DNA from: Cyanidioschyzon merolae
Taxonomy: Eukaryota
DNA length: 64,000 nucleotides
Assembly: GCA_000091205.1 (NCBI GenBank)
Contig: AP006498.2
Strand: one strand, 5' to 3'
Shown here: positions 1-64,000 of the stretch, one piece after another
Numbering within the stretch: position 1 is the first letter of the stretch
Layout of the letters: every line of letters begins with the position of its first letter
The notes under the pieces: generated by a model
Databases searched by the model: none
What the model was told of the DNA's origin: nothing
The model's input: only the letters and a program-made list of their open reading frames with translations
Position numbers and translations under genes: made by a program

Positions 1-1330
1 ACAGCCGCCAACAGGGCAATGCGACTCGTTGTTGTTGTTGGATGCTCAGTGCAGAGCAGAGCGACCAACCCGCTGACACTCGGACTTGAACTCCAAATAC
101 CCTCAATAGAAGCGATAGCAGCAGGCTGCCGGGCACGCATACGGGCCAAAAGGGTCCACCAAGCGCACCCGGTTCAGTCGGATTTTCATGCAGACCCCAA
201 CGCACCGCAAGAACACTTGGATGAAATCGACGCAGATTGGGCTGAAGCGCCTCTTAGACGAAAGCACGCTCCCTAATCGTTCCCCAGAAATGTAGCAGGC
301 TCCCGTCGCCTCAAGCGAACCGTCCAAACAACAATATGGGAACGTAGACACGGAACAAGTCGTGCCAGTAACGCCGGCTTGACTCTCTACCGGAACTACA
401 ACCTAGCATACACATGCAAGTACTGGTGGGAGGCGCTGGAGTTCCCGGGACTTGCTCGAGGTACCCAGTGGCTCGCGAAAATCCACGTTGGTGGCTTCTG
501 GCGACCATCACCGGCTCTAAGCCGTATAGGAACACTGGAATCGCACTGTCCCTGCTATCGAGACGAGACCCCTCGAGACGCTGACATATTTAGGCTTACA
601 GTGCCCGCGCTGGAAGCAGGAGCGCAGCGAGCTCCTTGGCGGACAGCAGCAGCTGGACATCACCGTGATAGCAAAAGGCCGGACACTCACTTTGAGTGCA
701 GCACTGGCAACTGATGGTCCGCTAACGGAGCCTCAGCGCTCATTAGTGGCGAACAAACTCACATGCTACCTTCTAGGCGGAAGGTCCAGCGAATCGGATG
801 CGCACACGGGCCCAGTGCGCTTTCTGCGCCTACCCACTGTGGTGAGCGTCAAGCACAAACCCACATTGCCAACCGACAACAACGCATTCCATGCATGATC
901 ACGAAGGAGAGAGGCGGCTCCCAGGATATATCCTAACAGTCAAGTTTCTCCAGCGTGTCGTGCAGCGAAGACAAGCCTGCATCCCCAGACTGTACGAGCA
1001 CAAACTGACGACGAGACCCGATTCTACGTCGGGTGAACCACACCTCGAGCCGATGCCCTCTGGGGTATAGAAAAGCAGTTCTAGCTCGATGAACTATCTG
1101 CTCCAGCATTTAAGGTGCAAAGGCGGATACGGAACGGCAGGTACGAGGCACACCCGATAGGACTTATGAAACGACCAGAATATCCGAGAAGAAGTATAGG
1201 TAATGGAACTTGGAAGTAGGCTGTTTGATGGATAATTCACCGCACATTGGAAAACACAAAAAAGTAAGAAAAGAAAAATGCGCATAGTCGGAGAACGCTG
1301 GCCAAAGGAAACGTTTTGTTAATGAAAAAA

Positions 1331-3832
1331 ATGCCGCCGTTGAAGGAAAACGTGATCTTGATATCTAGCATGTAGCTCTAATGTAAAAGTTGTATTTTCG
1401 TTAACTTCATAGCCAAGTATAGTTTTCAGTTCATTTGAGTTTCAAACCTCAAACATGTGTATTCAATTGTTTTGTCGCAGTATATAACAGAAGCGTTCCA
1501 GGAGCTTTCTTTTTCAAAAAAAAAACTAAAAAAGGAAAGTTATGAAAAAGCAAGTCGACGATCCTGGAGGCCGAGGGTCGCCGGCTGCCAGAAAAAAAAC
1601 AAAAAACAGTGCCAAGTCCAGAAGAAAAGGAAAAGAAGAAGGACCAAAGGGGGAAGGGGGGAGACTCTACGTCGAAGGATGCAAGAAAGACGAATGTACG
1701 ACGAGATGGTGGTGAAAACCTTTCTTCATGGCCATATCAAGGATCCCTACAGGGAAAAGTTGCAAGACGCTATCAGAAACCGTGTCGACTCGTACTCCAA
1801 GAGTATTGTCAAGGCGTCGTCAGGACTGATGCATTTGGTACGGGAGATGTATCGCGACGTGACGCACATGGAAACGGTGGAGATTCCGGACGAGTTTTTC
1901 GATAAGAAGTTTATTCGTCAGCTGATGCTTGGTACAGAGGAAGCGCGGAGGGAAAATGTATGAGTGCATGCCCTCCACGAAAAACATCCCTTTTACAGCT
2001 TCAACGGTACTCGATACAAGGGTGACCGGGATATTTACAGCTATGGGGCGATGAAGTACCTCACGAATCTGAAGAATCCTTTGACAGTGAACCTCGAACG
2101 TTTCATGATACGCGCCGTGTTTGCACTCGATCCCGGGCATCTCTCCCAAAGGGATATGGGCGATTACCAATGGCATCACGAACAATCGCCGGCGTGTAGA
2201 TGGGATCGAATTTGTCGACAAGAAGGCGTCAAAAGAGATCACGAATGAAGCTTCTGTTATCCGTGCGGCTATACAAGTGCACCGTGCAGTTTTGGGGCTG
2301 GCGAATCCGACAGACAAGATATCAGAGTTGAAAAAAGATAAGGAAAGATACGATCGTCTCGTCCTACGGTATTTTGTGTTTTTGGACCGAGAGCTCGATC
2401 GCAAAGCGGAGATGAAGCTGAGCGAGGAAAAAAATGAAGAATGGGAGAGACGGAAGGCGTTCCTAATGGGCGAGCGCTTCAACGTGGTTCCGTTGGGCAA
2501 CATCAAGTCACATTTTGTGACTATCGACTCCGGCGTCCTTTACGGCATCATGACTGAGACCAGTCCCGAGTTCGATGTAAGGAGCACAGAGATCACCGCC
2601 GAAACCCGCGAGACGTACTGGAAGAATATCTTCAATTTCAAAGGGCTCAAAGTCAGCAAGAAAAAGGAATTCACTGGGTTGATCGAAAGCGATGGAGTAG
2701 CCATGTGTGTACACTATCTGCGGTTGTTGAAAGATCGTCCAGTTCTGCCCTCGGCTTCGCGCTCGGCGAAACATGAAGAAAACAAACAAGCGGATCCTGC
2801 GACGCAGAAAGTGCAGGAAAACGACTTTGTCGTTGGCGCGGACCCCGGAAACACAAATATCATATCCATCGCTGTATCCAAGCTTGCGGACGATGGTTCT
2901 GACGGTAACTTGCGTCAGAAACACATGCGTCTTCTGAGGTTCTCGAGCGCAAGAGACTAAAGAGAATCCGGAATAATGAATGTGCGGAAGAAAATTGAGA
3001 CATGGAATGCAGGAATAAAGGACCACTTGGAAGCTATGAGCGAGGTGACGAGCCGAGGAGCGGGCTTTCAAGCTTTTCTGAAATTCATGAAAGTTCGCGT
3101 TGCTCATTGGGAGGCGCTGTGGGAGGAGTATACAAAGCCTCGGTGGGCTCGTCTGCGTATGAATCTATACTGTGGGAAGCAGCGGGCGTTCGCGAACTTT
3201 TTCAATCAGTTGAGCGCCCTGAAGGTGGATGTGAGTCAGAGGCTCGTCGTAGCATACGGAGCAGGGCGCTGGAAGACCCAAAAAGGGTGTACACCAGCTC
3301 CAACGACGAGAGCGCACAAGGAGTGTGCACGGCGTTTCGTAACGATACCTGTAGATGAGTTTCGAACATCGTATACACACCACGAGCTGGATTGTACACT
3401 TCAGAGGGTCGAGATGGAAAAGTGCCAGAGGAGCCCTGAAGATATAATAAAGTATGGACCGCTGACGGAGGAGCAAATGGAAAGGAGGGCAAAAGTTCGG
3501 CGACTACTTGCATTAGTAAGTACAACCAATCATGGCAAGAAACGTATGGAATTCGTGAATCGTGACTTTGATGCCGCCATCAATATCAGGAAATGTGCGG
3601 TACTGGAGACGAGAGCTCCAGAGTGGACAAGAGAGAACTTTAATGGACAACCTCTCAAAGTCGAACTATATAAGAAAAAATTGAAACTAGTAGTAGGTGG
3701 ACGTTCCAAACAAACTAGGAGGCGTCTGCACGTCAGTTGGAGACGATTTGTCTAAGGCGCGTTTGCCGCCACTACGGTACACTGCTGGCAGCAACGTTTT
3801 TCATTTGAAAAACGTTTGGCGGCGAGCTGCTC
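1331..3832 (+). mobile_element. Fanzor/TnpB-like (OMEGA-family RuvC nuclease) transposable element, copy A. Boundaries are approximate. The LE is set where homology to copies B-D begins (atgccgccgttgaagg, ~1331). The RE is set where the diverged 3' tail stops matching the other copies (~3832).
   Basis: About 2.5 kb is shared, at an estimated >85-90% nucleotide identity by eye (not computed), with three other segments in the window (17050-19504, 22425-24935, 49575-52062). It encodes a protein with TnpB/Fanzor hallmarks (see the pseudogene entry). Confidence 0.7.
1541..3755 (+). pseudogene. Fanzor-like RNA-guided endonuclease gene, copy A, disrupted. There is a probable frameshift in the A/T homopolymer-rich 5' part (~1560-1620), an in-frame TGA at 1961-1963 where other copies have CGA (Arg), and a TAA at 2958-2960 where copies B and D have TAT (Tyr). 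A putative 52-nt intron lies at 2100-2151.
   Basis: The protein fragments follow in order: MKKQVDDPGG..., then a basic NLS-like run QKKRKRRRTKGG, then MQERRMYDEMVVKTFLHGHIKDPYREKL... A RuvC-I-like motif ([18 protein letters not shown]) lies in ORF 2121..2960. An H/C zinc-binding cluster (YTHHELDCTLQRVEMEKCQ) and a RuvC-III motif (EFVNRDFDAAINIRKCAVLE) lie in ORF 2976..3755; D..NAA.NI is the TnpB/Cas12/Fanzor signature. The assembled length of ~690 aa fits Fanzor1-size proteins. Confidence 0.65.
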
Positions 3833-3870
3833 ATTTCCCACGGGCAGACACCTAAAGCGGGTCATCTGGT

Positions 3871-5913
3871 ATGCTGATGCAGTCAGACACGCCTGTCTCG
3901 AAGAGAAGAGATGTCGAAGCTTGTGACACGTTGACAACGGCCGGTGAGGACGCGGACTCGAACGCGCTTCAAGTAGTTTTACAGGGGCGAGCTGCCGGCT
4001 ATACGTGGTCTGACCGTCGAACAGCGCTTGATCGCCTCTGCGAAAGTCTGAAAACGACGACAGCACTGGCGTGGCTGTCTAGGTTTCCCGAGCTGTTCGC
4101 GGTGGAGGGCGCTGGGCGTCTCGGTGTGGCCCTGTGCCAGCACGCAGAGGAACTGCGTCCGTCTATTGTGGCGAGTGCGTGTCGCCTTGTTCACCAGATA
4201 GCGGCATCCTTACAACAGTGCATAGAGACCGTTGACAGCGGCCGTCGTTGTCATGTTGAGGCATGGGCTCGCACGTTCCACGCTCGTGTGCACCAGGGCG
4301 TCTACAGCGCGGTGACAGCGCACGTCACGAGCGCGACTGCAGTCGCACACGCCGCGTTGGAGGCGCTGAATGAGCTGGCAGTGAAAGTGGATGAAGAGCG
4401 TTGCTCCGTCGAGCGCGATGAACACGAACAGCAACAGGTCCAACGAGCGGACGCTGGTGAAACGTCACCACAAGTAGAGGAGCTTCAGACGGACATGACA
4501 GGCGCTAGCTGCAGTCACGCTCGTGCGACCATGCTCTCGGGTGACAGGAAAAAAGCCACGAGTGAGGAAACGGATGCATCCGCAAAACTCAGCCCACAAC
4601 TCGAGCTTGAAGCTGATCTAGAGCATTGGGCAGCGCCGCTGGCAGCCAATGCTAGCAGCGTCCTCGACTATTCCTTGTCCGTACGCAAGCATATCTCACT
4701 CGTTTCAAGGAACGAGAGGAACGCTTCCCTGGATTGTCCCAGGACGGGTTCACCCGTAGGCTCGCACGAGAATGCTCTGTCTACCACAAGTGCGGCTTCT
4801 GCAGACAAAGAGAATACCGAGGCAGGCGGCACGCGAGACAACGGCAGCCGAACGGCGCTCGCCCTGCGCAGTGCACCACCAGCCGTGCACAGGCCTGAAA
4901 CGGCATCAAATGCGCCACTGAATAAGACCGAGGCCGACGCTGCGCTCGTTGAAAAGAACCGAGAACTGACTGCGATTCTACAACAGTATGAGGCGACTTT
5001 AGAAACGTTGATTCAGAGCGAAACCGAGTCGCAGGCTTGCAGTGTTCGCACCAAACTCCTTAACCTGGACACGGAGAACAATCAGTTGAAGGCTGATCTG
5101 CTCACATGTACGGAAGCTTTCGAACAGCTTCGTTCAAGGTATCGAGATTTGAAAGAAAAGCTTCAAGTCGCTCAGGAAAATGAGCGACGAGCGACTGCCA
5201 TCGCCCAGACAGCCTCCGAAAGAATGGACGAAATGGAGCGATACCTTCGGGAATTCAAGCACCATGCCGAACAGAAACTGACGCAGGCTTTTCAGCTGGT
5301 TAGCCAGAGCAAAAACGACGTGATGACCAGGGACGCCACCATTACGTCTTTGGAAAAGGCCCTTGAAGCCAAGCGTACGGAATGCGCAGAGAAAGACGCC
5401 GCTATCAGCGAAGCCATGCACATGTACCGTCGAGCGGAGAGCTCGCAAGAGCAACTGCAGGCGCGTATCGTAGCTCTTGAAAACGAGATGCAAGCGCTGC
5501 GCTCCAGGGCTCAAACTGCCGAATCCGAACTGGAGGTGTTGCGTTCGGAACTCGCAGTCAGTGGGCCCAGTAACCTGCTAGGTGATGCGAGTGCCCCGCT
5601 GGGACCCCAGCTGGAGGAACTCCGCTCCGCGCTGGCAGCTGCACGTTCCAGGGAAGAAACGCTCCAGCGCGAACTCAAAAGGCTCAATAATGAAAACCAG
5701 AGCCTCAAAGCGCGCACCTATGATCATCTGCAGACCATCGAGTCGCTCCGTGCTGAACTGCAGCGGCCAAAGCCAGTTCCAACCCCAGCCCTTGGCATAG
5801 ACGCTGCGGAGGTTGAGCGTTTGCGCGACGAGAACGAGGAGCTGCACCAGCTCTGTAACACCCTTCTGGAGAAACTAGAAGCGCTCGAAGCGAGAACTTC
5901 TGCAGCGCACTAG
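3871..5913 (+). CDS. coiled-coil protein (680 aa). The C-terminal half is heptad-rich and Q/E/L/R-rich; function unknown.
   Basis: A long ATG-initiated ORF. Its composition is typical of coiled coils (LEVLRSELAV, LQRELKRLNNENQSLKAR, LEKLEALEARTS). It starts ~40 bp after the Fanzor copy A tail. Confidence 0.5.
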   Translation: MLMQSDTPVSKRRDVEACDTLTTAGEDADSNALQVVLQGRAAGYTWSDRRTALDRLCESLKTTTALAWLSRFPELFAVEGAGRLGVALCQHAEELRPSIVASACRLVHQIAASLQQCIETVDSGRRCHVEAWARTFHARVHQGVYSAVTAHVTSATAVAHAALEALNELAVKVDEERCSVERDEHEQQQVQRADAGETSPQVEELQTDMTGASCSHARATMLSGDRKKATSEETDASAKLSPQLELEADLEHWAAPLAANASSVLDYSLSVRKHISLVSRNERNASLDCPRTGSPVGSHENALSTTSAASADKENTEAGGTRDNGSRTALALRSAPPAVHRPETASNAPLNKTEADAALVEKNRELTAILQQYEATLETLIQSETESQACSVRTKLLNLDTENNQLKADLLTCTEAFEQLRSRYRDLKEKLQVAQENERRATAIAQTASERMDEMERYLREFKHHAEQKLTQAFQLVSQSKNDVMTRDATITSLEKALEAKRTECAEKDAAISEAMHMYRRAESSQEQLQARIVALENEMQALRSRAQTAESELEVLRSELAVSGPSNLLGDASAPLGPQLEELRSALAAARSREETLQRELKRLNNENQSLKARTYDHLQTIESLRAELQRPKPVPTPALGIDAAEVERLRDENEELHQLCNTLLEKLEALEARTSAAH

Positions 5914-6473
5914 ACATCCTCGCTCGTGCTGTACGTGCAAGCGTGCCCTCCGTTTCAGGATAGTCAGATTCTCTCCCAGGGGTTTACCACACAAACCTGC
6001 CCTGCAACACAAGCGTTTTTGCTTGAGCATCGTTCGAGTCTAGCTGGATAGAGCCCAGTCTTCGGGCTGCAGCGTGCAGCCAAAGAGGTCTGCTTTCAGC
6101 TGGCTGCCTTGGTGGAACTTGGTTGCCGGGAAAACGTCGCGGTAGGGAACGGCGTAAACGGCCAGGGCTCTGGCCTCGTTACCTCGAAGCCGCACGAACG
6201 GGTAACTTTGGAAGCAGCTGTCCAAAAGCCAGATCAGGCAACGGCGCCACTGTACTTGTTCTTCGGAGTAAATGGCTCGTCAGCAATTCGCATAAAAAGG
6301 TGATCTGTATGGTGCACTCGCCACTCCCTGGTTCATACAAAACCTTTTCCACCGCTGATGAGAAAAGGCGCGTTCCGAATCAGCGCCCTATTCGAAAACA
6401 CCGCGGATGGAGGATTCGAGCGTTGTCGCGCAACGCGTTTCGCAACTTACCAGCGTCTCGCTTGAGTACTCCA

Positions 6474-9400
6474 ATGACGGACTGGAAGCAATGGAAGGTG
6501 CGAGAACTGAAGCAGTACCTGTTGGAGCACGACCCCTCTGCCATGCCTGCTCAGCAGCGTCCAACCAAAGCCGAGCTCGTGGAAGCAGTAGAGCAGGTGC
6601 ACCAGCGGCTGCAACGGCGCCAGAAAACGAAGCAGAATCCGCCACGAGCGCTGCCGAAAGAAGAGGCACGGGAACCACGACGACCAGGACCACGACCACG
6701 ACAGTCAGCTCTTGGAGACGAAAGAAAGCTACCTACTACTCGTGCGCCGAGAACGCCCAAAAAAGCCGAACGACAGCAACAGGACTCAAACAGGGGTGTG
6801 GGCAAGTCGGAGGCCCCCGAGCGACCCTCTAGCTCGGAGAGTGTCACCGCAACGTCAAGAAAAACACGCCAGAAGCGAAGCGCTCGAAAGACGGAAGCTG
6901 TCCAAGGATCTTCTGGTGTGGACGGCTCGAGTTCTGGGAGGAAACGAGTGCGGCGCTCACCGCTGCGCGGCGAGGAGGCTCGGCGCCGACTCGTCGGGGA
7001 CGATATTCCCGAGGATCGCTCTCCAGACGGCGGGGCTTGGGCAGAATCCCAACATCCACTTCTCTGGAGTGTGCGTCCAAGGTCAGAGGCGCAGCTTTCA
7101 CCTGCGTCGCTGATCCAGGACCTGCGCAGAAGGCCTTTCTCTGCAAACGCCACATCGACGCGTACATCCAGTCCCGACCGACATCGTAGCGCGAGTCCAC
7201 GAGCTTCATCAACCTGGCAGGACACTACGCGCGAATTTCGCCCAACGAAGCAAGGTCGATCGCCGAGTCCTACCGTCTCTGCATCGAATGGTGCAGGGCC
7301 GAGTACGTCGAGCGGGCTCGGACTCCGGGAAGCGTTACGCGACGTGCTTAGCATGGTGAAGTCGCATGATCAATTAGAACCGATGGAATATGTCGAGTAC
7401 CCTGAGCAGGTGCTGCCTGCTGAAGCGGAGTCTCACGCGCGTTGGCACGCCTTGACACATCAGGTTTCAGCAGTAACACCGGAAGCTGGCGATGGAGCAT
7501 CGCGATCCTCACTGCATTCGTCGCCCGTTGCAGGTCGTGATGTGCCGTGGTTGCGTCAACCGCGCAACGCGGCTGCTCAGACAAAGGAGGCGTCTCGGAT
7601 AACTTTATTGCGTGATACCTGTGACCCATTGGCGCAGTCGCAGCACATGCCCCCGAGAGAGGACGTTGTCGCCCTCTCGACTGGTAGCCCAGGCGAGCTC
7701 ACGTCGGGCGGTACACTGGCTGGCACCCGATCGACTCCGACGCGAGCATACACTGTTCAACAGGATGAAGCAGCCTCGGGATTCATGACAGGTTCAATGG
7801 AAGGTACGAGACTGGCATCGCTCCATGAGCAAGTTAGCGCAGTGCTCGAGCGTATACGCGCCGAGCAAGCAAACCTCGTATCTGGACCAGAGGCCGCCAC
7901 CAGTACAGCGCTGAGTCGAAACGCGGATAGCTTGGCGACGGACGCTCTGCATCAGCGTCTCGGCGACAGCGGAGCAGCAGCTCCAGCGGTAGCTTCCTTG
8001 GAGAACAGGTCGCCTGGAGGGAGCGCAGCGGCGCTGACTCGAGGCACCCTCACTGTCGCCCCAGAGCCGCCGTTTGCGCAGAGCCCGCTGCAAGCGTTTC
8101 GTACCTTGCGGCAAAATCGCGAGCGAATGCCCGTCAGCAGTGCAGCAACATTGACGGGCTCCTTGCGCGGACGACCTGTACATCCTCTGGAACAGCGTTC
8201 AGGCGACAGCGCTGAACGGTCGACCTCAGCCACGACGACGGATCCTACTCGATCACCGGGAGCGTTCCATGCCTCCTGGTCGCTGCCGTCGACAGACGCT
8301 CATTCAGGAGACCAGCCGTCTATCTCGGAGTCACAGAGGTATCTTGCGCGACCTGAGACGCATGCAGCGGTGCAGGAAACGAGCGCGGGCACTCCTGGGA
8401 ATGCTTCACGCGTCTCGAGACGGGATCCAGCCTTGCTGGGCAACCGCGCACTCGAACACCGTCACTGGCTCCGTAGCCACTGGAGAGTGCTCGTAGCGCT
8501 CTGTCTCCTTCTCTGGTTTGCCGTTCGCATATATCTCGTCTTGCCATCGATTCCCTTTTGTGATTCATCAGAGTCAGGTTCTGGCCCTGTGCTTGGATGT
8601 CGTCCGTGCCCCGAGCACGGCATCTGTGTCGGCGGTGTGCTTACCTGCCGAGACGGCTACGTCGTGCTCGGCAGTACATGCGCGCCTGACCGCGACCTCA
8701 ACCGTTATGCGCACATCATTCAGGGGCAAGTCCACCGCCTGCTCGGCGAATCCGCGGGTCGCTACCGCTGTGGTGAACGGGCCATACGTTGGAAATGGAC
8801 CGAACGAGAACTGCGCGAAGCACTGGAGCAGCATCCGTATATGGAGCGCCTCGTTCGAAGCAGCAAGTGGAAGGCTGCTTTTCGCCGTGCGCTGGATACG
8901 TTAGATGATCCCGTGGTGAAGCAGCCGCGCAGCGCGCATGACACAGTGCATAGGAGTCCGCGCTCCGTGGATGACGCGAACGACACCGTTCCTGCGGAAG
9001 CGTTTCAAAGAGGCGGCGCAGCGGAACGCCCGCTCCTCGCGGATGACTCTGGCACAAACAGCAACAGCAACAGCAACATCAGCCCGAATATGGCCAGCAA
9101 TGAGTCTATGCAACCCGATTCTGATGCCACGCAAACAGGGCAACTTGCTGACGATGAGCTACTACTCTACTGGAGCACCGATGCACAGCGGCCGATGTGG
9201 TGTCGCCTCTGGCAACTCACAGAAGCGCATCTTGGGAGTCTGATCTGGTTAGGGAGCATCACAGCCGTGACACTGATGTTCGCTACGACTTTGAGACGAA
9301 AGCGACTACGCCAGCGACAGATTCGGAGCCTCCAACAAGCCGTTCATGGTCGTCTCCAGGAGCAGAAACGATCATACCTTGTGGCGCTGCAGCGGGGGCG

Positions 9401-9662
9401 CGCCGATGTCGTGACCCCGTTTCTCATCGATGTGCACCTGCGGGATGAACTTCTCGGCGACATTGCGAACATTTACGACCGTCAACGCTTGTGGGAGGGG
9501 GTGAGTGCTCGCGCGCGGACCGACTCTCGCTTGCAGCTTCGCTCGGAGACGTTTACTGACGGCCGCCGCGCCCTCGTCTGGGAATGGACGGGGCCGCTGG
9601 GCTCCGCAGAGAACGCTGCACCGCATCTGGTGCTTTCAGGCGGCACCACAAGTGTCGAATAG
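6474..9662 (+). CDS. Large low-complexity membrane protein with an N-terminal HeH/SAP-like motif and two predicted TM segments; possibly Man1/Src1-like inner-nuclear-membrane family (speculative). The ORF track start at 6123 is a non-ATG extension. ATG at 6474 is preferred; an alternative ATG lies at ~6309.
   Basis: The N-terminus MTDWKQWKVRELKQYLLEHDPS...PTKAELVEAVEQV resembles a HeH/SAP helix-extension-helix. A ~700-aa S/R/P/T-rich disordered region follows. The first TM is WRVLVALCLLLWFAVRIYLVL, followed by a Cys-rich segment and a second TM LIWLGSITAVTLMFATTL. An (AACAGC)n repeat at 9055-9080 encodes NSNSNSN. Confidence 0.4.
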   Translation: MTDWKQWKVRELKQYLLEHDPSAMPAQQRPTKAELVEAVEQVHQRLQRRQKTKQNPPRALPKEEAREPRRPGPRPRQSALGDERKLPTTRAPRTPKKAERQQQDSNRGVGKSEAPERPSSSESVTATSRKTRQKRSARKTEAVQGSSGVDGSSSGRKRVRRSPLRGEEARRRLVGDDIPEDRSPDGGAWAESQHPLLWSVRPRSEAQLSPASLIQDLRRRPFSANATSTRTSSPDRHRSASPRASSTWQDTTREFRPTKQGRSPSPTVSASNGAGPSTSSGLGLREALRDVLSMVKSHDQLEPMEYVEYPEQVLPAEAESHARWHALTHQVSAVTPEAGDGASRSSLHSSPVAGRDVPWLRQPRNAAAQTKEASRITLLRDTCDPLAQSQHMPPREDVVALSTGSPGELTSGGTLAGTRSTPTRAYTVQQDEAASGFMTGSMEGTRLASLHEQVSAVLERIRAEQANLVSGPEAATSTALSRNADSLATDALHQRLGDSGAAAPAVASLENRSPGGSAAALTRGTLTVAPEPPFAQSPLQAFRTLRQNRERMPVSSAATLTGSLRGRPVHPLEQRSGDSAERSTSATTTDPTRSPGAFHASWSLPSTDAHSGDQPSISESQRYLARPETHAAVQETSAGTPGNASRVSRRDPALLGNRALEHRHWLRSHWRVLVALCLLLWFAVRIYLVLPSIPFCDSSESGSGPVLGCRPCPEHGICVGGVLTCRDGYVVLGSTCAPDRDLNRYAHIIQGQVHRLLGESAGRYRCGERAIRWKWTERELREALEQHPYMERLVRSSKWKAAFRRALDTLDDPVVKQPRSAHDTVHRSPRSVDDANDTVPAEAFQRGGAAERPLLADDSGTNSNSNSNISPNMASNESMQPDSDATQTGQLADDELLLYWSTDAQRPMWCRLWQLTEAHLGSLIWLGSITAVTLMFATTLRRKRLRQRQIRSLQQAVHGRLQEQKRSYLVALQRGRADVVTPFLIDVHLRDELLGDIANIYDRQRLWEGVSARARTDSRLQLRSETFTDGRRALVWEWTGPLGSAENAAPHLVLSGGTTSVE
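9055..9080. repeat. (AACAGC)n hexanucleotide microsatellite inside a CDS, encoding an NS dipeptide run.
   Basis: The sequence aacagcaacagcaacagcaacagcaacatc is read directly. Confidence 0.7.
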
Positions 9663-11296
9663 GCGTCTTTGCACGTGCCCGAACGCAACGTCGCACTGTC
9701 CGGAAGCGATTCCGCTCGTCATACTCGAATCGTATCGGTACTGGCGAACGCTAACTTGTGCTACGCGCTGCGCTCAGCAACTCGACGAGGCAGCGTGCAT
9801 GAAGCGACCGGTATCGCTGGTATTCGCAACATTGGGGCATGCTGCGGCCTGGACTGTACGATGCATCCATAACCTGAAATTGTATGATGGAAGCGTGCAG
9901 TGCTCCGGACGCCTGGCCAAGGCATCGGACCTGCTATCTGATGCGCTTGCTGCACAACGTCGACAGCAGGTGCATGTGCCGATATCAGCAGCAGCAGCAG
10001 CAGGAGTAGTAGCAGGAGTAGCAGTGTTCGTAATAATGATGACGTAAAATTGCCCGCTTGCGTTCTATCGGGGATCGCGGGCACTGACCGGGTGCAACGT
10101 CACGTTGAAGCGGCTGTAGCGGTGTCTACGCTTTGCCTTGGCGTCTTGCGGACGCCATGAAGAGGATGCGCCTGCGGCCTTGCTGACGCCTCCACAAACG
10201 CTACCGGTTGTCAGGGAGTGAAAGTCGGTCTCGGCACGGGTGCGCTGACGCTGCGCGGAGGATGCTTTCCGCACTGGACGCGATGCATACAGGTGCGAGC
10301 ACCCAGGGACACGAGGCAGCACCCGGGAAATTTGGTCTCGGGTTTTATGTGACCCGATGGCTCCAGTGGCGCTTACAGGACATTCGGGTGTCGGATAGGT
10401 ACGATCCATCTCTGCAGCCGCGTCGAATACAAATGGAACACTGAACTGGCCGCTCTGTTCCTGCTTTACGATTCGTTCCGAAATTGGAGTTGATGTACAA
10501 CCAGCATATGTAACATGGAGCGATAAGGCCAAACGGGTTCATGTGTACTTTTCGTATGTTGGTCGTCTTTTGGGAGCTGCTGCCTCGAGGCGTTGCCGTT
10601 TGAAATCTTTACCTCACCGACATCAGGATGATGCGCGACGACTCCGAACCAGGCTGCGCAACATAACCGATATCAATATCCAATGCATAGGCACGAGCTC
10701 GCAAGCATCTCCCTTGGTGTGTAGCGTGCTCAAATAACGCATGCGTCGAGTTACGATCTATATGCTTTCAAGAAATATTCGTGAGCACAAGAATTCGCGA
10801 CGCTGGACTGAACACGGGAAAAATCGACGTTCGTCGGTTGACGATTTTTGAGCAAGTTCATGGGAAAAGTTCACTGGACTCGTCACGCCAAATAATCTGG
10901 TGCATTCCGAAAACAAGTATTCATTCATTTCTAGCCAACGACAAAACGGCATTCGAGCCCACCGTGGTGCCTTTCATCGGATATGCACCTAGTGTCTAGC
11001 GTCTCTTCAGTTTGCACGCAAATCGGTCTTGGACTTGAATCCTCGTAGCGATCGGGTCTCCAGTGAGGCGTGCGACACTACATCACAGGAAAGGAGTGTA
11101 CACAAGTCGAAATGGTTGGGCTTGTTCTCGATCCTGGAGTTCGCTTTCGGGACTTGCTCGATCGTGGACAACAACATCGCATTCCGTGGACCACTTTGTC
11201 GAATAGAAAAGCGCGCGCATTTGCACCTCCAGCGGGCAGCGTACGCTCCAAGCGGATCGCCCTGCCAAAGCACCTGATCATAGGATACGACACACC

Positions 11297-11327
11297 GGGG
11301 AGCGGGGCGGGGCGGGGCGGGGCGGGG
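11297..11327. repeat. (GGGGC)5 G-rich microsatellite, a canonical G-quadruplex-forming motif.
   Basis: The sequence ggggagcggggcggggcggggcggggcgggg holds at least five G4 runs separated by single nucleotides. Confidence 0.75.
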
Positions 11328-13097
11328 TATCGACACGAGCCTCCTGTACCCGTCACGGGCATCGACCACGTGATGAAGCAAGCGTTGAAGCGCCACAGGG
11401 ACACGCTCGGTAGAAGAGGGTGCGGTGAGCGTATCGGAACACCTGACCACAGCCAAGTGGCGTTGATGTGAAGGGCGCACAGCTGCTGTATGCAGAGGAA
11501 AAGATGCAACTGTCGAGCGAGGCGTAGATCGCAACCTCCCTCGGTGCTTCAAATGAATCAGCAATGAATGGAAGCATTCGAAATGATGGCTTGAGTGCTG
11601 CCATCATCATCGTTCAATTGCCGACATCTGAGCTGGAGGGAAAGCAACGACTGACGTATTGAAGGCGTTAGATACGCGTGAGCGAAAATTATCAATCGTA
11701 GGAAAAACCCGCAGAGGCTGATGTGGATGGCGTTGGGATGCTGCCGAAGCGCTAGCGCGAACACCGGTGTTGTCGGGCCCGTTCCGTGTTTTTTTTGCTG
11801 GCTCTCGTGTCGCAGACGCAGTCTGAGAGCCGCAGCGGGGCTTACTTTGGCACTCCGGGTGCTGCAGGAAAATATCGGTTTATAGGGAGGACTAGATCAG
11901 TCATTCAATGCGACTGGCGGCGTAGAGGGCGCGCGCCCGATGTATCCGGATTCGCCCGGGATGCTCCTCGTGGAGTAGAGACCTGGCAACCGGAAAGCCA
12001 CAGATCGTACACTCGGATCAGGGGAATTTGGGTGAGGGTGCCACGGCCTGTGGATTCGGCGGCGAGAAGCCTAGGTTCATGGGGGCTCGAGTAAAACGGC
12101 TACCGGCCTGTTTGACGAGTCGGACACGGAGTGGTCTTCCTTCAATCACCATCATCATCGGGGCGATATCCTGCAGTCTCTATGCTCGTATCTCGATTCT
12201 TATTCGCAGGATGCATCTGACTCCAACGGGGCGCGTGACCCTGAATGTTTCTCTGTTACAGAGTCTTCGAAAGAGATCCGTGGGCCTTACAACGTGCCCG
12301 ACTGCAGCGCATACCCGAGCTCTGTTTCCGTACGCGTCCCCGATGCACCAAGTGGCGCAATACTCTCGAAAGTGCTCGTGTGAGCGCAGCCCGAACATCA
12401 CAGAGCGAGAGACCTTTACGGAGCAATGGTGTCCAAGTTCCCTATCTGTGATATGTTACAATAGAAAACCTACACCGCGGCCGAAGAAGTGCTTGTCAGT
12501 CTGTGTTTCTGTGAACGCTGCCCCCCAGCCGTGACAACCAGAGACCGTGGCGTTGCTTTCCTCTTCTCCTAGCGTTAAGCGCGCCTCTTCGACAGTCATC
12601 TTCCGAGTTCGGTTCTCGCGACAATCAGCTCAAAGCAGACGCGCTGAGGCAGCCTTCTCAGGCACCGCGCTGCGCAACGACCCAGCACCGCTCCGCCAGG
12701 GGTTCACCAACTGCCAGTCCGGGACAGGAACTCGTCGGACCCCAACGTTCCATCTGCAAGCTTCTAAACTGACCCTCCAAAGTCCCTGTGGGACACCACA
12801 GAACACATTTCAGTGCCTGTACCAAACCTGGAAGCAGAGCTGCCTACTAGGGCTGTAGGTCATCGTGCTTGACAGAAGCTGATGACGTGTCGCCCCCAGA
12901 TGCATTCCCGACGGACAGCTGGCGGATGCGCTCGATCCATGCCGCCGGCGCCTGTTGCTTACGTGGCTTCAGGCATGGCATCAGGCTGTCGTGCAGCGGC
13001 GACACTTTTTCAGATCTTCATTGTTGTTTTTCATTGCAATTGTTCCAAAGAAAAAGTGAAGTTTTGCATCATCGAATATCTTTTCATTATAAGTGAT

Positions 13098-13568
13098 ATG
13101 AAGCTTTCGAAAGTTTTAGCGCTCGTTGTTTTTGGTCTGTTGATGGTAGTGCAGTGCGCCTGGGCACTGCCGGCTCCAACGTACGCGACGTCAGCGCTCG
13201 TAAGGAACGCGGGACGCACCTCTGTCCCTGTTGTGCTGACGTTTGGTGCAGAGGTATCGTGCTTGGGCTCCAACTCGACGGTCGACGTGAGTAGTATTGG
13301 CTGCTCGCACAATTCTATGAAAATGTCTGCGACAGTGCCTCCGAAAGTCTCGTCTACCATGGGGCCAGTGTCGATTGAATCCGGCAGCACGTCACAGGTT
13401 TGGCCAATAGCGTACATTGTCGTGGGCAGCACACGGGTCCCGATAGGCGAACTTTCCCGTTTCTTTAGCGGGGTTGTTTCCCCGCTGGGGATAGGCATCG
13501 GTGCGCCGGTTTCTGGACAGCGCGTCATCAAGACGGTGAGTGGCATATACTTCTCGGTTCCTACGTAA
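13098..13568 (+). CDS. Small predicted secreted protein (~156 aa) with an N-terminal signal peptide. It lies in an otherwise gene-poor, lower-GC tract; low confidence.
   Basis: ATG at 13098 gives MKLSKVLALVVFGLLMVVQCAWA, a hydrophobic h-region with an AXA-like cleavage site. A Ser/Thr/Val/Gly-rich mature part follows. No recognisable domain was found. Confidence 0.25.
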   Translation: MKLSKVLALVVFGLLMVVQCAWALPAPTYATSALVRNAGRTSVPVVLTFGAEVSCLGSNSTVDVSSIGCSHNSMKMSATVPPKVSSTMGPVSIESGSTSQVWPIAYIVVGSTRVPIGELSRFFSGVVSPLGIGIGAPVSGQRVIKTVSGIYFSVPT

Positions 13569-15627
13569 TGCACGAGGACATTGTGCCGTGGGGTGATACC
13601 TGGGGGAAACCGCGGGGCGACCCAAAAAATGGGCAGGTATAGACTCGCAATTCATACTGAGTGCACAGGGTCCAGAACCGCGCGAACAAGTGTGTCTCGG
13701 GGAAGCACGCTCGGTAGATGTACAGCGCCAAGCCATTCCACAGTTTTTGCCGAATAATCAGGAAGTTTCTCTGAATGTTTGCGTAGGTCGGCAGCCTTCA
13801 TGCGAGGTTGTGACTATCGCCGCTATGGAACGTGGACGTAAAGGCGGGATGCAGCACAACACAATGCTTATTCTCTGTATCGACACCGGTTTCGGACCAA
13901 AATGGAATGCTAGCAGCTCGCTCGGCTCCTTTTCTTTGATTTTCTCGAACTCGATTTCAGGTGTACAACCCCGGTAATCCAAGTACAGCAATAGAGACCT
14001 ATGTTTTCGAATTTAGAACTAGGATTCTCGGTCTTGTTTTCAGAGTGGCTCTTTCGATGCCTTGGGGCTGGAATTCGTCTCGCCATTAGCATCAATATCG
14101 TGCGCGACGCTTCCGACAGAGTGTTCGTCGCGGAACCGATACCATCATGCGATTCATATGTACGAGCTTGCACTCTTGTCAGTTCCGTAGGTGCGGCACG
14201 CTAAAATCATGCATTCGTCTGGTTCTCGATCGTTCTATTTCATGGCAACTCGTGGGCGCAGCAACCTCCGCGCCTGGATTGACGAGGAATCAAGTCGGCA
14301 TCGTCCTGTGACGACTGCTTCATCAGCTCATCCCAAGGTCCCATTGAAATTGTCACGTCAAAGAAGCGCTTCTTGCGGAGAGTGTACCACTGCTTTGCTC
14401 GAAGGTTGCGTAGTGGTATCGGATTCCATCGGCTCGGGCTCCAGCCATGGTTCTCCTGCCAGTACCTGTTTCATCACGGAAAACATCACGTTCCACGATC
14501 CCTTATCGATTGGAACTGTGCGCTTGCAGCAGACAGCGTACTCGCCCACAGGATCGTGCAGAAGAAGCACGATATCCCAGGGTACGGCAATGTGCGGAGA
14601 AAAGCAGGGCATTGACGGGAGTTTTCTGTGCGCATCGAGCGCATGCACAGAGCGATGGAGCGCGTCCTCTCGTGCTACAGGGCGGTGCCCGAGATGCAGT
14701 GGACAACATGGCAACTCCTGACAACAGCCAAGCGGTACCGCCGCGAAGGACGCACCGAGTCTGTGTACGAAGAAGATGAAAACGTCAAGAAAAATGTTGA
14801 TCAAAAATGTCCTCTGAGCACACAGTGCGTCAATATTGCCAAGATAATGTTTCGGGACCATAGGCTGTATAGATATTCAGCCACACACGGGCGCCCCTCA
14901 GTCTTTTTCGACCGGCCTCCTGCTATCGGTTTCATTTTCTCCCTGCACATTTCGAGTCTGAGAGGTTGTCCAACTAAGCTAGATCACTCGGCTCAGCTCC
15001 TGGGGTCTCGTCTTCTGCACCACACATCCTTTGATATTGATGGTGGCGTTGAAGTCTCGGTACGCGAGCCCCATGCGTTTCCTGCCTCTGGTTGAACTCA
15101 TCAACGCAGGGATTCCCCGAACGCGTGCACTCTTTGTCACTACAGTCTCGTCATCGCCTCGTCGGGCAAACACTTGCTCTCGCTTCTCTCATCTCTTCTT
15201 CTTCGTTCGATGGTCGACGAGCAGAGGGTTTTTCTGATTTTTGTCGAGCCCGGCGAAACCGGGCGATCCAGCATCCCCAGCTGCCATTTCCATACCTTTT
15301 CCTTGGGTTTTTTATTTCTTTGAATCAACGCACTTGGAGCACATCTGCTATAAACCGCGAGAAAGCATTTGATGAGACACTCCCGGGCGTGGAACACACC
15401 TGAGGGAAAAACTGAACGCATCGTACGGGGCTCTCATGAGTCATGGAGGCCGCATCGGATCGCGTCGCACGAGAGGCTAGGGCAGGGCGCATGTCCGCTT
15501 CTACCCATTAGATCCATAAATATACACCATGGTATAGTTTGGTCCAGGGGCAATCTTCTGCCACACCGGGTCTCCGCGCACGTCCGCTTCAGATTCATCG
15601 GTTTCCGCTGAGCGTTCCTGTCCCGCA

Positions 15628-17046
15628 ATGACACAGGAGTCGGTGGTCGAAGCGGAAGCCCGGCTCGAGGCCGGACTCGCCGTTTCCGACAAGGTAATGA
15701 ACTTCTCTCTCGGAAAGGCGACAGCTGTACCGTCGTCAAAACACGTCCATACGGCTGCGGTCTCCGCACAGACTGTCGTCGACGACGACGACGAGGACGC
15801 CGACGACGTCACTGCTACGTCCACGTCTGAAAAGGGACCAAAGAAGCCTCATAAAAGACGAGGAAAACGAGGTGGACGGCGAAAAGGTGCCAGTGAGAAC
15901 GGCGGAGGCGACAGCACTGTTGCTTCGTCGCCAGTACCACAGCCGCTTCCGAAGGCGACTTGTAGCACAGAACTCTGTGGCATCTCGCGGCTCTTTCCTG
16001 AGGGCGTCTACCCGGCTGGCGAGGTTCAGGACTATGTCGGAGACCAAGCTTATCGTACAACTCAAGCCGAAGTACGTGAACGGGAACGACTCTCGTTCGA
16101 TATGATTGGAAAAGCGCGAAAAGCAGCTGAGGTCCACCGGCGCGTGCGCACGTACATCCGGCCTCGAATTCAGCCCGGGATACGACTGGTTGATCTTTGT
16201 GAAGAGCTGGAAAACGCTACCCGGACACTCGTTGAGGAAGATGGCTTGGAAGCGGGTATAGCGTTTCCAACAGGTTGCTCGTTGAACCACGTGGCAGCGC
16301 ATTACACCCCGAACCGGGGCGACGACACCCGACTCCAGCACACAGACGTGATGAAACTGGACTTTGGCGTGCATGTGGACGGAATCATTATGGACTGTGC
16401 CTTTACCATTGCGTTTGACGAGCGCTACGAAAAGCTACTAGAAGCTGTGCGTGAAGCGACCAATGCGGGTATTCGAGCAGCAGGGATCGATGTGCGACTC
16501 AGCGAGATGGGTTCCATCATTCAAGAGGTCATGGAGAGCCACGAGATCGAGCTGGACGGCAAAGTGATGCCCATCCGCTCGATCCGTAACCTAAACGGAC
16601 ACAGTATTGACCGGTACCGCATCCACGCGGGTAAGACGGTGCCCATTGTGAAGAGCAGTGTGCCGGGGAAAATGGAGGAAGGCGAATTGTATGCCATTGA
16701 GACGTTTGGTTCTACTGGGCGCGCATACGTCACCGAGAGCGGAGAATGCTCCCATTACATGAAAGTATTCGATGCGTCGCACGTGCCGCTGAGGATGCCG
16801 CGTGCACGCCAGTTATTGAGTACGATCAACCGCCATTTTGGAACGCTGGCTTTCTGTCGTCGCTATCTGGATCGACTCGGTGAGGAGCGATACCTCATGG
16901 CACTGAAGCACTTGTGTGATGTGGGTATCGTGCAGCCGTATCCGCCATTGTGCGATGTGCCGGGTTCTTTGACAGCACAGTTCGAGCACACGATTCTGCT
17001 GCGGCCGACTGGTAAGGAAGTGCTAACTCGCGGCGACGACTTTTGA
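15628..17046 (+). CDS. methionine aminopeptidase 2 (MetAP2, peptidase M24A)
   Basis: An acidic and then Lys/Arg-rich N-terminal extension (DDDDEDADD...[16 protein letters not shown]) is typical of MetAP2. The pita-bread core motifs are [38 protein letters not shown] and ...[10 protein letters not shown]. It is a single 472-aa ORF from ATG to TGA. Confidence 0.85.
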
Positions 17047-17049
17047 TGC

Positions 17050-19504
17050 TGGCACCGAACACCGTTCGCAGTCGGACGATGCCGACCGTGTACAGTAGTG
17101 GCGGCAACCGCGCCCTAGACGAAACGTCTCTAACTGACGTGCAGACGCCGCCCTGCCGTTTTCGACCGGCCACCTACTACTGCTTCCACCTTCTTCTCAT
17201 ATAGTTCGACTTTGAGAGGTTGTCCAACAAAGTTTTCTCTTGTCTAGTCTGGAGGTCTCGTCTCCAGCACCGCACATCTCCTGATATTGATGGCGGCATT
17301 AAAGTCTCGGTTCACAAATTCCATACGTTTCTTTCCATCATTGTTCGTACTTACTAATGCGAGTAGTCCACGAACTTTCGCCATCCTTTCCATTTGCTCT
17401 TCCGTCAGCGGTCCATACTTTATTATATCTTCAGGGCTCCTCTGGCACTTGTCCATCTCCACTCTCTGAAGTGTACACCCCAGTTCATGGTGTGCATAGG
17501 ACGATCGGAACTCGTCTACAGGTATCGTAACGAAACGTCTTGCGCACTCCTTGTATACCCTCGTCGTTGGAGCTGGAGTAGTGCCTTTCTTGGGCGCCCA
17601 ACGCCCTGCCCCATACGCTACTACGAGCCTCTGACTTTCATCCTCCTTCAGGGCGCTCAACTGATTGAAAAAGTTCGCGAACGCCCGCTGCTTCCCGCAA
17701 TACAAATTCATTCGCAAACGAGCCCACCGGGGCTTGCTGTACTCTTCCCACAGCGCATCCCAATGGGCGATGCGAACTTCCATGAATGTCCGAAAAGCTC
17801 CAAAGTCCGCTCCTCGGCTAGTCACCTCGCTCAAAGCTTCTAGGTGCTCCTTCATTCCTGAATTCCAAGTCTCGATTTTCTTCCTCGCATTCCTCATTCC
17901 CGATTCTCGATAGTATCTCGCTCTGGAGAACCTCAAAGGACGCATGTCTTTCTGACGCAAGTTACCATCAATGCCATCTTCCGCAAGCTTGGATACAGCG
18001 ATGGATATGATATTTGTGTTTCCGGGGTCCGCACGAACGACAAAGTCGTTATCCTGCACTTCCTGTGTGGCAGGATCCGCCTTCTTCCCATCTTCATGCT
18101 TCGTCGAGGACGGAACTGGACGATCTGTCTTCAAGCGCCTTTAGTGTACACACATGGGTATTCCATCGGTTTCGTCTGAAAGTGAGCAACTTTTGCTTGC
18201 TCACTTTCAGACGTTTGTAATCGAAGATATTCTTCCATTACGTCTGGCGGGTTTCGCCGGAGAACTCTTCCCTGCGAAGATCGAACGCCGGACTGATCTC
18301 AGTCATGATGCCGTAAAGGACGCCGGAGTCGATAGTCACAAAATGTGACTTGATGTTGCCCAACGGAACCACGTTGAAGCGCTTGCCCATTAGGAACGCC
18401 TTCCGTCTCTCCCATTCCTCATTTTTTCCTCACTCAGCTTCATCTCCGCTTTGCGTTCGAGCTCTCGGTCCAAAAACACAAAATACCGTAGGACGAGACG
18501 ATCGTATCTTCCCTTATTTTTTTCAAATCTGATATCTTGTCTGTCGGATTCGCCAGCCCCAAAACTGCACGGTGCACTTGTATAGCCGCACGGATTACAG
18601 AAGCTTCATTCGTGATCTCTTTTGACGCCTTCTTGTCGACGAATTCGATCCCATCTACACGCCGGCGATTGTTCGTGATGCCATTGATAATCGCCCATAT
18701 CCCTTTGGGAGAGATGCCCGGGATAGAGCGCAAATACGGCTCTTATTATGAAACCTTCGAGGTTCACTGTCAAAGGATTCTTCAGATTCGTGAGGTACTT
18801 CATCGCCCCGTAGCTGTAAATATCCCGGTCACCCTTGTATCGAGTACCGCTGAAGCTGTAAAAGGGATGTTTTTCGTGGAGGGCATCCACTAGCACATTT
18901 TCCCTCCGCGCTTCCGCTGTGCCAAGCATCAGGTGTCGAATAAAGGTCTTGCCGAAAAACTCGTCCGGAATCTCCACCGTTTGCATGTGCGTCACGTCGC
19001 GATACATCTCCCGTACCAAATGCATCAGTCCTGACGACGCCTTGACAATACTCTTGGAGTACGAGTCGACGCGGTTTCTGATAGCGTCTCGCAACTTTTC
19101 CCTGTAGGGATCCTTGATATGGCCAAGAAGAAAGGTTTTCACAACCATCTCGTCGTACATTCGTCTTTCTTGCCGCCTTCGACGTAGAGCCTCCACCTTT
19201 CAGTCCTTCTTCTCTTCCTTTTCTTCTGGACTCGGCACAGTTTTTTGTTTTTTTTCTGGCAGCCGGCGACACTGGGCCTCCGGGATCGTCGACTTTTTTT
19301 ATAGCTTTCCTTTTTTTTTGGAAAAGAACACTCTTTGGACGCGTCTGTTCGATACTGCGAAAAAAAACTCGACTAGACTTGTTTGAGGGTTGAAACAAAA
19401 ACGAACTGAAAGACTATACTTGCCTATGAAGTTCACGAAAATACAACTTTTACACGAGAGCTAGACGCTAAGGATCACGATTACGTTTCCCTTCAACGGT
19501 GGCA
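17050..19504 (-). mobile_element. Fanzor/TnpB-like element, copy B, the most degenerate copy. Its RE tail abuts the MetAP2 stop codon, tail-to-tail. Homology to copies C and D continues ~30 bp beyond 19504.
   Basis: Nucleotide homology to copy A runs throughout. There is a ~130-bp internal deletion plus frameshifts between 18134 and 18440, relative to copies A, C and D. Confidence 0.65.
17244..19196 (-). pseudogene. Fanzor-like endonuclease gene, copy B, fragmented. N-terminal part is 18606..19196, the middle is frameshifted, and the C-terminal RuvC-I to RuvC-III part is 17244..18134.
   Basis: ORF 17244..18134 reads ...[19 protein letters not shown]...RMEFVNRDFNAAINIRRCAVLETRPPD. ORF 18606..19196 reads ...RRMYDEMVVKTFLLGHIKDPYREKL...GAMKYLTNLKNPLTVNLEG. 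Confidence 0.6.
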
Positions 19505-20032
19505 TACGCGTCGTGTCTCATGACTGCCCGATCCCCCAGATGCGCTCATCGAGCGCGATGCATGCGCTGCGCGAGACGCCTCACCGATCCATGAAGGACA
19601 CGTGTCCGACACCCCGTCTTGGCACATGCGTGTTCGCATCGCACTGCAGCCAAAATAACGTATCGTAGATCGGAAACGCACGTAGAATGAACTCTTGCTA
19701 TAGGTTCTGTCGCTGGCGCCGACGCTACTGCCCATCGCAGTACCGCCCTGACATACAAGGGGATGCAGGGGCCTGGCACGATACCCCTCGACGCTTCTAT
19801 CAAAAGCGTAGCGTTCTCTGCGGCTTACCGTTGTGTGGTTAAGGTATGCATCACTCTTCTCAATAGGATTTTCGTTAGTTTTATTGATCATAAACAAACA
19901 AGGTACGGTAGGATTCCTGAACACGGATACAGGTTTATTTCCTCTGCTTGTTATGTATGCTGCACGGTCGCTGGAACAGTGTCCGATTGTATGGGTGCTG
20001 CGTATCGAGGCTTGTCGCGCGCTCCAAGCACG

Positions 20033-22414
20033 CTACCACAGTGCGCATACTTTCCGCGGGTGCATGGCGGAGCCGCTGCGGCAACGAAACGCTTCAGCAA
20101 ACTCGGGAAACTGACTCAGAATCCCATTCACTCGGTAGCGATTGGGCGCGTGCACGTCCACCACGAGTCCTTCCATGGCATATTTGGGAGTTTCGTTCTC
20201 ACACCAGGTCTGGGCGAAGGCGACGAAATAGAGCTGCTCGGGTGTCCAGTCTGGCCGGATTCTGCGGGTGAGGTTCCATTCCCGGTGTCGGGCTGCCTCT
20301 GTTAGGTGTTCTTTGACGAGTCGATTATAGGCCGCGTACGCAGTCTTCATGCCTGTGAGATCCGCGAGATTCTCTTGCAGCGTTAAACGTCCGTTGACTG
20401 GTCGTCCATTCACTCGAAAGTGGTCGTAAAGATTTGTCATACATTTGGCCCTACGGTCGTATTCTTGGACGGCTTGAGGGCTCATCCAGTTCGAAAGACG
20501 ACCGTGCGCGTCGTAATGACGTCCGCCTGAGTCGAAGGCATGACCAAGTTCATGACCAATGACGTTCCCAAGTGCACCATAATTCACGGCCTCTGGGTAC
20601 AGCGCCGAATAAAAATTTGGAGCGAAATTCGCCGCTGGGATGTTCATGGAATTCGAGAGCGGGTCGTAGTATGCGTTCACGGTGATTGGGGTCATGTCCC
20701 AGAGACTTGGGTTCCGCGGGCCGCCAATCTGTTTCAAGATCGCATCGTTGCGGAACTGCCGACAGAGAAACACGTCGCCCAGCAAATCAGAGCCGTTGAG
20801 GTGCAGCGTATCGTAGTCCGGCCAGCGATCCGGGTAGCCGATGTTGTTCTGAACCAGACGCAGTTTCTCTAGAGCGGCCCGAAGTGAGCTCCTGCCCAGC
20901 CAGGCTCCATCGTCGCGCTTGAGGATCACCGCAAACTCTTCCTCGATGCTTCGGATTAGCTCTACTGCTTTTCCACGAAGCTCTGGAGAGAAGAAGCGCT
21001 GCACGTAGAGGCGACCAAGATCGTCCCCGATATGCGCATCCGCAAGGGCGAGACACTGACTCGATAGATTCGCAAGTCCCCGTCTACCTTCAACAATCTG
21101 ACCGAAAAAGCGAAAGTGCTCCGCCGCAAGCGACGAGTTGCCGGCTGCTCCCGCCATGGCGTTCAGCACGTGCCAGCGCAAGTACAGAGAGAGTTTTCTG
21201 GTCTCGTTCGAGATAGAGCTCAGTGCGACCATATCACTCAAGCGTTTCAAGAACGGGGGCCATTGCACCACCAATGGAATCGCAGAAGCGTTTTTTCCCG
21301 TTCCTGCAAGGAGGCTCTCAAGATAGTTCGTCCATGGGATCGCCGGGGCCATCTCGTGCTGCAGTGCGGTCAAGTTTGTGGGATTGTAGACGGCCCAGGC
21401 ATCGTCGCCAAGGTCTGCTTCTGCTTCTGAAGCCTTGGCCAACTCAGTTTCCCATTCGACAATGTTCGCTGCTGCCTGCATCGCTTCTGCTTGATCAGTG
21501 CCGCTCAGCGTGAGCATGCGACCTATGTGATTCGAATACTCATCAAGAATATCCTTATAGTATTCATCGAGATAGTAGTCACGCGTTGGCAACCCTAGCC
21601 CTCCTTGTTCAATGGTCAGCACCATTACCTCTGGGTGCATGCCATCCGGCAGCACCTCGTACGAAAAGAACGGTCGTGGGAGATTCCCTCCTGGATCGAC
21701 GACGCTGCGATGCATTTCGCCTAGAATCGCAAATAGCTCTGTGGGATCAGCGATTGTCTCTAACTGCGACAATATGCGTCCAAACCCAGATGCGTTCAAA
21801 AGTTCCGAGCTTGCATCATTTGCCAGTCCGTCTTCTCCGCTGCGCTCGATATCCGCTGCGCTCGGTTGTCCGGCCGCAAAGCACGCGTCAAAAAAGTCGA
21901 CCACACGCTGCTCGCTCGCCGTGCGAGAAACTGCCCGCCCACTGCGCAACGCCTGCACCATGGGCAGCAACGCGTCGCTGCAGCGCTCCTCCATGAGATC
22001 CGAGGTGCCCCACCGTGCTTCATTTGGCGGGATGGGTTGGCTGCGCAGGAAACCTCCGCACGCATAGGCGTAAAAGTCCTCACAGGGGTCTTCCTGCGGG
22101 TTTATAAACGCCCTTATCTCTCTCAGTACGCGGTCCTGGGTCTCGTTCGTCCCCTGGGTGCCGCCTGCACCACCAGGACCAGCGTAGCTCTTATTTCCAC
22201 TTTCTCGAGAGTATGAAATAAATAGAAGCAAGAGAAGCGCCGTCCCTATCGCCACCAGCACCAAAGTGCGACGAACGCGACGCCCGCGCTCTGTCACAGC
22301 TTGTCTCGCGACAGCGGACATATTAGCTCCATCAGAACCAACATCTCGAGATCCTGCTTCTTGATCTAGAGTACCGCGACCAAAGAGCGGTGATCTCTCT
22401 GACGGAACGCTCAT
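20033..22414 (-). CDS. M13-family zinc metallopeptidase (neprilysin/endothelin-converting-enzyme-like), type II membrane topology. The ATG at 22412-22414 is preferred as start; the ORF track extension up to 22528 runs into the Fanzor copy C tail.
   Basis: It has a single N-terminal TM (LVLVAIGTALLLLLFISY). The zinc motif is HExxH (NVIGHELGHAFD) with the downstream ENLADLTG (ExxxD) third ligand. NAYYDPLSNSMNIPAANF and the C-terminal ...CALW are M13 hallmarks. Confidence 0.8.
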   Translation of the reverse strand: MSVPSERSPLFGRGTLDQEAGSRDVGSDGANMSAVARQAVTERGRRVRRTLVLVAIGTALLLLLFISYSRESGNKSYAGPGGAGGTQGTNETQDRVLREIRAFINPQEDPCEDFYAYACGGFLRSQPIPPNEARWGTSDLMEERCSDALLPMVQALRSGRAVSRTASEQRVVDFFDACFAAGQPSAADIERSGEDGLANDASSELLNASGFGRILSQLETIADPTELFAILGEMHRSVVDPGGNLPRPFFSYEVLPDGMHPEVMVLTIEQGGLGLPTRDYYLDEYYKDILDEYSNHIGRMLTLSGTDQAEAMQAAANIVEWETELAKASEAEADLGDDAWAVYNPTNLTALQHEMAPAIPWTNYLESLLAGTGKNASAIPLVVQWPPFLKRLSDMVALSSISNETRKLSLYLRWHVLNAMAGAAGNSSLAAEHFRFFGQIVEGRRGLANLSSQCLALADAHIGDDLGRLYVQRFFSPELRGKAVELIRSIEEEFAVILKRDDGAWLGRSSLRAALEKLRLVQNNIGYPDRWPDYDTLHLNGSDLLGDVFLCRQFRNDAILKQIGGPRNPSLWDMTPITVNAYYDPLSNSMNIPAANFAPNFYSALYPEAVNYGALGNVIGHELGHAFDSGGRHYDAHGRLSNWMSPQAVQEYDRRAKCMTNLYDHFRVNGRPVNGRLTLQENLADLTGMKTAYAAYNRLVKEHLTEAARHREWNLTRRIRPDWTPEQLYFVAFAQTWCENETPKYAMEGLVVDVHAPNRYRVNGILSQFPEFAEAFRCRSGSAMHPRKVCALW

Positions 22415-22424
22415 GACACTCTGG

Positions 22425-24935
22425 AAACCTCGTTCGCCACGGTAGCACCGCCACAGCCGTTCTAAGTCGGACGACGCCGACGGTATCCCGTAGTGGCGGC
22501 AAACGCGCCTTAGACAAATCGTCTCCAACTGACGTGCAGACGCGTCCCCGTCTTTTTCGACCGGCCACCCACTACTGCTTCTAACTTTTTCTTATATAGT
22601 TCGACTTTGAGAGGTTGTCCAACAAAGTTCTCTCTTGTCCACTCTGGAGGTCTCGTCTCCAGCACTGCACATCTCCTGATATTGATGGCGGCATCAAAGT
22701 CACGATTCACGAATTCCATACGTTTCTTGCCATCACTGGGTGTACTTACTAATGCAAGTAGTCCACGAACTTTTGCCCTCCTTTCCATTTGCTCCTCCGT
22801 AAGCGGTCCATACTTTATTATATCTTCAGGGCTCCTCTGGCACTTTTCCATCTCCACTCTCTGAAGTGTACAACCCAGCTCGTGGTGTGTATACGATGTT
22901 CGAAACTCATCTACAGGTATCGTAACGAAACGCCGTGCACACTCCTTGTGCGCTCTCGTCGTTGGAGCTGGTGTACACCCTTTTTGGGTCTTCCAGCGCC
23001 CTGCTCCGTATGCTACGACGAGCCTCTGACTTTCATCCTCCTTCAGGGCGTTCAACTGATTGAAAAAGTTCGCGAACGCCCGCTGTTTCCCACAGTATAG
23101 ATTCATACGCAGACGAGCCCACCGAGGCTTTGTATACTCCTCCCACAGCGCCTCCCAATGAGCAACGCGAACTTTCATGAATTTCAGAAAAGCTTGAAAG
23201 CCCGCTCCTCGGCTCGTCACCTCGCTCATAGCTTCCAAGTGGTCCTTTATTCCTGCATTCCATGTCTCAATTTTCTTCCGCACATTCATTATTCCGGATT
23301 CTCTTTAGTCTCTTGCGCTCGAGAACCTCAGAAGACGCATGTGTTTCTGACGCAAGTTACCGTCAGTACCATCGTCCGCAAGCTTGGATACAGCGATGGA
23401 TATGATATTTGTGTTTCCGGGGTCCGCGCGAACGACAAAGTCGTTTTCCTGCATTTTCTGCGTCGCAGGATCCGCTTGTTTGTTTCCTTCATGTTTCGCC
23501 GAGCGCGAAGCCGAGGGCGGAACTGGACGATCTTTCAACAACCGCAGATAGTGTACACACATGGCTACTCCATCGCTTTCGATCAACCCAGTGAATTCGT
23601 TTTTCTTGCTGACTTTGAGCCCTTTGAAATTGAAGATATTCTTCCAGTACGTCTCGCGGGTTTCGGCGGTGATCTCTGTGCTCCTTACATCGAACTCGGG
23701 ACTGGTCTCAGTCATGATGCCGTAAAGGACGCCGGAGTCGATAGTCACAAAATGTGACTTGATGTTGCCCAACGGAACCACGTTGAAGCGCTCGCCCATT
23801 AGGAACGCCTTCCGTCTCTCCCATTCTTCATTTTTTTCCTCACTCAGCTTCATCTCCGCTTTGCGATCGAGCTCTCGGTCCAAAAACACAAAATACCGTA
23901 GGACGAGACGATCGTATCTTTCCTTATCTTTTTTCAACTCTGATATCTTTTCTGTCGGATTCGCCAGCCCCGAAACTGCACGGTGCTCTTGCATAGCCGC
24001 ACGGATTACAGAAGCTGCATTCGTGATCTCTTTTGACGCCTTCTTGTCGACAAATTCGATCCCATCTACACGCCGGCGATTGTTCGTGATGCCGTTGGTA
24101 ATCGCCCATATCCCTTTGGGAGAGATGCCCGGGATAGAGTGCAAATGCGGCGCGTATCATGAAACGTTCGAGGTTCGTTGTCAAACGATTCTCCAGATTC
24201 GTGAGTCACTTCATCGCCCCATAGTCGTAAATATCCCGGTCATCCCTGTACTGGGTACCCTCGAAGCGGAATTCCGCGAAGTTTTCGTGGAGGGCATGCA
24301 CCCGCTCATTTTCCATCCGCGCTTCCTCTGTACCAAGCATCAGCTGACGAATAAACTTCTTATCGAAAAACTCGTCCGGAATCTCCACCGTTTGCATGTG
24401 CGTCACGTCGCGATACATCTCCCGTACCAAATGCATCAGTCCTGACGACGCCTTGACAATACTCTTGGAGTACGAGTCGACGCGGTTTCTGATAGCGTCT
24501 CGCAACTTTTCCCTGTAGGGATCCTTGATATGGCCATGAAGAAAGGTTTTCACCACCATCTCGTCGTACATTCGTCTTTCTTGCATCCTTCGACGTAGAG
24601 TCTCCCCCCCTTCCCCTTTGGTCCTTCTTCTTTTCCTTTTCTTCTGGACTTGGCACTGTTTTTTGTTTTTTCTGGCAGCCGGCGACACTGGGCCTCCAGG
24701 ATCGTGGACTTGCTTTTTCATCACTTTCCTTTTTTTGTTTGTTTTTGAAAAACAACGCTCTTTGATCCCTTCTGTTATACACAGCAAAAAATCAATCGAG
24801 CATTTTTGCTTGAGGTTTGAAACACAAATGAACTGAAAACTGTACTTTGCTACGACCTCAACGCAAACACAACTTTTACAGCTGAACAAGACGCTTCTGA
24901 TCGCGATTGCGTCTCCCTTCAACGGCGACGGGCGC
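22425..24935 (-). mobile_element. Fanzor/TnpB-like element, copy C. The RE tail ends ~10 bp upstream of the M13 peptidase ATG. It is most similar to copy A at the RE and to copy D overall.
   Basis: Nucleotide homology to copies A, B and D. The tail sequence cgtagtggcggcaaacgcgccttagac is the reverse complement of copy A's gtctaaggcgcgtttgccgccactacg. Confidence 0.7.
22510..24922 (-). pseudogene. Fanzor-like endonuclease gene, copy C. An in-frame TGA follows ...YDYGAMK and is shared with copy D. A TAA between the ...FSSARD and [11 protein letters not shown] parts is shared with copy A.
   Basis: The ORFs are 24206..24922 (N-terminus with the MKKQVHDPGG...KKRKRRRTKG NLS-like region), 23305..24144 (RuvC-I region) and 22510..23289 (Zn cluster plus RuvC-III VNRDFDAAINIRRCAVL). 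Confidence 0.6.
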
Positions 24936-25640
24936 TTCGTGTCTAATGCCTGCCAGACAAGGATGTGCGCGTATCGGGCGCACTCTATAGAACAAAGAAC
25001 AGATACTGACCATTAAATCGCCACGAGATAACGATTTCTTTCCCCTCTGCGATAAACGTTGAGACGGGGAAAACTGTCGGTACTTTCGAAAGTTTACCTT
25101 CTAGACGCAAGGTCCCGCGGATTGCACGAGTCTCCCAGGCTCGTGCTTCACGCTCCGCCACTGGCAGGTGCTTTCGTGACATCTGAGCAACTCGTCCGTA
25201 ACGCACTCCACTCTGGGACTTGGAACGGGTAGCCGGCGTCTGGGCGTTGCCCATGATGCAGTGGGCTCCTGGTATATCGCGTTGCGCTGCCGCAGGCACT
25301 AGCTCAGTCTGCGCAGCTTGCAGACTCCTAGAACGACTATGAGCCACGACTCCGTTTCAGGTGAAGCGTTCCTCGGTCCGACGCCCTCGGAGGTATGGCA
25401 AAGCCGTTCAGTCTCCGTGATGCATCGGCATCAGCGATATAACCGCAATTGCGGGTGCTCAAAGCAGGTAATCGGCGCTCGATAGAGCATAAGAATCGAC
25501 CATTACATCCGAAATGATTTATGGGTCATCTAACTTGAGGGTAAGTGCATCATGATGGATGCTTTCCCGAAACCCAACATCCATCCATCCATCCATTCTG
25601 CAATCTGGGATCCATGGTCCACGAAAACGTTTTGTCACTG
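24936..25640. repeat. ~700-bp segment flanking the LE side of Fanzor copy C. It is duplicated almost identically next to copy D (52063-52765) but absent next to copy A. It contains a 120-aa minus-strand ORF (24985..25347) and a (CATC)n run.
   Basis: Direct comparison of 24936-25640 with 52063-52765 shows colinear near-identity ending at ...ccatggtccacgaaaacgttttgt. The ORF MAHSRSRSLQAAQ...GKEIVISWRFNGQYLFFVL is conserved in both; no recognisable domain. Confidence 0.45.
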
Positions 25641-25809
25641 TAAAAAAATCAGCGCTGCCGCCGTTGCAGAGCGCCTCCAAGTTTCGCCAAAAACTCGTTG
25701 CCAAACGAGCGCTGCTATTGTTCTAGTTTACCGCTGTTGTCGTTGTTGTTGCCGTTGCTGGTAAGATTTCGTTAGGGCGCTGGTGCCTCAAGTTGGCGCC
25801 AACCAGGGC

Positions 25810-27087
25810 ATGTCACTGGGGTCGGCTGGTCGCCCGGACAGCAGAGAGAAAGTGTCTCAGATTGAAGGAAGCGCTATTCTTTTAGTAGGTGCGCGTGGTG
25901 CAGGGAAACGAACCATTCGCTCGATTCTGCTCGGAGCTCCAAGCGCTTCAGCAGTAGATAGCCCCGTCCAGTCAGGTCAGCTGAGCTCGCTCAGACTCTT
26001 CGGGTCGGTTGTGCTTTGCCTCCTGGACTTGGAGCTTCCAATAAGCGTCGAGACTGCGTCACAGCTGCGGGGATTCCTTCGAACCGGCAGGGTACTCTCG
26101 CTGGTCTTCATTGTCGATGTCAGTTCGAGCGAGGGAGCCAGCGCCGACAGGAACTGGATACGGGCGGTGACGGAGCTTACGGTTGCAAAGAACTTGCCCG
26201 CACTGCAGCGATACATCATTCTACACAAAACCGACATGCTGCCAGACGGGTCGGCCGCTGCGCAGCTGCGTCGGCAAGCGCGAGTCTGCTGTGAGGCCGG
26301 CTATCTCGACTCGAGTCGCTGCTTCAGGACGTCCATCTGGGACTCGTCTCTTTACCACGCATGGTCGACCATTGCTCGTTCGCTGGTACCGGACATTGCA
26401 CAAGTCCAGGAGGCGCTGCAAGCGCTCAGCCGGGACCCGTCTGTGCGCCGTATCGTGCTCTTGGAGAGCACCTCTCTGCTCGTGCTCGGGTACGCAGGGG
26501 CGCCTCTGTACGGACGACCATCGCTAGAGACGGAACCGAAAGCGGCTTCATCACCTGTGAGTCGATGGCTTGCCTGGTTCGGTTCAAGTGAGACCCTTCC
26601 TCGTGGGCAGCCTCAGGCTGGGTCAGAGCGTCCTGCCGAGGAACTCGCTGACCCTACCCAGAGCACGAAGCAGCGCAGTCGTTGGCCCTGGCGGAAACTG
26701 GAACGCTGGTCTAGCGCACCGCTACTGGACCGCTCGGAACTCGTGGCGATCTCTGAGCCGTTTCGACTCAAGGATGCCGAGGCGTTCGAAAAAATGAGCC
26801 TCATCCTCAAGCGCCTAAAACTCGCATGTATGCGCACAGGGACCATGTTTCAGATGCTTCGCGTGCGGAAGCAGCACGGTGATGCGCTCCTTGAGGCGTT
26901 TACCCCACATACGTTGATTTTGGTGCATCTTCGCGCGTCGGAAAATAGAGAACAGGAGCAGAAGCGCATTCTTTCTGCGATGCGGGAAACCTTGAAACCA
27001 GCGTATCGTAGTATTGCAAAATTAGAGCACACTGCAGAGGATGTTCCGTGGAGTCTTTCGGACAGTTCCAGAATCGGTGCTTTCTGA
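25810..27087 (+). CDS. Rag-family small GTPase, RagA/B / Gtr1-like (TORC1-regulating Ras-related GTP-binding protein). The ORF track start at 25783 is GTG; the ATG at 25810 is preferred.
   Basis: The P-loop region is [14 protein letters not shown]. The G4 motif is HKTD in place of NKxD ([12 protein letters not shown]), which is diagnostic of Rag GTPases. [36 protein letters not shown] closely parallels RagA [30 protein letters not shown]. A C-terminal roadblock-like domain follows. Confidence 0.7.
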   Translation: [425 protein letters not shown]

Positions 27088-28616
27088 GAGCGTAGGACCT
27101 GCATGACTCCCGCACGCGCAAGGACTCGGCTTTCTACACGACGTTGCGGCGTTGAAGCGTGACGAACGTTCGTTAGGAACGCGTGCCCCCTGGTGCAGCG
27201 ACTTTTGCTTGATTGTACTTCGGGAAACTTGGTCGCTTCGAAACCAGTTGGCGTTGCCGCTTCCTCCTTACCGAGTGTCAAGCTTTGCATCGTATGTCAG
27301 TGTTGTCGACGAAAGGTTCATGCACCACGTACACATCATGCCGAACCTTACTCCTTAAAGAACAATAGGAAACTGCCGATGCGCGATGTCCATGCAACGG
27401 TTGCCGCTACGCCAGTCCCAGCGAGATGGCCACGCTTTCGCACTAGTTCTTGTGAATTGCATGACAATAAAGGCTTTGCGCACGGCATTTTCTGGAATGT
27501 CGCGCAGGCTGCAATACCTGGGCAATGAAGACGCCCAGCGCGATTCGCGTGCTGCACTCACGCCAGTCGCCTGTGTCCGTAGAAAGCTGTCGATGGGACG
27601 CGCTTTCGCAGTCGGTGGAGGGATACCCGAGTCAGCTCCGTGGAGCCATATCCTTTTCAAGGCATATCCCTCGTGCTTCTCTTTGTCAAGTTTCCACCGG
27701 TCCTGTTCGCAGTTCCGTCGAGCGTCCTCGCGTAGAGCGTCGAGGAAAACGTGCACTCTCCGCGAAATGCTTTTCGAGAAACCCAACGCTCACTGAACCT
27801 GCTGAACGAATCATACGAATATGTATGGAAAGCGTGTGACGGTGAGTCTGCGTGGCCCTAGACCCAGGGCAGTCAGTCATCGTATCCAGGTGTTTTCTGT
27901 GCTGTGGAGACAATGAATTGAACCAGGGAAATCCCGGATGCCTGATATGCGTACCATCACTAGAGCAAAAAACATTCTATGACGATAAAGCGTTTGTATA
28001 CACACAGACCTCCAGATGTTTCCCGGCCTTTTTTTGACCGAACCCTCTGATATCCGTTTGGGGTTTTCCCTGCAGACTTCGAGCTTGGGAAGCCACCCAG
28101 CGAATTTAGAGGGTGTCAGGTCCTCAGTCCTCGTCTTTAGCACCACAGATCGTGTGATATTGACTGCACCGTGAAAGTCTGGGGTTCACGAACTCTATGA
28201 GTCTATTGCATCTAAATGAACTCACGTTTGCAGGGATTCCCCTATCTTTTGCACTCTATGACACTAGAGTCTCGTCATTGCCACGTTTGGCAAACATCTG
28301 TTCTCGTCGCTCGTCGGTCTCCCGTTTCCCACTTCTTCTTCTGCTTCGTCAATAGCGCTATATCCCTCTGTTCTCGACGAGACGAGGATTTTTATCGTTT
28401 CTTTTTCAAGCACCCGGCAATGGTAGTCATCCAAGATGTCTGACTTGCATGTCTATACCTTTCCCTTTGATTTTTTATTTCTTCAAATGAATGCACTTTG
28501 AATACATCGGCTATGAGCCGTGGAAAAGCATATGGTGACATGCATCTGGCGTGGAACGCAATTGAGTTGAAATACGATAATCACCCGTGCGTGCATGCAG
28601 CGCAGATACGAAAAAG

Positions 28617-28652
28617 GGACGACGACGACGGCGGCGGCGGCGGCGGCGGCGG
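28617..28652. repeat. (GAC)4(GGC)8 trinucleotide repeat, intergenic.
   Basis: The sequence gacgacgacgacggcggcggcggcggcggcggcgg is read directly. Confidence 0.7.
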
Positions 28653-28851
28653 TATCGAATTCGCAACCGCCTCCATTGCATTTGTTTATCGCGCGACGGA
28701 CGCTCTGTAGCGGAAACAGGTTAGCAACAGGGCGCTCTTGGCCAATATTCGTACGGACCAGGAACAGTTGAATTTGCACAGAAAGCAACAGCACCTGGAA
28801 CTGGACGCCGACTTTCCCGGTTACGGATTGTGAGGCTGCGTCGACTCTGTT

Positions 28852-30246
28852 ATGTCACTGCCGAGGCCATGGGAGAGTACCTGCGCGCTCTCGGGCAACG
28901 GAGTCTCAGCGTACCAAAACGCTACATGGAGCCTGCAACATATCACGCTGACTTTGGCTGCGCCTTCAAATAACCTGATAACCACTCAGTTCGATGACGG
29001 TGGCGAAGGCGGCATACCAGCGGGACACTCGCTCGCGTTCACAACAGCACTCCAGGGTTGGCGACGGGGCTGCGGCCGTGCGCGAGGTGCGCATTCGTTG
29101 GAAACGCTGTTCCCAGAGTGCTACCGACCACAGGGACGACGCGTTTGGCACTTGTATCGTCCTCTGAAGCGTATGCAGAGCGCTGTAGCGTACTCAGCTC
29201 TAACGATGCTTGCTGATCTCTCAGGCGTTTCCGTGCTGCAACGCCGCGCTCGGTGCACCGAAGCCGCGCAGGGTTTTGTGTCATCCACCTGCGCATCGGG
29301 GTTGCAATATTCATCGGGGCTCAACGGCGCTGCCGAGCACAGCTCAACGGCAAGTCACCGAGGCGATGAGGCTCCACGCGAAATTATGTCCAGATTTGTG
29401 TCGACGGTGCTGAAATTGAAGCATCACAAAACATCGCACGCTCTGCTCCCTATTGGGAACAACGGCGTCACATCCGCATCTCTGACCATAGTGCAGCCTG
29501 GTAACTTCGCATCCAACCCATTTCGAACGAGCGCGCGGTCGTTGGTCGTGATCAACCGCCGCAAGACGACTCCGAGCGCCACGGGTGAAACGGCGTCGCC
29601 ACTGGTCGCCTCGGTGCGGACTAGCGGCACGTCTTCCGCGGACGCTTTGCACAGCGGAGGCGGCGTCAGCACACCTATCAGTTCTGCTTACCATTTTCGG
29701 AATGTCCGTTCTATGGCAGCCCGTCGCCGATGGGCGGACCCCTTCTATCGCCATCGTGTTCTTGAGGCCCGGCGGCGGACTCTCAGTCGCAAGCGGCGTG
29801 TCGCTGCGGCGCTCGCCAGGGCAGAAGCCAACCACGATTCGTCTCCTACAGAGGCATCGGCACAGTTGGGTACAAATCAGACTGGCTCCGCTCATGGCAA
29901 ACTCGTCAAGCAAGCAACATCCAAGTGTCGTCGGGCGGGACCCGTCGAAAGCATCACGCTGGTCGATGAGAACCGCGCAAGACAGCTCATTGCTTACGCG
30001 CAGTCGAACGCAAAGCGCTCGGAGAAGCATCGTCAGATGCGAGCCGACCGCATTCACTGGATGAATCAGCGCTTAGCAGCTGGCGAAAAGCAGCGGATGC
30101 GGTTATTCGACCCAGAGTTTAGAGAAGCGCTCCAGCGGCGTCGTCGTGAAATGGCGCTATTACGGCACGCCCGGCAGGGTTCACACGGCGACGATCGAGA
30201 GCGGTGCGTCGAACACGAAAGCACTTGCCCGGGGGATGCCTGCTAA
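28852..30246 (+). CDS. hypothetical protein (464 aa), Ser/Ala/Arg-rich, with no recognisable domain
   Basis: A long ATG-initiated ORF in a GC-rich region. The call rests only on ORF length and codon periodicity. Confidence 0.3.
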   Translation: MSLPRPWESTCALSGNGVSAYQNATWSLQHITLTLAAPSNNLITTQFDDGGEGGIPAGHSLAFTTALQGWRRGCGRARGAHSLETLFPECYRPQGRRVWHLYRPLKRMQSAVAYSALTMLADLSGVSVLQRRARCTEAAQGFVSSTCASGLQYSSGLNGAAEHSSTASHRGDEAPREIMSRFVSTVLKLKHHKTSHALLPIGNNGVTSASLTIVQPGNFASNPFRTSARSLVVINRRKTTPSATGETASPLVASVRTSGTSSADALHSGGGVSTPISSAYHFRNVRSMAARRRWADPFYRHRVLEARRRTLSRKRRVAAALARAEANHDSSPTEASAQLGTNQTGSAHGKLVKQATSKCRRAGPVESITLVDENRARQLIAYAQSNAKRSEKHRQMRADRIHWMNQRLAAGEKQRMRLFDPEFREALQRRRREMALLRHARQGSHGDDRERCVEHESTCPGDAC

Positions 30247-31071
30247 TCAGGCGCTCGTGCGCTGCGTGCGGCGCGACTGAAGCATCCATACCAAGAGAGA
30301 TAACAAAAGGGAAACTAATATGTTCAAGACCAGGGTCTAAGAGAGCTTTCCAACTCAAGGCATAGGACTGTCAACGTGTCTTCACCGATTTTTTTGCAGC
30401 GTAAAGCATTTTCCGATCCTTGCGCCTCGGCGTGCGCCATAGGAGATACCAGATCTCGAAACTCTTCGTGTAGTCAAATCGACGCACGGTCACGCCATCA
30501 TCAACTAGGTGCCAGATTGCAAACCACTCAGTTTGTTTGCCGCAGCTGGCGGTACCCAAAAGCGCGGCGGGTTAGCGCGCCGCATTTGTTGCCGCGTCTG
30601 GGCGGAACTTGATCGATCAGAGCCCCACAGAATTGCGCTGCCTGCCTATGGCGACGCAGCATCTACTCGGCGGCAATTCAGAAGCCTTTCATGACCCCAG
30701 CGGTAGGCGCAGCGGACCCGGTTGACACGCAAGGCAGGAGACGCCGACGTCTCCGGGGAAGTATCCGCACCATGTTCTTTCAAAATCACAGCAGGCGATC
30801 GAGTCTGTTCCGCGCCCAGCTCGTCAGGCATCTCCAGTTCGTGTATTAACCATCGCACCGTGGCGATATGCGCAAATCCATGAAGCACGTCGCACACTAC
30901 GAGACAAACCGCGGTATCTAGAGCAAATCAAAGCACGTGAGGATGTCGCGAGGGCCATTGCTCTGGAAACCGCTCAGGAACGCTGTGGCGTCCTCGATCA
31001 ACGCATCTTCCATTGATTCAGTAAGGTAGCTAACCATGCTTGTCATTCTCCCACAGCGGATGATACATCGA

Positions 31072-32316
31072 TCAGGATTCCCTGATAGTATCTGGCGACT
31101 TGTCAGGCTTGTCATTAGATGATGTTGCGACCGAGCCATTCGCACCGTTACTCACAGTTTTCGGCAAGCGCTCTCCGCAGATTCGACAGTAGCGCGCATC
31201 CCAGCTGTGCCGCTTCTGGCCGCAGCGCTGGCACTCAACCGGGCGTGCGTTTCGTCCGAAAAAGGCGGCAGGGTCATCGGGTCCATGTTCCGAGCCTCCT
31301 TCTGTTGCGAAAAGCGCCCTTCCCAGTTGACCAAGCTGGAAAGGAATAATGGCAACACCCACGAGAATCGCCAGGGATATCGTCAGTTTTCCAAGCGGCG
31401 TACGTGGTGCTAAATCACCGAGTCCAACCGTCGTCAAACTGACGATGGAGAAGTAGAGTGCATCAAAATATGTTTGGAACTGTGGGTTTGCGCCATGTTC
31501 AGCATCGTATATCAAACCACTCGTTACCCAAATGATGCTGGCGAGCGTGAAAACAATCTGGGCGATTCGAAGTTTGTATTCCGCGTAGGCAGCATCGGCG
31601 CGCCCGAGGAAAAAGCGCCGAAACGTATCCTCCTCGACGAGTCGCTCGAGGCGCAAGATGCGCAGCACGCGCAGCAGCCGCACGAACTGTAGCTCAAAAG
31701 CATCATTCATCAAACCCTGAGCAATCAAAAAGGGGAATATGCTGATAAAATCTAGTAACATGGCTTTCCTCAGGAGGTATCGGGGGTCCAGTCCCTGGGA
31801 ATAAAAACGCAACAGATACTCTATGACGAAAACCCCGGAGATAACTGCCTCAATTCGCACGAAGAGCTCCCGCAACTCTAAGGATAGCTGTGGGAGCGTT
31901 TCCAAAGCGTACAGCGCCGAGACCGTAACGACCATGCCGGTGAGCACCAGCTCGTAGGCCGGCGAGTTGAGGGCCTCGTCAAGGTCTCGAGCAAACGGGA
32001 GTCGGAAAGCAAGCCGTGAGCCGTCCTCGTCCCTTTCAAATTCAGCCTTAGAAACAATGTACGCCCGAAGAAAGTTGGTCCGCGGCGGTATAACAAGTGT
32101 GCTGCTGGAAACCCTCTGGAGTCGAAGCCTTCGTCTCACATGGCTGTACAAGGCCGTGCGCTCACTCGCGTAACACGAGTTGCAACCCGGTCGCCAAACC
32201 GTCGATAGTACGAACGCCAATCGTGGAACAAGTTCACTGCCGTTTAAATCAGCAGTTCTGAAGCGCATGTCTGAAGTCCAAGTGTGACCGCTCCACCTGA
32301 AATATCTCCGGCTCAT
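31072..32316 (-). CDS. Voltage-gated cation channel subunit (6TM-type, K+-channel-like pore) with a C-terminal CxxC-x10-CxxC zinc ribbon. The start is uncertain: the ORF track start at 32400 is GTG, and ATG candidates lie at ~32316 and ~32268.
   Basis: The S4 voltage sensor is FVRLLRVLRILRLERL. The pore/selectivity-filter-like segment is FSIVSLTTVGLGDLAP (compare the canonical TVGYGD). The TM helices are LVLTGMVVTVSALYALE, ISGVFVIEYLL, IVFTLASIIWV and LAILVGVAIIPF. The C-terminal CQRCGQKRHSWDARYCRICGERL is a zinc ribbon. Confidence 0.6.
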   Translation of the reverse strand: MSRRYFRWSGHTWTSDMRFRTADLNGSELVPRLAFVLSTVWRPGCNSCYASERTALYSHVRRRLRLQRVSSSTLVIPPRTNFLRAYIVSKAEFERDEDGSRLAFRLPFARDLDEALNSPAYELVLTGMVVTVSALYALETLPQLSLELRELFVRIEAVISGVFVIEYLLRFYSQGLDPRYLLRKAMLLDFISIFPFLIAQGLMNDAFELQFVRLLRVLRILRLERLVEEDTFRRFFLGRADAAYAEYKLRIAQIVFTLASIIWVTSGLIYDAEHGANPQFQTYFDALYFSIVSLTTVGLGDLAPRTPLGKLTISLAILVGVAIIPFQLGQLGRALFATEGGSEHGPDDPAAFFGRNARPVECQRCGQKRHSWDARYCRICGERLPKTVSNGANGSVATSSNDKPDKSPDTIRES

Positions 32317-32875
32317 ATCTTTGAACCCATGGCTCACTTCTCGTGAATATCTCGCAGCAGACCTGAGCGCTGGTACGTGGCAGCGTCCGTTTCGCCCCAC
32401 TGGCGCGAGGCGGTTTCGAATCGCAGAATTGCGCGCGAGCGGCGACCTCCGGGATCGATAAACAGCTCATAGATCGAGCGGTACTTGTGGGCGCTCTGTA
32501 GAGAGACTCGAGCGACTTGGTGCCAGTCACTGGAACGTAGTTTCTTGACATCTTTCATCGTGGATATAGGCTTGGGACCTGTCACTGATTCCGTAGCGGG
32601 TTCGAGTTCGGTGGTGGAGTGTTCTTTTTCTTTCCCAGGGGAGGCCAGCGTCATCCGCGTAGTTGCTGGACACACACACACACAGACAGACAAGGGAAGC
32701 TGCATCGTGGGTTTCTAGTGTTTGCTGCGCAGTCTGCACCGCGCAGATTTCATCAAGTCTTGCTAGTAGTTCGTGTCAGGTGCTGCGGTGACAGCGGCTG
32801 CACGCAACTTGCGCGTCGACTGTGTTGCTGGCGTTGGGCCTCTGCTTTTGGTGCGTTTTCTAACAAGCACGCTCC

Positions 32876-34813
32876 ATGGAAGCTAAGGACGACTGCACAG
32901 TCATGAACGAGGCAGACAAGGTTGCAGCGTCGCTCGAGGAGCTCGCTGCGCACGAACCGATAGGAACCCTGCTCCTTCGGCGGGCACTAGCGGCAGATGA
33001 GGCGGTTTCGCACCTACATGAGTACGCTGGAGGCTCTGTATATCTCGAGCGACTTCATGCGCGAACAATGGTGGTGTACTTGAGGGATCGTTTCCGATTA
33101 AATCCACTTTTCGAAAGTTCAGACCAGGTTCTCGAAGTGGCGAATGTCATCCATTCATCGCATCCGCGCTCATTCGAGAAGTGTCAGGATCTGTTCCAGC
33201 GGTTTATGTTGGAACTACTCACCCAATATGTGCTCATGGACGCAATGGAGCGGTTGCAAAACCGTGGAACCTGGCAGGTAGACCTGGAACCTTTAGAAGA
33301 ACTCGTGCAGGAGGATCCATCGTACGCATCCGGTCTGGCGCGTGTGAGATTGCACGAGTTGGAAGCGATATTCGCGAAAAAGCATAGTCCGCTTTCGCAA
33401 AAGTCTTCCTCGAAGGCGAAGAAATCGTCGGCTTCTGCCAACAAGTATCTTGGTCTGGATCAGCGACAGCTGGCGACATCGCTTTTTCCAGAGGACCGCC
33501 TGCTCCCAATGGCCACGGAGTATGTGGAAGCGCTTCTTGAATGGCTTGGAAAGCCACCGTTGACTGCAGCGCTGGAAGCGCTTGCGATGCTCGAAAGGCA
33601 CAACGCTGCGAATCCGCATGGGCATGAAGCCGCATCTCCGTCGAGACTCGATTCCGAAGCACTCTCTGAGACGACTGCACGGCCGCAGAGGACGCAAACC
33701 GGGAATGAGAACCTTTCGCGATCACCGGGAAAAAGAGCGGAAATACGACCTGCCCCAGTAGCTGTTGCAGTTGGTGAGCAAGCGGCACAGACCACCGCGC
33801 TCGCGACCAAGAAGAGCGCTTCGAGGTCGCAAACGTCGACGCCGCCAGCCAGCGCTGCGGTACCACCAGCACCTCGTGGAACAAAACACGCTGAATCTGC
33901 GCTGGATGAAGCGTTTGCGCAGCATGGGCGCACAGGATCGTCAACGCGGGTTCAGGAAGCGTCGTCGACGGTGGATCAACAGCAAACCGAGCATGTGAAG
34001 TCGAGAACGCGAGTTCCGACACCAGCCGCGGACCAAGACCGGGAACCTGCTGCGAAACAGGTGGATCCGACAGATGATGCCATTGCGGAGGCCTTGCGAT
34101 ACAACGCACCAGATGAAAAAAGGCAGAGAGGAAAAGCCGCACCCCGTCTGCCTGCTGCAAAAGGGGCGCGCTTATTCCGACACCCTTCATCACTGACCAC
34201 GAATGAATATGTCGCTACACAGGAGAAGGTATCGGAGCACAAACGGCGGAAACGTGTGCATGAGCCTGTTGCGCCGGCATTCGAGTCAGATGCGGGCGGG
34301 AGACAGCCAGCTCGTCCTACGTCGCAGCCACAGGCACCTATGACGCGACCTGGTTCCCCGCAGCCAACGAAGCCGGCGACCAGAGGCGGTCATGAACTTC
34401 CTTTATCAAATGAGGGCGGCATCAAGCTCGGCCCCCTCGTTCGATACACCCCCGAAGAGGACGAGGCGCTACTTGACGGCATTCGGGCCTGTGGCGTGGG
34501 CCACTGGCGACTCATCCTGAATCGTATTCAGGACCGGCTACAGGAACCGCATCGGAGCTACCAGTCCGTTCGGAAACGAGCGGAGCAGCTGATATCCCAG
34601 ATTGGGACCCTCCCGGAGCCACCACCGCCTTTGAACAGCTTTGCCAAAGTCCACTTCACAGCCGAAGAAGATGCCGAACTGCGAAAGGGGATCGATCTCT
34701 TCGGCTACGGCTCGTGGTCGCGTATTCTCAAACACGGTCGTTTTCACCCAAAAAGAACCGCGGAGTCGCTAAAATCACGCGCTCGGGTTCTGAAGCTCAA
34801 TCGTCTGCTCTAG
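32876..34813 (+). CDS. Myb/SANT DNA-binding protein with two C-terminal telobox-like Myb repeats (TRF/Taz1-like architecture). The N-terminal two thirds are low-complexity.
   Basis: The two repeats are LVRYTPEEDEALLDGIRACGVGHWRLILNRI and VHFTAEEDAELRKGIDLFGYGSWSRILKHGRF. Both show the W..EED..L..G....G.G.W..I pattern of single-repeat telomeric Myb domains. Confidence 0.55.
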   Translation: MEAKDDCTVMNEADKVAASLEELAAHEPIGTLLLRRALAADEAVSHLHEYAGGSVYLERLHARTMVVYLRDRFRLNPLFESSDQVLEVANVIHSSHPRSFEKCQDLFQRFMLELLTQYVLMDAMERLQNRGTWQVDLEPLEELVQEDPSYASGLARVRLHELEAIFAKKHSPLSQKSSSKAKKSSASANKYLGLDQRQLATSLFPEDRLLPMATEYVEALLEWLGKPPLTAALEALAMLERHNAANPHGHEAASPSRLDSEALSETTARPQRTQTGNENLSRSPGKRAEIRPAPVAVAVGEQAAQTTALATKKSASRSQTSTPPASAAVPPAPRGTKHAESALDEAFAQHGRTGSSTRVQEASSTVDQQQTEHVKSRTRVPTPAADQDREPAAKQVDPTDDAIAEALRYNAPDEKRQRGKAAPRLPAAKGARLFRHPSSLTTNEYVATQEKVSEHKRRKRVHEPVAPAFESDAGGRQPARPTSQPQAPMTRPGSPQPTKPATRGGHELPLSNEGGIKLGPLVRYTPEEDEALLDGIRACGVGHWRLILNRIQDRLQEPHRSYQSVRKRAEQLISQIGTLPEPPPPLNSFAKVHFTAEEDAELRKGIDLFGYGSWSRILKHGRFHPKRTAESLKSRARVLKLNRLL

Positions 34814-35896
34814 CTTTGCCTCGAGCGCCAACACGCGACCTCGCATTATGCATGTCAACCTGCACTACAAGCGTCTGCTTCAGTTCAAGCCGAGCAAATC
34901 CGGAAACCACCCGGTTACCGCGTCTATGTTCTTGCGGACTGCCCGAGAGCACGCGCGGCTCGCACACGACCTATGAAGCGTGCACCGTGACGTCGCCGTT
35001 GTCGCAGACCCCAAACATCCCTACTTTCCGAGTCTGAACGCTTTGCACCGCTGCTTCTTTCTTCAACCCCAGCGTGCATTCCAAGGACACGTGTTCTCCT
35101 GCGATTCCGCACTGGCATGCACGTCGATGGCGACACGCATCGCAGGCTGCGGCATTGCATGCATCCTGCCACGTGTCCGATCTGCTGTCTCCGATGCGTG
35201 CAAGCTTTCACTTGTGTGCTATCGTGCGAATTTGAAGCGCGCATTGGTGCTTGATATAGTGCAACACATCCAAATTTGGGCACCGTGCCGTGGAAGCCTT
35301 TTTGGTTTTTTGAAGGGCTAAAGATTCGATGTAGGATCGTGTGTACACCAACCGTGATGCCTCGATTCCGCGATGGGTATCTGCGTTCGGGAAGGCATCC
35401 GAGGCTCCACGCCTTGCCACCGAGTTCCGGGACCCATGTCTGCCCTCGGAGATATTGGTCATTTCGCTGGTTCCATCCGGTGCGGAGTCTATCGTGAGCG
35501 CCCCCTGGGACGCTGCCAGCGTCGGTACCGATAGAATGTCCAGAGGGAACGGCTTCGTTATGTCGCTGAGGACGTCCGCCAGAGGCGCCGCTCATCCGAC
35601 GAGGATACGGTCTCGTCGTCCGTTCGTGCTGCAACAGTAGGCGTATGCAAGCCTGCCTTCGTCATACTGAAGAAAATCAGGTGCTAGAACGAATCCTGCG
35701 GACCGAGTTTCCGCTTCGTAATTGTATGCGGCATGCGTCGCTGTTTGGCGATGCAGGCCTTGGCTCGGCATGCACTAGTGCAGAGGATCACGAAGCGCAT
35801 GACCTGCATGCTCGTCCGGTTCACGGGGCCTACCGCTTAGAAGGTAAAATGCCCCGAGTGGGCCGTCTCATGATTTTGGAATACGACCGAATGCGC

Positions 35897-37378
35897 TCAG
35901 GTTGGTGTACGATTCCCGGTTTTTGCCGTGGTCGGCGGTCGCTGCTCCTGCTGCAGCTGCTGCCAGCGGTCATACAGGGCTCCTAAACCAGCGACCTCGC
36001 TGCAGAGTGCCTCTATGGCTAGGCTTCGGTGCAAGCCGTCGAGTATCGGCTGGGATGCTGTTCGACGATCGGCTGCTACAGCTGATGCCTCATAGGGCGG
36101 CAAGGCGACCAGGATGCGTCGCAGGCGTGACCATCGCTGAGCATCTTGTTCGGATAGACTAACATTCGTTTGCGCCGAGGTTTGATGGCTCTGCAGCTCC
36201 TGCACAAAGGATCGAGCGCCGCGCACACACTCTTCGAGCGCACAGACAGACTGCTCGAGAGCGCAGAGCTCTGCGTAGAGGCGGCTGCAGCTCACCGAGT
36301 CCTGTACGCTGCGCAACGCTAGCGACAGCGCCATGCTGAGGACCTCGCTTTGGCTCCAAGAATCCGAGGCTGGCTCGCTAACGCAATCCTCCGTCGAATC
36401 AGCTGTACTGACTGCCTGTGCATGTTTGACACCCTGGACGTTCGGGCAGCTTTCGGTGCGCAGCGCAGTCGGAATGATGCGTTCAGAAAAAACGCGTGCG
36501 GCTGTCGCGCATGTGTCGGTAGCGTCCCGAGTCCTCGACGGTTGGTCGTGCCCAGGTGCGGAAACATCTGCGCCCAATGATTCTTTATCGTCGCTTTCAG
36601 TCCCCGCGTGAATACGACCAGCATTCGAATGTGATGACGACGAGCCCCAAAAAAGCGTTTGAATGACGTATCGCTCGGCTTCGGATTCCTCGACGAGCAG
36701 AGAAAGCTGTCTGATGTGTAAGCTGCCGAGAAACTCCTCCCACTGCTTAATGGTGTGTGTCCGCGGCACCCAAGCAACCTCCGCTGCCCCCGCCGCTACC
36801 TCCTTGCCGTCGTTTTCTGAACGTGGAGCTATCAGCCAGACTCGCACATTAGGATCCGCTGATGCCGCAGCACCAGCAGTAGCAACAACTCCGTCTTCTT
36901 CCCGAGTCAACGTCGCAAACTTGACATCCAACCAGATTGCCTCTTCTACAAACTCATGCATGATCGCGGCGTCGACGCTTAGTTGACTAGCGTCTAATGC
37001 TGTCGATTCGTCTTTTGCACTCGCGCTTCCAGCTGCGTACCATCCGAGAAGCGTCATTTCCCGATACATCAGACGCGCCGCCTGATAGACGCGTTCAATA
37101 TGGTGTGGCGTGAAAGGTACACACTCCGCTACAGCCATAATGCGCCAACAACAAGACCTTGAAACTGCAGCGGCACACTGAAGATGCAGCACGGCCGTCT
37201 CCGCAGGCCAGTCCGGCCTCGTTCCAAAGACAAGCCCCTGTGTCACCACACGCCCAGTAGCCTGGGTGCCACTAGAGGCTCCCCGGGCCCCGGCACAGAG
37301 CCGCTCAAGGGACCGTGTGTAGGTTTCCGATACTCTCAGAAGCGCTAACGGGTGCACGCATACTGCCTGGGCATCCAT
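35897..37378 (-). CDS. MPN (Mov34/JAB) domain protein, a non-catalytic MPN- type (no HxH JAMM motif seen). It could be eIF3h-, CSN6- or Rpn8-like; it has a long C-terminal extension.
   Basis: The N-terminus VCVHPLALLRVSETYTR matches the start of the MPN fold. ...MTLLGWYAAGSAS matches the conserved GWY.TG segment. Confidence 0.5.
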   Translation of the reverse strand: MDAQAVCVHPLALLRVSETYTRSLERLCAGARGASSGTQATGRVVTQGLVFGTRPDWPAETAVLHLQCAAAVSRSCCWRIMAVAECVPFTPHHIERVYQAARLMYREMTLLGWYAAGSASAKDESTALDASQLSVDAAIMHEFVEEAIWLDVKFATLTREEDGVVATAGAAASADPNVRVWLIAPRSENDGKEVAAGAAEVAWVPRTHTIKQWEEFLGSLHIRQLSLLVEESEAERYVIQTLFWGSSSSHSNAGRIHAGTESDDKESLGADVSAPGHDQPSRTRDATDTCATAARVFSERIIPTALRTESCPNVQGVKHAQAVSTADSTEDCVSEPASDSWSQSEVLSMALSLALRSVQDSVSCSRLYAELCALEQSVCALEECVRGARSFVQELQSHQTSAQTNVSLSEQDAQRWSRLRRILVALPPYEASAVAADRRTASQPILDGLHRSLAIEALCSEVAGLGALYDRWQQLQQEQRPPTTAKTGNRTPT

Positions 37379-37458
37379 ACTGCTCCTGTGTGCCGTCTAA
37401 ACGCCGAGGGCAAGCTCCACGCCAGGAGTCGCTGCAAAGAGCGCTGCCGGCACTATCA

Positions 37459-37632
37459 ACCAACCAGGGCTTCGAGTCAGTGTGCACGCGCTTCCTTGTC
37501 CACAACGCTGATTGATAGCGATATACCTGCAAACGCGACGTGAACGCCAACCTACCAGGGCTTCGGGTCAGTGCGCACCCGCTTCCTTGTCCACAACGCT
37601 GATTATTAGCGATATACCCGCAAACACAACAA
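37459..37632. repeat. Two tandem copies of an ~88-bp unit in the divergent intergenic region between genes 35897..37378 (-) and 38035..39597 (+).
   Basis: Unit 1: caaccagggcttcgagtcagtgtgcacgcgcttccttgtccacaacgctgattgatagcgatatacctgcaaacgcgacgtgaacgc. Unit 2: caacctaccagggcttcgggtcagtgcgcacccgcttccttgtccacaacgctgattattagcgatatacccgcaaacacaac. The two units are about 90% identical. Confidence 0.7.
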
Positions 37633-37845
37633 CTGATGAAGCAGCGATCTCGCCGGCAAACGTGCACCCAACGCTACCAACTATGCTCGTCCAGGATGTA
37701 GTGTCTGTGCCGCCCAGTCCATGCTGATAGTTCAGTTACCGCTCCACGGAGTCGGTGGAGGATTGTCTAGCCCCCCTGCAAAGCATGCACTGCGGTAGCC
37801 GCGATGCCTGCCCGCATCACTCGATACGCGGTGTATGGAAGCGTT

Positions 37846-37930
37846 GGCTGGCTGGCTGCCTGGATGGCTGCCTGGATGGCTGCCTGCCTGCCTGCCTGGA
37901 TAGCTGCCTGCCTGCCTGGATGGATGGATT
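37846..37930. repeat. Simple-sequence repeat of (GCCTG)/(GGATG) units, low complexity, in the same divergent intergenic region.
   Basis: The sequence ggctggctggctgcctggatggctgcctggatggctgcctgcctgcctgcctggatagctgcctgcctgcctggatggatgg is read directly. Confidence 0.7.
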
Positions 37931-38034
37931 CGGGGCGGCATCGGTGCGCTGCCCGTGACACCCTGCAATCGACGTGCGCCTAGCCCAGACTGGCCCCAGA
38001 CGCTGCAGCAGTTTTGAGCGAATAACCCTGCTGC

Positions 38035-39597
38035 ATGGGGGACGATAGCTCGGACAAGGGCCCAGACAAAGAGCCCAAATGGGATCAAGCAGGGCAAGGC
38101 TGGTCTCTCCCGAGACCCACGGGGTCATGCTCCGAACCAGGATGCGTTGAGTACGGATCCACTCCTGATTTAGGCGCAAACGAGCCTAGTGCCGCAGGCT
38201 CGACTTCACTTGCCGCGGCGGAAGATTGGAGCAACGTCGCTGGCGTTGACGATGATTTTGATAACGCTGACGACGACGACAACGACGACAACGTCGAGGA
38301 CCTGGAGTTTGTGCACCAAGGCGCGAGCGAGTTCGCTTCTGAGGGTGTCGATGTGGACGGGACGTCAACGCAGACGCGGTCGAAAGGTCGCCAGCGCCCG
38401 GCGAACCAGCGTTCCAGGATTAGTCGGCGTAGCAGACGCTACGACCCGCTTCCCCAGCAACCGGATGGTGTTGTGGTACGCCGAAGAAAGGAGCCTGCGA
38501 AAGTTGAGAACGCCACACAGGGAAACTTTGGTTTGTTCGCACACCAGGAAACTGCCGCAGGAGACAACACGCTGGAGATTGAGCCCGCACCCGAGGATGC
38601 TCCTTCCGAAGGTGTCCCTATCCGAGGCCAGGATCCAAACGAGCTGGCTCCATTCGATCACGCCGAAACGCTGGATTTAGAGCAAGGTGTCACCCATGAA
38701 CCAGTGCTTTTTAACGCAGCAGTACGTCCAAAGCGATGGACTTGGAAGCGTCTCTGGAGGCGGCTTTTTCGATGGCGGCGACCGCTGGACCCCACAACGA
38801 GCGGGAGCGCGCTCACGCCCCAGCCCTATGACGCGCTGCGCAGGGAGCCGGGGCCCTCAAACAACCCTGCGGATGTCGAGTTGGACCCAGAGGATGAAGA
38901 AGGTCCAGAAATGCTCAGCGCAGCCATTGGTGACTTTTTGTCGGCACAGTACAGCTGGGAAATCCACGCGCATCGACTGGTGTCGCAGCCGGATCAATCC
39001 TATGCCATTGCAGTGAATCGAGAAGCGCTGGAGCGCAAGGAGCAGCTCCGTACCGAAGAGCAGCGTCAAGCTGCAGAGCAATCTCGGCTGCGCATGGCAG
39101 CGATGCAGTTCCGTTCGCTCTTCATCAGGGACGCTTCGCATGACGAGGCCATGGCAACCGGTGATCCCGACGCTTTCGACTTGAGTGTTGCTGAGCTTGA
39201 AATGCATGAGAGACGCGTTCGCGCGTTTCGAATTCTGCTGCTCTTTGATGCGATCTTTTTTGTCTTGCTTAGCATTACTTGGCTTGATGCGCTGATTGCG
39301 CACGACGTCAGCAATCTGCAGAGCACTATAATTGACGGAGTCGTGTGTGGCACCAACATCGTCATTGACATTATAGGCCTTCGTGCCGTCAGCGTCCAGT
39401 CTGCCAGGTGGCTTGGCGTCTTCATCGCGCTCTACTGGATATCTCTGATCGGTACCATTATTGCGATTCCGCTACTGCCACTGATTCCGTTGCTGAGATT
39501 CCTTTTGCTGCCCATGGCTGCGGCCATCAAACAGTTCATCGAATTTCAGGAACGGCAACAACAGCAGCTTCAAAATCAAGCAATGATTTTCGTCTAG
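38035..39597 (+). CDS. hypothetical multi-pass membrane protein (520 aa) with an acidic D/N-rich N-terminal region and a poly-Q C-terminal end
   Basis: ATG start. The acidic run is DDDFDNADDDDNDDNVEDLEF. The C-terminal hydrophobic helices are FRILLLFDAIFFVLLSITWL, VVCGTNIVIDIIGL, LGVFIALYWISLIGTIIAIPLLPLIPLLRFLLLPMAAAI and QQQQLQNQ. No recognisable domain. Confidence 0.35.
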   Translation: MGDDSSDKGPDKEPKWDQAGQGWSLPRPTGSCSEPGCVEYGSTPDLGANEPSAAGSTSLAAAEDWSNVAGVDDDFDNADDDDNDDNVEDLEFVHQGASEFASEGVDVDGTSTQTRSKGRQRPANQRSRISRRSRRYDPLPQQPDGVVVRRRKEPAKVENATQGNFGLFAHQETAAGDNTLEIEPAPEDAPSEGVPIRGQDPNELAPFDHAETLDLEQGVTHEPVLFNAAVRPKRWTWKRLWRRLFRWRRPLDPTTSGSALTPQPYDALRREPGPSNNPADVELDPEDEEGPEMLSAAIGDFLSAQYSWEIHAHRLVSQPDQSYAIAVNREALERKEQLRTEEQRQAAEQSRLRMAAMQFRSLFIRDASHDEAMATGDPDAFDLSVAELEMHERRVRAFRILLLFDAIFFVLLSITWLDALIAHDVSNLQSTIIDGVVCGTNIVIDIIGLRAVSVQSARWLGVFIALYWISLIGTIIAIPLLPLIPLLRFLLLPMAAAIKQFIEFQERQQQQLQNQAMIFV

Positions 39598-40999
39598 TAG
39601 GTGCACGAGGCAGCTTGCACGTGCATGCACGGACGATACGAGTGGATGGTATTCTCTAGCATCGTTTCGAGGCAAGTCTGCAAATGGCATCAACTTGCAA
39701 CGGATCATTCGGCGGAATCCTAGCTCGTTTTCGCGAGCCACGACGGCATTCATCCAATACGCCTCCGAATCTCGCAACAGCGTCTTGTTGACACTGTTGC
39801 CACCTAGTGCAGCTTGCCAGGCGACGTTTCGCACCGAATCCGGTGAACCTACACGCGTTCGCCTACCCTGACGGTGTCGCGTTCCACTTGCGGATACTCG
39901 TGCACGAATACCGCATGTGATGCGAATCCGAGCACCTGGCCTGTGTCGGTGCATGTTGTTTCTCGAGCACGGGTTGCTTTGGCGCTGCTCGGGACATAGA
40001 ATCGCCACGCCGTAGCCAGCGGTGGCTTTGTGAATAAACACGTAGCATGCAACGATATTCTGCTCGGTGCGTACCAGCAGTTGCGGGGCGCATGACCGCT
40101 CAGCGTGTAGTACAACGCACCTGAAACGTCGTTTTGGGTCCGTGTGAGTGCCGCGGTTGCCCGCTGAACCTCATTCATGGCCCTGTCGCACGACACCGTC
40201 TGGGTAGCGGTGATGCACTCGTTTACGTGGAGGGTGTCTCTGAATTAGGCTCGAGACCGCCAACTTCGGTCAGCTGCAGCTGTGTATCGGAGCACTGGTG
40301 CGAGCCATGTGCGCTTCGGTCGCGGGGTTCCAGCCCTCTGTTATTGGTCGGTGTCGAAGACCCGCTTACGTTTCAGGGAACCGCACGCAACAGCGGTACT
40401 ATGCATATCCGGCACCGATACCGGAACCCGAAGGTCTACCGTACCGCCCTTGTCCGGGGACGCAGCGCACCGTCGTTGACGTCGCTGAGCTGCCGCAACA
40501 ACGACTGCCGGTACTGCTTGTTGTAGAGCGACTTACGCGGGCGCTGCCAGTGCTGTTGGTGCTGGTGCTGGTGCCACGGCTCGGCAGCGTAGTTCCAACG
40601 ATGAAGTTGGTACGCAGTGTACCCTGGGTTCGGTTTCACTCGCAGATGCCTTGTGCTGGCTGACTTCGAAAGCTCTCCAGTGCGTTCTGCAAAAAGCCGA
40701 ATCGACCTGCGTGGTGTCGGCAGCTTACCGTCTGGGGTCTTGCTCGCTTCCGCTCCTGAGAGCACCGCGCTCCCTCTATGGACGCGCTTTCCAGAGACGT
40801 CGAGCGCTCACTCAAACCTCTCTGAGTAGCGTAGAACGGTTCGGGAAAATGTCGCCTGCACCGGACACGCATCGAACTGCCGCTGTTCGCTTGAAGCGAC
40901 CTATTTGCACTAGGGCCTCACTTCGCTTTACACCTCAGGGATGCTCGGGTTGAGGCTCAGGAACGCAACGGTGAACACTCGCCTACGCTTCGCCTTGTT

Positions 41000-42526
41000 C
41001 TATGCCTCGACAGTGATGATTCGCAGGAGGTTCGTTGATCCAGAGACGCCCTCTCGCATTCCCGAAATAAGTATCACCAAGTCACCGGTGGCAACGATGC
41101 CACTGGCGCGTGCAGTCTGCAGACCCCGAGCGATGAGACTCTCTGTACCGATCATACTCCCAACGACGACGGGAAAACAATCTCGAGAGAGCAGACATTG
41201 CCGCGCGGTGAGCTCGTTTGAGGTGAGCACCAGACACGGGCAACTGGGACGATACTTGCACACGAGCCGCGCAGTTCTACCAGTCTCACTGAGGCAGAGA
41301 ATCATGGTTGCCTTGAGGTCATACGCTGCTTTCACTGCGGAAGATGCGATCGCTTCGGTGACCGACAGCTCATGACTGCGGGCAAAGTTGCGGATCGCCT
41401 GGAAGACGGCAGCGTGGTCGAGGGCACGCTCCGCCTCCATACAGATATTCACCATCGTTTGGACTGCCTGCACCGGATAGAGACCTTTGGCTGTCTCGCC
41501 GCTCAGCATGACGCAATCGGTGCCGTCGAAAACTGCATTCGCAACATCGCTAACTTCTGCTCTGGTTGGCCGCGGGTTCTTGATCATGGAATCCAGCATT
41601 TGAGTCGCGGTGATGACTGGTTTGCCCGCCACGTTGCATTTACTGATCATATGCTTCTGCGCGCTTGCAACGAGCTCAAGGCGTACCTCTACACCGAGAT
41701 CACCCCTAGCGACCATGATTCCATCGCTGGCTTCCAGGATATCGTCAAAGTTTTCTAACCCTTCCTGGTTTTCGATTTTGCTGATGATCTGAATTGCGGA
41801 ACCGCCATGTTCTTTGAGGAACGAGCGAATCTGCTCAACGTCAATGCGCTTGCGAATGAACGAGGCGGCCACAAAGTCCACACCCTGCGCGATGCCAAAG
41901 AGAATGTCCTGCATATCCTGCTCCGTCAGTGCAGGTAGGTTATAGGTTGCTCCAGGCAGGTTGATTCCCTTGCGCTCACCGAGAACGCCGTCATTCATGA
42001 CTCGGCAGTGAACCTGATCCGCACACACCTCTTCCACGGTCAGAGCGATCAGACCGTCATCAATGAGAACTTGCGCGCCAGGAGAGAGAATGCTGCTCAG
42101 ATCTCGGCAACTCTGGAAGACTCCTTTTGCGTTGCCGCGTTGCCGTTGAGGATCAGACAGATTACTATACAGCGTAAAGGTTTGCCCTGCTTTCAAGGCA
42201 ACTTCACCGTGGAGTTCTTCAGAGAGAAGACCCGTCCGAATCTCGGGACCGCGCGTATCCAACATGACTGCACAGGTACGTTTGGTCTCAGCGAGAACCT
42301 CACGAAGCATGGATATCGTCCCGGCGTGGTAGTCATGCGTGCCGTGGGAAAAGTTCAGCCGCACGACGTTCATGCCAGCGCTGAGCAGCGCAGCGATCGT
42401 TTGCTTCGAACGTGTCGCGGGACCAAGCGTGCACACTACTTTTGTCCGCACGATCCCGTGCCGTGTGGGAGCTTTGGAGATTGCACCACGAAACGTAAGC
42501 CGCACATTGTTTTCGATGGTTGTCAT
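41000..42526 (-). CDS. pyruvate kinase. The ATG at 42524-42526 (MTTIENNVRL...) is preferred; the ORF track start at 42571 is TTG.
   Basis: Family motifs: TKVVCTLGPATRSKQTIAALLSAGMNVVRLNFSHGTHDYH. The K+/substrate loop is IISKIENQEGLENFDDILEASDGIMVARGDLGVE. MLSGETAKGLYPV also matches. It has a C-terminal allosteric domain, ~508 aa, single exon. Confidence 0.9.
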   Translation of the reverse strand: MTTIENNVRLTFRGAISKAPTRHGIVRTKVVCTLGPATRSKQTIAALLSAGMNVVRLNFSHGTHDYHAGTISMLREVLAETKRTCAVMLDTRGPEIRTGLLSEELHGEVALKAGQTFTLYSNLSDPQRQRGNAKGVFQSCRDLSSILSPGAQVLIDDGLIALTVEEVCADQVHCRVMNDGVLGERKGINLPGATYNLPALTEQDMQDILFGIAQGVDFVAASFIRKRIDVEQIRSFLKEHGGSAIQIISKIENQEGLENFDDILEASDGIMVARGDLGVEVRLELVASAQKHMISKCNVAGKPVITATQMLDSMIKNPRPTRAEVSDVANAVFDGTDCVMLSGETAKGLYPVQAVQTMVNICMEAERALDHAAVFQAIRNFARSHELSVTEAIASSAVKAAYDLKATMILCLSETGRTARLVCKYRPSCPCLVLTSNELTARQCLLSRDCFPVVVGSMIGTESLIARGLQTARASGIVATGDLVILISGMREGVSGSTNLLRIITVEA

Positions 42527-43598
42527 GGGGCAGCAACAGCGCGCTCCCGGAGCGCGCTGTTCGAAGCACAACGACCCTCAACTGGTGATTGCAGCAATCG
42601 TAGGTGTACTGATGGTGACGGCGGTGATGATGTTGGCACAGATCGTCTTCAGTTCTTGAAACAACGGCCACACTGGTGATCGCCCACGCCAACTGGTCGT
42701 AAAGTGCTCAACTGAAGGTTGAAAGTAGCCCCCGCGACGGTGTCGGCAAACCTGCCTAGCGAAGGCGTCTGTCGATCGCATCGGATTGGCGACGTTGACG
42801 GGAGCGTTTGGCGCCGCCGCCGTAGTCGCAATAGCCGCCGCCCCTGGTATGCGCGCTACAGTAGCGTCTGGTGCTGGAACAGTCGTTTATGCCCTGCTTA
42901 CTGAGACTACATCGATGAATCAAGCTGCTTACGGACTTGAAAGAGAGCATGGATGGAGAGACGTCAGGCTACCTGTGTCTCCACAGTGCCGTGGATTGCA
43001 GATCACTGCGGATAGACGGGCGCGCTCCCGGGGTTCGCAGTCTGGCACGGAGCGCATATGCTTCATTCTTTCAGTGGTGCGCAAGCGTCTGCGCAGTGTG
43101 TTATGACTGACATGGGAGTGGCATGCAGTCCTCCTCGCCCTGTTCCGTATACAATACGTATCCTACAAGCAAGTCGTCTACGATTTTTACTGTTTATTGC
43201 ACTGTGATGTCCATCTCCTGCTATATACGCCGCAGCACGGCTCAAATAAAACAGCGTTGAAAGACTATAAATTGCAGCCAGCCAGCCAGCCAGCGTACCA
43301 GTGACTACACCAACAAGTATCGACGCTCGAGTTGTCAAACACGCGCGAAGGTAGCAGCCAGCTGTCGCTGCAGTGCAGCAGATCGCGCACTGCGAATGCC
43401 GATTTGGATGCCATTCTTGGAGCGGCCACGCGCAGGCGACACGTGTACGTGGAAACAGCCCGACAACGTATCGTACAGGGCGTGCTAGCGTTCGAACTGG
43501 TGCTTGTTGCGGGCTTGGTTGTCGTTTAAACTTGTACCTAGCACCAGGGGGACGCTTTCTGTGCGTTTCCGCATAGAAGCAGGTGTATCACGCTGGTC

Positions 43599-46154
43599 AT
43601 GGAGGAACCTACAGTGCGGCAAGGCCGTGTTCGTCAGCAGACGAGTCGCTGCGGTTTTACGCTCGTAGCGCTGGGTGCGCCAACTCGAAAGACGACGTTC
43701 ATCGAGGAAAAGCCGTCCAGTGCCTGGGCGTTGCCAGTGCGGTTTGGGTCCTTCGACGCTCGTTGGCGGTGCGTCAGCGGGAGAAAGAGGCTGCGGGTTA
43801 GCGCAGTGAACGCTCGAAGGAGCGTGCTCTCACTGAGCTTTGTAGCGCTGCCAGCGTGGGACGCTGCCTTCGTGGAGGCTGTATTTCTCCACGCAAACGC
43901 CGGCTCTGTTCGAAGTTACGAAGAGGAGTACGTCGCTCGCGAACGGATTCGGTCTCTTGAGAAAGCTGACAAGGCTCTATCGGGTAATCCTGCTGAACAG
44001 TCAGCGAGCGGCAGCGCTACACTGCCGAATTTGAACTTGGAGGAGGCGCGAAGTGCGCCTCGGCGCCCTATTCGCCTGCGAATACCGCGCTGGGGTATGC
44101 CAAGAAGGTCGTCGCTACCAGTCGAGCCGGAGCAAAGCACACCTGGGCAACTGAAAGCAACGCAGCAACTGCGGGAAGGTACGGACCCAATCAGAGACCA
44201 GCGCAGCAGCTGGCAGGACAGGGGCTCGATCCTTGCGGATAAGCAAATGGTTCCACCTGATCTTTTACCAGACGCTGACCCAGAAGGTGCGAACAGCGAT
44301 GGCTCTGGTTCGGGCGTCCATGAACTCCCTGACTCTCTCAGTCCAGAGAGCACGTTCGAGCACCCTATGCGTCTGCATGAGCGAATCCGTGCCCTGACTG
44401 CGCCGGTTATGGGTTGGCTCTGGTATATGCTATTTTCGCGCAACTGGAGTGCTTTTTTGTCACGACTGAGCCTCGTTGTCGCACTTTTGATTCTTCTGCG
44501 GTATGGTGTGAACCGCTCACTTCGCTGGCTCTACAAGCGCTTCCAGTCGGTCGACCCCAAAGGCACGACGCTCCCTTTCGAGGATTCAGTCTTCGAAAGC
44601 ATGCAGCGACCGCTTGAGATCTTTGCAGTGACTCTACTGGGAACCTACATGGCGGAAGCGGTCTCGCGTCCTTTGGCAGCGACTGGCATTATCAAGTACC
44701 TGCACCCGCTGCGTGAGCTCGGCATTATCATCGCCACAACCATGTTCGTCCTGCGATGGGTGAACAAGATCCGCCTCCGCTTCCTGCGAGCGCCAGAGTC
44801 GCAACGGCGGGGTATCGACCAGGCCCAAGTGGACGCTGTGAGCCGCATCGTGAGTGTAGCCACTGTCGTTGTCGCACTGCTGATCAGTTTGGATACATTT
44901 GGCGTGAACATACAAGCCGTCTTAGCCTTCGGTGGTATCGGTGGTGTCGCAATCGGTTTCGCAGGTCGCGAAGTCATTTCGAACTTTTTCTCGGGATTCA
45001 TGATCTATTTAACCCGTCCTTTTACGGTGGGTGAATGGATTCGCAGCATCAACGAAGACGACCCCATCGATGGCTTTGTCGAAGACATTGGCTGGTATCT
45101 GACAAGAGTGCGAACCTGGGAGAAGCGTCCTCTGTACATTCCGAATTCAAAATTTTCCACCTTGATTATTGAGAATCCCTCACGGATGACGAATCGTCGA
45201 ATCAAGAAAACGCTCCACTTGCGCATTGAGGATATGCATGTCGTCAAGACCGTGGTGGATGAGATCCGTACGATGCTCATGTCGCATCCGGATCTGGACC
45301 CCAAGCAGCACCGAATGGTTTATGTGGAAGGCTTTACGGAATTCAGCTGTAATATCTGGTTGAGCTGCTACACAAAACAGGTTTTCCTTGAGTCGTACAT
45401 GAAAACGCAGCAGGATATCATGCTGAAAATCCATGAAATTCTGCGAAAACATGGGGCCCGCCTCGCTACAACGCTGGTTCGTGATCTTCGCGACGGAACC
45501 AATCCCGATATCTACGGAGCCGGTGCTCGTTTGCGACCCATGGATATGGAGCAGGAGTACAGAGCTGGCGCGGCACCTGTGGAGTATCACTTGAATCGCA
45601 CTGGGGCTCCGGTTCCCGAGCTTGGGCGCGATCGCCCAGCGCCTCCGATGGAGGCAACAGGTCCGTCGACGTGGGGCGAGGCTGCCACGAAGAACGTCTC
45701 GCCTGGTTCTACAACGACTGCTGGTTACACTAGCGGATCTGGTACCTCCGAAAGCGGCTCGGAATCGTCCGTGGACAGAGCATCGAGCAAGAAATTGCGC
45801 GATATCGGCCAGGGTGGCAACGGCAGTCATGGCTACGTCCGAGAGCCCAAGAGCCCTGCGGGCGCTCTTGGTGGCGTCGCTGCACCCAGCACTGGTGGTG
45901 GGGGCAACACCGCCACCGGCGGCTCGAATGGGTCAGGGAATGGTGCCGGTGGTGTGACCGCAAAGCGCAGCGAGGCGTCGACGCCCCCCGGGGGCGAAGC
46001 GCGCCCCAGGAGTGTGACGACGACGCAACAAGGCATGATCATTCGCGGCGATACCTCGACGAGCGCTGCCTACGGGAATACCAACGAGGAGGAAACAGCC
46101 CGGGCAGGTCGCCGATCGGAGGATGTGAGCGACAAGCCTTCAAAGGGCTCGTAA
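43599..46154 (+). CDS. MscS-like mechanosensitive ion channel (MSL family) with long N- and C-terminal extensions
   Basis: Several TM helices precede the conserved MscS pore-lining/beta-domain signature GGIGGVAIGFAGREVISNFFSGFMIYLTRPFTVGEWIRSI. The C-terminal ~250 aa are G/S/T-rich low complexity. Confidence 0.75.
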   Translation: MEEPTVRQGRVRQQTSRCGFTLVALGAPTRKTTFIEEKPSSAWALPVRFGSFDARWRCVSGRKRLRVSAVNARRSVLSLSFVALPAWDAAFVEAVFLHANAGSVRSYEEEYVARERIRSLEKADKALSGNPAEQSASGSATLPNLNLEEARSAPRRPIRLRIPRWGMPRRSSLPVEPEQSTPGQLKATQQLREGTDPIRDQRSSWQDRGSILADKQMVPPDLLPDADPEGANSDGSGSGVHELPDSLSPESTFEHPMRLHERIRALTAPVMGWLWYMLFSRNWSAFLSRLSLVVALLILLRYGVNRSLRWLYKRFQSVDPKGTTLPFEDSVFESMQRPLEIFAVTLLGTYMAEAVSRPLAATGIIKYLHPLRELGIIIATTMFVLRWVNKIRLRFLRAPESQRRGIDQAQVDAVSRIVSVATVVVALLISLDTFGVNIQAVLAFGGIGGVAIGFAGREVISNFFSGFMIYLTRPFTVGEWIRSINEDDPIDGFVEDIGWYLTRVRTWEKRPLYIPNSKFSTLIIENPSRMTNRRIKKTLHLRIEDMHVVKTVVDEIRTMLMSHPDLDPKQHRMVYVEGFTEFSCNIWLSCYTKQVFLESYMKTQQDIMLKIHEILRKHGARLATTLVRDLRDGTNPDIYGAGARLRPMDMEQEYRAGAAPVEYHLNRTGAPVPELGRDRPAPPMEATGPSTWGEAATKNVSPGSTTTAGYTSGSGTSESGSESSVDRASSKKLRDIGQGGNGSHGYVREPKSPAGALGGVAAPSTGGGGNTATGGSNGSGNGAGGVTAKRSEASTPPGGEARPRSVTTTQQGMIIRGDTSTSAAYGNTNEEETARAGRRSEDVSDKPSKGS

Positions 46155-48975
46155 CGACCCCCGAGGCTGTTTGCTTTTACGTTGGCGGGGCAAAAGCCCG
46201 AGTGCTGGCGTTGCGCGCTCCGCGGCGCTGCCGACACCCCTGTCATTTTAAAACGCAACACTGATCTGTGCATGCTGTTCCTTGCTTTCGATTTACTTTT
46301 GAGTGTTGTTTTAGATGTTCAACCTCGACATTCTAAGCGCAGCGATGAGGGCTTACGGACGCATGCGAAGTTTCAAGGCGCTCGATTGTCGTTCTGGAGT
46401 ATCTCCTGCGACGCTTTGGCGCTAGATTTCGTGACTACACCGGAATCAGGACGATTCGCGACGCCCTCGAACCTGGTTCCGTAAAATGACCGATTTCGTG
46501 ATCCAATGCATACGCACAAGCCGCCAATTTTCTCATTTCATAACTGTGGGATGCTCAAATCATGCGTTCTTCAAAACTTCGATTTTTTTGTCACCCGGCT
46601 ATTCGTAAGCCCAGCTACTCGCGCCACTGGATTGACGACGAAAAATTCGACATCATACTTTGACAACCAGTTCGCACACTCATGCCGATACCTACCTTTC
46701 CGCGTCAAATAATCGATTTCATTCGAAACAAATCCCCCTCTGTGTCATCGACGAAACGGTAATCAGCTCCAATATGATATCTCTCATGGAAAGCGTTCTC
46801 AGCGCATCTGCGTCTCTTCTGTTTGCACGGGAAAGAATCATGGACTCGAAGCTGAGTGATCGCAGCGACCGCTTCCAGTGGAACAGGCGTTACCGCGTTG
46901 TATGCAGGTAGTATCGACCGATCGAAATCTCTCGACTTGTTCTCCGGAATGTATTTTCTGTTGGGTATTTATGTCATCAAGGGCGAGATCGCGCTCCTCA
47001 AACCCTGTGTCCAATGGGAAAGCGTTCGCTCGTTTGTGCAGCAGATAGAGAACGCGAGCGAGCGGATCGCGCAGAAGAGGCCCGTGATCATTCGGTGCGG
47101 TACCAGGCACGAAAACGAAAATGAACATGGAGTGGCGCTTTTGGTACCCGTCAAGTGCATGTACCGAGCGATGGAGCAGGCTGTCACGCTCCAAAGGACG
47201 GATCTCGCAGGCGAATGAGCAGAGGATATGGTCGAACGCCTGACCACGGTCGAGTGTCATTGCTGCGAAGTGGGCGCACACAAGATGTATGCAAAAAAGA
47301 CACAAATGGCAAGCAAAGCGTATACTGCAAGTTTTGTACGTGTACGAAATAATACGGCAACAGCTGGAAGCCGCGAAAGCCAGAATTGAACGCTGCCATC
47401 AACAAACTTCGACTGCTCACAACAGCTCTTGAGGGAGCCGGCAGACCCACGGACGTAAAGCTGGGGACCACTGAGAAGAAAGGGGAACAGTCGCAAAAAA
47501 CCCACAAACGACCAGTGTTCATCACCGTGAAAAGCGCCCCAGACTACAACGTGTGGGCGTGAGTCAGAGAACCTGGTCCATGTTGAGTCCGACGTTCGAG
47601 GAGTCAGAGGCCAGCGCTTCAAGTGGCAGCGAGCTGCTTGTCCGGCAACCGCCCGCTCTTACGAGCTACTTTACCCCAGTGCAAGCACATTTGAGTTCCG
47701 TGGCGCTGATTCCTAGTTCACCCGCTACTCTAAAAAAAGCTCCGCGCTATGGTGATTCCCAGACCTCCAAGGAAAAGCACCATAATCAGTACAAACGCGA
47801 GCAGTCCGTACCAGGTTTGTTCTTCCTTGGGGCGTGGTTGCTCTGGACGTTTTGTAGCCGAAACCGATGGGAGTCGATTCTCCGGTTCCGGCACAGGAGC
47901 GTTTCCCAGCGGGCTCGACTTGTTGGTCATGCTCCAGCGAGCTGGCCGAGCGCCTGTGCGCCATGAAACGAGTTGCGGCCTCAGTTGAACCTGTCGCTGA
48001 GGGTCCACACGCATCCGCAGCTGCGTTCTGTTGACTGAACCCGGCGAAACCGCAAAAGCTATAGACATGATCCGTTGCTTGGTACACACAAACGTACGGC
48101 CAACCGTCGGTGGCGCTGCTACGATGATGCAGGAGCGGCAGGACGGCTGGGCAACGCCAGTATCATACTTTATCCGATATTATATATTTTGTATGATTTA
48201 TGTCCAGTTATGAACAGAATCCAAGAGCATCGCGAACGAATGGGGACGCTCACGATCCCCGGGGTCTACCCCTGGTGGTGGTGCAGCGCCAGAAACTAGG
48301 TGTCGGCATCCGCGCGCGCGTGCGCAAAACCGCTCGGACACGGGACACCTGCATGGCGCAGGCACCAATAAGCCCATTATTCCTCGACACCAGTGGGCGC
48401 TCGCTGGTCCTTGGTGCACGGTTCACGGCTCGTGGTTATTCAGGGCCCTCGCACGGCGGATGCGAGACCCGACGCGAATGCGTGGCGCCTCAGCGTGCGC
48501 GTCTTCCAGCTCACGAGCGCCTGGAAACGTGGGCGATGCTGTACTCTGGTGTTGACCTCGCTGGTGGCATTGCAGGGTACGCTGTGGCGATGCAGAACGG
48601 AATGGACCTCCAAGAACCGAGTTCGCCGTCTCATCGACTGATACGAGACATGCTGGGGGATACCTAGCAAGCTTCTGGTGCAGGCGACGGTATCCCGAAT
48701 AGCTGCCTCAGTTCGAGATCGCTTCTGATAACCATGACACGCAGCCAGGTCTGTGAGCCGTTCATCCGACTGGGATGCATCGCGCGATCAAGATTCGGAA
48801 CATGAGGCTGCTTCTCCTTCTCTGTTGTCGCGCTCGGAAGCGCCGGCAGCCGCCAGTTACACACCAGGCCCGACAAGCATTCCACAGGTGCCGCACGGGA
48901 TACATTGCGTGGTGGGGTCAGGTCGGAGGTCGCAGGCAACGCTGCAGCGGCGGTTCGCAACCGGTGCATGCCGGC

Positions 48976-49629
48976 TCAGTGGTACGCTTCTCTTGAGCTG
49001 ACGCTCCCTGCACCCACGTTTGGTGCCTCGAAGGCGGCATTCGGCGTCTCGGCGCTGGCCTCATGTTTCTGTTCGTTCATGATACCGAGCACCGTGCCCA
49101 TGGTCGCAACGCTCTGCTGCAGCGCGTTCAAAGTCGCTCGAAGTTCGGCGAGTTGCTCTTGCTGCTCGAGCCGTTGGCTGCTGATGGACTCCAGTTCGGC
49201 ACGTCGCTCGCAGATCTCCAACTCCAACTCGGAACAATTTGGTAGTCGCTCGATCTCGACACACAAAGCCCGCAGCTCTCGCTCGCTAGCTAACTGCGAC
49301 TCAGCAACGCTGAGCGCCTTCTTTTCCTCCGCGTATTGTTCCCGAAGTTGCTTCACTTGCGCCTCCAGTGTAGGCAGTGCTAGGCAACGAAGGTTGTCCT
49401 CGTCAGTGGCGAGCGCCTGCGCGGCTCTGGCGAAATGCTCGGCCGACTGCTCGAGCGCAGCCAGCGATCGAGCCAAAGCGTCCGGGGAGGTTTCCACTCC
49501 GCGTCCTGCTTGCGTGAGTACCAGCACTTGACCTGCTGACTGTAGGAACTCGTCGTAGCGCTGTTCAAGTCGTGCAGCGATTGCTGTTTCACAGTCACCG
49601 CTGTCGCTAACGGTGTACATTAGTGGCAT
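48976..49629 (-). CDS. Small coiled-coil protein (~217 aa from ATG 49627-49629). Its first ~20 codons lie inside the diverged 3' tail of Fanzor copy D, so the true start is uncertain. Low confidence.
   Basis: Heptad-rich sequence (LEAQVKQLREQYAEEKKALSVAESQLASERELRALCVEIERL). The N-terminal codons MPLMYTVSDSGDCETAIAA are nucleotide-homologous to the tails of copies B and C. Confidence 0.3.
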   Translation of the reverse strand: MPLMYTVSDSGDCETAIAARLEQRYDEFLQSAGQVLVLTQAGRGVETSPDALARSLAALEQSAEHFARAAQALATDEDNLRCLALPTLEAQVKQLREQYAEEKKALSVAESQLASERELRALCVEIERLPNCSELELEICERRAELESISSQRLEQQEQLAELRATLNALQQSVATMGTVLGIMNEQKHEASAETPNAAFEAPNVGAGSVSSREAYH

Positions 49630-52062
49630 GTGGCCCGCCCTAGACGAGAGGTCTCCAACTGACGTGCAGACGCGTCCCCGTCTTTTTCGACCGGCCACCC
49701 ACTACTGCTTCTAACTTTTTCTTATATAGTTCGACTTTAAGAGGTTGTCAAACAAAGTTCTCTCTTGTCAACTCTGGAGCTCTCGTCTCCAGCACCGCAC
49801 ATCTCCTGATATTGATGGCGGCATCGAAGTCACGATTCACGAATTCCATACGTTTCTTGCCATCGTTGGTTGTACTGACCAATGCGAGTAGTCCACGAAC
49901 TTTCGCCATCCTTTCCATTTGCTCCTCCGTAAGCGGTCCATACTTTATTATATCTTCAGGGCTCCTCTGGCACTTTTCCATCTCCACTCTCTGAAGTGTA
50001 CAACCCAGCTCGTGGTGTGTATACGATGTTCGAAACTCATCTACAGGTATCGTAACGAAACGCCGTGCACACTCCTTGTGCGCTCTCGTCGTTGGAGCTG
50101 GTGTACACCCTTTTTGGGTCTTCCAGCGCCCTGCTCCGTATGCTACGACGAGCCTCTGACTTTCATCCTCCTTCAGGGCGTTCAACTGATTGAAAAAGTT
50201 CGCGAACGCCCGCTGTTTCCCACAGTATAGATTCATACGCAGACGAGCCCACCGAGGCTTTGTATACTCCTCCCACAGCGCCTCCCAATGAGCAACGCGA
50301 ACTTTCATGAATTTCAGAAAAGCTTGAAAGTCCGCTCCTCGGCTCGTCACCTCGCTCATAGCTTCCAAGTGGTCCTTTATTCCTGCATTCCATGTCTTAA
50401 TTTTCTTCCTCGCATTCATGATTCCCGATTCTCGATAGTCTCTTGCTGTCGAGAACCTCAGAAGACGCATGTGTTTCTGACGCAAGTTACCGTCAGTACC
50501 GTCGTCCGCAAGCTTGGATACAGCGATGGATATGATATTTGTGTTTCCGGGGTCCGCGCCAACGACAAAGTCGTTTTCCTGCACTTTCTGCGTCGCAGCA
50601 TCCGCTTGTTTGTTTTCTTCATGTTTCGCCGAGCGCGAAGCCGAGGGCGGAACTGGACGATCTTTCCTCAACCGCAGATAGTGTACACACATGGGTATTC
50701 CATCGCTTTCAATCAACCCAGTGAATTCCTTTTTCTTGCTGACTTTGAGCCCTTTGAAATTGAAGATATTCTTCCAGTACGTCTCGCGGGTTTCGGCGGT
50801 GATCTCTGTGCTCCTTACATCGAACTCGGGACTGGTCTCAGTCATGATGCCGTAAAGGACGCCGGAGTCGATAGTCACAAAATGTGACTTGATGTTGCCC
50901 AACGGAACCACGTTGAAGCGCTCGCCCATTAGGAACGCCTTCCGTCTCTCCCATTCTTCATTTTTTTCCTCACTCAGCTTCATCTCCGCTTTGCGATCGA
51001 GCTCTCGGTCCAAAAACACAAAATACCGTAGGACGAGACGATCGTATCTTTCCTTATCTTTTTTCAACTCTGATATCTTGTCTGTCGGATTCGCCAGCCC
51101 CGAAACTGCACGGTGCTCTTGCATAACCGCACGGATTACAGAAGCTGCATTCGTGATCTCTTTTGACGCCTTCTTGTCGACGAATCCGATCCCATCTACA
51201 CGCCGGCGATTGTTCGTGATGCCATTGATAATCGCCCATATCCCTTTGGGAGAGATGCCCGGGATAGAGTGCAAATGCGGCGCGTATCATGAAACGTTCG
51301 AGGTTCGTTGTCAAACGATTCTCCAGATTCGTGAGTCACTTCATCGCCCCATAGTCGTAAATATCCCGGTCATCCCTGTACTGGGTACCCTCGAAGCGGA
51401 ATTCCGCGAAGTTTTCGTGGAGGGCATGCACCCGCTCATTTTCCATCCGCGCATCCTTTGTACCAAGCATCAGCTGACGAATAAACTTCTTATCGAAAAA
51501 CTCGTCCGGAATCTCGACCGTTTCCATGTGCGTCACGTCGCGATACATCTCCCGTACCAAATGCATCAGTCCTGACGACGCCTTTACAATACTCTTGGAG
51601 TACGAGTCGACACGGTTTCTGATAGCGTCTCGCAACTTTTCCCTGTAGGGATCCTTGATATGCTTAAGGACACCGGCTTTCACCACCATCTCGTCGTACA
51701 TTCGTCTTTCTTGCATCGTTCGACGTAGAGCCTCCCCCCCCCCTTTGGTCCTTCTTCTTTTCCTTTTCTTCTGGACTCGTCACTGTTTTTTGTTTTTTCT
51801 GGCAGCCGGCGACACTGGGCCTCCAGGATCGTGGACTTGCTTTTTCATCACTTTCCTTTTCTTGTTTGTTTTTGAAAAACAACGCTCTTTGATCCCTTCT
51901 GTTATACACAGCAAAAAATCAATCGAGCATTTTTCCTTGAGGTTTGAAACACAAATGAACTGAAAACTGTACTTTGCTACGACCTCAACGCAAACACAAC
52001 TTTTACAGCTGAACAAGACGCTTCTGATCGCGATTGCGTCTCCCTTCAACGGCGACGGGCGC
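49575..52062 (-). mobile_element. Fanzor/TnpB-like element, copy D, the least damaged copy. The flanking ~700-bp segment 52063-52765 is shared with copy C.
   Basis: Near-identity to copy C across the ORFs. The RE tail overlaps the putative start of the coiled-coil ORF. Confidence 0.7.
49748..51274 (-). CDS. Fanzor-like endonuclease, copy D: an uninterrupted 508-aa reading frame from the post-intron region through RuvC-I, the Zn cluster and RuvC-III. The upstream N-terminal exon (51336..51716) ends in an in-frame TGA after ...YDYGAMK. The full gene therefore has one nonsense codon unless it is read through.
   Basis: The frame reads ...[18 protein letters not shown]...FSTARDYRESGIMNARKKIKTWNAG... 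(Tyr where copies A and C have a stop) ...YTHHELGCTLQRVEMEKCQ...RMEFVNRDFDAAINIRRCAVLETRAPE. Confidence 0.6.
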   Translation of the reverse strand: MHSIPGISPKGIWAIINGITNNRRRVDGIGFVDKKASKEITNAASVIRAVMQEHRAVSGLANPTDKISELKKDKERYDRLVLRYFVFLDRELDRKAEMKLSEEKNEEWERRKAFLMGERFNVVPLGNIKSHFVTIDSGVLYGIMTETSPEFDVRSTEITAETRETYWKNIFNFKGLKVSKKKEFTGLIESDGIPMCVHYLRLRKDRPVPPSASRSAKHEENKQADAATQKVQENDFVVGADPGNTNIISIAVSKLADDGTDGNLRQKHMRLLRFSTARDYRESGIMNARKKIKTWNAGIKDHLEAMSEVTSRGADFQAFLKFMKVRVAHWEALWEEYTKPRWARLRMNLYCGKQRAFANFFNQLNALKEDESQRLVVAYGAGRWKTQKGCTPAPTTRAHKECARRFVTIPVDEFRTSYTHHELGCTLQRVEMEKCQRSPEDIIKYGPLTEEQMERMAKVRGLLALVSTTNDGKKRMEFVNRDFDAAINIRRCAVLETRAPELTRENFV

Positions 52063-52765
52063 GTCGTGTCTAATGCCTGCCAGATAAGGATGTGCGCGTA
52101 TCGGGCGCACTCTATAGAACAAAGAACAGATACTGACCATTAAATCGCCACGAGATAACGATTTCTTTCCCCTCTACGATAAACGTTGAGACGGGGAAAA
52201 CTGTCGGTACTTTCGAAAGTTTACCTTCTAGACGCAAGGTCCCGCGGATTGCACGAGTCTCCCAGGCTCGTGCTTCACGCTCCGCCACTGGCAGGTGCTT
52301 TCGTGACATCTGAGCAACTCGTCCGTAACGCACTCCACTCTGGGACTTGGAACGGGTAGCCGCCGTCTGGGCGTTGCCCATGATGCAGTGGACTCCTGGT
52401 ATATCGCGTTGCGCTGCCGCAGGCACTAGATCAATCTGCGCAGCTTGCAGACTCCTAGAACGACTATGAGCCACGACTCCGTTTCAGGTGAAGCGTTCCT
52501 CGGTCCGACGCCCTCAGAGGTATGGCAAAGCCGTTCAGTCTCCGTGATGCATCGGCATCAGCGATAGAACCGCAATTGCGGGTGCTCAAAGCAGGTAATC
52601 GGCGCTCGATAGAGCATAAGAATCGACCATTACATCCGAAAAGGTTTATGGGTCATGTAGCTTGAGGGTAAGTGCATCATGATGGATGCTTTCCCGAAAC
52701 CCAACATCCATCCATCCATCCATCCATTCTGCAATCTAGGATCCATGGTCCACGTAAACGTTTTG
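52063..52765. repeat. Second copy of the ~700-bp LE-side flanking repeat (see 24936-25640). It contains the ORF 52112..52474 (-) and a (CATC)n run.
   Basis: Colinear near-identity with 24936-25640. Confidence 0.45.
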
Positions 52766-53050
52766 TATAAAAAATTCTCATCAGCAGCAGCGACGGCGCT
52801 AGGCCCCAGCCGTCATCCTGGCGCCCGCTGAAGGCTCGCTGCGAAGCCTCGGCTGCATCGCAAGCCCAGGTGTCGTTCCGTTGTCAACCGAAAACACTTG
52901 TAGATCGAGTTGGTGCTGAACAACGTGGGCTCTGTGACTCCTCCCTAAACTCTTGCTCGCTTCTGATTGGGAAAAGGTTTGCAGCCTCAAACAGTGTGTG
53001 GAGAACACTAGAACTTAACCAACACCACACCGCCCACGACACAGTTACCC

Positions 53051-54034
53051 ATGGACCTGGTGCCAGTCGCTGGCGTTACAGGCCAGACGCTGCAGGTGCA
53101 CGCTTCGCCCACGGTTATTCTTGAGATTCTTGAACAATTCTTTCTGAAGAAACCAGACCAGGAACGGGTGATCGGCGCACTGCTCGGCGAAGTGAACGTG
53201 CTCGACGATGAGCACTCCACAAGTGCAGGCACCGACGCAGCGGTGCGTCGGCAAATCGAGGTCTGGGGGAGTTTTTACGTCCCACATAGCGAGACGGACA
53301 CGGAAATCGCTTTAGATATCGATTACTTTGGACAAATGCGTGCACTGAGTTTACAGGATGGGAGCACGGGCCCGACCGTCGACATCATCGGCTGGTACAC
53401 GACCGGCGGGATCGACAAGCCCACGTCGATCATCATTCACGAGTTCTTTGCACGTCAGTGTAACCTTCCCGTTGACCAGGTCGTCTGCTTGCTGGTGCGT
53501 CCGGATATACGCGAGAGCAATGCTTCCAAACGCGTGGTCCATCCACCGCTGATCCAAGCATACTCAGGATTTGCTTCCGTTCTTGGCCGTCAGAACATGA
53601 GCACGGACTTGGAACCCGTGCCTCTGGAAGTAACCGCATCAGACGCAGAGCAGTTGATGCTGAATGGTGTCGTTCAGGCGCTCGCAGCACAGAGCAATGT
53701 GCATTCGCGCTTCGGGCGGATAACACGGGCGACGGCGCTCGGCGGGGCGACGCACGAGCTCGTCAACCTGACGCGTAGCCTGCGCAAACTGGTTGACGCC
53801 TTGGACACTGTCCTCGAGTACCTACGAGATGTGGTATCTGGTGAAAAAGCTGGCGATCCCGCTGTGTTGGAGCTGTTGAACTTGGTAGAGGCTGAGCTGA
53901 ATGCCTGCGGCGACGAGGCGCTCATGCACGCGCTGGATACGAATCTGAAAGACCAGCTCATGACCCTGTACCTCAGTAGACTCACGAGTGCGAATCTCGT
54001 TCTGGGCGAACGCCTGCTCACTCTGGAGAAATAG
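53051..54034 (+). CDS. MPN (Mov34/JAB) domain protein, MPN- type, 327 aa; CSN6/eIF3f/Rpn8-like and not distinguishable by eye
   Basis: The N-terminal MPN start is LQVHASPTVILEILEQFF...RVIGALLGEV. The core has VDIIGWYTTGG. There is no HxH..S..D JAMM motif. Confidence 0.55.
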   Translation: MDLVPVAGVTGQTLQVHASPTVILEILEQFFLKKPDQERVIGALLGEVNVLDDEHSTSAGTDAAVRRQIEVWGSFYVPHSETDTEIALDIDYFGQMRALSLQDGSTGPTVDIIGWYTTGGIDKPTSIIIHEFFARQCNLPVDQVVCLLVRPDIRESNASKRVVHPPLIQAYSGFASVLGRQNMSTDLEPVPLEVTASDAEQLMLNGVVQALAAQSNVHSRFGRITRATALGGATHELVNLTRSLRKLVDALDTVLEYLRDVVSGEKAGDPAVLELLNLVEAELNACGDEALMHALDTNLKDQLMTLYLSRLTSANLVLGERLLTLEK

Positions 54035-54618
54035 GGAACCTGACCTCGCAGACCCAACGAGCGAACGAACGATAGGGACCCAGGGAAGCGACGCGCGCGC
54101 AACGCAGCTGCAGCACTTGCCTTTGCCGAGAACTATGGAGGTGGCATCGCTCGGCAAGAGGCATCTGTTCGAATCGCTTTGTTGTTGCACAGATCAGAGC
54201 ATGGATGCGCGAGACTCACCAGGTATGGCAATGGCTTTACAGGCGACAATGAATACCACGATGCAATCATCCACGCATGCGTGCATCTATCAAGCGTGCA
54301 CAGGCAGGACACGTGTAGCACACGTGTCCCCGAGTCAAGCGCCGCTGCGGCGGCATCGACGGCACCACCGCCGCACGGCAGCCCTGATGCACTGGCAAGC
54401 GCGTGCAGTGCCCGGCTATCCCACAGGTTTGGACGACTTGCTAGCCACAGGCATGACATGGGAAGTTTGATCCGTAGTATACCCACTGCGCCTTCTCTGT
54501 GCATACTGCCTGGATGCGTCCGTGCAGGAACCGCTGGTAACCGTACTGGTAGTCCCGATGACCTCGCACTGGCCTCAACAACGCTGCAGGTGAATCGGAG
54601 GGACCGGTGCAGCTCTTT

Positions 54619-57453
54619 TCACACGGATGCAGGGCGCTGGTCATCGTCTTCGCTCGAGTAAAACGATTCCGGTGTGCGCATCGTGTCACTCATCGCACCA
54701 ACTGGATCCGAGTCCGCTGCAGCCGCTGTTCCGATAGGGGTCTCTGCGCGCAGGCCGTCGAGCCGTGTCATAAACGCCGACCGCACCGTCGGATACGCAG
54801 CAGACAGACGATTGGAAGGCGGCACAGACTGGTGCACCACTGCAGGGCGCTCGGGTGCTGCCTGTGCCCGCTCGGCGTCGTCCTTTGTGAGGTCGCCGCC
54901 TACTTGCTGCGGAACGGCCGTCGAGACGCCACATAACATCGTTGGCATGCCGTCGCGTGCCTGCCCGTCGTCGTTACCATGTGGAGGCGTTGCGACTACC
55001 GAGCGCTCGACCTTGTTGTCGGCGGGAAGGCGCTTTTCCGACGCATCCAGTAGTGCTGTGCCGGGTGCGTACGACGCGTATGGCAGCGCTGGATCCAACG
55101 CTTCCGCTGTACCCGATATGGACGCAGCGCGATCATCACGAATCGATGCAGCGATGTTTGCATTGGACTCTGCTCGAGCGGCTCTTGTCGTATGCCCGTT
55201 GCTGGCTTCTGACTCGGGCTGCACCAGACCCGATGCGGGTGACGGGCTTGCCGGCCCCGGGCAGACCGTCGGGCAAGGCGTTGCTCCTTGTGCCCTGCTT
55301 TGTGACTGGTGCTCATGCGCTTTCCCAATGCGCGGACTCGTTGCGACGGATTGTTGGTGCTGTCGCTCCAGTTGCTGTCGCAGAATATACTGGATAATAA
55401 AATAGGCCACATCTCGCGACCGCCAGTAATTCAAATGCGCCGACAAGCCCCACAGATCTTCCATAAAATTTGGTCGCATCACATAATCGATCCGAAACTG
55501 GCAGACCAACTTGCGAACAGTTTCGAGCTGGGGGAACCATCCATGAGGCTGCGGCGATCGTGTCCAGTGCAGGGGCTGCGTAGTCGCGGGGTCTCCCGTC
55601 GACGACTCTTCGGGGAGCTCGCGTTGCACCGGCGAAGTGCCATTTCTTGGTTTGAACGCTGCGCTGCCCAGTTGCTTGCCTGCTGTTGACGCCGCAACCG
55701 GTGCGCAGGACAAGGTCCCTGAATCGTGGTCGCTGACAAAGTCGCCGCTGCCGCTACCGTCTGCACTACCATCCTTGGCGTTAGCGGTGCGCGCCCTGCC
55801 AGAGCGACCAGTGGACTGGAACGACAACCACGAGCTCGCACCACCAGCCATCGCAGGGATCTCCACCGGTGGAATATCGGCAAAGAACGGGTCCAGAATC
55901 GGTTCAATTCGACAGGCGGCCGGGTCGCTGGGATTGATAATGTTCACCAGTCGGAACGGCCAGTATCCTATAGTGGATCGAAGATGATCATCGACATTGA
56001 GCACGTGCCCGAGCGGCGATCCGGTTAGAAACAGGTTGTGCACGGGAAAACGTAGGCGCAGGCCTTCACGTTCCAACATAATAGGGTCACTGAGCACTTG
56101 CTGAACCAGCAGCTCGTACGAAATGACGCTTCCAAGCGAGTGACCTAGAATAGAAATATCGCCGCGAAATTCCGGATACTTCTGGCGGAACCGCTCGTAC
56201 TCTTCGTTGAGTTGCGCGACCACTTCGCACTGAATAAAGCGTTTGATTCGAGGCGTCAAGTAAAACAGTATATCCATCAACTTGTTGTTGACGAGTGTGC
56301 GCCAGCGCGACGGTGTTTGGTCGCCCAGTGGATTGAGCTGCAGCATCCGTTGGTATACATCGAGCTTTCGCAGCGCTGCACGCCAATGGCAGTATATTGT
56401 CTTAATCCCAAAGTGCGTTAGCGCATCGGGAAGCGTGTTCTGCATAACCTCATCGAGCGCATCATGAAAGTTTTTCAGGTTCTCGCGCAGCCGCTGTTCA
56501 TCAGATCCAATGCCGTGAACGATACAGATCAAATGTTGCGGTGGGGTCACTTCCGCCAACATGCCGCGAATACTACGGCGATGGGTCACCGCATCGTTCG
56601 TTTGTTGGCCCTTCTGGATATTTGTTTTGGCGACAACCGAGGCCGCCTCGGCCATGGAGGGAATCGCATGTGCGGGTGGTGCAACCGAGCGTGCGCGGAA
56701 GAATGCCTCCTTCCAGCAGATCAGATCCTCCTCGGAGTCTGCCGCGAAATAGTGCACAACGCCCTTGGCATCTTTCACTTCCAAAATATAGGGACGTCGT
56801 GGATCGCTATAACTTGGCGTTCGAATATAGTCCCAGTAGAAGAGAGAGATGGTGTGAATGAGCCGGCCACGCCGTCCCGTTCGTGGGTCGTGTTCGAAGA
56901 ATCGCAGCAGCGAACCGTCCAGGGACAACCAACATCGCTGCCAACGCATGCGCCAGCGATAATAGAGATAGCCGGCCATGTCCGGCTTTACGAGTTTGTG
57001 CAGCATCTCCGGGGACAGCAGCACAGCGGACGCGTCGATGGTGATCTGTCCAACACTCCGTCGCTTGAGGTTCGGGCTAGAGGAGGCAGCGGTCTGCGTT
57101 GCAGGTACACCAGCGTGAACCAGTTTCCGAGGAGGGCTATCAGCTGGCGAGCGCTGCTGCACCGCAGGTTCCCCTGTGGCACCTTGAGCGTTTGAGGAGC
57201 GCGCTCGTTCCGCTGCTCGCGCTGCTGGTTCAGGAGCCACCAGCGCCGAGCTCCATCCCGTTGCAGTTGAAGTGCCTACTTGCTCACCAGGTAACTCGTT
57301 CACGTGACGCTCTGCATGATTTGTGTTTTTCTGTGATGCCGAACGATACCACCAGCGGGCGAGCGCGGAAAGCGACGACTCGGACGTAATACGAGCCCAT
57401 TTGTCGGGAGCTGCCCCACTGTCGTCGTTTTCACTCTCCATGTTTTTTAGCAT
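54619..57453 (-). CDS. Putative phospholipase/lipase with a PH-like region and a GxSxG serine-hydrolase motif, resembling DDHD-domain PA-PLA1-type proteins. Tentative.
   Basis: ATG start. The PH-like segment is ...LICWKEAFFRA. The nucleophile elbow is ILGHSLGSVISYELL, preceded by ICIVHGIGSDEQ. The C-terminal region contains D/H-rich conserved blocks (DYVMRPNFMEDLWGLSAHLNYW). Confidence 0.4.
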   Translation of the reverse strand: MLKNMESENDDSGAAPDKWARITSESSLSALARWWYRSASQKNTNHAERHVNELPGEQVGTSTATGWSSALVAPEPAARAAERARSSNAQGATGEPAVQQRSPADSPPRKLVHAGVPATQTAASSSPNLKRRSVGQITIDASAVLLSPEMLHKLVKPDMAGYLYYRWRMRWQRCWLSLDGSLLRFFEHDPRTGRRGRLIHTISLFYWDYIRTPSYSDPRRPYILEVKDAKGVVHYFAADSEEDLICWKEAFFRARSVAPPAHAIPSMAEAASVVAKTNIQKGQQTNDAVTHRRSIRGMLAEVTPPQHLICIVHGIGSDEQRLRENLKNFHDALDEVMQNTLPDALTHFGIKTIYCHWRAALRKLDVYQRMLQLNPLGDQTPSRWRTLVNNKLMDILFYLTPRIKRFIQCEVVAQLNEEYERFRQKYPEFRGDISILGHSLGSVISYELLVQQVLSDPIMLEREGLRLRFPVHNLFLTGSPLGHVLNVDDHLRSTIGYWPFRLVNIINPSDPAACRIEPILDPFFADIPPVEIPAMAGGASSWLSFQSTGRSGRARTANAKDGSADGSGSGDFVSDHDSGTLSCAPVAASTAGKQLGSAAFKPRNGTSPVQRELPEESSTGDPATTQPLHWTRSPQPHGWFPQLETVRKLVCQFRIDYVMRPNFMEDLWGLSAHLNYWRSRDVAYFIIQYILRQQLERQHQQSVATSPRIGKAHEHQSQSRAQGATPCPTVCPGPASPSPASGLVQPESEASNGHTTRAARAESNANIAASIRDDRAASISGTAEALDPALPYASYAPGTALLDASEKRLPADNKVERSVVATPPHGNDDGQARDGMPTMLCGVSTAVPQQVGGDLTKDDAERAQAAPERPAVVHQSVPPSNRLSAAYPTVRSAFMTRLDGLRAETPIGTAAAADSDPVGAMSDTMRTPESFYSSEDDDQRPASV

Positions 57454-57661
57454 GACGCGCAGAACAACGCGGACTTGGAAGCGAAGTCGCTGATGCCCAC
57501 TGCACTACCCGTACGAGTCCAGGGGTCTAAGCTGTGACTGTCCGGCGTCCAGCACGAGCAGCGAAAATCGCGAAAGCGTTTTGGCTTGACGCTGGGCGCT
57601 GTGTCCAGTGTGACTGGATCCGCCAACGTTGACGACGCGTGCGCCGCACGTGGCATTCCTG

Positions 57662-58128
57662 GAGCGGGCGTATGCGAACCCTGAACCTACGGAAGCGAGT
57701 TGCTCTCAGAGCGGGCGTGTGCGAACCCTGAACCTACGGAGGCGAGTTGCTCTCAGAGCGGGCGTGTGCGAACCCTGAACCTACGGAGGCGAGTTGCTCT
57801 CAGAGCGGGCGTATGCGAACCCTGAACCTACGGAAGCGAGTTGCTCTCAGAGCGGGCGTATGCGAACCCTGAACCTACGGAGGCGAGTTGCTCTCAGAGC
57901 GGGCGTGTGCGAACCCTGAACCTACGGAGGCGAGTTGCTCTCAGAGCGGGCGTGTGCGAACCCTGAACCTACGGAGGCGAGTTGCTCTCAGAGCGGGCGT
58001 ATGCGAACCCTGAACCTACGGAAGCGAGTTGCTCTCAGAGCGGGCGTATGCGAACCCTGAACCTACGGAGGCGAGTTGCTCTCAGAGCGGGCGTATGCGA
58101 ACCCTGAACTTACGGAAGCGAGTTGCTC
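57662..58128. repeat. 47-bp minisatellite of ~10 tandem units with A/G polymorphic positions. It lies in the intergenic region upstream of the lipase-like gene.
   Basis: The unit gagcgggcgt(a/g)tgcgaaccctgaacctacgga(a/g)gcgagttgctctca repeats with exact 47-nt periodicity. For example, ctgaacctac starts at 57681, 57728 and 57775. Confidence 0.85.
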
Positions 58129-60261
58129 CCGGAACGAGCTTCGGATTCTGGAAAAGCGTTCGCAGTCTATGGAAGCGATGAAATCCTGTAGATGCGTTGA
58201 GATTGTATGGAGGCTCCCGCACCTGTAGTGGCGTTTGCTCAGTATTCAAGCTTCCGCTGAAGATGCGCTTGACCATTTACCGAAGCATCGATGCTCTTCG
58301 GTACGTGACTGCTCGAATCCGAATTGATTTCCGCTACACAGACAAATTTGAAGGTGTCGGGTTTCGCTCCTTCTCCTAATCGTATTTTCGACGGTATTCC
58401 CGGTACCGAGCCTGACGGTTCACAGACTCGATCCTGTGGCGATCTGGAGGCCCCGAAAGCGTCTAGCAGAATAGTAGTTGCGCGGAGCACTTGGTGGCCT
58501 ATGATTATCGATCTAGTCTGCAGCAAGTATGTGTTTTTAAATGCTCGGCGTTTTTTTGGCGTCTGCGACCCCAAAACGTTCTCTTGTATTTAATGAAGAA
58601 CAAGCTCGACGGCCGAGTCTGCGCACACGGATACGGAACACGTGCTGAACGTCGATGCACTGGCAACGCGCGAAGCACGCTGCACTTTCAGAACAGCAGC
58701 GTGTGCGGCTCGCTCGATTTCATGCATCCGCAGCAAGTCACCAGCAAAGCGACGAGCTGCGCGACTCTCGTATTCTCGCTAACAGGTCGCTGGCGACTTG
58801 CTCAGGTTTCCATACAGCCGAGGCACCATGGGTATATGCTCCAAACGACCCCGCTCGCTGCTTGTTGAAGTTCACGCGAAACGTTTGGGCCGTAAATGTG
58901 CGGACCCGCCCCAAGGATCTGGAGAAACGTTCCACGCGATGCGTCGCTGCTTGCTCGCAAGACTCAAACCCGTTTTCAATCGATGCTCTGTGCGAAGAAC
59001 AGAGCGCCATCCCGGTTCGGCGGCTGGGCCTCAGATCGAGCACGGGTGTACTACCTCTTATGGGGCGGGCATCTTTATCCTATTCGTCTTTTTATGATAG
59101 GCTCGGACACGTGTCCGCGACACGCATATCGGGCTCGCCTGCCCTGAGCGCCCCCCGGACACGTAGCGCTCAGATGCGTGCGTGTCTGAGTACCTAGACA
59201 TGAATGTACAATTAGGACGATGCAGGGTGAATTCTCCACAACGCCTCTTTACCTCTCGTGTGATCCCAGGAGCGAAGCGCATGCATCCCAGCAATATGCA
59301 TCCTGCATATAGCGCAAAGACAATGAAATGATGTCCAGTTCAGTTGCTTCGGGATACTAATCGGAGCGAACGGACCTGGACTTGTGGTTGTGCAGGTTGT
59401 CGTCTTCTAGACCGCACGTGGTTCTGGGCCCGAGTCCAATCGGCATTCCAGGAGGACGCTAGCAGCTGGCATGCCATGAGCATGAGCGAGCGACGGAAGC
59501 GGGTAATGGACGAGTCGATCGCCGGCTACAGGCCCAGCAAACCAGCGCTCGGTTTCGCAGCTCGTTCTTTCACGATATCCTCTTAGCGGTGGCTGCAAAG
59601 CGCGTTGGATAAGTACAGTCCAGGCACTGGAGCGAGCTTTAACGGAACTGCGAACAATATCCATTCCAGACGCTATTCAGCTTGCGTACGTACAGCGTTG
59701 CCATAGGAAGCAACCAGGCCCCTTGAAAAGAAAGGGTTGTTCTGGGCTCCCGTCCCGCTGATGAAGCGTACCTCCATCTATCAAACGCTCATCTCCAGAA
59801 CGTCGCAAGTTCGGCGACAAGACAATCAAGTGTGGGATCAGACGGGCCTCAGCGGCTGGCGTCATGTTGGCGTCGGAGTAGTTCTCAAAGGGCGTGTGTG
59901 TGTGTGTGCCGCCGCCCCAGCTTTTTCTTATGGCTCGCACTCGTTGCGTCCCCGAACCAGGTTCCCCGGAAGCGGGGGTACGGCAGGTACGTCAGGACGA
60001 TGAACAGAGCTCGTCCGCAGTCGATTCCATATACGCACTGCTTCTGCACCAGACAGGAACTCGTTGCTGACAACTGGCCTCAGCCGCACGAAGCGAGCCG
60101 TGCTGAGCGATGATTCGGGGGCGTCCAGAGATCCAGCGCAGTCGAGTCGTTCTGGGGCCCGAGGTGCACTGAACTCAATACCCGCTGTTACTCGCTCGCA
60201 TTCCTATTCATCAAAGTTCGAATCGGCCGACATATGCGTGCCATTGGGTCACTGAACGTCC

Positions 60262-62406
60262 ATGTCAACCGAAGAGAGCCGTGTAAAGCGCCTTGAACTT
60301 GTGCTCAACGGCGTCGAAGACGAGCGAGAACGCGAGCGAGCGCACGCAGTTCGGACTTTGCAGTCGCTGCTCCCGTTACAACCACTGGAAGTTTTGCTGA
60401 TTGTCAAAAGAATCGACGCAGCTTTACGAGCAGAGCGGCCACCTCACTGGAAGTACACAACGGGGGCTTTAACGGTCGCTGCTGCACTCTTGTCAGCCGA
60501 ACGTGGAGAGGCGCTGGAGCAGCTCACGACCACAGCCCGGGTCAGTAGAAGAAACGTTGCACCGGGGGTTGCTGAGAGACATTGTTTCCAGGAAACCCCG
60601 CAAAGGATGGCACTGGTTCAATCCGTTGACCACGAAACACTCGAAGCACTCCTTGAGCTCTTAACCGCAACCTTACCCGTGTTTCTGGGGCGGTCGGAGG
60701 CAGCGCTTCGGGTAGCTGCCGTCGAAGCCTTGCGCCAAGTTGTCTCGCACCGGAGTCTTGCGGCCTGGACTTACCTTGTCCCTACACTTTTATGTCTACT
60801 GGAAGAACAACTGGTGCGCTCGCGCTCCTCTGAGTCTATCACACTAACACAGGACAAAGCGAAGGCCACGATTTCCGAGACTTTTGCAGTTTCCGACAAA
60901 CCAGTAACCACAGCGCAGGAGACTTTCGCACTAGAAAGCACACTAGATGCGATTGCAGCGGGTTTGAGTGCCCTCGCACCGCTCGATCTGGTTCCCAGTC
61001 TCGTACTTGCGCATCATGCCTTCTTGGAAAGCAACGTTCTATCCCGCTGTTTACAACATCGCAACCGTTTTGTTCGTGAATCGCTTCTGCATCTTGTATG
61101 CGAGTTGATAAGACGTTGTCAGGATTTGCTGGATCGTTGCGAAGGCCAAGTTCAGGATAATCGACAGCTCGTCCGAGCGACTGCGCTGGCATGTGCGCCG
61201 CTGATCGCCCGGGGCCTCGACGACAACTGGAGCCAGGTTCGCTTCGCGGGCATGCTCGCTGCGCACCGTCTCTACCTGGTGTTCGAACAGCTTCCACTAC
61301 AGCTTCGTTTCAGCGTTGATCGCCTCCTGTTACCTCGCTTGTGTCTGAATCGACACTACTTGGCTGAAGGCGTTCGAGAGTATGCCCGTAAGACCTGGCT
61401 TGCGTTGTTTGGTGCGCATGGACGAGAGCTGGTGGCCACCAACTTGGCGGATGTCATTCCGTATGTATTGAAAGAGTCGCAGGCTGAGAACCATGCCGTG
61501 CGAGAGGCCGCTTGCCATTTGATGGCGGAGATCGCGGATCGCCTGGATCCTTGTCTAGTGAAGCCGTACGTCGATGCGCTGCTTACGGCGCTTATCGACT
61601 GCTTTCACGACGAGAGCTGGCCCGTTCGGGATTGTGCGAGCAGTGCTTGTGCAGCGCTCGCCATGGTGTTTGATCTCCACGAGCAGCCTCCAGAACGTGT
61701 TGATGAACTCTTTACCCTATGGTTCAGACATTGCGCGGATAACATCCCTTCGGTACGCCAGCACGCTGCGGAGGCGCTGGCGAAAGTGAGCGCTCGACTG
61801 CAGGGCGCCTACCTGGAACGCGTCTTCGAGTACCTGGGTTCGGCGCTCGCTCGAGCAACGGAGCAGCCTCCAGACCTTGTCGCTGGCGAGAGTGCCTCCA
61901 CGGAAGTGACGGAAACCACATTTCAATCGATGAAACAAGTTCGCGACAATGATGTGCGTCTGCATAGCAATCAAACCATGTATAGCTGCGGCTCCTTGGC
62001 CCCGAAAATGCGCGCTCGCCATCAGCGAGTGGGCTGTATGGATTGCGCGTACCTGCGTGAACCAGAACCCTGGGAGTATACTGATGGAGCGCTTTATGTA
62101 TGGCGGCATCTCTCAGAGCTAGGATATGGCGAGCGTTGCGCTTCGAGTCCGTATCTGGAGCTTATTGTGGAGCGCCTGATCCAGCTGCCCATGTTTCATC
62201 GCTTGCCCACACTCTGGGCTACGTTATGGACCCAGTTTGCGCTGGCTTTGCCTTTTTTGCCACCGCAACGAATCGCAGAGATGCTGCCCAGGATCCGTGC
62301 AGCCATGGGGCGTGTTGCAGACTGCGGACAAGCGCATGTCCTCAGAGCACTCGAAGAGATGCGGCAGGCACTGAAGCCATGGGAAACGACCGACGATTCC
62401 AAGTGA
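60262..62406 (+). CDS. hypothetical alpha-helical (HEAT/ARM-like repeat) protein, 714 aa
   Basis: A long ATG-initiated ORF. Amphipathic helix pairs with Leu/Ala/Arg/Glu spacing recur (LLHLVCELIRRCQDLLD, VREAACHLMAEIADRLD, VRQHAAEALAKVSARLQ), suggesting HEAT-type repeats. No confident family assignment. Confidence 0.35.
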   Translation: MSTEESRVKRLELVLNGVEDERERERAHAVRTLQSLLPLQPLEVLLIVKRIDAALRAERPPHWKYTTGALTVAAALLSAERGEALEQLTTTARVSRRNVAPGVAERHCFQETPQRMALVQSVDHETLEALLELLTATLPVFLGRSEAALRVAAVEALRQVVSHRSLAAWTYLVPTLLCLLEEQLVRSRSSESITLTQDKAKATISETFAVSDKPVTTAQETFALESTLDAIAAGLSALAPLDLVPSLVLAHHAFLESNVLSRCLQHRNRFVRESLLHLVCELIRRCQDLLDRCEGQVQDNRQLVRATALACAPLIARGLDDNWSQVRFAGMLAAHRLYLVFEQLPLQLRFSVDRLLLPRLCLNRHYLAEGVREYARKTWLALFGAHGRELVATNLADVIPYVLKESQAENHAVREAACHLMAEIADRLDPCLVKPYVDALLTALIDCFHDESWPVRDCASSACAALAMVFDLHEQPPERVDELFTLWFRHCADNIPSVRQHAAEALAKVSARLQGAYLERVFEYLGSALARATEQPPDLVAGESASTEVTETTFQSMKQVRDNDVRLHSNQTMYSCGSLAPKMRARHQRVGCMDCAYLREPEPWEYTDGALYVWRHLSELGYGERCASSPYLELIVERLIQLPMFHRLPTLWATLWTQFALALPFLPPQRIAEMLPRIRAAMGRVADCGQAHVLRALEEMRQALKPWETTDDSK

Positions 62407-63828
62407 AGCTCGCGCACCCATGTGATATCAGCATGCTCAAGTTCGCAAAGCAGGTACACTGGAGCGATGGAGAGACCCGTTGCTGCGACAGGGGCTCAAT
62501 GCTCCTGTCTGCGTTAACGCACCACTTGATTCGTACCGGCTGCGTGCCAGCGACGCTGCAGCCGTGGCGGCGCCCACTGCTGCCTTAGTATGGCGGTTTG
62601 GCCCGGCGCAGTGCATCCGAGCGAGCCGGCCTGCAGCCAGGCACCTTGTCGGGTTCATGGCGCATACGCCACCGTGAAACCCGATACACCAATACGGGCA
62701 AACTGGGCTAAAGCAGCCGAGGTGTTCGTGCGCAGCCACAAGCTTCACTTGCCCTGCTGCATGTGCGAACGGTTCGCGTTATCATCCCTATTTCCCGCTG
62801 AAAGTCCTGTTCATGCGCACGTGGTATACCTGCTCTGCATCGGAGCTTGAGTTGCTCACCGATAGGTAGGGGCGCGCTAGACCTCGTGTTTTTGCGGGCC
62901 TGCCCCACAGCCAGTCAACGTGGCGGACCCACATGGCCAGCGCCAACGCACTCGGGGCAGAACAGTTCTTATGCAAGTTTCACAGCAGACCCTGAGGAGG
63001 CCGCCGCTTCGTCTTCCTGACGATCTTGAGCAAAGATAACACGCTGCTTGTCTGTCTGCCTTTCTGCCTGTCTGTGTCCGTTGAACAAGCATTCGGCAAT
63101 ACAACGCGCTGGCGTCAACGCCGTGCCGCTGCTCATGGCTTCTCATGTTGAAACCGAATATCGTTCACTCTATCATGTTGAAACATGGATCCTGGTCGTA
63201 AACTTGGATGTTTCCATGGACATGGTCCAAGCATAAGACGCACCATTCACTGATCCAGATACATGTATGCATGGTTGGAACGGGGCGGTACCTCCGCATG
63301 CACTGCAGCTGTGTTGCGTGCACAGGACGTCGGCAAGCGCACACACGTGAGGATGCAGAAGCAGCGCTCAGTCACCTGCAATTCAAACGGTACAGGTGCA
63401 CTTGACATCGGCGAGTCGAGCAAGCGCCACCTCCCGTGAATGAAGACAATCAGAGCTCTGACGCTGCGAGCATCGTGGTAAGCGTCTCTTCCAGAAGAGA
63501 GGTCGTTCCTTCGAAAACCCGCCGAGAAACACGCCGCCCTGAGCGTACCGTGTAGATCTGGCCTAATGAAGACACCGACATCGACAATGCTGACATGTAT
63601 CTGGATCAGCGACTTGGACCCGGTGGTCGGTGCCGCTGCCCCCTGACCGAGGCTCTCGCTGTGATGGACAGTTTGCCGCTAATGGACCCAGTTTATGCTT
63701 GAAGCTCTATCCGGCGTGCACCATCTCGACACAGATTGCCTCGTTGTTAACGCCGGAAAGCGTCAGGTCGATCCCATGCACCACCGGCTGCTAGACGCGA
63801 TCAATTGCCTGGGCGGCACGATCGACAA

Positions 63829-64000
63829 CACGCATACGATGGATCGTTACACGATAAAGTCACGTTCTGTCCATAAAAATAGATAATTGTATTGCCTCAG
63901 ATGACGCTGACGTTCCCATAGCACGCAGCGCACCACAAGTACTGCATACACGCATACGATGGATCGTTACACGATGAAGACACGTCCTATCCATAAAAGT
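63829..64000. repeat. Two copies of a ~55-bp direct repeat separated by ~60 bp; the second copy is truncated by the window end.
   Basis: acgcatacgatggatcgttacacgataaagtcacgttctgtccataaaaat at 63829-63887 is compared with acgcatacgatggatcgttacacgatgaagacacgtcctatccataaaagt at 63949-64000. Confidence 0.4.

Follow-up and report, generated by a model that had tools for sequence, protein, structure and literature searches.

The biochemistry of Fanzor1 has been established since 2023. The closest described system to the sequences analysed here is CMe-1A, a transposable element described in 2013 in Cyanidioschyzon merolae by Bao and Jurka (Mobile DNA 4:12; PMC3627910). [quoted passage not shown] TE-N2 copies number about 70. 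Among Fanzor1 nucleases of known structure, SpuFz1 of Spizellomyces punctatus (PDB 8GKH; Saito et al. 2023, PMC10432273) belongs to single-ORF elements with 30-nt inverted repeats and a CATA TAM, whose RNA scaffold is expected to lie 3'-terminally and to overlap the coding sequence of the protein's C-terminus. Structures are also available for the Fz1 proteins of the fungus Parasitella parasitica (PDB 9CF0) and the cryptophyte Guillardia theta (PDB 9CER) (Xu et al. 2024, PMC11423790), as well as for Fanzor2 (PMC11832414). A rearrangement typical of Fanzors, with Gly or Pro at the canonical RuvC-II position and an alternative Glu downstream, was described by Jiang et al. (PMC10530073).

We analysed a stretch of 64,000 nucleotides, here called the window, which is nuclear DNA of C. 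merolae 10D: its MetAP2 (15628-17046) and a 680-aa protein (3871-5913) are exact matches to the C. merolae 10D RefSeq entries XP_005537896.1 and XP_005537894.1, respectively, bearing out the eukaryotic context proposed in a first-pass annotation. The four dispersed colinear copies of a TnpB/Fanzor-like transposon reported there were recovered at the same places by self-BLAST and a repeat finder (A, 1331-3782, plus strand; B, 17052-19532, C, 22445-24954, and D, 49590-52085, all minus), with pairwise identities of 85-97%. In BLASTN comparisons with the published 3169-bp CMe-1A consensus, taken from the supplement of Bao and Jurka (2013; PMC3627910), all four were 85-87% identical over 2.47-3.17 kb, and the ORF 49748-51274 of copy D was 84% identical, gap-free over 504 aa, to the CMe-1 Fanzor1 protein of the same authors. 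The four segments are almost certainly pseudogenised copies of CMe-1A, a Fanzor1-carrying transposable element family of C. merolae. The family is already known, having been catalogued in 2013 in the same genome. The Fanzor class and family, which the first-pass annotation had left open, can now be given as Fanzor1 and CMe-1A.

While the locations first proposed were right, the lengths were understated. Aligned with the consensus, C covers 22475-25637 and D covers 49599-52766, about 3.16 kb each with the 5' TE-N2-like part included, and the two share 97% identity across 3.13 kb. At the other end, the conserved terminus lies about 30-40 nt beyond the ends given before (to about 3822 in A, 17055 in B and 22453 in C), and the final 60 nt or so of copy D have diverged. 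Window copies and consensus have the same 5' terminus, CGATGACAAAACG..., and the same 3' terminus, ...TTTTCTTTTGAAAGGCG, the conserved terminus being two bases (TT) longer across related elements than in the consensus. At least two relics are present in addition to the four copies; in the one at 14846-15372, protein residues 642-736 are recognisable at 40-49% identity (Table 1).

Table 1. Coordinates of CMe-1A copies, relics, modules and motifs in the window
Feature	Position	Strand	Remarks
Reversed TE-N2-like module	1006-1331	-	directly adjoins 5' end of copy A; consensus 84-282 matches 1220-1017 at 77%
Copy A of CMe-1A	1335-3822	+	consensus 703-3165, 86.8%; two frameshifts and two stops in ORF
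Copy B of CMe-1A	17055-19557	-	consensus 648-3137, 85.4%
Copy C, full-length CMe-1A	22453-25637	-	consensus 4-3145, 85.3%; shared frameshift and two stops
5' TE-N2-like part of copy C	~25006-25637	-	within full-length C
Copy D, full-length CMe-1A	49576-52766	-	consensus 6-3151, 85.1%
Fifth-copy relic, old, internally deleted	14846-15372	-	consensus 832-970 and 2850-3079, 73-75% DNA identity
Small relic fragment	28130-28256	-	consensus 2840-2968, 70%
1-nt insertion CTCTA[T]CCCGGGCATC, frame-shifting	24122-24139 (copy C)	-	also 2126-2143 (+), 18711-18728 (-), 51252-51269 (-)
RuvC-I Asp codon D241 of ORF 49748-51274, motif GADPGNTNI	50552-50554	-	aligns with SpuFz1 D383
RuvC-I motif in other copies	2838-2861 (+), 18009-18032 (-), 23404-23427 (-)		
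Canonical RuvC-II position, Gly G380, VVAYGAG	50135-50137	-	
Alternative (rearranged) RuvC-II Glu codon E413, motif VDEFRTS	50036-50038	-	aligns with SpuFz1 E541
RuvC-III Asp codon D482, motif NRDFDAAINI	49829-49831	-	aligns with SpuFz1 D606
R1 motif, copy A	3748-3816	+	terminal 11-bp hairpin AACGTTTTTCA-TT-TGAAAAACGTT at 3797-3820
R1 motif, copy B	17058-17122	-	65.9 bits
R1 motif, copy C	22453-22517	-	47.6 bits; terminal hairpin partly degraded
R1 motif, copy D	49576-49647	-	36.9 bits; strongly diverged

The copies differ at their 5' ends. The TE-N2-like 5' part of the published element is present in C and D, as in the consensus. Copy A, which lacks the standard 5' part and a 5' segment of about 60 nt, has a reversed and partial TE-N2-like piece in its place, whereas copy B carries a separate module of about 400 nt, reaching to about 19976, that is common to five independent metagenome loci. 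A TE-N2-like module of about 640 nt was also found solo in related loci, and these solo copies, together with the structure of C and D, fit the published identification of the 5' 635 bp as TE-N2_CMe. No terminal inverted repeats were found in any of the four copies, as in the consensus, nor was a target-site duplication recognisable at A-D. Because the 5' boundary adjoins variable repeat modules, the 5' flanks yielded no TAM or other target motif to set beside the CATA of the SpuFz1 elements, and no empty site was recognised. A 5' hairpin (GCGCTC-GAT-GAGCGC and variants) scored no better than shuffles (median z -0.5), and neither a transposase-like second ORF within the elements nor an adjacent TnpA was detected.

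The first-pass annotation had given the encoded protein as about 690 aa. No copy encodes such a protein, which is a conceptual stitch (the family consensus has 734 aa), nor are the copies intact genes: a frameshift and stop codons occur in every one. More specifically, a 1-nt insertion (TA[T]CCCGGG) is common to all four, and each carries one to several stops: K*L upstream of the frameshift in C and D, ARD*RES in A and C, a premature ...RENFV* in D, and about 10 in the best frame of B, the most decayed copy. The insertion is absent from most related elements, and the published consensus also reads through without the extra base. Sharing this frameshift and carrying stops, all four copies are therefore pseudogenes and cannot yield a full-length nuclease. 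In comparison with the consensus they represent a frameshifted, stop-containing sublineage. That one frameshift is common to copies with three different 5' modules, in a mosaic of pairwise identities, suggests that a defective lineage has spread, that neighbouring copies have undergone gene conversion, or both. The longest ORF, 49748-51274 in copy D, has 508 aa by the bacterial start rule.

Single-sequence searches of the window ORFs against Pfam and PDB gave no match, and neither did a shallow 14-sequence profile, so the link to Fanzor1 needs a family profile. A profile of 45 family members, with the window ORF as its first row, was searched against 177,635 PDB sequences. It matched Fanzor1 chains only (Parasitella Fz1, 4e-23; SpuFz1, 7.9e-17; G. 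theta Fz1, 1.7e-9), and no TnpB, Cas12f or Fanzor2 chain was matched even at E<=10. The Pfam family PF07282 (Cas12f1-like TNB, formerly OrfB_Zn_ribbon) was matched by 18 of the 45 members (best E 3.5e-6), though not by the window ORF itself. All motif strings quoted in the first-pass annotation were located, with a single occurrence of the RuvC-I, VDEFRTS and NRDFxAAINI motifs in each of the four copies, which also keep the codons of the D/E/D triad. The 45 diverse members show no variation at D241, G380 or E413 and little at D482 (conserved in >=90%). The rearrangement of the Fanzor type is thus present, with Gly at the canonical RuvC-II position and Glu downstream, and the D..NAA.NI block aligns, as had been proposed, with RuvC-III of SpuFz1.

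Structure prediction led to the same assignment. In the AlphaFold2 (AF2) model (pLDDT 66.6; an earlier 18-sequence model, at 46.5, was discarded) the RuvC half reached 75-92, while the N-terminal half was poorly predicted. The best 7 Foldseek matches were Fanzor1 structures (3e-11 to 4e-6, probability 1.00), SpuFz1 being the best and the Parasitella and Guillardia proteins among them, followed by Cas12o/i/f; the TM-scores were low (0.35-0.40). The three catalytic residues fall on the metal-binding residues of SpuFz1 (Table 1); when structurally aligned, the two proteins are only some 15% identical. The N-terminal basic, NLS-like stretch KKRKRRRTKG is present in A and C, and intact relatives have K/R-rich N-termini. 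Conservation of the proposed Zn-binding H/C cluster was not borne out, the SpuFz1 Cys ligands (CxxC...C) being missing in the CMe-1A family: the TNB (target nucleic-acid-binding) region between RuvC-II and RuvC-III aligns, but CPRC...CTNPNC of SpuFz1 is replaced by THHELGC...LLALVSTT in the predicted CMe nuclease. The Fz1 proteins of P. parasitica and G. theta are distant, and their omega-RNAs are not comparable by sequence. ISDra2 TnpB and the IS200/IS605 OMEGA systems, together with Cas12f, resemble CMe-1A in the RuvC fold class, the D..NAA.NI motif, hairpin ends without TIRs or target-site duplications and a guide-RNA logic based on the right end, which for CMe-1A is a predicted one. CMe-1A differs from them in having no TnpA partner, a rearranged instead of the canonical RuvC-II Glu, and about 330 additional residues, and it resembles TnpB and Cas12f without a profile match to their chains, the fold-level matches to Cas12 being weak. 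Fanzor2 membership was considered and dropped, no Fanzor2 chain being among the profile matches or among the Foldseek matches listed.

The 3'-terminal 66 nt of the element make up a conserved motif that includes a hairpin and shows compensatory changes. The covariance model built for it (R1) matched the window four times, once at the 3' end of each copy (Table 1). In the structural alignment, 83% of cells were paired, compared with 36-60% for slid partners, and compensatory changes were found in 12 of 18 pairs against 6.1+/-1.4 in shuffles (0/500), in an alignment that was fitted to the model's own structure and is therefore biased toward it. Per-sequence folding and a covariance model were used here in place of RNAalifold on MAFFT alignments, which missed the terminal hairpin because its two variants are register-shifted. 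Rfam had no match in the window. The motif is a candidate for the end of an omega-RNA scaffold or for a right-end transposition signal, and it marks where to look for the predicted guide RNA of the CMe Fanzor1.

From the characterised Fanzor1 relatives, we infer RNA guidance, nuclease activity and a mode of movement for CMe-1A. An intact element, which carries neither transposase nor TIRs, would encode one protein of about 734 aa. This protein would begin with a basic, NLS-like tail, followed by REC/WED regions and a RuvC nuclease of the TnpB type in which the catalytic Glu has shifted downstream by about 33 residues relative to the canonical RuvC-II position. Loaded with an omega-RNA that arises by transcription of the element's 3' end, and with read-through flank as guide, it would cut matching DNA beside a short motif; such cutting would favour the element's retention or spread.

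It is very improbable that any of the four copies is a live gene for an active Fanzor1, expressed for instance by programmed +1 frameshifting at TATCCCGGGC, the site common to all of them, or by way of an internal start within D. An identical 1-nt insertion in all four is indeed expected of a programmed frameshift site, and the 508-codon frame of D covers the complete RuvC half and retains every catalytic residue, but programmed frameshifting is rejected because of the additional in-frame stops in every copy, and most relatives, like the consensus, do without the extra base. The insertion site is not known to be a +1 shift motif. The D frame, moreover, opens with TTG, a start in the bacterial code; beginning at the first ATG would drop about 240 N-terminal residues of 734. 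We give next to no credence to the idea that the segments are segmental duplications of an ordinary host gene instead of a mobile element. The near-identity of C and D over 3.13 kb and the presence of four copies within 51 kb could be so read, yet the flanks of all copies are unrelated, the homology between C and D begins no more than a few bases away from the 5' terminus published for the transposon, and, besides the roughly 150 genomic copies reported (PMC3627910), related stretches (n=479) were found in hot-spring metagenome contigs in many different contexts. With the identity to CMe-1A, this bears out the transposon. The TnpB/Fanzor-like reading of the first-pass annotation is supported on this point as by the profile and the RuvC-III alignment; a sequence-only reading had correctly recognised a eukaryotic TnpB-like nuclease transposon from its motifs.

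An equally negligible chance attaches to a prokaryotic IS200/IS605/IS607 TnpB insertion sequence or bacterial contamination. The D..NAA.NI signature is common with TnpB and relatives have weak Pfam TNB matches, but the genes on either side are identical to nuclear genes of C. merolae, the profile selects Fanzor1 alone, and the 734-aa protein has an N-terminal basic tail and no TnpA beside it; membership in prokaryotic TnpB was rejected for the missing transposase partner, the Gly at the canonical RuvC-II position and the size (734 aa vs about 400 aa). The function of the 3' hairpin is where a rival carries more weight. Somewhat unlikely, although well within consideration, is that it acts as a DNA-level transposition signal, instead of or besides being part of an omega-RNA, the single-stranded right end being recognised by a transposase of the HUH or another type that acts in trans, in the manner of IS200/IS605, Helitrons and Replitrons. 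An element without TIRs and transposase, with a hairpin at its extreme end that shows compensatory variants, would fit this; against it, no HUH transposase is known in red algae, where Replitrons have not been detected (a lead dropped for that reason), and the 5' hairpin is not significant. The TnpB/Fanzor right end doubles as omega-RNA scaffold (PMC10432273), so that the DNA and RNA roles are not exclusive.

Returning to CMe-1A as a Fanzor1 element, the covarying 3' motif and the three interchangeable 5' modules might, in a reading we hold to be doubtful, reflect hairpin- or guide-directed mobilisation or homing that repeatedly put the Fanzor core beside TE-N2 ends, or the 66-nt terminus might be the scaffold end of an undescribed omega-RNA of a thermoacidophile Fanzor1. 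Either mechanism, if true, would be a detail missing from the 2013 description.

The protein family is large, with 2778 representatives at E<=1e-3. Growth of C. merolae takes place at low pH and about 42-45 °C, and an intact family member could therefore be a heat-tolerant compact editor; the four window copies are dead and add nothing directly to this prospect. Two word-indexed homologue searches returned mostly close relatives and no named proteins. As a separate observation, many homologues have PF26935 attached to them.

The four colinear repeats proposed in the first-pass annotation (copies A to D) were recovered by comparing the window with itself and by a repeat finder, with 86-97% pairwise identity, and the peptide motifs it had quoted are all found in the window. 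ADPGNTNI (RuvC-I), VDEFR(T/S)S, VVAYGAGRW and NRDF(D/N)AAINI occur once each in every copy, and G+C is lower in the repeat region (about 0.49-0.52) than around it (0.54-0.60). For C. merolae, Bao & Jurka 2013 listed a single Fanzor1 family, CMe-1A, with about 150 copies of about 3 kb at roughly 80% identity to the consensus, no TIRs, TSDs undetermined and some copies intact; its 5' 635 bp match a separate element, TE-N2_CMe (about 70 copies), at 95% identity, and their supplement gives a consensus DNA of 3169 bp and a protein of 734 aa (PMC3627910). Using BLASTN, we matched this consensus to all four copies and to further decayed CMe-1A and TE-N2-like fragments, so that the window holds at least six insertions of the family. 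The copy D reading frame (ORF D) aligns gap-free with CMe-1 protein residues 195-698 at 84% identity. The family had already been described from this genome, and the function of Fanzor1 has been established in relatives; our sole additions are the definition of a structured 3' terminus and of modular 5' ends.

CMe-1A and TE-N2-like features of the window (copy extents from self-comparison; consensus matches by BLASTN) and solo modules on related metagenome loci (coordinates of each locus)
Feature	Extent	Strand	Consensus	Matched positions	Identity	1-nt insertion site	5' module
Copy A	1331-3782	+	703-3165	1335-3810	86.8%	2126-2143	TE-N2-like, reversed; also without 60-nt segment
Copy B	17052-19532	-	648-3137	19557-17088	85.4%	18711-18728	~400 nt, reaching about 19976
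Copy C	22445-24954	-	4-3145	25637-22475	85.3%	24122-24139	TE-N2-like, forward
Copy D	49590-52085	-	6-3151	52766-49599	85.1%	51252-51269	TE-N2-like, forward
CMe-1A relic	14846-15372	-	832-970 + 2850-3079	15372-15228 + 15122-14892	73-75%		
CMe-1A relic		-	2840-2968	28256-28130	70%		
TE-N2-like scrap		+	471-536	35783-35848	77%		
TE-N2-like scrap		-	503-534	798-767	91%		
Solo TE-N2-like module, L050	4736-5342						
Solo TE-N2-like module, L051	6975-7581						
Solo TE-N2-like module, L061	6404-6980						
Solo TE-N2-like module, L052	1692-2305						

Single-sequence searches of the ORFs against Pfam and PDB gave no match. Homologue searches returned 143-282 close relatives, all metagenomic (hot springs and others), including intact ~700-aa proteins of about 41% identity that start MPPK... 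with an N-terminus rich in K/R. When 1.84 billion representatives were searched exhaustively with a profile, 2778 of them were relatives at E<=1e-3, with a typical length of 600-700 aa. In an alignment of 45 members with ORF D as row one, D241, G380, E413, R481, A486 and N488 are invariant and D482, N484, A485 and I489 nearly so. The profile built on it matched just three of 177,635 distinct PDB sequences, all Fanzor1, from Parasitella parasitica (4e-23), Spizellomyces punctatus (SpuFz1; 7.9e-17) and Guillardia theta (1.7e-9). In the profile alignment to 8gkh_P (numbering offset by 394 from the MBP tag), the metal-coordinating residues of SpuFz1, D383 (VIDPN), E541 (LDEYKTS) and D606 (WNRD) (PMC10432273), align with D241, E413 and D482. 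Glycine (VVAYGAG) occupies the canonical RuvC-II position, with a glutamate 33 residues downstream, the same rearrangement as in the Fanzors whose 'rearranged catalytic site' was described by Jiang et al. (PMC10530073). Pfam PF07282 (Cas12f1-like TNB domain, formerly OrfB_Zn_ribbon) is matched by 18 of the 45 relatives (best 3.5e-6). The second AlphaFold model (mean pLDDT 66.6; 75-92 in the RuvC half) has Fanzor1 structures as its top seven PDB matches (3e-11 to 4e-6, probability 1.00), with Cas12o, Cas12i and Cas12f ranking next. The initial Fanzor/TnpB-like reading is supported and can be sharpened to Fanzor1, family CMe-1A, as pseudogene copies; the suggested zinc cluster is not supported, SpuFz1's cysteines not being conserved in this protein family. 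Many homologues carry the precomputed Pfam assignment PF26935.1, which presumably is a recently built model related to Fanzor or TnpB. Some metagenome relatives (P0001, P0007, P0011) have 2-5 tandem ~25-aa acidic/basic units (...KHEE.KEA...TQ.VQDNDLVVDA...) directly before the RuvC-I motif, and the window copies have one.

No copy of the four retains an intact reading frame, and therefore the single ~690-aa protein first described is a conceptual reconstruction; the consensus protein of the family has 734 aa. A 1-nt insertion common to all four, CTCTA[T]CCCGGGCATC, puts ...FALYPG and ISPKGIWAI... in separate frames, and the extra base is missing from the published consensus and from most of 48 related sequences collected over this stretch. 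Further stops are present in every copy (about ten in B), and the longest frame, in copy D (49748-51274(-), 508 codons, with a TTG start by the ORF tool's bacterial rule), ends prematurely at ...RENFV*. Judged by their sequences, copies A to D are dead, pseudogene members of CMe-1A, and the data contradict live genes rescued by programmed frameshifting. Copy A is nearest B over a block of ~200 bp (alignment columns about 1100-1300; 0.92-0.93, A vs C 0.77-0.89) and elsewhere resembles C, being almost the same at columns about 1500-2500. Because the frameshift is common to three 5' architectures and identity is mosaic, ectopic gene conversion between neighbouring copies, or a defective lineage that was amplified, is suggested.

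The two other explanations of the repeats, segmental duplication of a host gene and a prokaryotic IS or contamination, are likewise contradicted by the data. The eukaryotic context is established and the host can be named, since two neighbouring ORFs, MetAP2 (15628-17046; XP_005537896.1) and a 680-aa coiled-coil protein (3871-5913; XP_005537894.1), exactly match Cyanidioschyzon merolae 10D proteins in RefSeq, on a record of 908,485 bp. An intact CMe-1 protein is predicted, from its homology to SpuFz1 and further characterised Fanzors (PMC10432273, PMC10530073, PMC11423790), to act in the nucleus as a RuvC endonuclease guided by an omega-RNA. Its omega-RNA scaffold would come from the element's 3' end, overlapping the C-terminal coding region, and the guide would be read from the element flank. 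What we observe is the homology, a conserved active site and, at the expected place, a 3' terminus that is conserved and structured; the terminal hairpin may serve in an omega-RNA or purely at the DNA level. The element lacks a transposase. TnpB-type cleavage of the empty donor site reportedly promotes transposon retention (Meers et al. 2023).

We compared 80 related loci from hot-spring metagenomes, some of which are orthologues of B and D with 97-99% identity. The positions first assigned to the copies stood, and their 3' ends proved short by about 30 nt: conservation runs on to ...CACCGCCGGCGTCGTTCGACTTTCGAACGGCGTT, beyond which it drops to background level. The terminal segment has two variants, CGTCGTTCGA-CTT-TCGAACGGCG and AACGTTTTTCA-TT-TGAAAAACGTT (the latter in copy A, 3797-3820), both folding individually as a 10-11-bp hairpin, and a small GGCG-loop-CGCC hairpin of variable loop directly follows the stop codon. 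A covariance model from 12 seeds gave 89 matches in 581 kb, with exactly four in the window, one per copy 3' end; an Rfam search of the window gave no match. Paired alignment cells reach 83%, against 36-60% with slid partners, and both-side changes affect 12 of 18 pairs, against 6.1+/-1.4 in shuffles (0/500), which is supportive rather than conclusive because the alignment was fitted to the model. The final ~60 nt of copy D (49576-49660) are very unlike those of C (22453-22530), the other 3.13 kb being 97% identical; metagenome locus L004, orthologous to D, shares this diverged end.

At the 5' side, a conserved ~60-nt segment precedes the originally assigned starts, and upstream of it lie three alternative modules, each common to several independent loci; in C and D the homology extends ~700 bp further. 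The GC-rich small hairpin in the 60-nt segment was not better than shuffles, and no TIRs were found in the elements. Solo ~640-nt TE-N2-like modules occur in both orientations in related genomes, several directly adjoining Fanzor cores. Their outer terminus (TTTTTTC..ATGACAAAACGTTT) resembles one arm of the variant-2 3' hairpin (AACGTTTTTC...GAAA.ACGTT). A 120-codon ORF (MAHSRSRSLQAAQ...) in the TE-N2-like 5' part of C (24985-25347(-)) and D (52112-52474(-)), whose exact sequence has no entry in the protein collection, may be spurious.

The elements occupy very short intergenic spacers (3822-3871; 17046-17055): copy A ends ~49 nt upstream of the annotated XP_005537894.1 start, on the same strand, and copy B, convergent with MetAP2, ends ~9 nt from that gene's stop codon. 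Two bacterial-code ORFs start inside a copy and read out of its 3' end, 20033-22528 (M13-peptidase-like protein) from C and 48976-49698 from D. At 57662-58128 a 47-nt unit (GAGCGGGCGTATGCGAACCCTGAACCTACGGAGGCGAGTTGCTCTCA) is repeated 9.9 times in a tandem array, with 97% matches by the repeat finder.

Follow-up and report, generated by a model that had tools for sequence, protein, structure and literature searches.

Cyanidiophyceae are genetically tractable algae with very small genomes. Fanzor1 is a eukaryotic, TnpB-like RNA-guided nuclease. Fanzor omegaRNAs have, to our knowledge, been experimentally defined for only a handful of elements. In IS200/IS605 elements, the TnpB omegaRNA (reRNA) is a right-end product of the nuclease strand that takes its guide from the flank, and the hairpins at the element ends may function at both the DNA and the RNA level. 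The Fanzor1 of Spizellomyces punctatus (SpuFz1) has a 75-nt scaffold between its stop codon and right end, followed by a variable extension of 14 to 15 nt (Saito et al. 2023, PMC10432273), and Fz1 omegaRNAs are composed of SL1 and a variable, weakly constrained SL2, then the guide (PMC11423790). The SfAV Fanzor1 reRNA is a further comparison for Tc1/mariner-type Fanzor1 elements (PMC10711439). CMe-1A/TE-N2_CMe of Cyanidioschyzon merolae was described as a Fanzor1-only element of ~3 kb in many diverged copies, some still coding (Bao & Jurka 2013, PMC3627910), with no TIRs, undetermined TSDs, and a 5' part of ~0.65 kb behaving as a separate module (PMC3627910). Here, we report a structured non-coding tail 3' of a Fanzor1 coding region, which by analogy with these systems is a probable omegaRNA scaffold.

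The window (the whole stretch of DNA analyzed, 64,000 nucleotides) holds four copies of a Fanzor1 element of ~2.5 to 3.2 kb, namely, A (~1335-3830, + strand), B (~17050-19505, - strand), C (22445-25635, - strand), and D (49571-52766, - strand). Compared by published description only, the element matches CMe-1A/TE-N2_CMe in size, absent TIRs, and a separable 5' module of ~0.65 to 0.7 kb, and it fits the kind of element described under that name; the 2013 description precedes the discovery of omegaRNA, and the 3' tail is absent from it (PMC3627910). The host is a Cyanidiophyceae alga by homology search, with one host protein 62 to 65% identical to the nearest red-algal proteins at NCBI. The body of copy C (22513-25635, - strand) includes a 5' module of ~700 nt that starts with ACAAAACGTTTTCGTGGACCATGG at 25635, the 5' limit of its homology with copy D, whose body (49643-52766, - strand) is organized likewise. 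A candidate left end, GCCGTTGAAGG at ~1336 in copy A, was considered as forming a TIR with the tail and was rejected, as most copies are homologous further upstream, in at least three modular versions.

Directly 3' of the stop codon, every copy carries a non-coding tail of ~65 to 80 nt, in which a small hairpin (S1) is followed by a conserved core (family consensus, ACTACTGTACAC) and a longer hairpin region (S2). In copy A (+ strand), the Fanzor1-like coding region (1543-3755; delimited from ORFs and the four-copy alignment, with the fold predicted via relative P0095) ends in TAA at 3753-3755. S1 (GGCGCGTTTGCCGCC, 3756-3770) combines a GGCG/CGCC stem that scarcely differs across the family with a variable inner part; in alignments, no part of the tail is better conserved than the core (ACTACGGTACAC, 3771-3782); and S2 (3783-3827) includes the perfect palindrome AACGTTTTTCA-TT-TGAAAAACGTT. 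A preliminary description had seen this palindrome and set it at 3794-3817, one position downstream of its actual place, 3793-3816. The minimum-energy fold of copy A adds a basal helix, with 3761-3771 paired to 3817-3827. By covariance model, the whole tail spans 3753-3837 (58.5 bits; E 1e-12), the last ~10 to 15 nt being flank columns.

On the - strand, the copy B tail (17047-17117; 69.9 bits) comprises the stop codon TAG (17117-17115), S1 (17114-17100), core (17099-17088), and S2 (17087-17051), which carries a GGTCGG/CCGACT hairpin. The copy C tail (22432-22512; 62.4 bits) comprises TAA (22512-22510), S1 (22509-22495), core (22494-22483), and S2 (22482-22445). The tail of copy D (49559-49642; 36.4 bits) is the most diverged, with TAG (49642-49640), S1 (49639-49625), core (49624-49613), and S2 (49612-49571); this S2 segment is identical to that of a metagenomic locus (L002). 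Post-stop sequences had been quoted correctly for the copies in the preliminary description, among them gtcggcatcgtccgac for copy B and gtcggcgtcgtccgac for copy C. The copy B tail adjoins a convergent host ORF whose stop codon ends at 17046, and this neighbor limits the tail to at most 72 nt including its own stop codon. Downstream of the other two tails with near neighbors, host genes begin 15 to 35 nt away on the same strand (copy A, an ORF with its ATG at 3871; copy C, an M13 peptidase ORF with a probable ATG start near 22417). For annotation, the ~70 nt past each such ORF belong to the element and not to host intergenic DNA or a 5' UTR.

The ORFs were assigned to a family by fold, because neither Pfam nor PDB sequence and profile searches had placed them. 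The window ORFs had no Pfam match (OrfB_Zn_ribbon and Cas12f1-like TNB were looked for), P0001 reached only E 0.23 against PF07282, under the cut-off, with DUF8286 alone recorded, and family proteins found no match to solved Fanzor sequences in the PDB; one distant relative, P0233, has a precomputed PF07282 match. An AF2 model of relative P0095 (mean pLDDT, 60; RuvC half low-confidence) matched only PpFz, GtFz, and SpuFz in a Foldseek search of the PDB (E 1.7e-8 to 1.4e-7, full-length alignments, TM-scores only 0.27 to 0.33), with the next match at E 0.7, and on this model, the window ORF is predicted to be a Fanzor1. The RuvC motifs DPGNTN, DEFRTS, and NRDFNAAINI (assigned by eye, with no superposition on a solved structure) are present in the window copies and relatives and nearly invariant in the protein alignment; they contain the catalytic D/E/D residues (Asp in DPG, Glu in DEFRTS, and Asp in NRDxNAAxNI).

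The ORFs of all four window copies are disrupted, and a +1 frameshift (near 2128 in copy A, at CCCGGGC) is common to four of four. Copies A and C carry an additional nonsense codon (TAA; in frame at 2958-2960 in A), and the ORF of copy D ends early. Any function here would therefore need protein supplied in trans; intact relatives of ~700 amino acids are known from outside the window. The family, an abundant, transposase-less Fanzor1 lineage, stands at hundreds of copies, with 479 found in metagenomes, and purifying selection acts on its nuclease (third-position entropy exceeds that of first and second positions). No relatives of the family were found in viral contigs.

A covariance model of the tail, searched over 537 kb, matched 80 metagenomic copies, and 79 of these matches lie on the ORF strand and have the stop codon as their exact start. 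With filters off, the rest of the window gave no further match, and none was found at left ends. The tail is thus part of the element and not of the target site. Rfam gave no match at E <= 1 to window positions 3300-3950.

Among the window copies, pairwise identity was 80 to 100% in the body and 50 to 76% over 3761-3810 and fell to background (18 to 44%) past 3811. A diverged but alignable tail had been described, and it is real, although it extends for ~55 to 70 nt rather than 85 to 105 nt. Family-wide, conservation stops ~65 to 85 nt past the stop codon (alignments, entropy), and the sequence beyond is unrelated between copies; yet 8 to 10 nt just past the tail are common to members of individual sub-families (GTTGGTGTG, TTYCAGGRG). 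Per-site entropy across the family was 0.45 to 1.1 bits in the tail (lowest in the core, 0.45 to 0.63 bits) versus 0.4 to 0.9 bits at third codon positions of the ORF. The stronger conservation of the body, as first described, is therefore genuine but largely a contrast of coding with non-coding sequence. Identity along the window copies is mosaic; copies C and D are 97% identical over 3.1 kb (self-BLAST, 22506-25635 versus 49636-52766) and then drop sharply to ~60% in the tail, an abrupt break that reflects mosaic recombination among copies.

Hairpin potential had been noted in each copy, and this was borne out for S2 across the family, while among the individual window tails, only that of copy A folds above chance (-35.1 kcal/mol, z -4.5; reverse complement, z -1.9), with z values of -0.6, -1.0, and -0.5 for B, C, and D. 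Over 44 unique S2 regions, the mean z was -2.4 versus dinucleotide shuffles (z < -2 in 52%), and the mean minimum free energy was -18.0 kcal/mol versus -11.9 kcal/mol for the reverse complement, the + strand being more stable in 41 of 44. An alignment-free test gave -18.0 kcal/mol for cognate S2 arms versus -15.6 kcal/mol for non-cognate arms (permutation p 2e-4); the penalty for mismatched arms rose with divergence between copies, and the inner arms tested separately again gave p 2e-4. On these statistics, S2 is a strand-specific hairpin whose arms co-vary in the alignment-free test. Arm matching was marginal for S1 (p = 0.03) and likewise for the basal stem, GTACACC/GGTGTGY (p 0.04); the outer four pairs of S1 (76 to 98% paired) hardly vary, which leaves S1 uninformative on covariation. 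Two other pairings were rejected: a long-range helix pairing the 3' arm of S1 (GCCGCC) with a distal GGCGGC, striking in copies A and C, showed no cognate preference family-wide (p 0.59), and variants of a hairpin within the ORF end (CGTCT...AGACG or AGAC...GTCT) were uncompensated by eye.

Eight distant relatives (40 to 45% amino acid identity) also have a structured region 3' of the stop codon, with a closing stem that is compensatory in 4 of 6 pairs (n = 8 sequences). Relatives L082 to L094 are Tc1/mariner-type elements that encode a DDE_3 transposase in addition to Fanzor1. Their right end, ...GAGTA/TA (the solidus marking the boundary), lies 165 to 250 nt past the stop codon, and a conserved CCATCTATATA box and a TIR stand between the structured region and that end. 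Homologous proteins, a structured non-coding region past the stop codon, and the sequence blocks GGCGG, ACTGTA (within the core), and GTACAC...GTTGGTGTGTAC (by eye) are common to these relatives and the window family, and the tail appears, from sequence comparison, to be homologous to the structured 3' regions of the autonomous elements. Unlike them, the window family has no transposase gene, ...GAGTA/TA end, CCATCTATATA box, or TIR, nor the TIR-bearing terminal ~60 to 80 nt that separate the structured region of the relatives from their TA target site. The family has apparently lost the transposase and TIRs of Tc1/mariner ancestors, and given the loss of the terminal stretch, its junction of scaffold and guide would differ from that of its autonomous relatives.

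We hold with moderate confidence that the tail forms the non-coding right end of a non-autonomous, CMe-1A-like Fanzor1 element from a Cyanidiophyceae red alga, most likely encoding the omegaRNA scaffold or its guide-proximal part. By analogy with SpuFz1 and TnpB, transcription of the ORF strand would run past the stop codon and on into the flank, and the ~65 to 80 nt past the stop codon are predicted to fold with S1 as a small stem-loop, the core (ACUACUGUACAC) as a single strand, and S2 as a longer stem-loop that is plastic in evolution. Intact copies would supply the Fanzor protein, which on the same analogy would bind the tail scaffold, and the next 14 to 20 nt of flank may serve as the guide for DNA cleavage beside a TAM.

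Like SpuFz1, the element is a single-ORF Fanzor1 with a tail of the same geometry as the SpuFz1 scaffold and two stem-loops, the guide-proximal one poorly constrained (PMC11423790). SpuFz1 differs in having clear inverted repeats, with an omegaRNA that spans the 3' IR, whereas the window family has no recognizable TIR. No sequence similarity was detected between the two in RNAs or proteins, and RNA expression, protein binding, TAM, and cleavage have been demonstrated for SpuFz1, whereas the window family is known from sequence and predicted fold. With IS200/IS605 TnpB, the tail shares its right-end, nuclease-strand position and its hairpins at the element end; it differs in having no accompanying TnpA and no signal of the extensive overlap that the TnpB scaffold has with the ORF's 3' end. 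The last 150 nt of the ORF showed no extra synonymous-site constraint and thus no sign of an overlapping RNA, as the preliminary description had stated for TnpB and Fanzor guide RNAs. Its broader proposal of an omegaRNA-like scaffold is supported in part, by the predicted Fanzor1 fold, the position and strand of the tail, and the co-varying S2 arms; S1 and the longer-range pairings contribute marginal support or none, and column-wise covariation, at shuffle level, speaks against it.

The tail might instead be a decaying relic, a remnant of the structured 3' region of the ancestor in neutral drift within a family that has no further use for it, with hairpins kept by descent and frequent gene conversion. 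Its rate of change is close to that of synonymous sites, the hairpins of many copies are weak, the ORFs in the window are pseudogenic, and identity between copies is mosaic. The compensatory changes anticipated in a structural alignment did not emerge either, with paired cells at 68.9% versus 69.3% shuffled (MAFFT) and 70.1% versus 69.5% (model-fitted), neither significant. S2 hairpin variants occupy different registers, so that there is no single conserved secondary structure, and column-wise covariation stayed at shuffle level because the fixed consensus model left two S2 versions out of register. Drift, however, predicts no advantage for cognate arms, which are 2.4 kcal/mol better, and it does not account for a 3-nt insertion in the 5' arm offset by additional bases in the 3' arm (by eye) or for an excess of G-U over A-C cells of ~3:1 (245 versus 84). 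Purifying selection on the ORF also implies that the family was active while diversifying (see also PMC3627910), and we regard a relic as unlikely.

About equally improbable, in our judgment, is a structure acting at the level of DNA, in which the hairpins are recognition or processing signals for a mobilizing enzyme on one DNA strand (as in IS200/IS605 subterminal hairpins, Helitron 3' ends, or degenerate transposase-binding sites from a Tc1/mariner ancestor) and a role in RNA is unnecessary. The hairpin does sit at the right end of the element, a similar hairpin, CGTTTT...AAAACG, arises where the flank meets the 5' module, and the reverse complement of the right end, ACAAACGTC, resembles the 5' terminus, ACAAAACGTTT (by eye). 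A single-stranded DNA intermediate would also produce strand asymmetry, and TnpB elements use the same end sequences in both roles. Under DNA energy parameters, the mean z remained at -1.6, but this is weaker than the -2.3 obtained with RNA parameters, and ~21% of the predicted pairs are G-U (G-T in DNA). Unsystematic inspection of the loci showed no Y1/HUH, RepHel, or other transposase gene beside copies of the window family, and the DDE_3 transposase of the relatives binds double-stranded TIRs, which the window family lacks. Helitron termini read 5'-TC...CTRR-3', whereas the tails have no CTRR-like terminus and finish G/T-rich (e.g., GCGTTGTTGGTG), and the left ends hold no tail-like copy by covariance model.

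Least persuasive is an mRNA 3' UTR element, in which the hairpins help to form the 3' end of the Fanzor mRNA, affect its stability or translation, or insulate the downstream host gene (A and C); it would suit a sense-strand, RNA-favored structure directly past the stop codon and the very near same-strand ORFs of A and C, but in these algae, 3'-end formation has no specific known tie to hairpins of this sort, the structured region of the relatives stands at a good distance upstream of the element end, with a TIR after it (the arrangement described for Fanzor omegaRNAs), and a compact genome predicts close host genes anyway, copy B meeting a convergent one instead, so we give it little credence.

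If the tail is confirmed as an omegaRNA scaffold, it would be a natural guide scaffold for Fz1 of compact size (~70 nt) and a system in which to ask what Fanzor does for an element without a transposase. One very speculative answer is that the transposase-less, TIR-less family spreads and homogenizes by its own RNA-guided cleavage and homologous recombination (homing or ectopic gene conversion), with the tail as scaffold and the flanks as guides; if true, this could explain the mosaic identity, the C/D break at the junction of ORF and tail, and the shared 8 to 10 nt past the tail.

A second genomic site matching the flank, as the preliminary description had envisaged for a guide target, did not appear, since candidate guide 40-mers had no meaningful second-site match in the 0.6 Mb searched. 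One 23-nt match of a candidate guide, from L045 to positions 1012-1034 of L025, looks like an inverted tail remnant. At another locus (L047:653-737), a solo tail retains ~37 nt of the ORF end together with the tail and nothing more of the element.

The tail, a non-coding region of about 65 to 80 nt that follows the ORF stop codon of the Fanzor1-like element, is a real feature; on our analysis, the balance tips slightly toward its being a Fanzor1 right-end non-coding region encoding a putative scaffold of an omegaRNA, the guide RNA of TnpB/Fanzor nucleases. The four copies in the window (A on the + strand, stop codon at 3753-3755; B, C and D on the − strand) each encode a protein of about 740 aa. 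Their bodies are 80 to 100% identical in mosaic fashion, a pattern that, in sequence terms, suggests that ectopic gene conversion or recombination has often taken place between them. When A (1200-3800) is compared with B, C and D, blocks of 100% identity alternate with blocks of 60 to 75%, and the nearest partner switches along the element. A +1 frameshift at CCCGGGC (2120-2135 and equivalent sites in B, C and D) is common to all four, and the intact relative P0001 reads through it; A and C carry an extra nonsense codon. The four copies are pseudogenes that, given this shared frameshift, descend from, or were converted by, a single defective copy.

No match to the element protein was found in Pfam or PDB sequence searches; its precomputed domain was DUF8286, and it carries the motifs DPGNTN, DEFRTS and NRDFNAAINI. 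The AlphaFold model of a full-length relative, P0095 (pLDDT 60, RuvC half weak), matched only the three solved Fanzor1 proteins in the PDB (E values of 2e-8 to 1e-7; next match, 0.7). The family fits the published description of CMe-1A of Cyanidioschyzon merolae, a Fanzor1-only element of ~3 kb and ~150 copies, without TIRs and with TSDs undetermined, whose 5' 635 bp are another element, TE-N2_CMe (Bao and Jurka, PMC3627910); the resemblance lies in the size of C and D (~3.2 kb each) and in their ~700-nt 5' module (starting ACAAAACGTTT). One host protein in the window was 99% identical to metagenomic proteins but only 65% to Cyanidiococcus yangmingshanensis and 57% to Cyanidium caldarium, which places the host among the Cyanidiophyceae; equating the family with CMe-1A is a matter of resemblance.

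A metagenome scan yielded 479 relatives, from which 80 loci were retained. The family consensus after the stop codon runs, in order, through a small hairpin, S1 (GGCG-N7-CGCC), a core (ACTACTGTACAC), a longer hairpin region, S2, a G/T-rich sequence and unrelated flank. The S2 sequence takes at least two forms (CGTCGTTCGA-CTT-TCGAACGGCG and CAACGTTTTTC-TTTT-GAAAGACGTTTG). Tail entropy is near that of third codon positions and lowest in the core. A covariance model of the tail, R1 (trained on 34 tails), gave 80 matches in 537 kb, all on the ORF strand and 79 of them starting at the stop codon; over the whole window with filters off, it returned the four tails and nothing more. The tail thus belongs to the element, and a pre-existing repeat struck by insertions is rejected by these positions. 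The sole exception, a solo tail (L047:653-737), has complete S1, core and S2 after just ~37 nt of ORF end (L047:618-737), and its preceding 610 nt are unique among retained loci. Either 5' truncation of a copy or a "ghost" unit that lacks a gene could account for it. R1 found no recognisable tail over two old degenerate fragments (14892-15404 and 28030-28566; 65 to 73% identity with the Fanzor ORF over its 3' third), of which only the one at 14892 matched ORF3 residues 165-250 by blastx. Past GGCGTT(T)G, sub-families share 8 to 10 nt before unrelated sequence, GTTGGTGTG in one set (L053, L025, L040, L064, L055) and TTYCAGGRG in the other (L017, L015, L034, L070); these nucleotides may belong to the element, reflect a preferred target or represent similarity in a guide seed.

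The sequences quoted past the stop codon in the preliminary description were correct in all four copies. Identity, which it put at ~60 to 70% for the 60 to 80 nt beyond the first ~25, is 50 to 76% in the ~50 nt that directly follow the stop codon and falls to background past about 3811; between C and D (97% over 3.13 kb), homology ends 4 nt past the stop codon. The palindrome of copy A is present, one base from where it had been placed (3793-3816). Hairpin potential, ascribed to every tail, stood out in A alone (fold-stability z, −4.5), with B, C and D at −0.6, −1.0 and −0.5.

The proposed check for compensatory changes gave pairing at shuffle level both for a proposed structure on the MAFFT alignment (68.9% versus 69.3% of cells paired) and on the model-fitted one (70.1% versus 69.5%); on the latter, double changes numbered 40 versus 31.9 (equally high in 26 of 500 shuffles). 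Sliding the partners lowered pairing to 37 to 54%, a control biased toward any consensus-derived structure. Column-wise covariation fails because S2 versions pair in different registers: a near-identical 3' arm (GGCGTTGTTGG) pairs with differing 5' arms across copies, and a 5' arm with a 3-nt insertion is accompanied by extra 3'-arm bases. Tests that need no alignment did yield a signal. Across 44 unique S2 regions, mean minimum free energy was −18.0 kcal/mol, whereas their reverse complements averaged −11.9; 41 of the regions were more stable as the + strand, and mean z against dinucleotide shuffles was −2.4. Hybrids that join a 5' half of S2 to another copy's 3' half were on average 2.4 kcal/mol less stable (permutation p, 2e-4), a cost that rose from 0 to 5 kcal/mol with copy divergence. 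Arm matching gave p values of 2e-4 for inner S2 arms, 0.03 for S1 arms and 0.04 for core against distal end; between S1 and the distal end, no cognate preference was seen (p, 0.59). At the consensus pairs, 245 G-U cells stood against 84 A-C cells.

Three less probable readings of the tail compete with this one. As a drifting relic, it would sit in copies that are already pseudogenes, but the cost of swapping the two arms is not expected if they had drifted independently. A DNA-level end signal fits less well with the weaker signal obtained with DNA energy parameters (z, −1.6 versus −2.3). The third is an mRNA 3' UTR element. As for an omegaRNA scaffold, the tail shares position, strand, size and two-stem layout with known Fanzor1 omegaRNAs. 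In the Fz1 complexes whose structures are solved, SL1 is conserved and is followed, ahead of the guide, by between one and three variable stem-loops that the authors consider probably unconstrained (PMC11423790), a description that the plastic S2 fits. The expected overlap of guide RNA and ORF 3' end was not borne out: over the final 150 nt of the ORF, synonymous sites were not unusually conserved and so give no hint of it. No match was found in Rfam, nor any paper describing an omegaRNA for this red-algal family.

In full-length relatives (40 to 45% identity), a DDE_3 (Tc1/mariner-type) transposase gene lies immediately upstream of Fanzor1, with both on one strand in the two-gene elements L082-L085, L088 and L090-L093. 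Their 3.5- to 5-kb contigs, from saline or brine metagenomes, resemble whole elements assembled from repeats. Right ends (...GGTGTTCCAnAATT...GAGTA|TA) lie 165 to 250 nt past the stop codon, with flanks after TA varying by insertion; in the two-gene relatives, a CCATCTATATA box is conserved and the right ends read GGTGTTCCA...GAGTA|TA. Unlike them, the window family has neither box nor TIR and, by sequence, looks like a truncated, non-autonomous derivative. The relatives also have a structured region between stop codon and TIR, in which RNAalifold on eight 3' regions found one closing stem (CGGCG/CGCCG, CCAGUG/CACUGG, GCGGUG/CACCGU) with compensatory change in 4 of 6 pairs (n = 8 sequences). 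By eye, the blocks GGCGG, ACTGTA and, in L093, GGTACAC...GTTGGTGTGTACC are common to this region and the window family.

The 5' module (~0.65 to 0.7 kb, starting ACAAAACGTTTACATTGACCATGGATCCCAGATTGCGG) lies at 24927-25635 in C, 52054-52766 in D and about 640-1323, inverted, in A, and probably corresponds to the TE-N2_CMe-like unit that Bao and Jurka described. It was also found at L011, L017, L019, L031, L045, L049, L050, L059 and L078; it precedes the Fanzor ORF in many copies and is likewise inverted in L042, L050 and L061. Immediately ahead of the module, ~15 to 20 nt that are T-rich and then read ..ATG are also alike between copies and form, with ACAAAACG, a hairpin resembling S2.

Spacing between tails and host genes is very tight: from the end of the tail to the ATG of a host gene on the same strand, the distance is 35 nt in A (3837-3871) and ~15 nt in C (22417-22432). 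The tail of B, limited to at most 72 nt including the stop codon by a convergent host ORF ending at 17046, abuts the stop codon of that MetAP-like ORF (15628-17046; junction, 17037-17046), and internal ATGs in the tail of D (49559-49640) open a coiled-coil-like ORF of 200+ aa; the elements may thus contain signals of host 5' or 3' UTRs. On raw sequence inspection, a long ORF-rich stretch about 2 to 3 kb downstream of the Fanzor tail in L040 and L035 looks like a reverse-transcriptase-bearing (non-LTR-like) retroelement. Elsewhere in the window, at 57568-58225, a 47-nt unit is repeated in tandem about 14 times, with 81 to 100% identity in the centre.

Follow-up and report, generated by a model that had tools for sequence, protein, structure and literature searches.

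The closest described relatives of the repeats analyzed here are the CMe-1A elements of Cyanidioschyzon merolae, which occur in ~150 copies of ~3 kb, have no terminal inverted repeats, and share their 5' 635 bp with TE-N2_CMe (Bao and Jurka, 2013; PMC3627910). That description left the element ends and the target-site duplications undetermined and is silent on the position of the copies relative to host genes. For TnpB from the IS200/IS605 elements and for the Fanzor protein SpuFz1, the conserved non-coding scaffold of the omegaRNA shares sequence with the 3' end of the nuclease ORF and extends to the right end of the transposon; the guide is templated by the flanking DNA (Saito et al., 2023; PMC10432273). 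The TnpB and Fanzor literature examined makes no mention of right ends being placed systematically at host start codons, and no earlier report of such an adjacency was found; the right end of CMe-1A and its abutment on host start codons are newly defined here.

The window, a 64,000-nt stretch of C. merolae contig AP006498.2, contains four CMe-1A-type Fanzor1 elements (copies A to D), all of which have disabled reading frames, together with the following host genes and flanking features.

1331 to 3824, plus strand: Fanzor1 copy A, with a 5'-truncated core adjoining an inverted TE-N2-like module upstream
3871 to 5913, plus strand: TACC-domain coiled-coil gene (XP_005537894.1, 680 aa; Pfam TACC_C; identical to the RefSeq protein, ATG included)
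14846 to 15149, minus strand: diverged Fanzor C-terminal fragment E (tblastn; 40-49% amino-acid identity)
15628 to 17046, plus strand: MetAP2 gene (XP_005537896.1; Pfam Peptidase_M24; exact RefSeq identity)
17048 to 19640, minus strand: Fanzor1 copy B, with a different 5' module and a 5' limit somewhere in 19532-19640
20033 to 22414, minus strand: M13 peptidase gene, endothelin-converting-enzyme-like (XP_005537897.1, 793 aa; Pfam Peptidase_M13_N and Peptidase_M13; exact RefSeq identity)
22415 to 22445, minus strand: 31 nt of unique host DNA separating copy C from the M13 start, where similarity between copies stops
22446 to 25656, minus strand: Fanzor1 copy C of the CMe-1A type (repeat families, four-copy alignment, blastn against other loci, tblastn)
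48976 to 49629, minus strand: CYME_CMP263C, a 217-aa coiled-coil protein (XP_005537906.1; RefSeq identity)
49597 to 52775, minus strand: Fanzor1 copy D, whose 5' module is TE-N2-like and whose 3' end is fused to a host ORF

Four window proteins match C. merolae 10D RefSeq entries exactly, and the repeats are CMe-1A-type Fanzor1 elements of this strain: they share with the described family the genome, the size of ~3 kb, the lack of terminal inverted repeats, the TE-N2_CMe 5' module and the existence of many diverged copies. The RuvC motifs GADPGN, VDEFRT and NRDF(D/N)AAINI of the Fanzor protein are invariant among homologues. In a Foldseek search against PDB, the top six matches of its low-confidence model (pLDDT 54, TM ~0.3) are all Fanzor1 structures with E-values from 5e-7 to 3e-4, the best being SpuFz, GtFz and PpFz. 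Unlike the TnpB and Fanzor omegaRNA systems, the window copies have no associated transposase, and an omegaRNA role of their tails is putative.

The right ends were aligned for 28 independent insertion sites, namely the four in the window and 24 on metagenome contigs. In the window, each conserved tail motif has exactly four occurrences.

3722 to 3738, plus strand: GCGTCTGCACGTCAGTT in the tail of copy A
17132 to 17148, 22527 to 22543 and 49657 to 49673, all minus strand: GCGTCTGCACGTCAGTT in the tails of copies B, C and D
3768 to 3782, 17088 to 17102, 22483 to 22497 and 49613 to 49627: GCCACTACTGTACAC-like anchors in the tails of copies A, B, C and D
22446 to 22543, minus strand: omegaRNA-like tail of copy C, conserved in 42 distinct tails

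These 42 tails align as far as the element terminus, a hairpin of ~40 nt located 34-44 nt past GCCACTACTGTACAC, and similarity among the 28 sites ceases at its 3' foot, the flanks beyond being unrelated. The hairpin fold is predicted for 39 of 39 distinct terminal segments, with z-scores as low as -4.3 and G-U pairs making up 23% of the predicted pairs; similar folds are formed by differing stems, CAACGTTTTT/AAAGATGTTG versus GTCGTTCGA/TCGAACGGC. The right-end position is thus established by alignment, and since similarity stops at the terminal hairpin, the ends set in the preliminary description are correct to within ~20 nt. The possibility raised there that the true end lies 100 bp or more further out is rejected, as the common sequence of copies B, C and D ("gtacacNgt...") is the terminal hairpin itself.

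We considered a right end adjacent to a gene start if an ORF on the same strand, with a minimum length of 150 aa, has its first ATG within 60 nt, genes being called as ORFs so that small genes are missed. Adjacency so defined is found at 11 of 28 unique sites (39%), and three further sites have an opposite-strand stop codon within the same distance, hence 14 of 28 right ends lie at most 60 nt from an ORF boundary. A model of random insertion into the same contigs gives an expected fraction of ~0.03 for each class; for starts, the binomial p is 2e-10 against this value and 4e-5 against a deliberately generous 0.10. In the commonest arrangement, the right end precedes a same-strand start codon by 0-50 nt, and the gaps between right end and ATG range from -15 to +46 nt across sites. 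At ~40% of the sites (11 of 28) there is no adjacency, the nearest long ORF being at least 171 nt away or missing. Left ends, in contrast, are located 33-442 nt from the nearest ORF and are not as tightly placed; in six of seven cases their neighbor is a divergent gene with its start facing the element, so the elements sit in promoter regions. Right-end adjacency to host ORF boundaries is therefore non-random and family-wide, which strongly supports the preferential location at gene boundaries proposed from the four window copies.

All four juxtapositions noted initially are confirmed, nearly at the positions given there. Copies A, C and D are the youngest of the four (94-96% mutual identity), and adjacency to a gene start is observed in all three. 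Copy C consists of a core from ~22446 to 24957 and a ~690-bp TE-N2_CMe-like 5' module from 24958 to ~25656, its 5' limits being set by blastn against other loci; its Fanzor ORF is broken by a shared +1 frameshift and a TAA codon. Its tail is arranged in the order GCGTCTGCACGTCAGTT (22543-22527), Fanzor stop codon (22512-22510), anchor GCCACTACGGGATAC (22497-22483) and hairpin (22482 to ~22446), the latter being decayed (z = +0.3), as are the hairpins of copies B and D. The right end at ~22446 is separated by 31 nt from the same-strand M13 ATG at 22414-22412. The preliminary description had recognized this same-strand adjacency but placed the tail ~10 bp before the ATG; the last ~20 nt assigned to it (to 22425) are unique flank. 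The 31 nt are all that is left of the upstream region of the M13 gene, and would also be the position from which the guide of the copy C Fanzor is templated. The same junction is present in three metagenome contigs. Altogether, 154 + 31 nt of host DNA are left around copy C versus 1438 nt in the orthologous divergent intergenic region of contig L124, a loss estimated from one orthologous comparison at ~70% protein identity with unalignable non-coding flanks.

In copy D, element sequence is certain to ~49603, and the junction with host DNA lies between ~49603 and 49572. Tail sequence makes up the annotated ATG of CMP263C (49629-49627) and no fewer than the first 6-11 codons, in agreement with the overlap noted previously. 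Five other contigs share this junction, and the second ATG is missing there. Alignments with the CMP263C orthologues P0214 and P0215 (E ~1e-24) begin at residue 9-12, and the orthologues have 17-18 unrelated residues before that point; copy D has replaced the native N-terminus and provides the start codon. The tail of copy A (3722-3824) includes the Fanzor stop codon at 3753-3755 and a strong terminal hairpin at 3783-3824 (z = -4.3); its right end at ~3824 precedes the same-strand ATG at 3871 by 46 nt, close to the ~40 bp reported initially, and an in-frame stop is found 18 nt upstream of this ATG. Copy B, which carries several indels and is ~85% identical to the other three, is the oldest. 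Its right end at ~17048-17053 lies tail to tail with MetAP2 and leaves 1-6 nt to the stop codon of that gene (17044-17046), consistent with the 4 bp given earlier. The copy is absent from the orthologous convergent intergenic regions of contigs L124 (584 bp) and L125 (586 bp), in which the MetAP2 C-terminus is the same and the coding alignment reaches the stop codon. A search for an empty site in a close strain found none.

The neighbors of the element copies include genes for a kinesin, topoisomerase III, ATG2, glycerol-3-phosphate dehydrogenase, a bicarbonate transporter and an NDUFS8-like protein. At adjacent sites, intact housekeeping genes retain only 2-46 nt of upstream host DNA. The right end would encode the 3' part of the omegaRNA, with the guide templated by whichever DNA comes next, and at start-adjacent sites the ~2.5-3.2-kb element would lie between the gene and the DNA that once preceded it. 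Because of this separation, transcription would have to begin within the last 100-150 nt of the element or to read out through its right end, and the element would thus act as the promoter and 5' leader of the adjoining gene, in copy D also supplying the start codon. We infer such a promoter or leader donation; of the co-option suggested previously, the start codon is shown for copy D, and a donated promoter or leader is the presumed form at the other sites. The juxtaposition most likely arose from a bias toward 5' intergenic DNA combined with deletion beside the right end, which would have halted where selection on the neighboring gene halts it. We regard this combined explanation, in which CMe-1A right ends abut ORFs and donate promoters or leaders, as somewhat probable. 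Bacterial insertion sequences offer a parallel, since their outward-facing or hybrid promoters can drive adjacent genes. In both cases a gene would have its promoter replaced by the mobile-element end lying directly upstream; however, CMe-1A resides in a eukaryotic nuclear genome, and its outward transcription would equal the transcription that produces the guide RNA. TldR proteins, which are nuclease-dead TnpB-like repressors with a fixed guide and a distant promoter target, likewise aim a TnpB-family guide RNA at the 5' region of a host gene, but they are inactive by design, whereas the catalytic motifs of CMe-1A are ancestral and its guide is the adjacent flank.

Adjacency could also reflect wrongly placed boundaries, with starts set too far upstream or element ends at least 100 nt further out. 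Copies B, C and D do have common sequence past the obvious tail, and at L090, L072 and L073 the first ATG lies within the hairpin and later in-frame ATGs exist. However, the common sequence is the terminal hairpin, and most sites have no alternative in-frame ATG within 240 nt. The start codons are authentic: they agree with RefSeq ATGs, the M13 start MSVPSER is kept as MSDPSER in the orthologues on L124 and L125, both without the element, and the N-terminal Pfam domains of the kinesin, topoisomerase III and ATG2 neighbors of other copies start at residues 4-24. The mis-set start codons suggested initially are thus rejected, and for the majority of sites a boundary artefact is extremely improbable. 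Chance in a compact genome, where short intergenic regions would put any surviving insertion near a gene, is scarcely more plausible and already unlikely on present data. Four copies in one window have little statistical power, and 10% of the intergenic gaps in these contigs are shorter than 80 nt; nevertheless, the observed 39% greatly exceeds the expected ~3%, left ends are not equally near ORFs, and element-free intergenic regions have medians of 630-1136 nt (~1.1 kb for divergent pairs).

Two other explanations are unlikely, though less remote. Orientation-specific integration at transcription starts or 5'UTRs, in open chromatin or melted promoters, could suffice if host genes run on a minimal promoter or downstream start and the element adds nothing to expression. 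The adjacency of the young copies and the divergent left-end neighbors are consistent with it, as is the general preference of many eukaryotic transposons for gene 5' ends, seen in the P element, Mutator, Tf1 and Ty3. These elements resemble CMe-1A in their enrichment at promoters or 5'UTRs; however, they encode known integrases or transposases, and their insertions, in no strict orientation, usually fall tens to hundreds of bp upstream, whereas CMe-1A lies 0-50 nt from the ATG by one end only, with host DNA lost in at least one case. The 2-34 nt left upstream of several intact housekeeping genes give scant room for a core promoter, the ATG of copy D is itself element sequence, and a start-site preference fails to explain stop adjacency at copy B and L082. 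A comparably doubtful alternative is selection through homing, whereby copies last best where the ~20-nt guide target past the right end overlaps indispensable sequence such as a start codon or the first or final codons of a gene. If the Fanzor cut an element-free allele, error-prone repair would then be fatal and only repair by copying in the element would be viable, as argued for homing endonucleases in conserved genes. Homing covers start and stop adjacency alike and the tight placement of the guide-templating end only, and the adjoining genes are housekeeping genes; as the gaps are comparable to the guide length, many ATGs would fall inside the target. For C. merolae, both homologous recombination and a sexual cycle are reported. 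However, the 11:3 excess of starts over stops is left unexplained, no target-adjacent motif or polymorphic empty allele is known, and with disabled nuclease ORFs in all four window copies and decayed hairpins in three, any homing drive here would now be inactive.

In favor of promoter or leader donation, the single measured C. merolae transcription start lies ~165 nt upstream of the ATG (PMC12989068), further than every right-end gap found here. Against it, promoters of this species are uncharacterized (PMC12770821), and very short promoters or leaders may exist at these genes. The leader is ATG-free at 9 of 12 start-adjacent sites versus 5 of 13 others, a difference that is not significant (p = 0.11). 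Fragment E is uninformative for adjacency, and the ORF at 14358-14861 downstream of it has no counterpart in L124 or L125. Finally, a (C/T)TATAT(G/A)AG motif that precedes the right end by ~150 nt is maintained at synonymous positions, its Leu codon being CTA or TTA in 45 of 46 variants versus 12-17% overall usage.

The gene-dense window (G+C content ~55%), in which tRNA and Rfam scans found no matches, contains four copies of one element of ~2.5-3.2 kb, together with a diverged fifth Fanzor remnant, fragment E.

Fanzor elements in the window and the analyses that delimit them
~1331-3824, plus strand: copy A (repeat analysis, four-way alignment)
~17048-19640, minus strand: copy B (repeat analysis, four-way alignment)
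~22446-25656, minus strand: copy C (repeat analysis, four-way alignment)
~49597-52775, minus strand: copy D (repeat analysis, four-way alignment)
14846-15149: fragment E, diverged Fanzor (tblastn)

The window elements are copies of CMe-1A, a Fanzor1 family present in C. merolae as ~150 copies of ~3 kb that are devoid of terminal inverted repeats; the 5' 635 bp of CMe-1A correspond to TE-N2_CMe, and target-site duplications were not established in that study (PMC3627910). CMe-1 was placed in Fanzor1 by Bao and Jurka (PMC3627910). The RuvC motifs GADPGN, VDEFRT, and NRDF(D/N)AAINI occur in the window copies and are invariant among homologues, as is the D...E...D catalytic triad of the split RuvC domain (D484, E656, and D725) in an alignment of 10 homologous sequences. 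Searches with the Fanzor protein gave no match in Pfam, even at E = 10, and none in PDB by phmmer or by profile HMM; the six best Foldseek matches in PDB are all Fanzor1 proteins (SpuFz, GtFz, and PpFz; E-values from 5e-7 to 3e-4), at TM scores of ~0.3 obtained with a low-confidence AlphaFold model (pLDDT 54). The Fanzor ORF is the sole ORF in the window copies, and the TnpA (Y1 HUH) transposase is absent from them; likewise, no transposase was reported with CMe-1A by Bao and Jurka (PMC3627910).

The nuclease ORF is disabled by frameshift and stop codons in all four window copies. All of them, including the diverged copy B, have the same +1 frameshift, due to one additional G in CCCGGG (~2185-2195 in copy A), and the intact homologue P0034 reads ALYSGISRNGKW through the same point. 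Thus, the copies multiplied or were homogenized after the nuclease gene had already been broken. In addition, copies A and C have a TAA codon in common (2958-2960 and 23305-23307, respectively), copy D carries a late stop codon, and copy B several indels. Similarity among the copies is mosaic, with A+B/C+D versus A+C groupings at alignment columns ~975-1000 and 1560-1700 (e.g., window positions 2070-2100 in copy A), a pattern that suggests possible recombination or gene conversion between copies. A second region akin to the body of fragment E was also observed (15059-15375 against 28183-28538, 73-74% identity, same orientation); located ~870 nt from the stop codon of a RagA-like gene, this region probably represents a further ancient relic of a diverged Fanzor family.

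The right end, i.e., the guide-templating 3' end of the element, was delimited with the invariant 17-mer GCGTCTGCACGTCAGTT, a scan for which in metagenome contigs yielded 120 loci, ~80 of them with genuine tails on Cyanidiales-like contigs. A tail of ~100 nt that overlaps the Fanzor stop codon and runs to the right end is conserved in 42 distinct tails. Every copy has the anchor motif GCCACTACTGTACAC followed by a ~40-nt hairpin (consensus CGYYGGCGNCGTTCGACTTTNGAACGGCGTTYGGTG), the 3' foot of which lies 34-44 nt beyond the anchor; sequences further out are unrelated. This multi-copy alignment places the right ends within ~20 nt of those set in the preliminary description, which had also considered that the similar flanks of copies B, C, and D might mark a true end at least 100 nt further out. 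These flanks lie within the terminal hairpin and are therefore part of the element, so that possibility was rejected.

The hairpin is kept with differing stems (e.g., CAACGTTTTT...AAAGATGTTG), and 127 of the 553 pairs in the predicted hairpin folds are G-U pairs. Applied to the 42 tails, RNAalifold recovered the invariant stems alone; the terminal hairpin, which varies in length, escaped it and was folded sequence by sequence instead. Compared with shuffled controls, z-scores are -4.3 for copy A and -4.0 and -3.3 for two metagenomic copies (L016 and L109, respectively); the decayed hairpins of copies B, C, and D score -1.1, +0.3, and -1.9. The tail matches no Rfam family; the hairpin, kept by different stems, would fit an RNA-level structure, namely the 3' stem of a putative omegaRNA scaffold. 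Non-autonomous derivatives have just this ~100-nt tail in common with the Fanzor elements, and carry GGTATAAGG ~35 nt upstream of it. In one such subfamily (L004, L026-L033, L052, and L087), where only the last ~100 nt are common with Fanzor elements (GCGTCTGC... to the hairpin), one and the same additional repeat (…CTCGTTCGGGCTCGATGTACGGGTTAGGCTC…) follows the tail in every case, which places the tail inside a larger composite repeat. In one strain, the last ~49 nt of the right end (anchor and hairpin) are tandemly duplicated upstream of a kinesin gene (L039:571-720, compared with L109, L077, and L120).

All four right ends in the window adjoin host genes, starts at copies A, C, and D and a stop at copy B, as the preliminary description had proposed. 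The four host proteins are residue-identical to C. merolae 10D RefSeq proteins.

Right-end junctions of the window copies with host genes
Copy A: right end ~3824; ATG 3871 of the TACC-domain gene (XP_005537894.1, 680 aa), gap 46 nt; in-frame stop codon 18 nt upstream of the ATG
Copy B: right end ~17048-17053; stop codon 17044-17046 of MetAP2 (XP_005537896.1), gap 1-6 nt
Copy C: right end ~22446; ATG 22414 of the M13 (endothelin-converting-enzyme-like) peptidase gene (XP_005537897.1, 793 aa), gap 31 nt
Copy D: fused to the host ORF; ATG 49629-49627 of CYME_CMP263C (XP_005537906.1, 217 aa) inside the tail (CACATGCCACTAATG), no gap

The same arrangement recurs well beyond the window. Insertions were grouped according to the sequence downstream of them, which resulted in 28 independent sites. 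At 11 of these, an ORF of 150 aa or more on the same strand starts within 60 nt of the right end, with gaps from -15 to +46 nt; at two others the start is 67 and 103 nt away. Three of the 28 sites have an ORF on the opposite strand that terminates within 60 nt, one of them being an ambiguous antisense call at copy D. Element-free intergenic gaps have medians of 630-1136 nt. Random insertion, in either orientation, into intergenic DNA of these contigs is expected to produce ~0.03 per class, so that same-strand start adjacency departs strongly from chance (binomial p = 2e-10; p = 4e-5 even against a generous rate of 0.10). Hence the right end adjoins host ORF boundaries far more often than expected, mostly at start codons in sense orientation, and the location near gene boundaries that had been suspected from four copies is a preferential one. 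Fragment E was considered as a fifth case in the window and dropped, because the ORF downstream of it is not conserved in the two orthologous Cyanidiales regions L124 and L125. Both a preference of transposons for the 5' ends of genes and promoter donation by mobile elements are well documented; in the literature searched, we found no description of Fanzor or TnpB right ends located systematically at host start codons.

Mis-set start codons in the host genes could have produced such adjacency artificially, as the preliminary description allowed. However, the window ATGs are the RefSeq-annotated ones, and the M13 peptidase, whose orthologs in L124 (72% protein identity) and in the Cyanidiococcus yangmingshanensis-like L125 (69%) are both in regions that carry neither copy B nor copy C, begins there with MSDPSERLPLF versus MSVPSERSPLF at ATG 22414; the gene order RagA - M13 - MetAP2 - MSC is kept in both regions. 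Other copies neighbor ordinary housekeeping genes, i.e., those for kinesin, topoisomerase III, ATG2, glycerol-3-phosphate dehydrogenase, a bicarbonate transporter, an NDUFS8-like ferredoxin, and a class IV aminotransferase, and the N-terminal Pfam domains start at residues 4-24 of the proposed neighbor proteins. Most sites have no second in-frame ATG within 240 nt; at L090, L072, and L073 the first ATG lies inside the hairpin, and a later start is possible there. The start codons are thus genuine. At copy B, the coding alignment of MetAP2 with L124 and L125 reaches the stop codon, therefore the C-terminus of the protein is intact. Apart from the two Cyanidiales orthologs (69-72% identity), which are its only eukaryote-like ones, all matches of the M13 peptidase (20033-22414) are bacterial, at ~33% identity, and the gene was therefore probably acquired from bacteria.

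At copy D the element has become part of the coding sequence. Orthologs of CMP263C (35-38% identity, E ~1e-24) align with certainty from R20 and probably from D12 (DCETAIAAR versus DWEQAVAAR), and ahead of the aligned part they carry 17-18 unrelated residues. CMP263C takes its ATG and at least its first 6-11 codons from the element tail, and in five other contigs with the same junction the second ATG is missing, leaving the tail ATG as the sole start. Judged from these sequences, the native 5' end of CMP263C is lost, probably along with part of the element hairpin, and one host gene now starts inside the element, i.e., its start codon is an exapted one. Of the forms of co-option that had been envisaged, the recruitment of element sequence as a host start codon is thereby borne out at this junction. 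A related case is P0149, an in-frame fusion elsewhere in which a Fanzor C-terminus continues through the tail into a host methyltransferase. A translational fusion of Fanzor and M13 at copy C was ruled out, as the two ORFs are in different frames.

At the start-adjacent sites, the element end lies directly upstream of intact and conserved sense ORFs beyond chance, the position expected of a promoter or 5' leader donor. Only 2-46 nt of host DNA are left upstream of these genes, from which we infer that a core promoter and start site in the last 100-150 nt of the element, or outward transcription reading from its right end, would serve the host gene; such outward transcription would be needed anyway for guide production. 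The single measured C. merolae transcription start lies ~165 nt upstream of its ATG (PMC12989068), and endogenous promoters of this alga are otherwise uncharacterized (PMC12770821). ATG-free leaders, which would point to translation scanning from a start site in the tail, are not significantly enriched at the start-adjacent sites (p = 0.11) and were not counted as evidence. Inside the Fanzor ORF, ~150 nt upstream of the right ends, we observed a (C/T)TATAT(G/A)AG motif (22599-22607 in copy C, 3658-3666 in copy A, and homologous positions elsewhere) that is held at synonymous sites, Leu being encoded by CTA/TTA in 45 of 46 distinct variants versus 12-17% in overall usage; this motif might act like a TATA box for transcription of the omegaRNA or of an outward transcript, which we regard as a lead rather than a finding. 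Logan contigs L131 and L134, considered as transcripts, were taken as genomic, since their ends coincide with repeat boundaries like those of DNA metagenome contigs.

Several processes may have brought the right ends next to host genes. The adjacency is already present in the youngest copies, which argues for an insertion bias or for early events, and the end involved is a specific one: left ends lie 33-442 nt from the nearest ORF, a distance that is not tight like that of the right end, and in 6 of 7 cases this ORF belongs to a divergent gene with its start turned toward the element. Neither a target-site duplication nor a target motif is consistent across sites; the suggestive matches were short ones (TCGCTGC in copy D, TTCGCTG in L036) and a (C)GAT + T-run near which left ends begin, but the 5' modules vary. 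Copy D, like the reduced intergenic region at copy C, speaks for deletions beside the right end. The host intergenic DNA left around copy C, between the RagA-like gene and M13, amounts to 154 + 31 nt versus 1438 nt in L124, and that around copy B to ~400 + 6 nt versus 584 and 586 nt in L124 and L125; as divergence prevents an alignment of the non-coding DNA, these figures are only suggestive of host DNA loss. The empty orthologous regions are the distant L124 and L125 alone; an all-versus-all flank search of the fetched loci gave no empty sites in close strains, and all loci recovered by exact matches to the M13, MetAP2, TACC, and CMP263C proteins are either filled or on contigs that break inside the repeat. 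Finally, starts as well as stops are adjoined, and this solely by the end that templates the guide, so that selection on homing targets is conceivable. The adjacency might then be functional for the element, with every guide of the family taken from the leader and start codon, or the last codons, of a housekeeping gene and cutting element-free alleles within indispensable sequence in an escape-resistant, 'cleave and rescue'-like homing drive, whose outward transcript would be an omegaRNA-mRNA chimera. We consider this scenario unlikely; if it were true, the same outward transcription would double as host mRNA.

A right end fixed against host starts bears on the role of Fanzor in eukaryotes, on guide transcription, and on spread and persistence without a transposase, and many natural Fanzor guides would carry sequence from host 5' leaders or start codons. 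The position of the right end also matters for the annotation of C. merolae promoters: CMP263C at least relies on transposon sequence for its start codon, and by implication dozens of housekeeping genes in this model alga may rely on such sequence for transcription. C. merolae 10D is a genetically tractable test system, amenable to homologous recombination, with public RNA-seq and ribosome profiling data (GSE273424; PMC12989068).

The 5' ends of the copies are modular and variable. A ~690-bp TE-N2_CMe-like module is present in direct orientation in copies C (24958-25656) and D (52086 to ~52775), flanked in both by short direct or inverted matches; in copy A it is inverted (~640-1330) and butted against a 5'-truncated core, and copy B has a third, unrelated module (19532-19640). 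The sequences hint that the TE-N2_CMe-like module may be a nested insertion into the 5' end of the core. Further repeats in the window include a 47-bp unit repeated in tandem more than ten times at 57568-58225 (81-100% core identity), outside the long ORF 54619-57453, and two local duplications, one at 37457-37630 (83-nt units 91 nt apart, 89% identity) and the other at 63828-63998 (51-nt units 120 nt apart, 92% identity).
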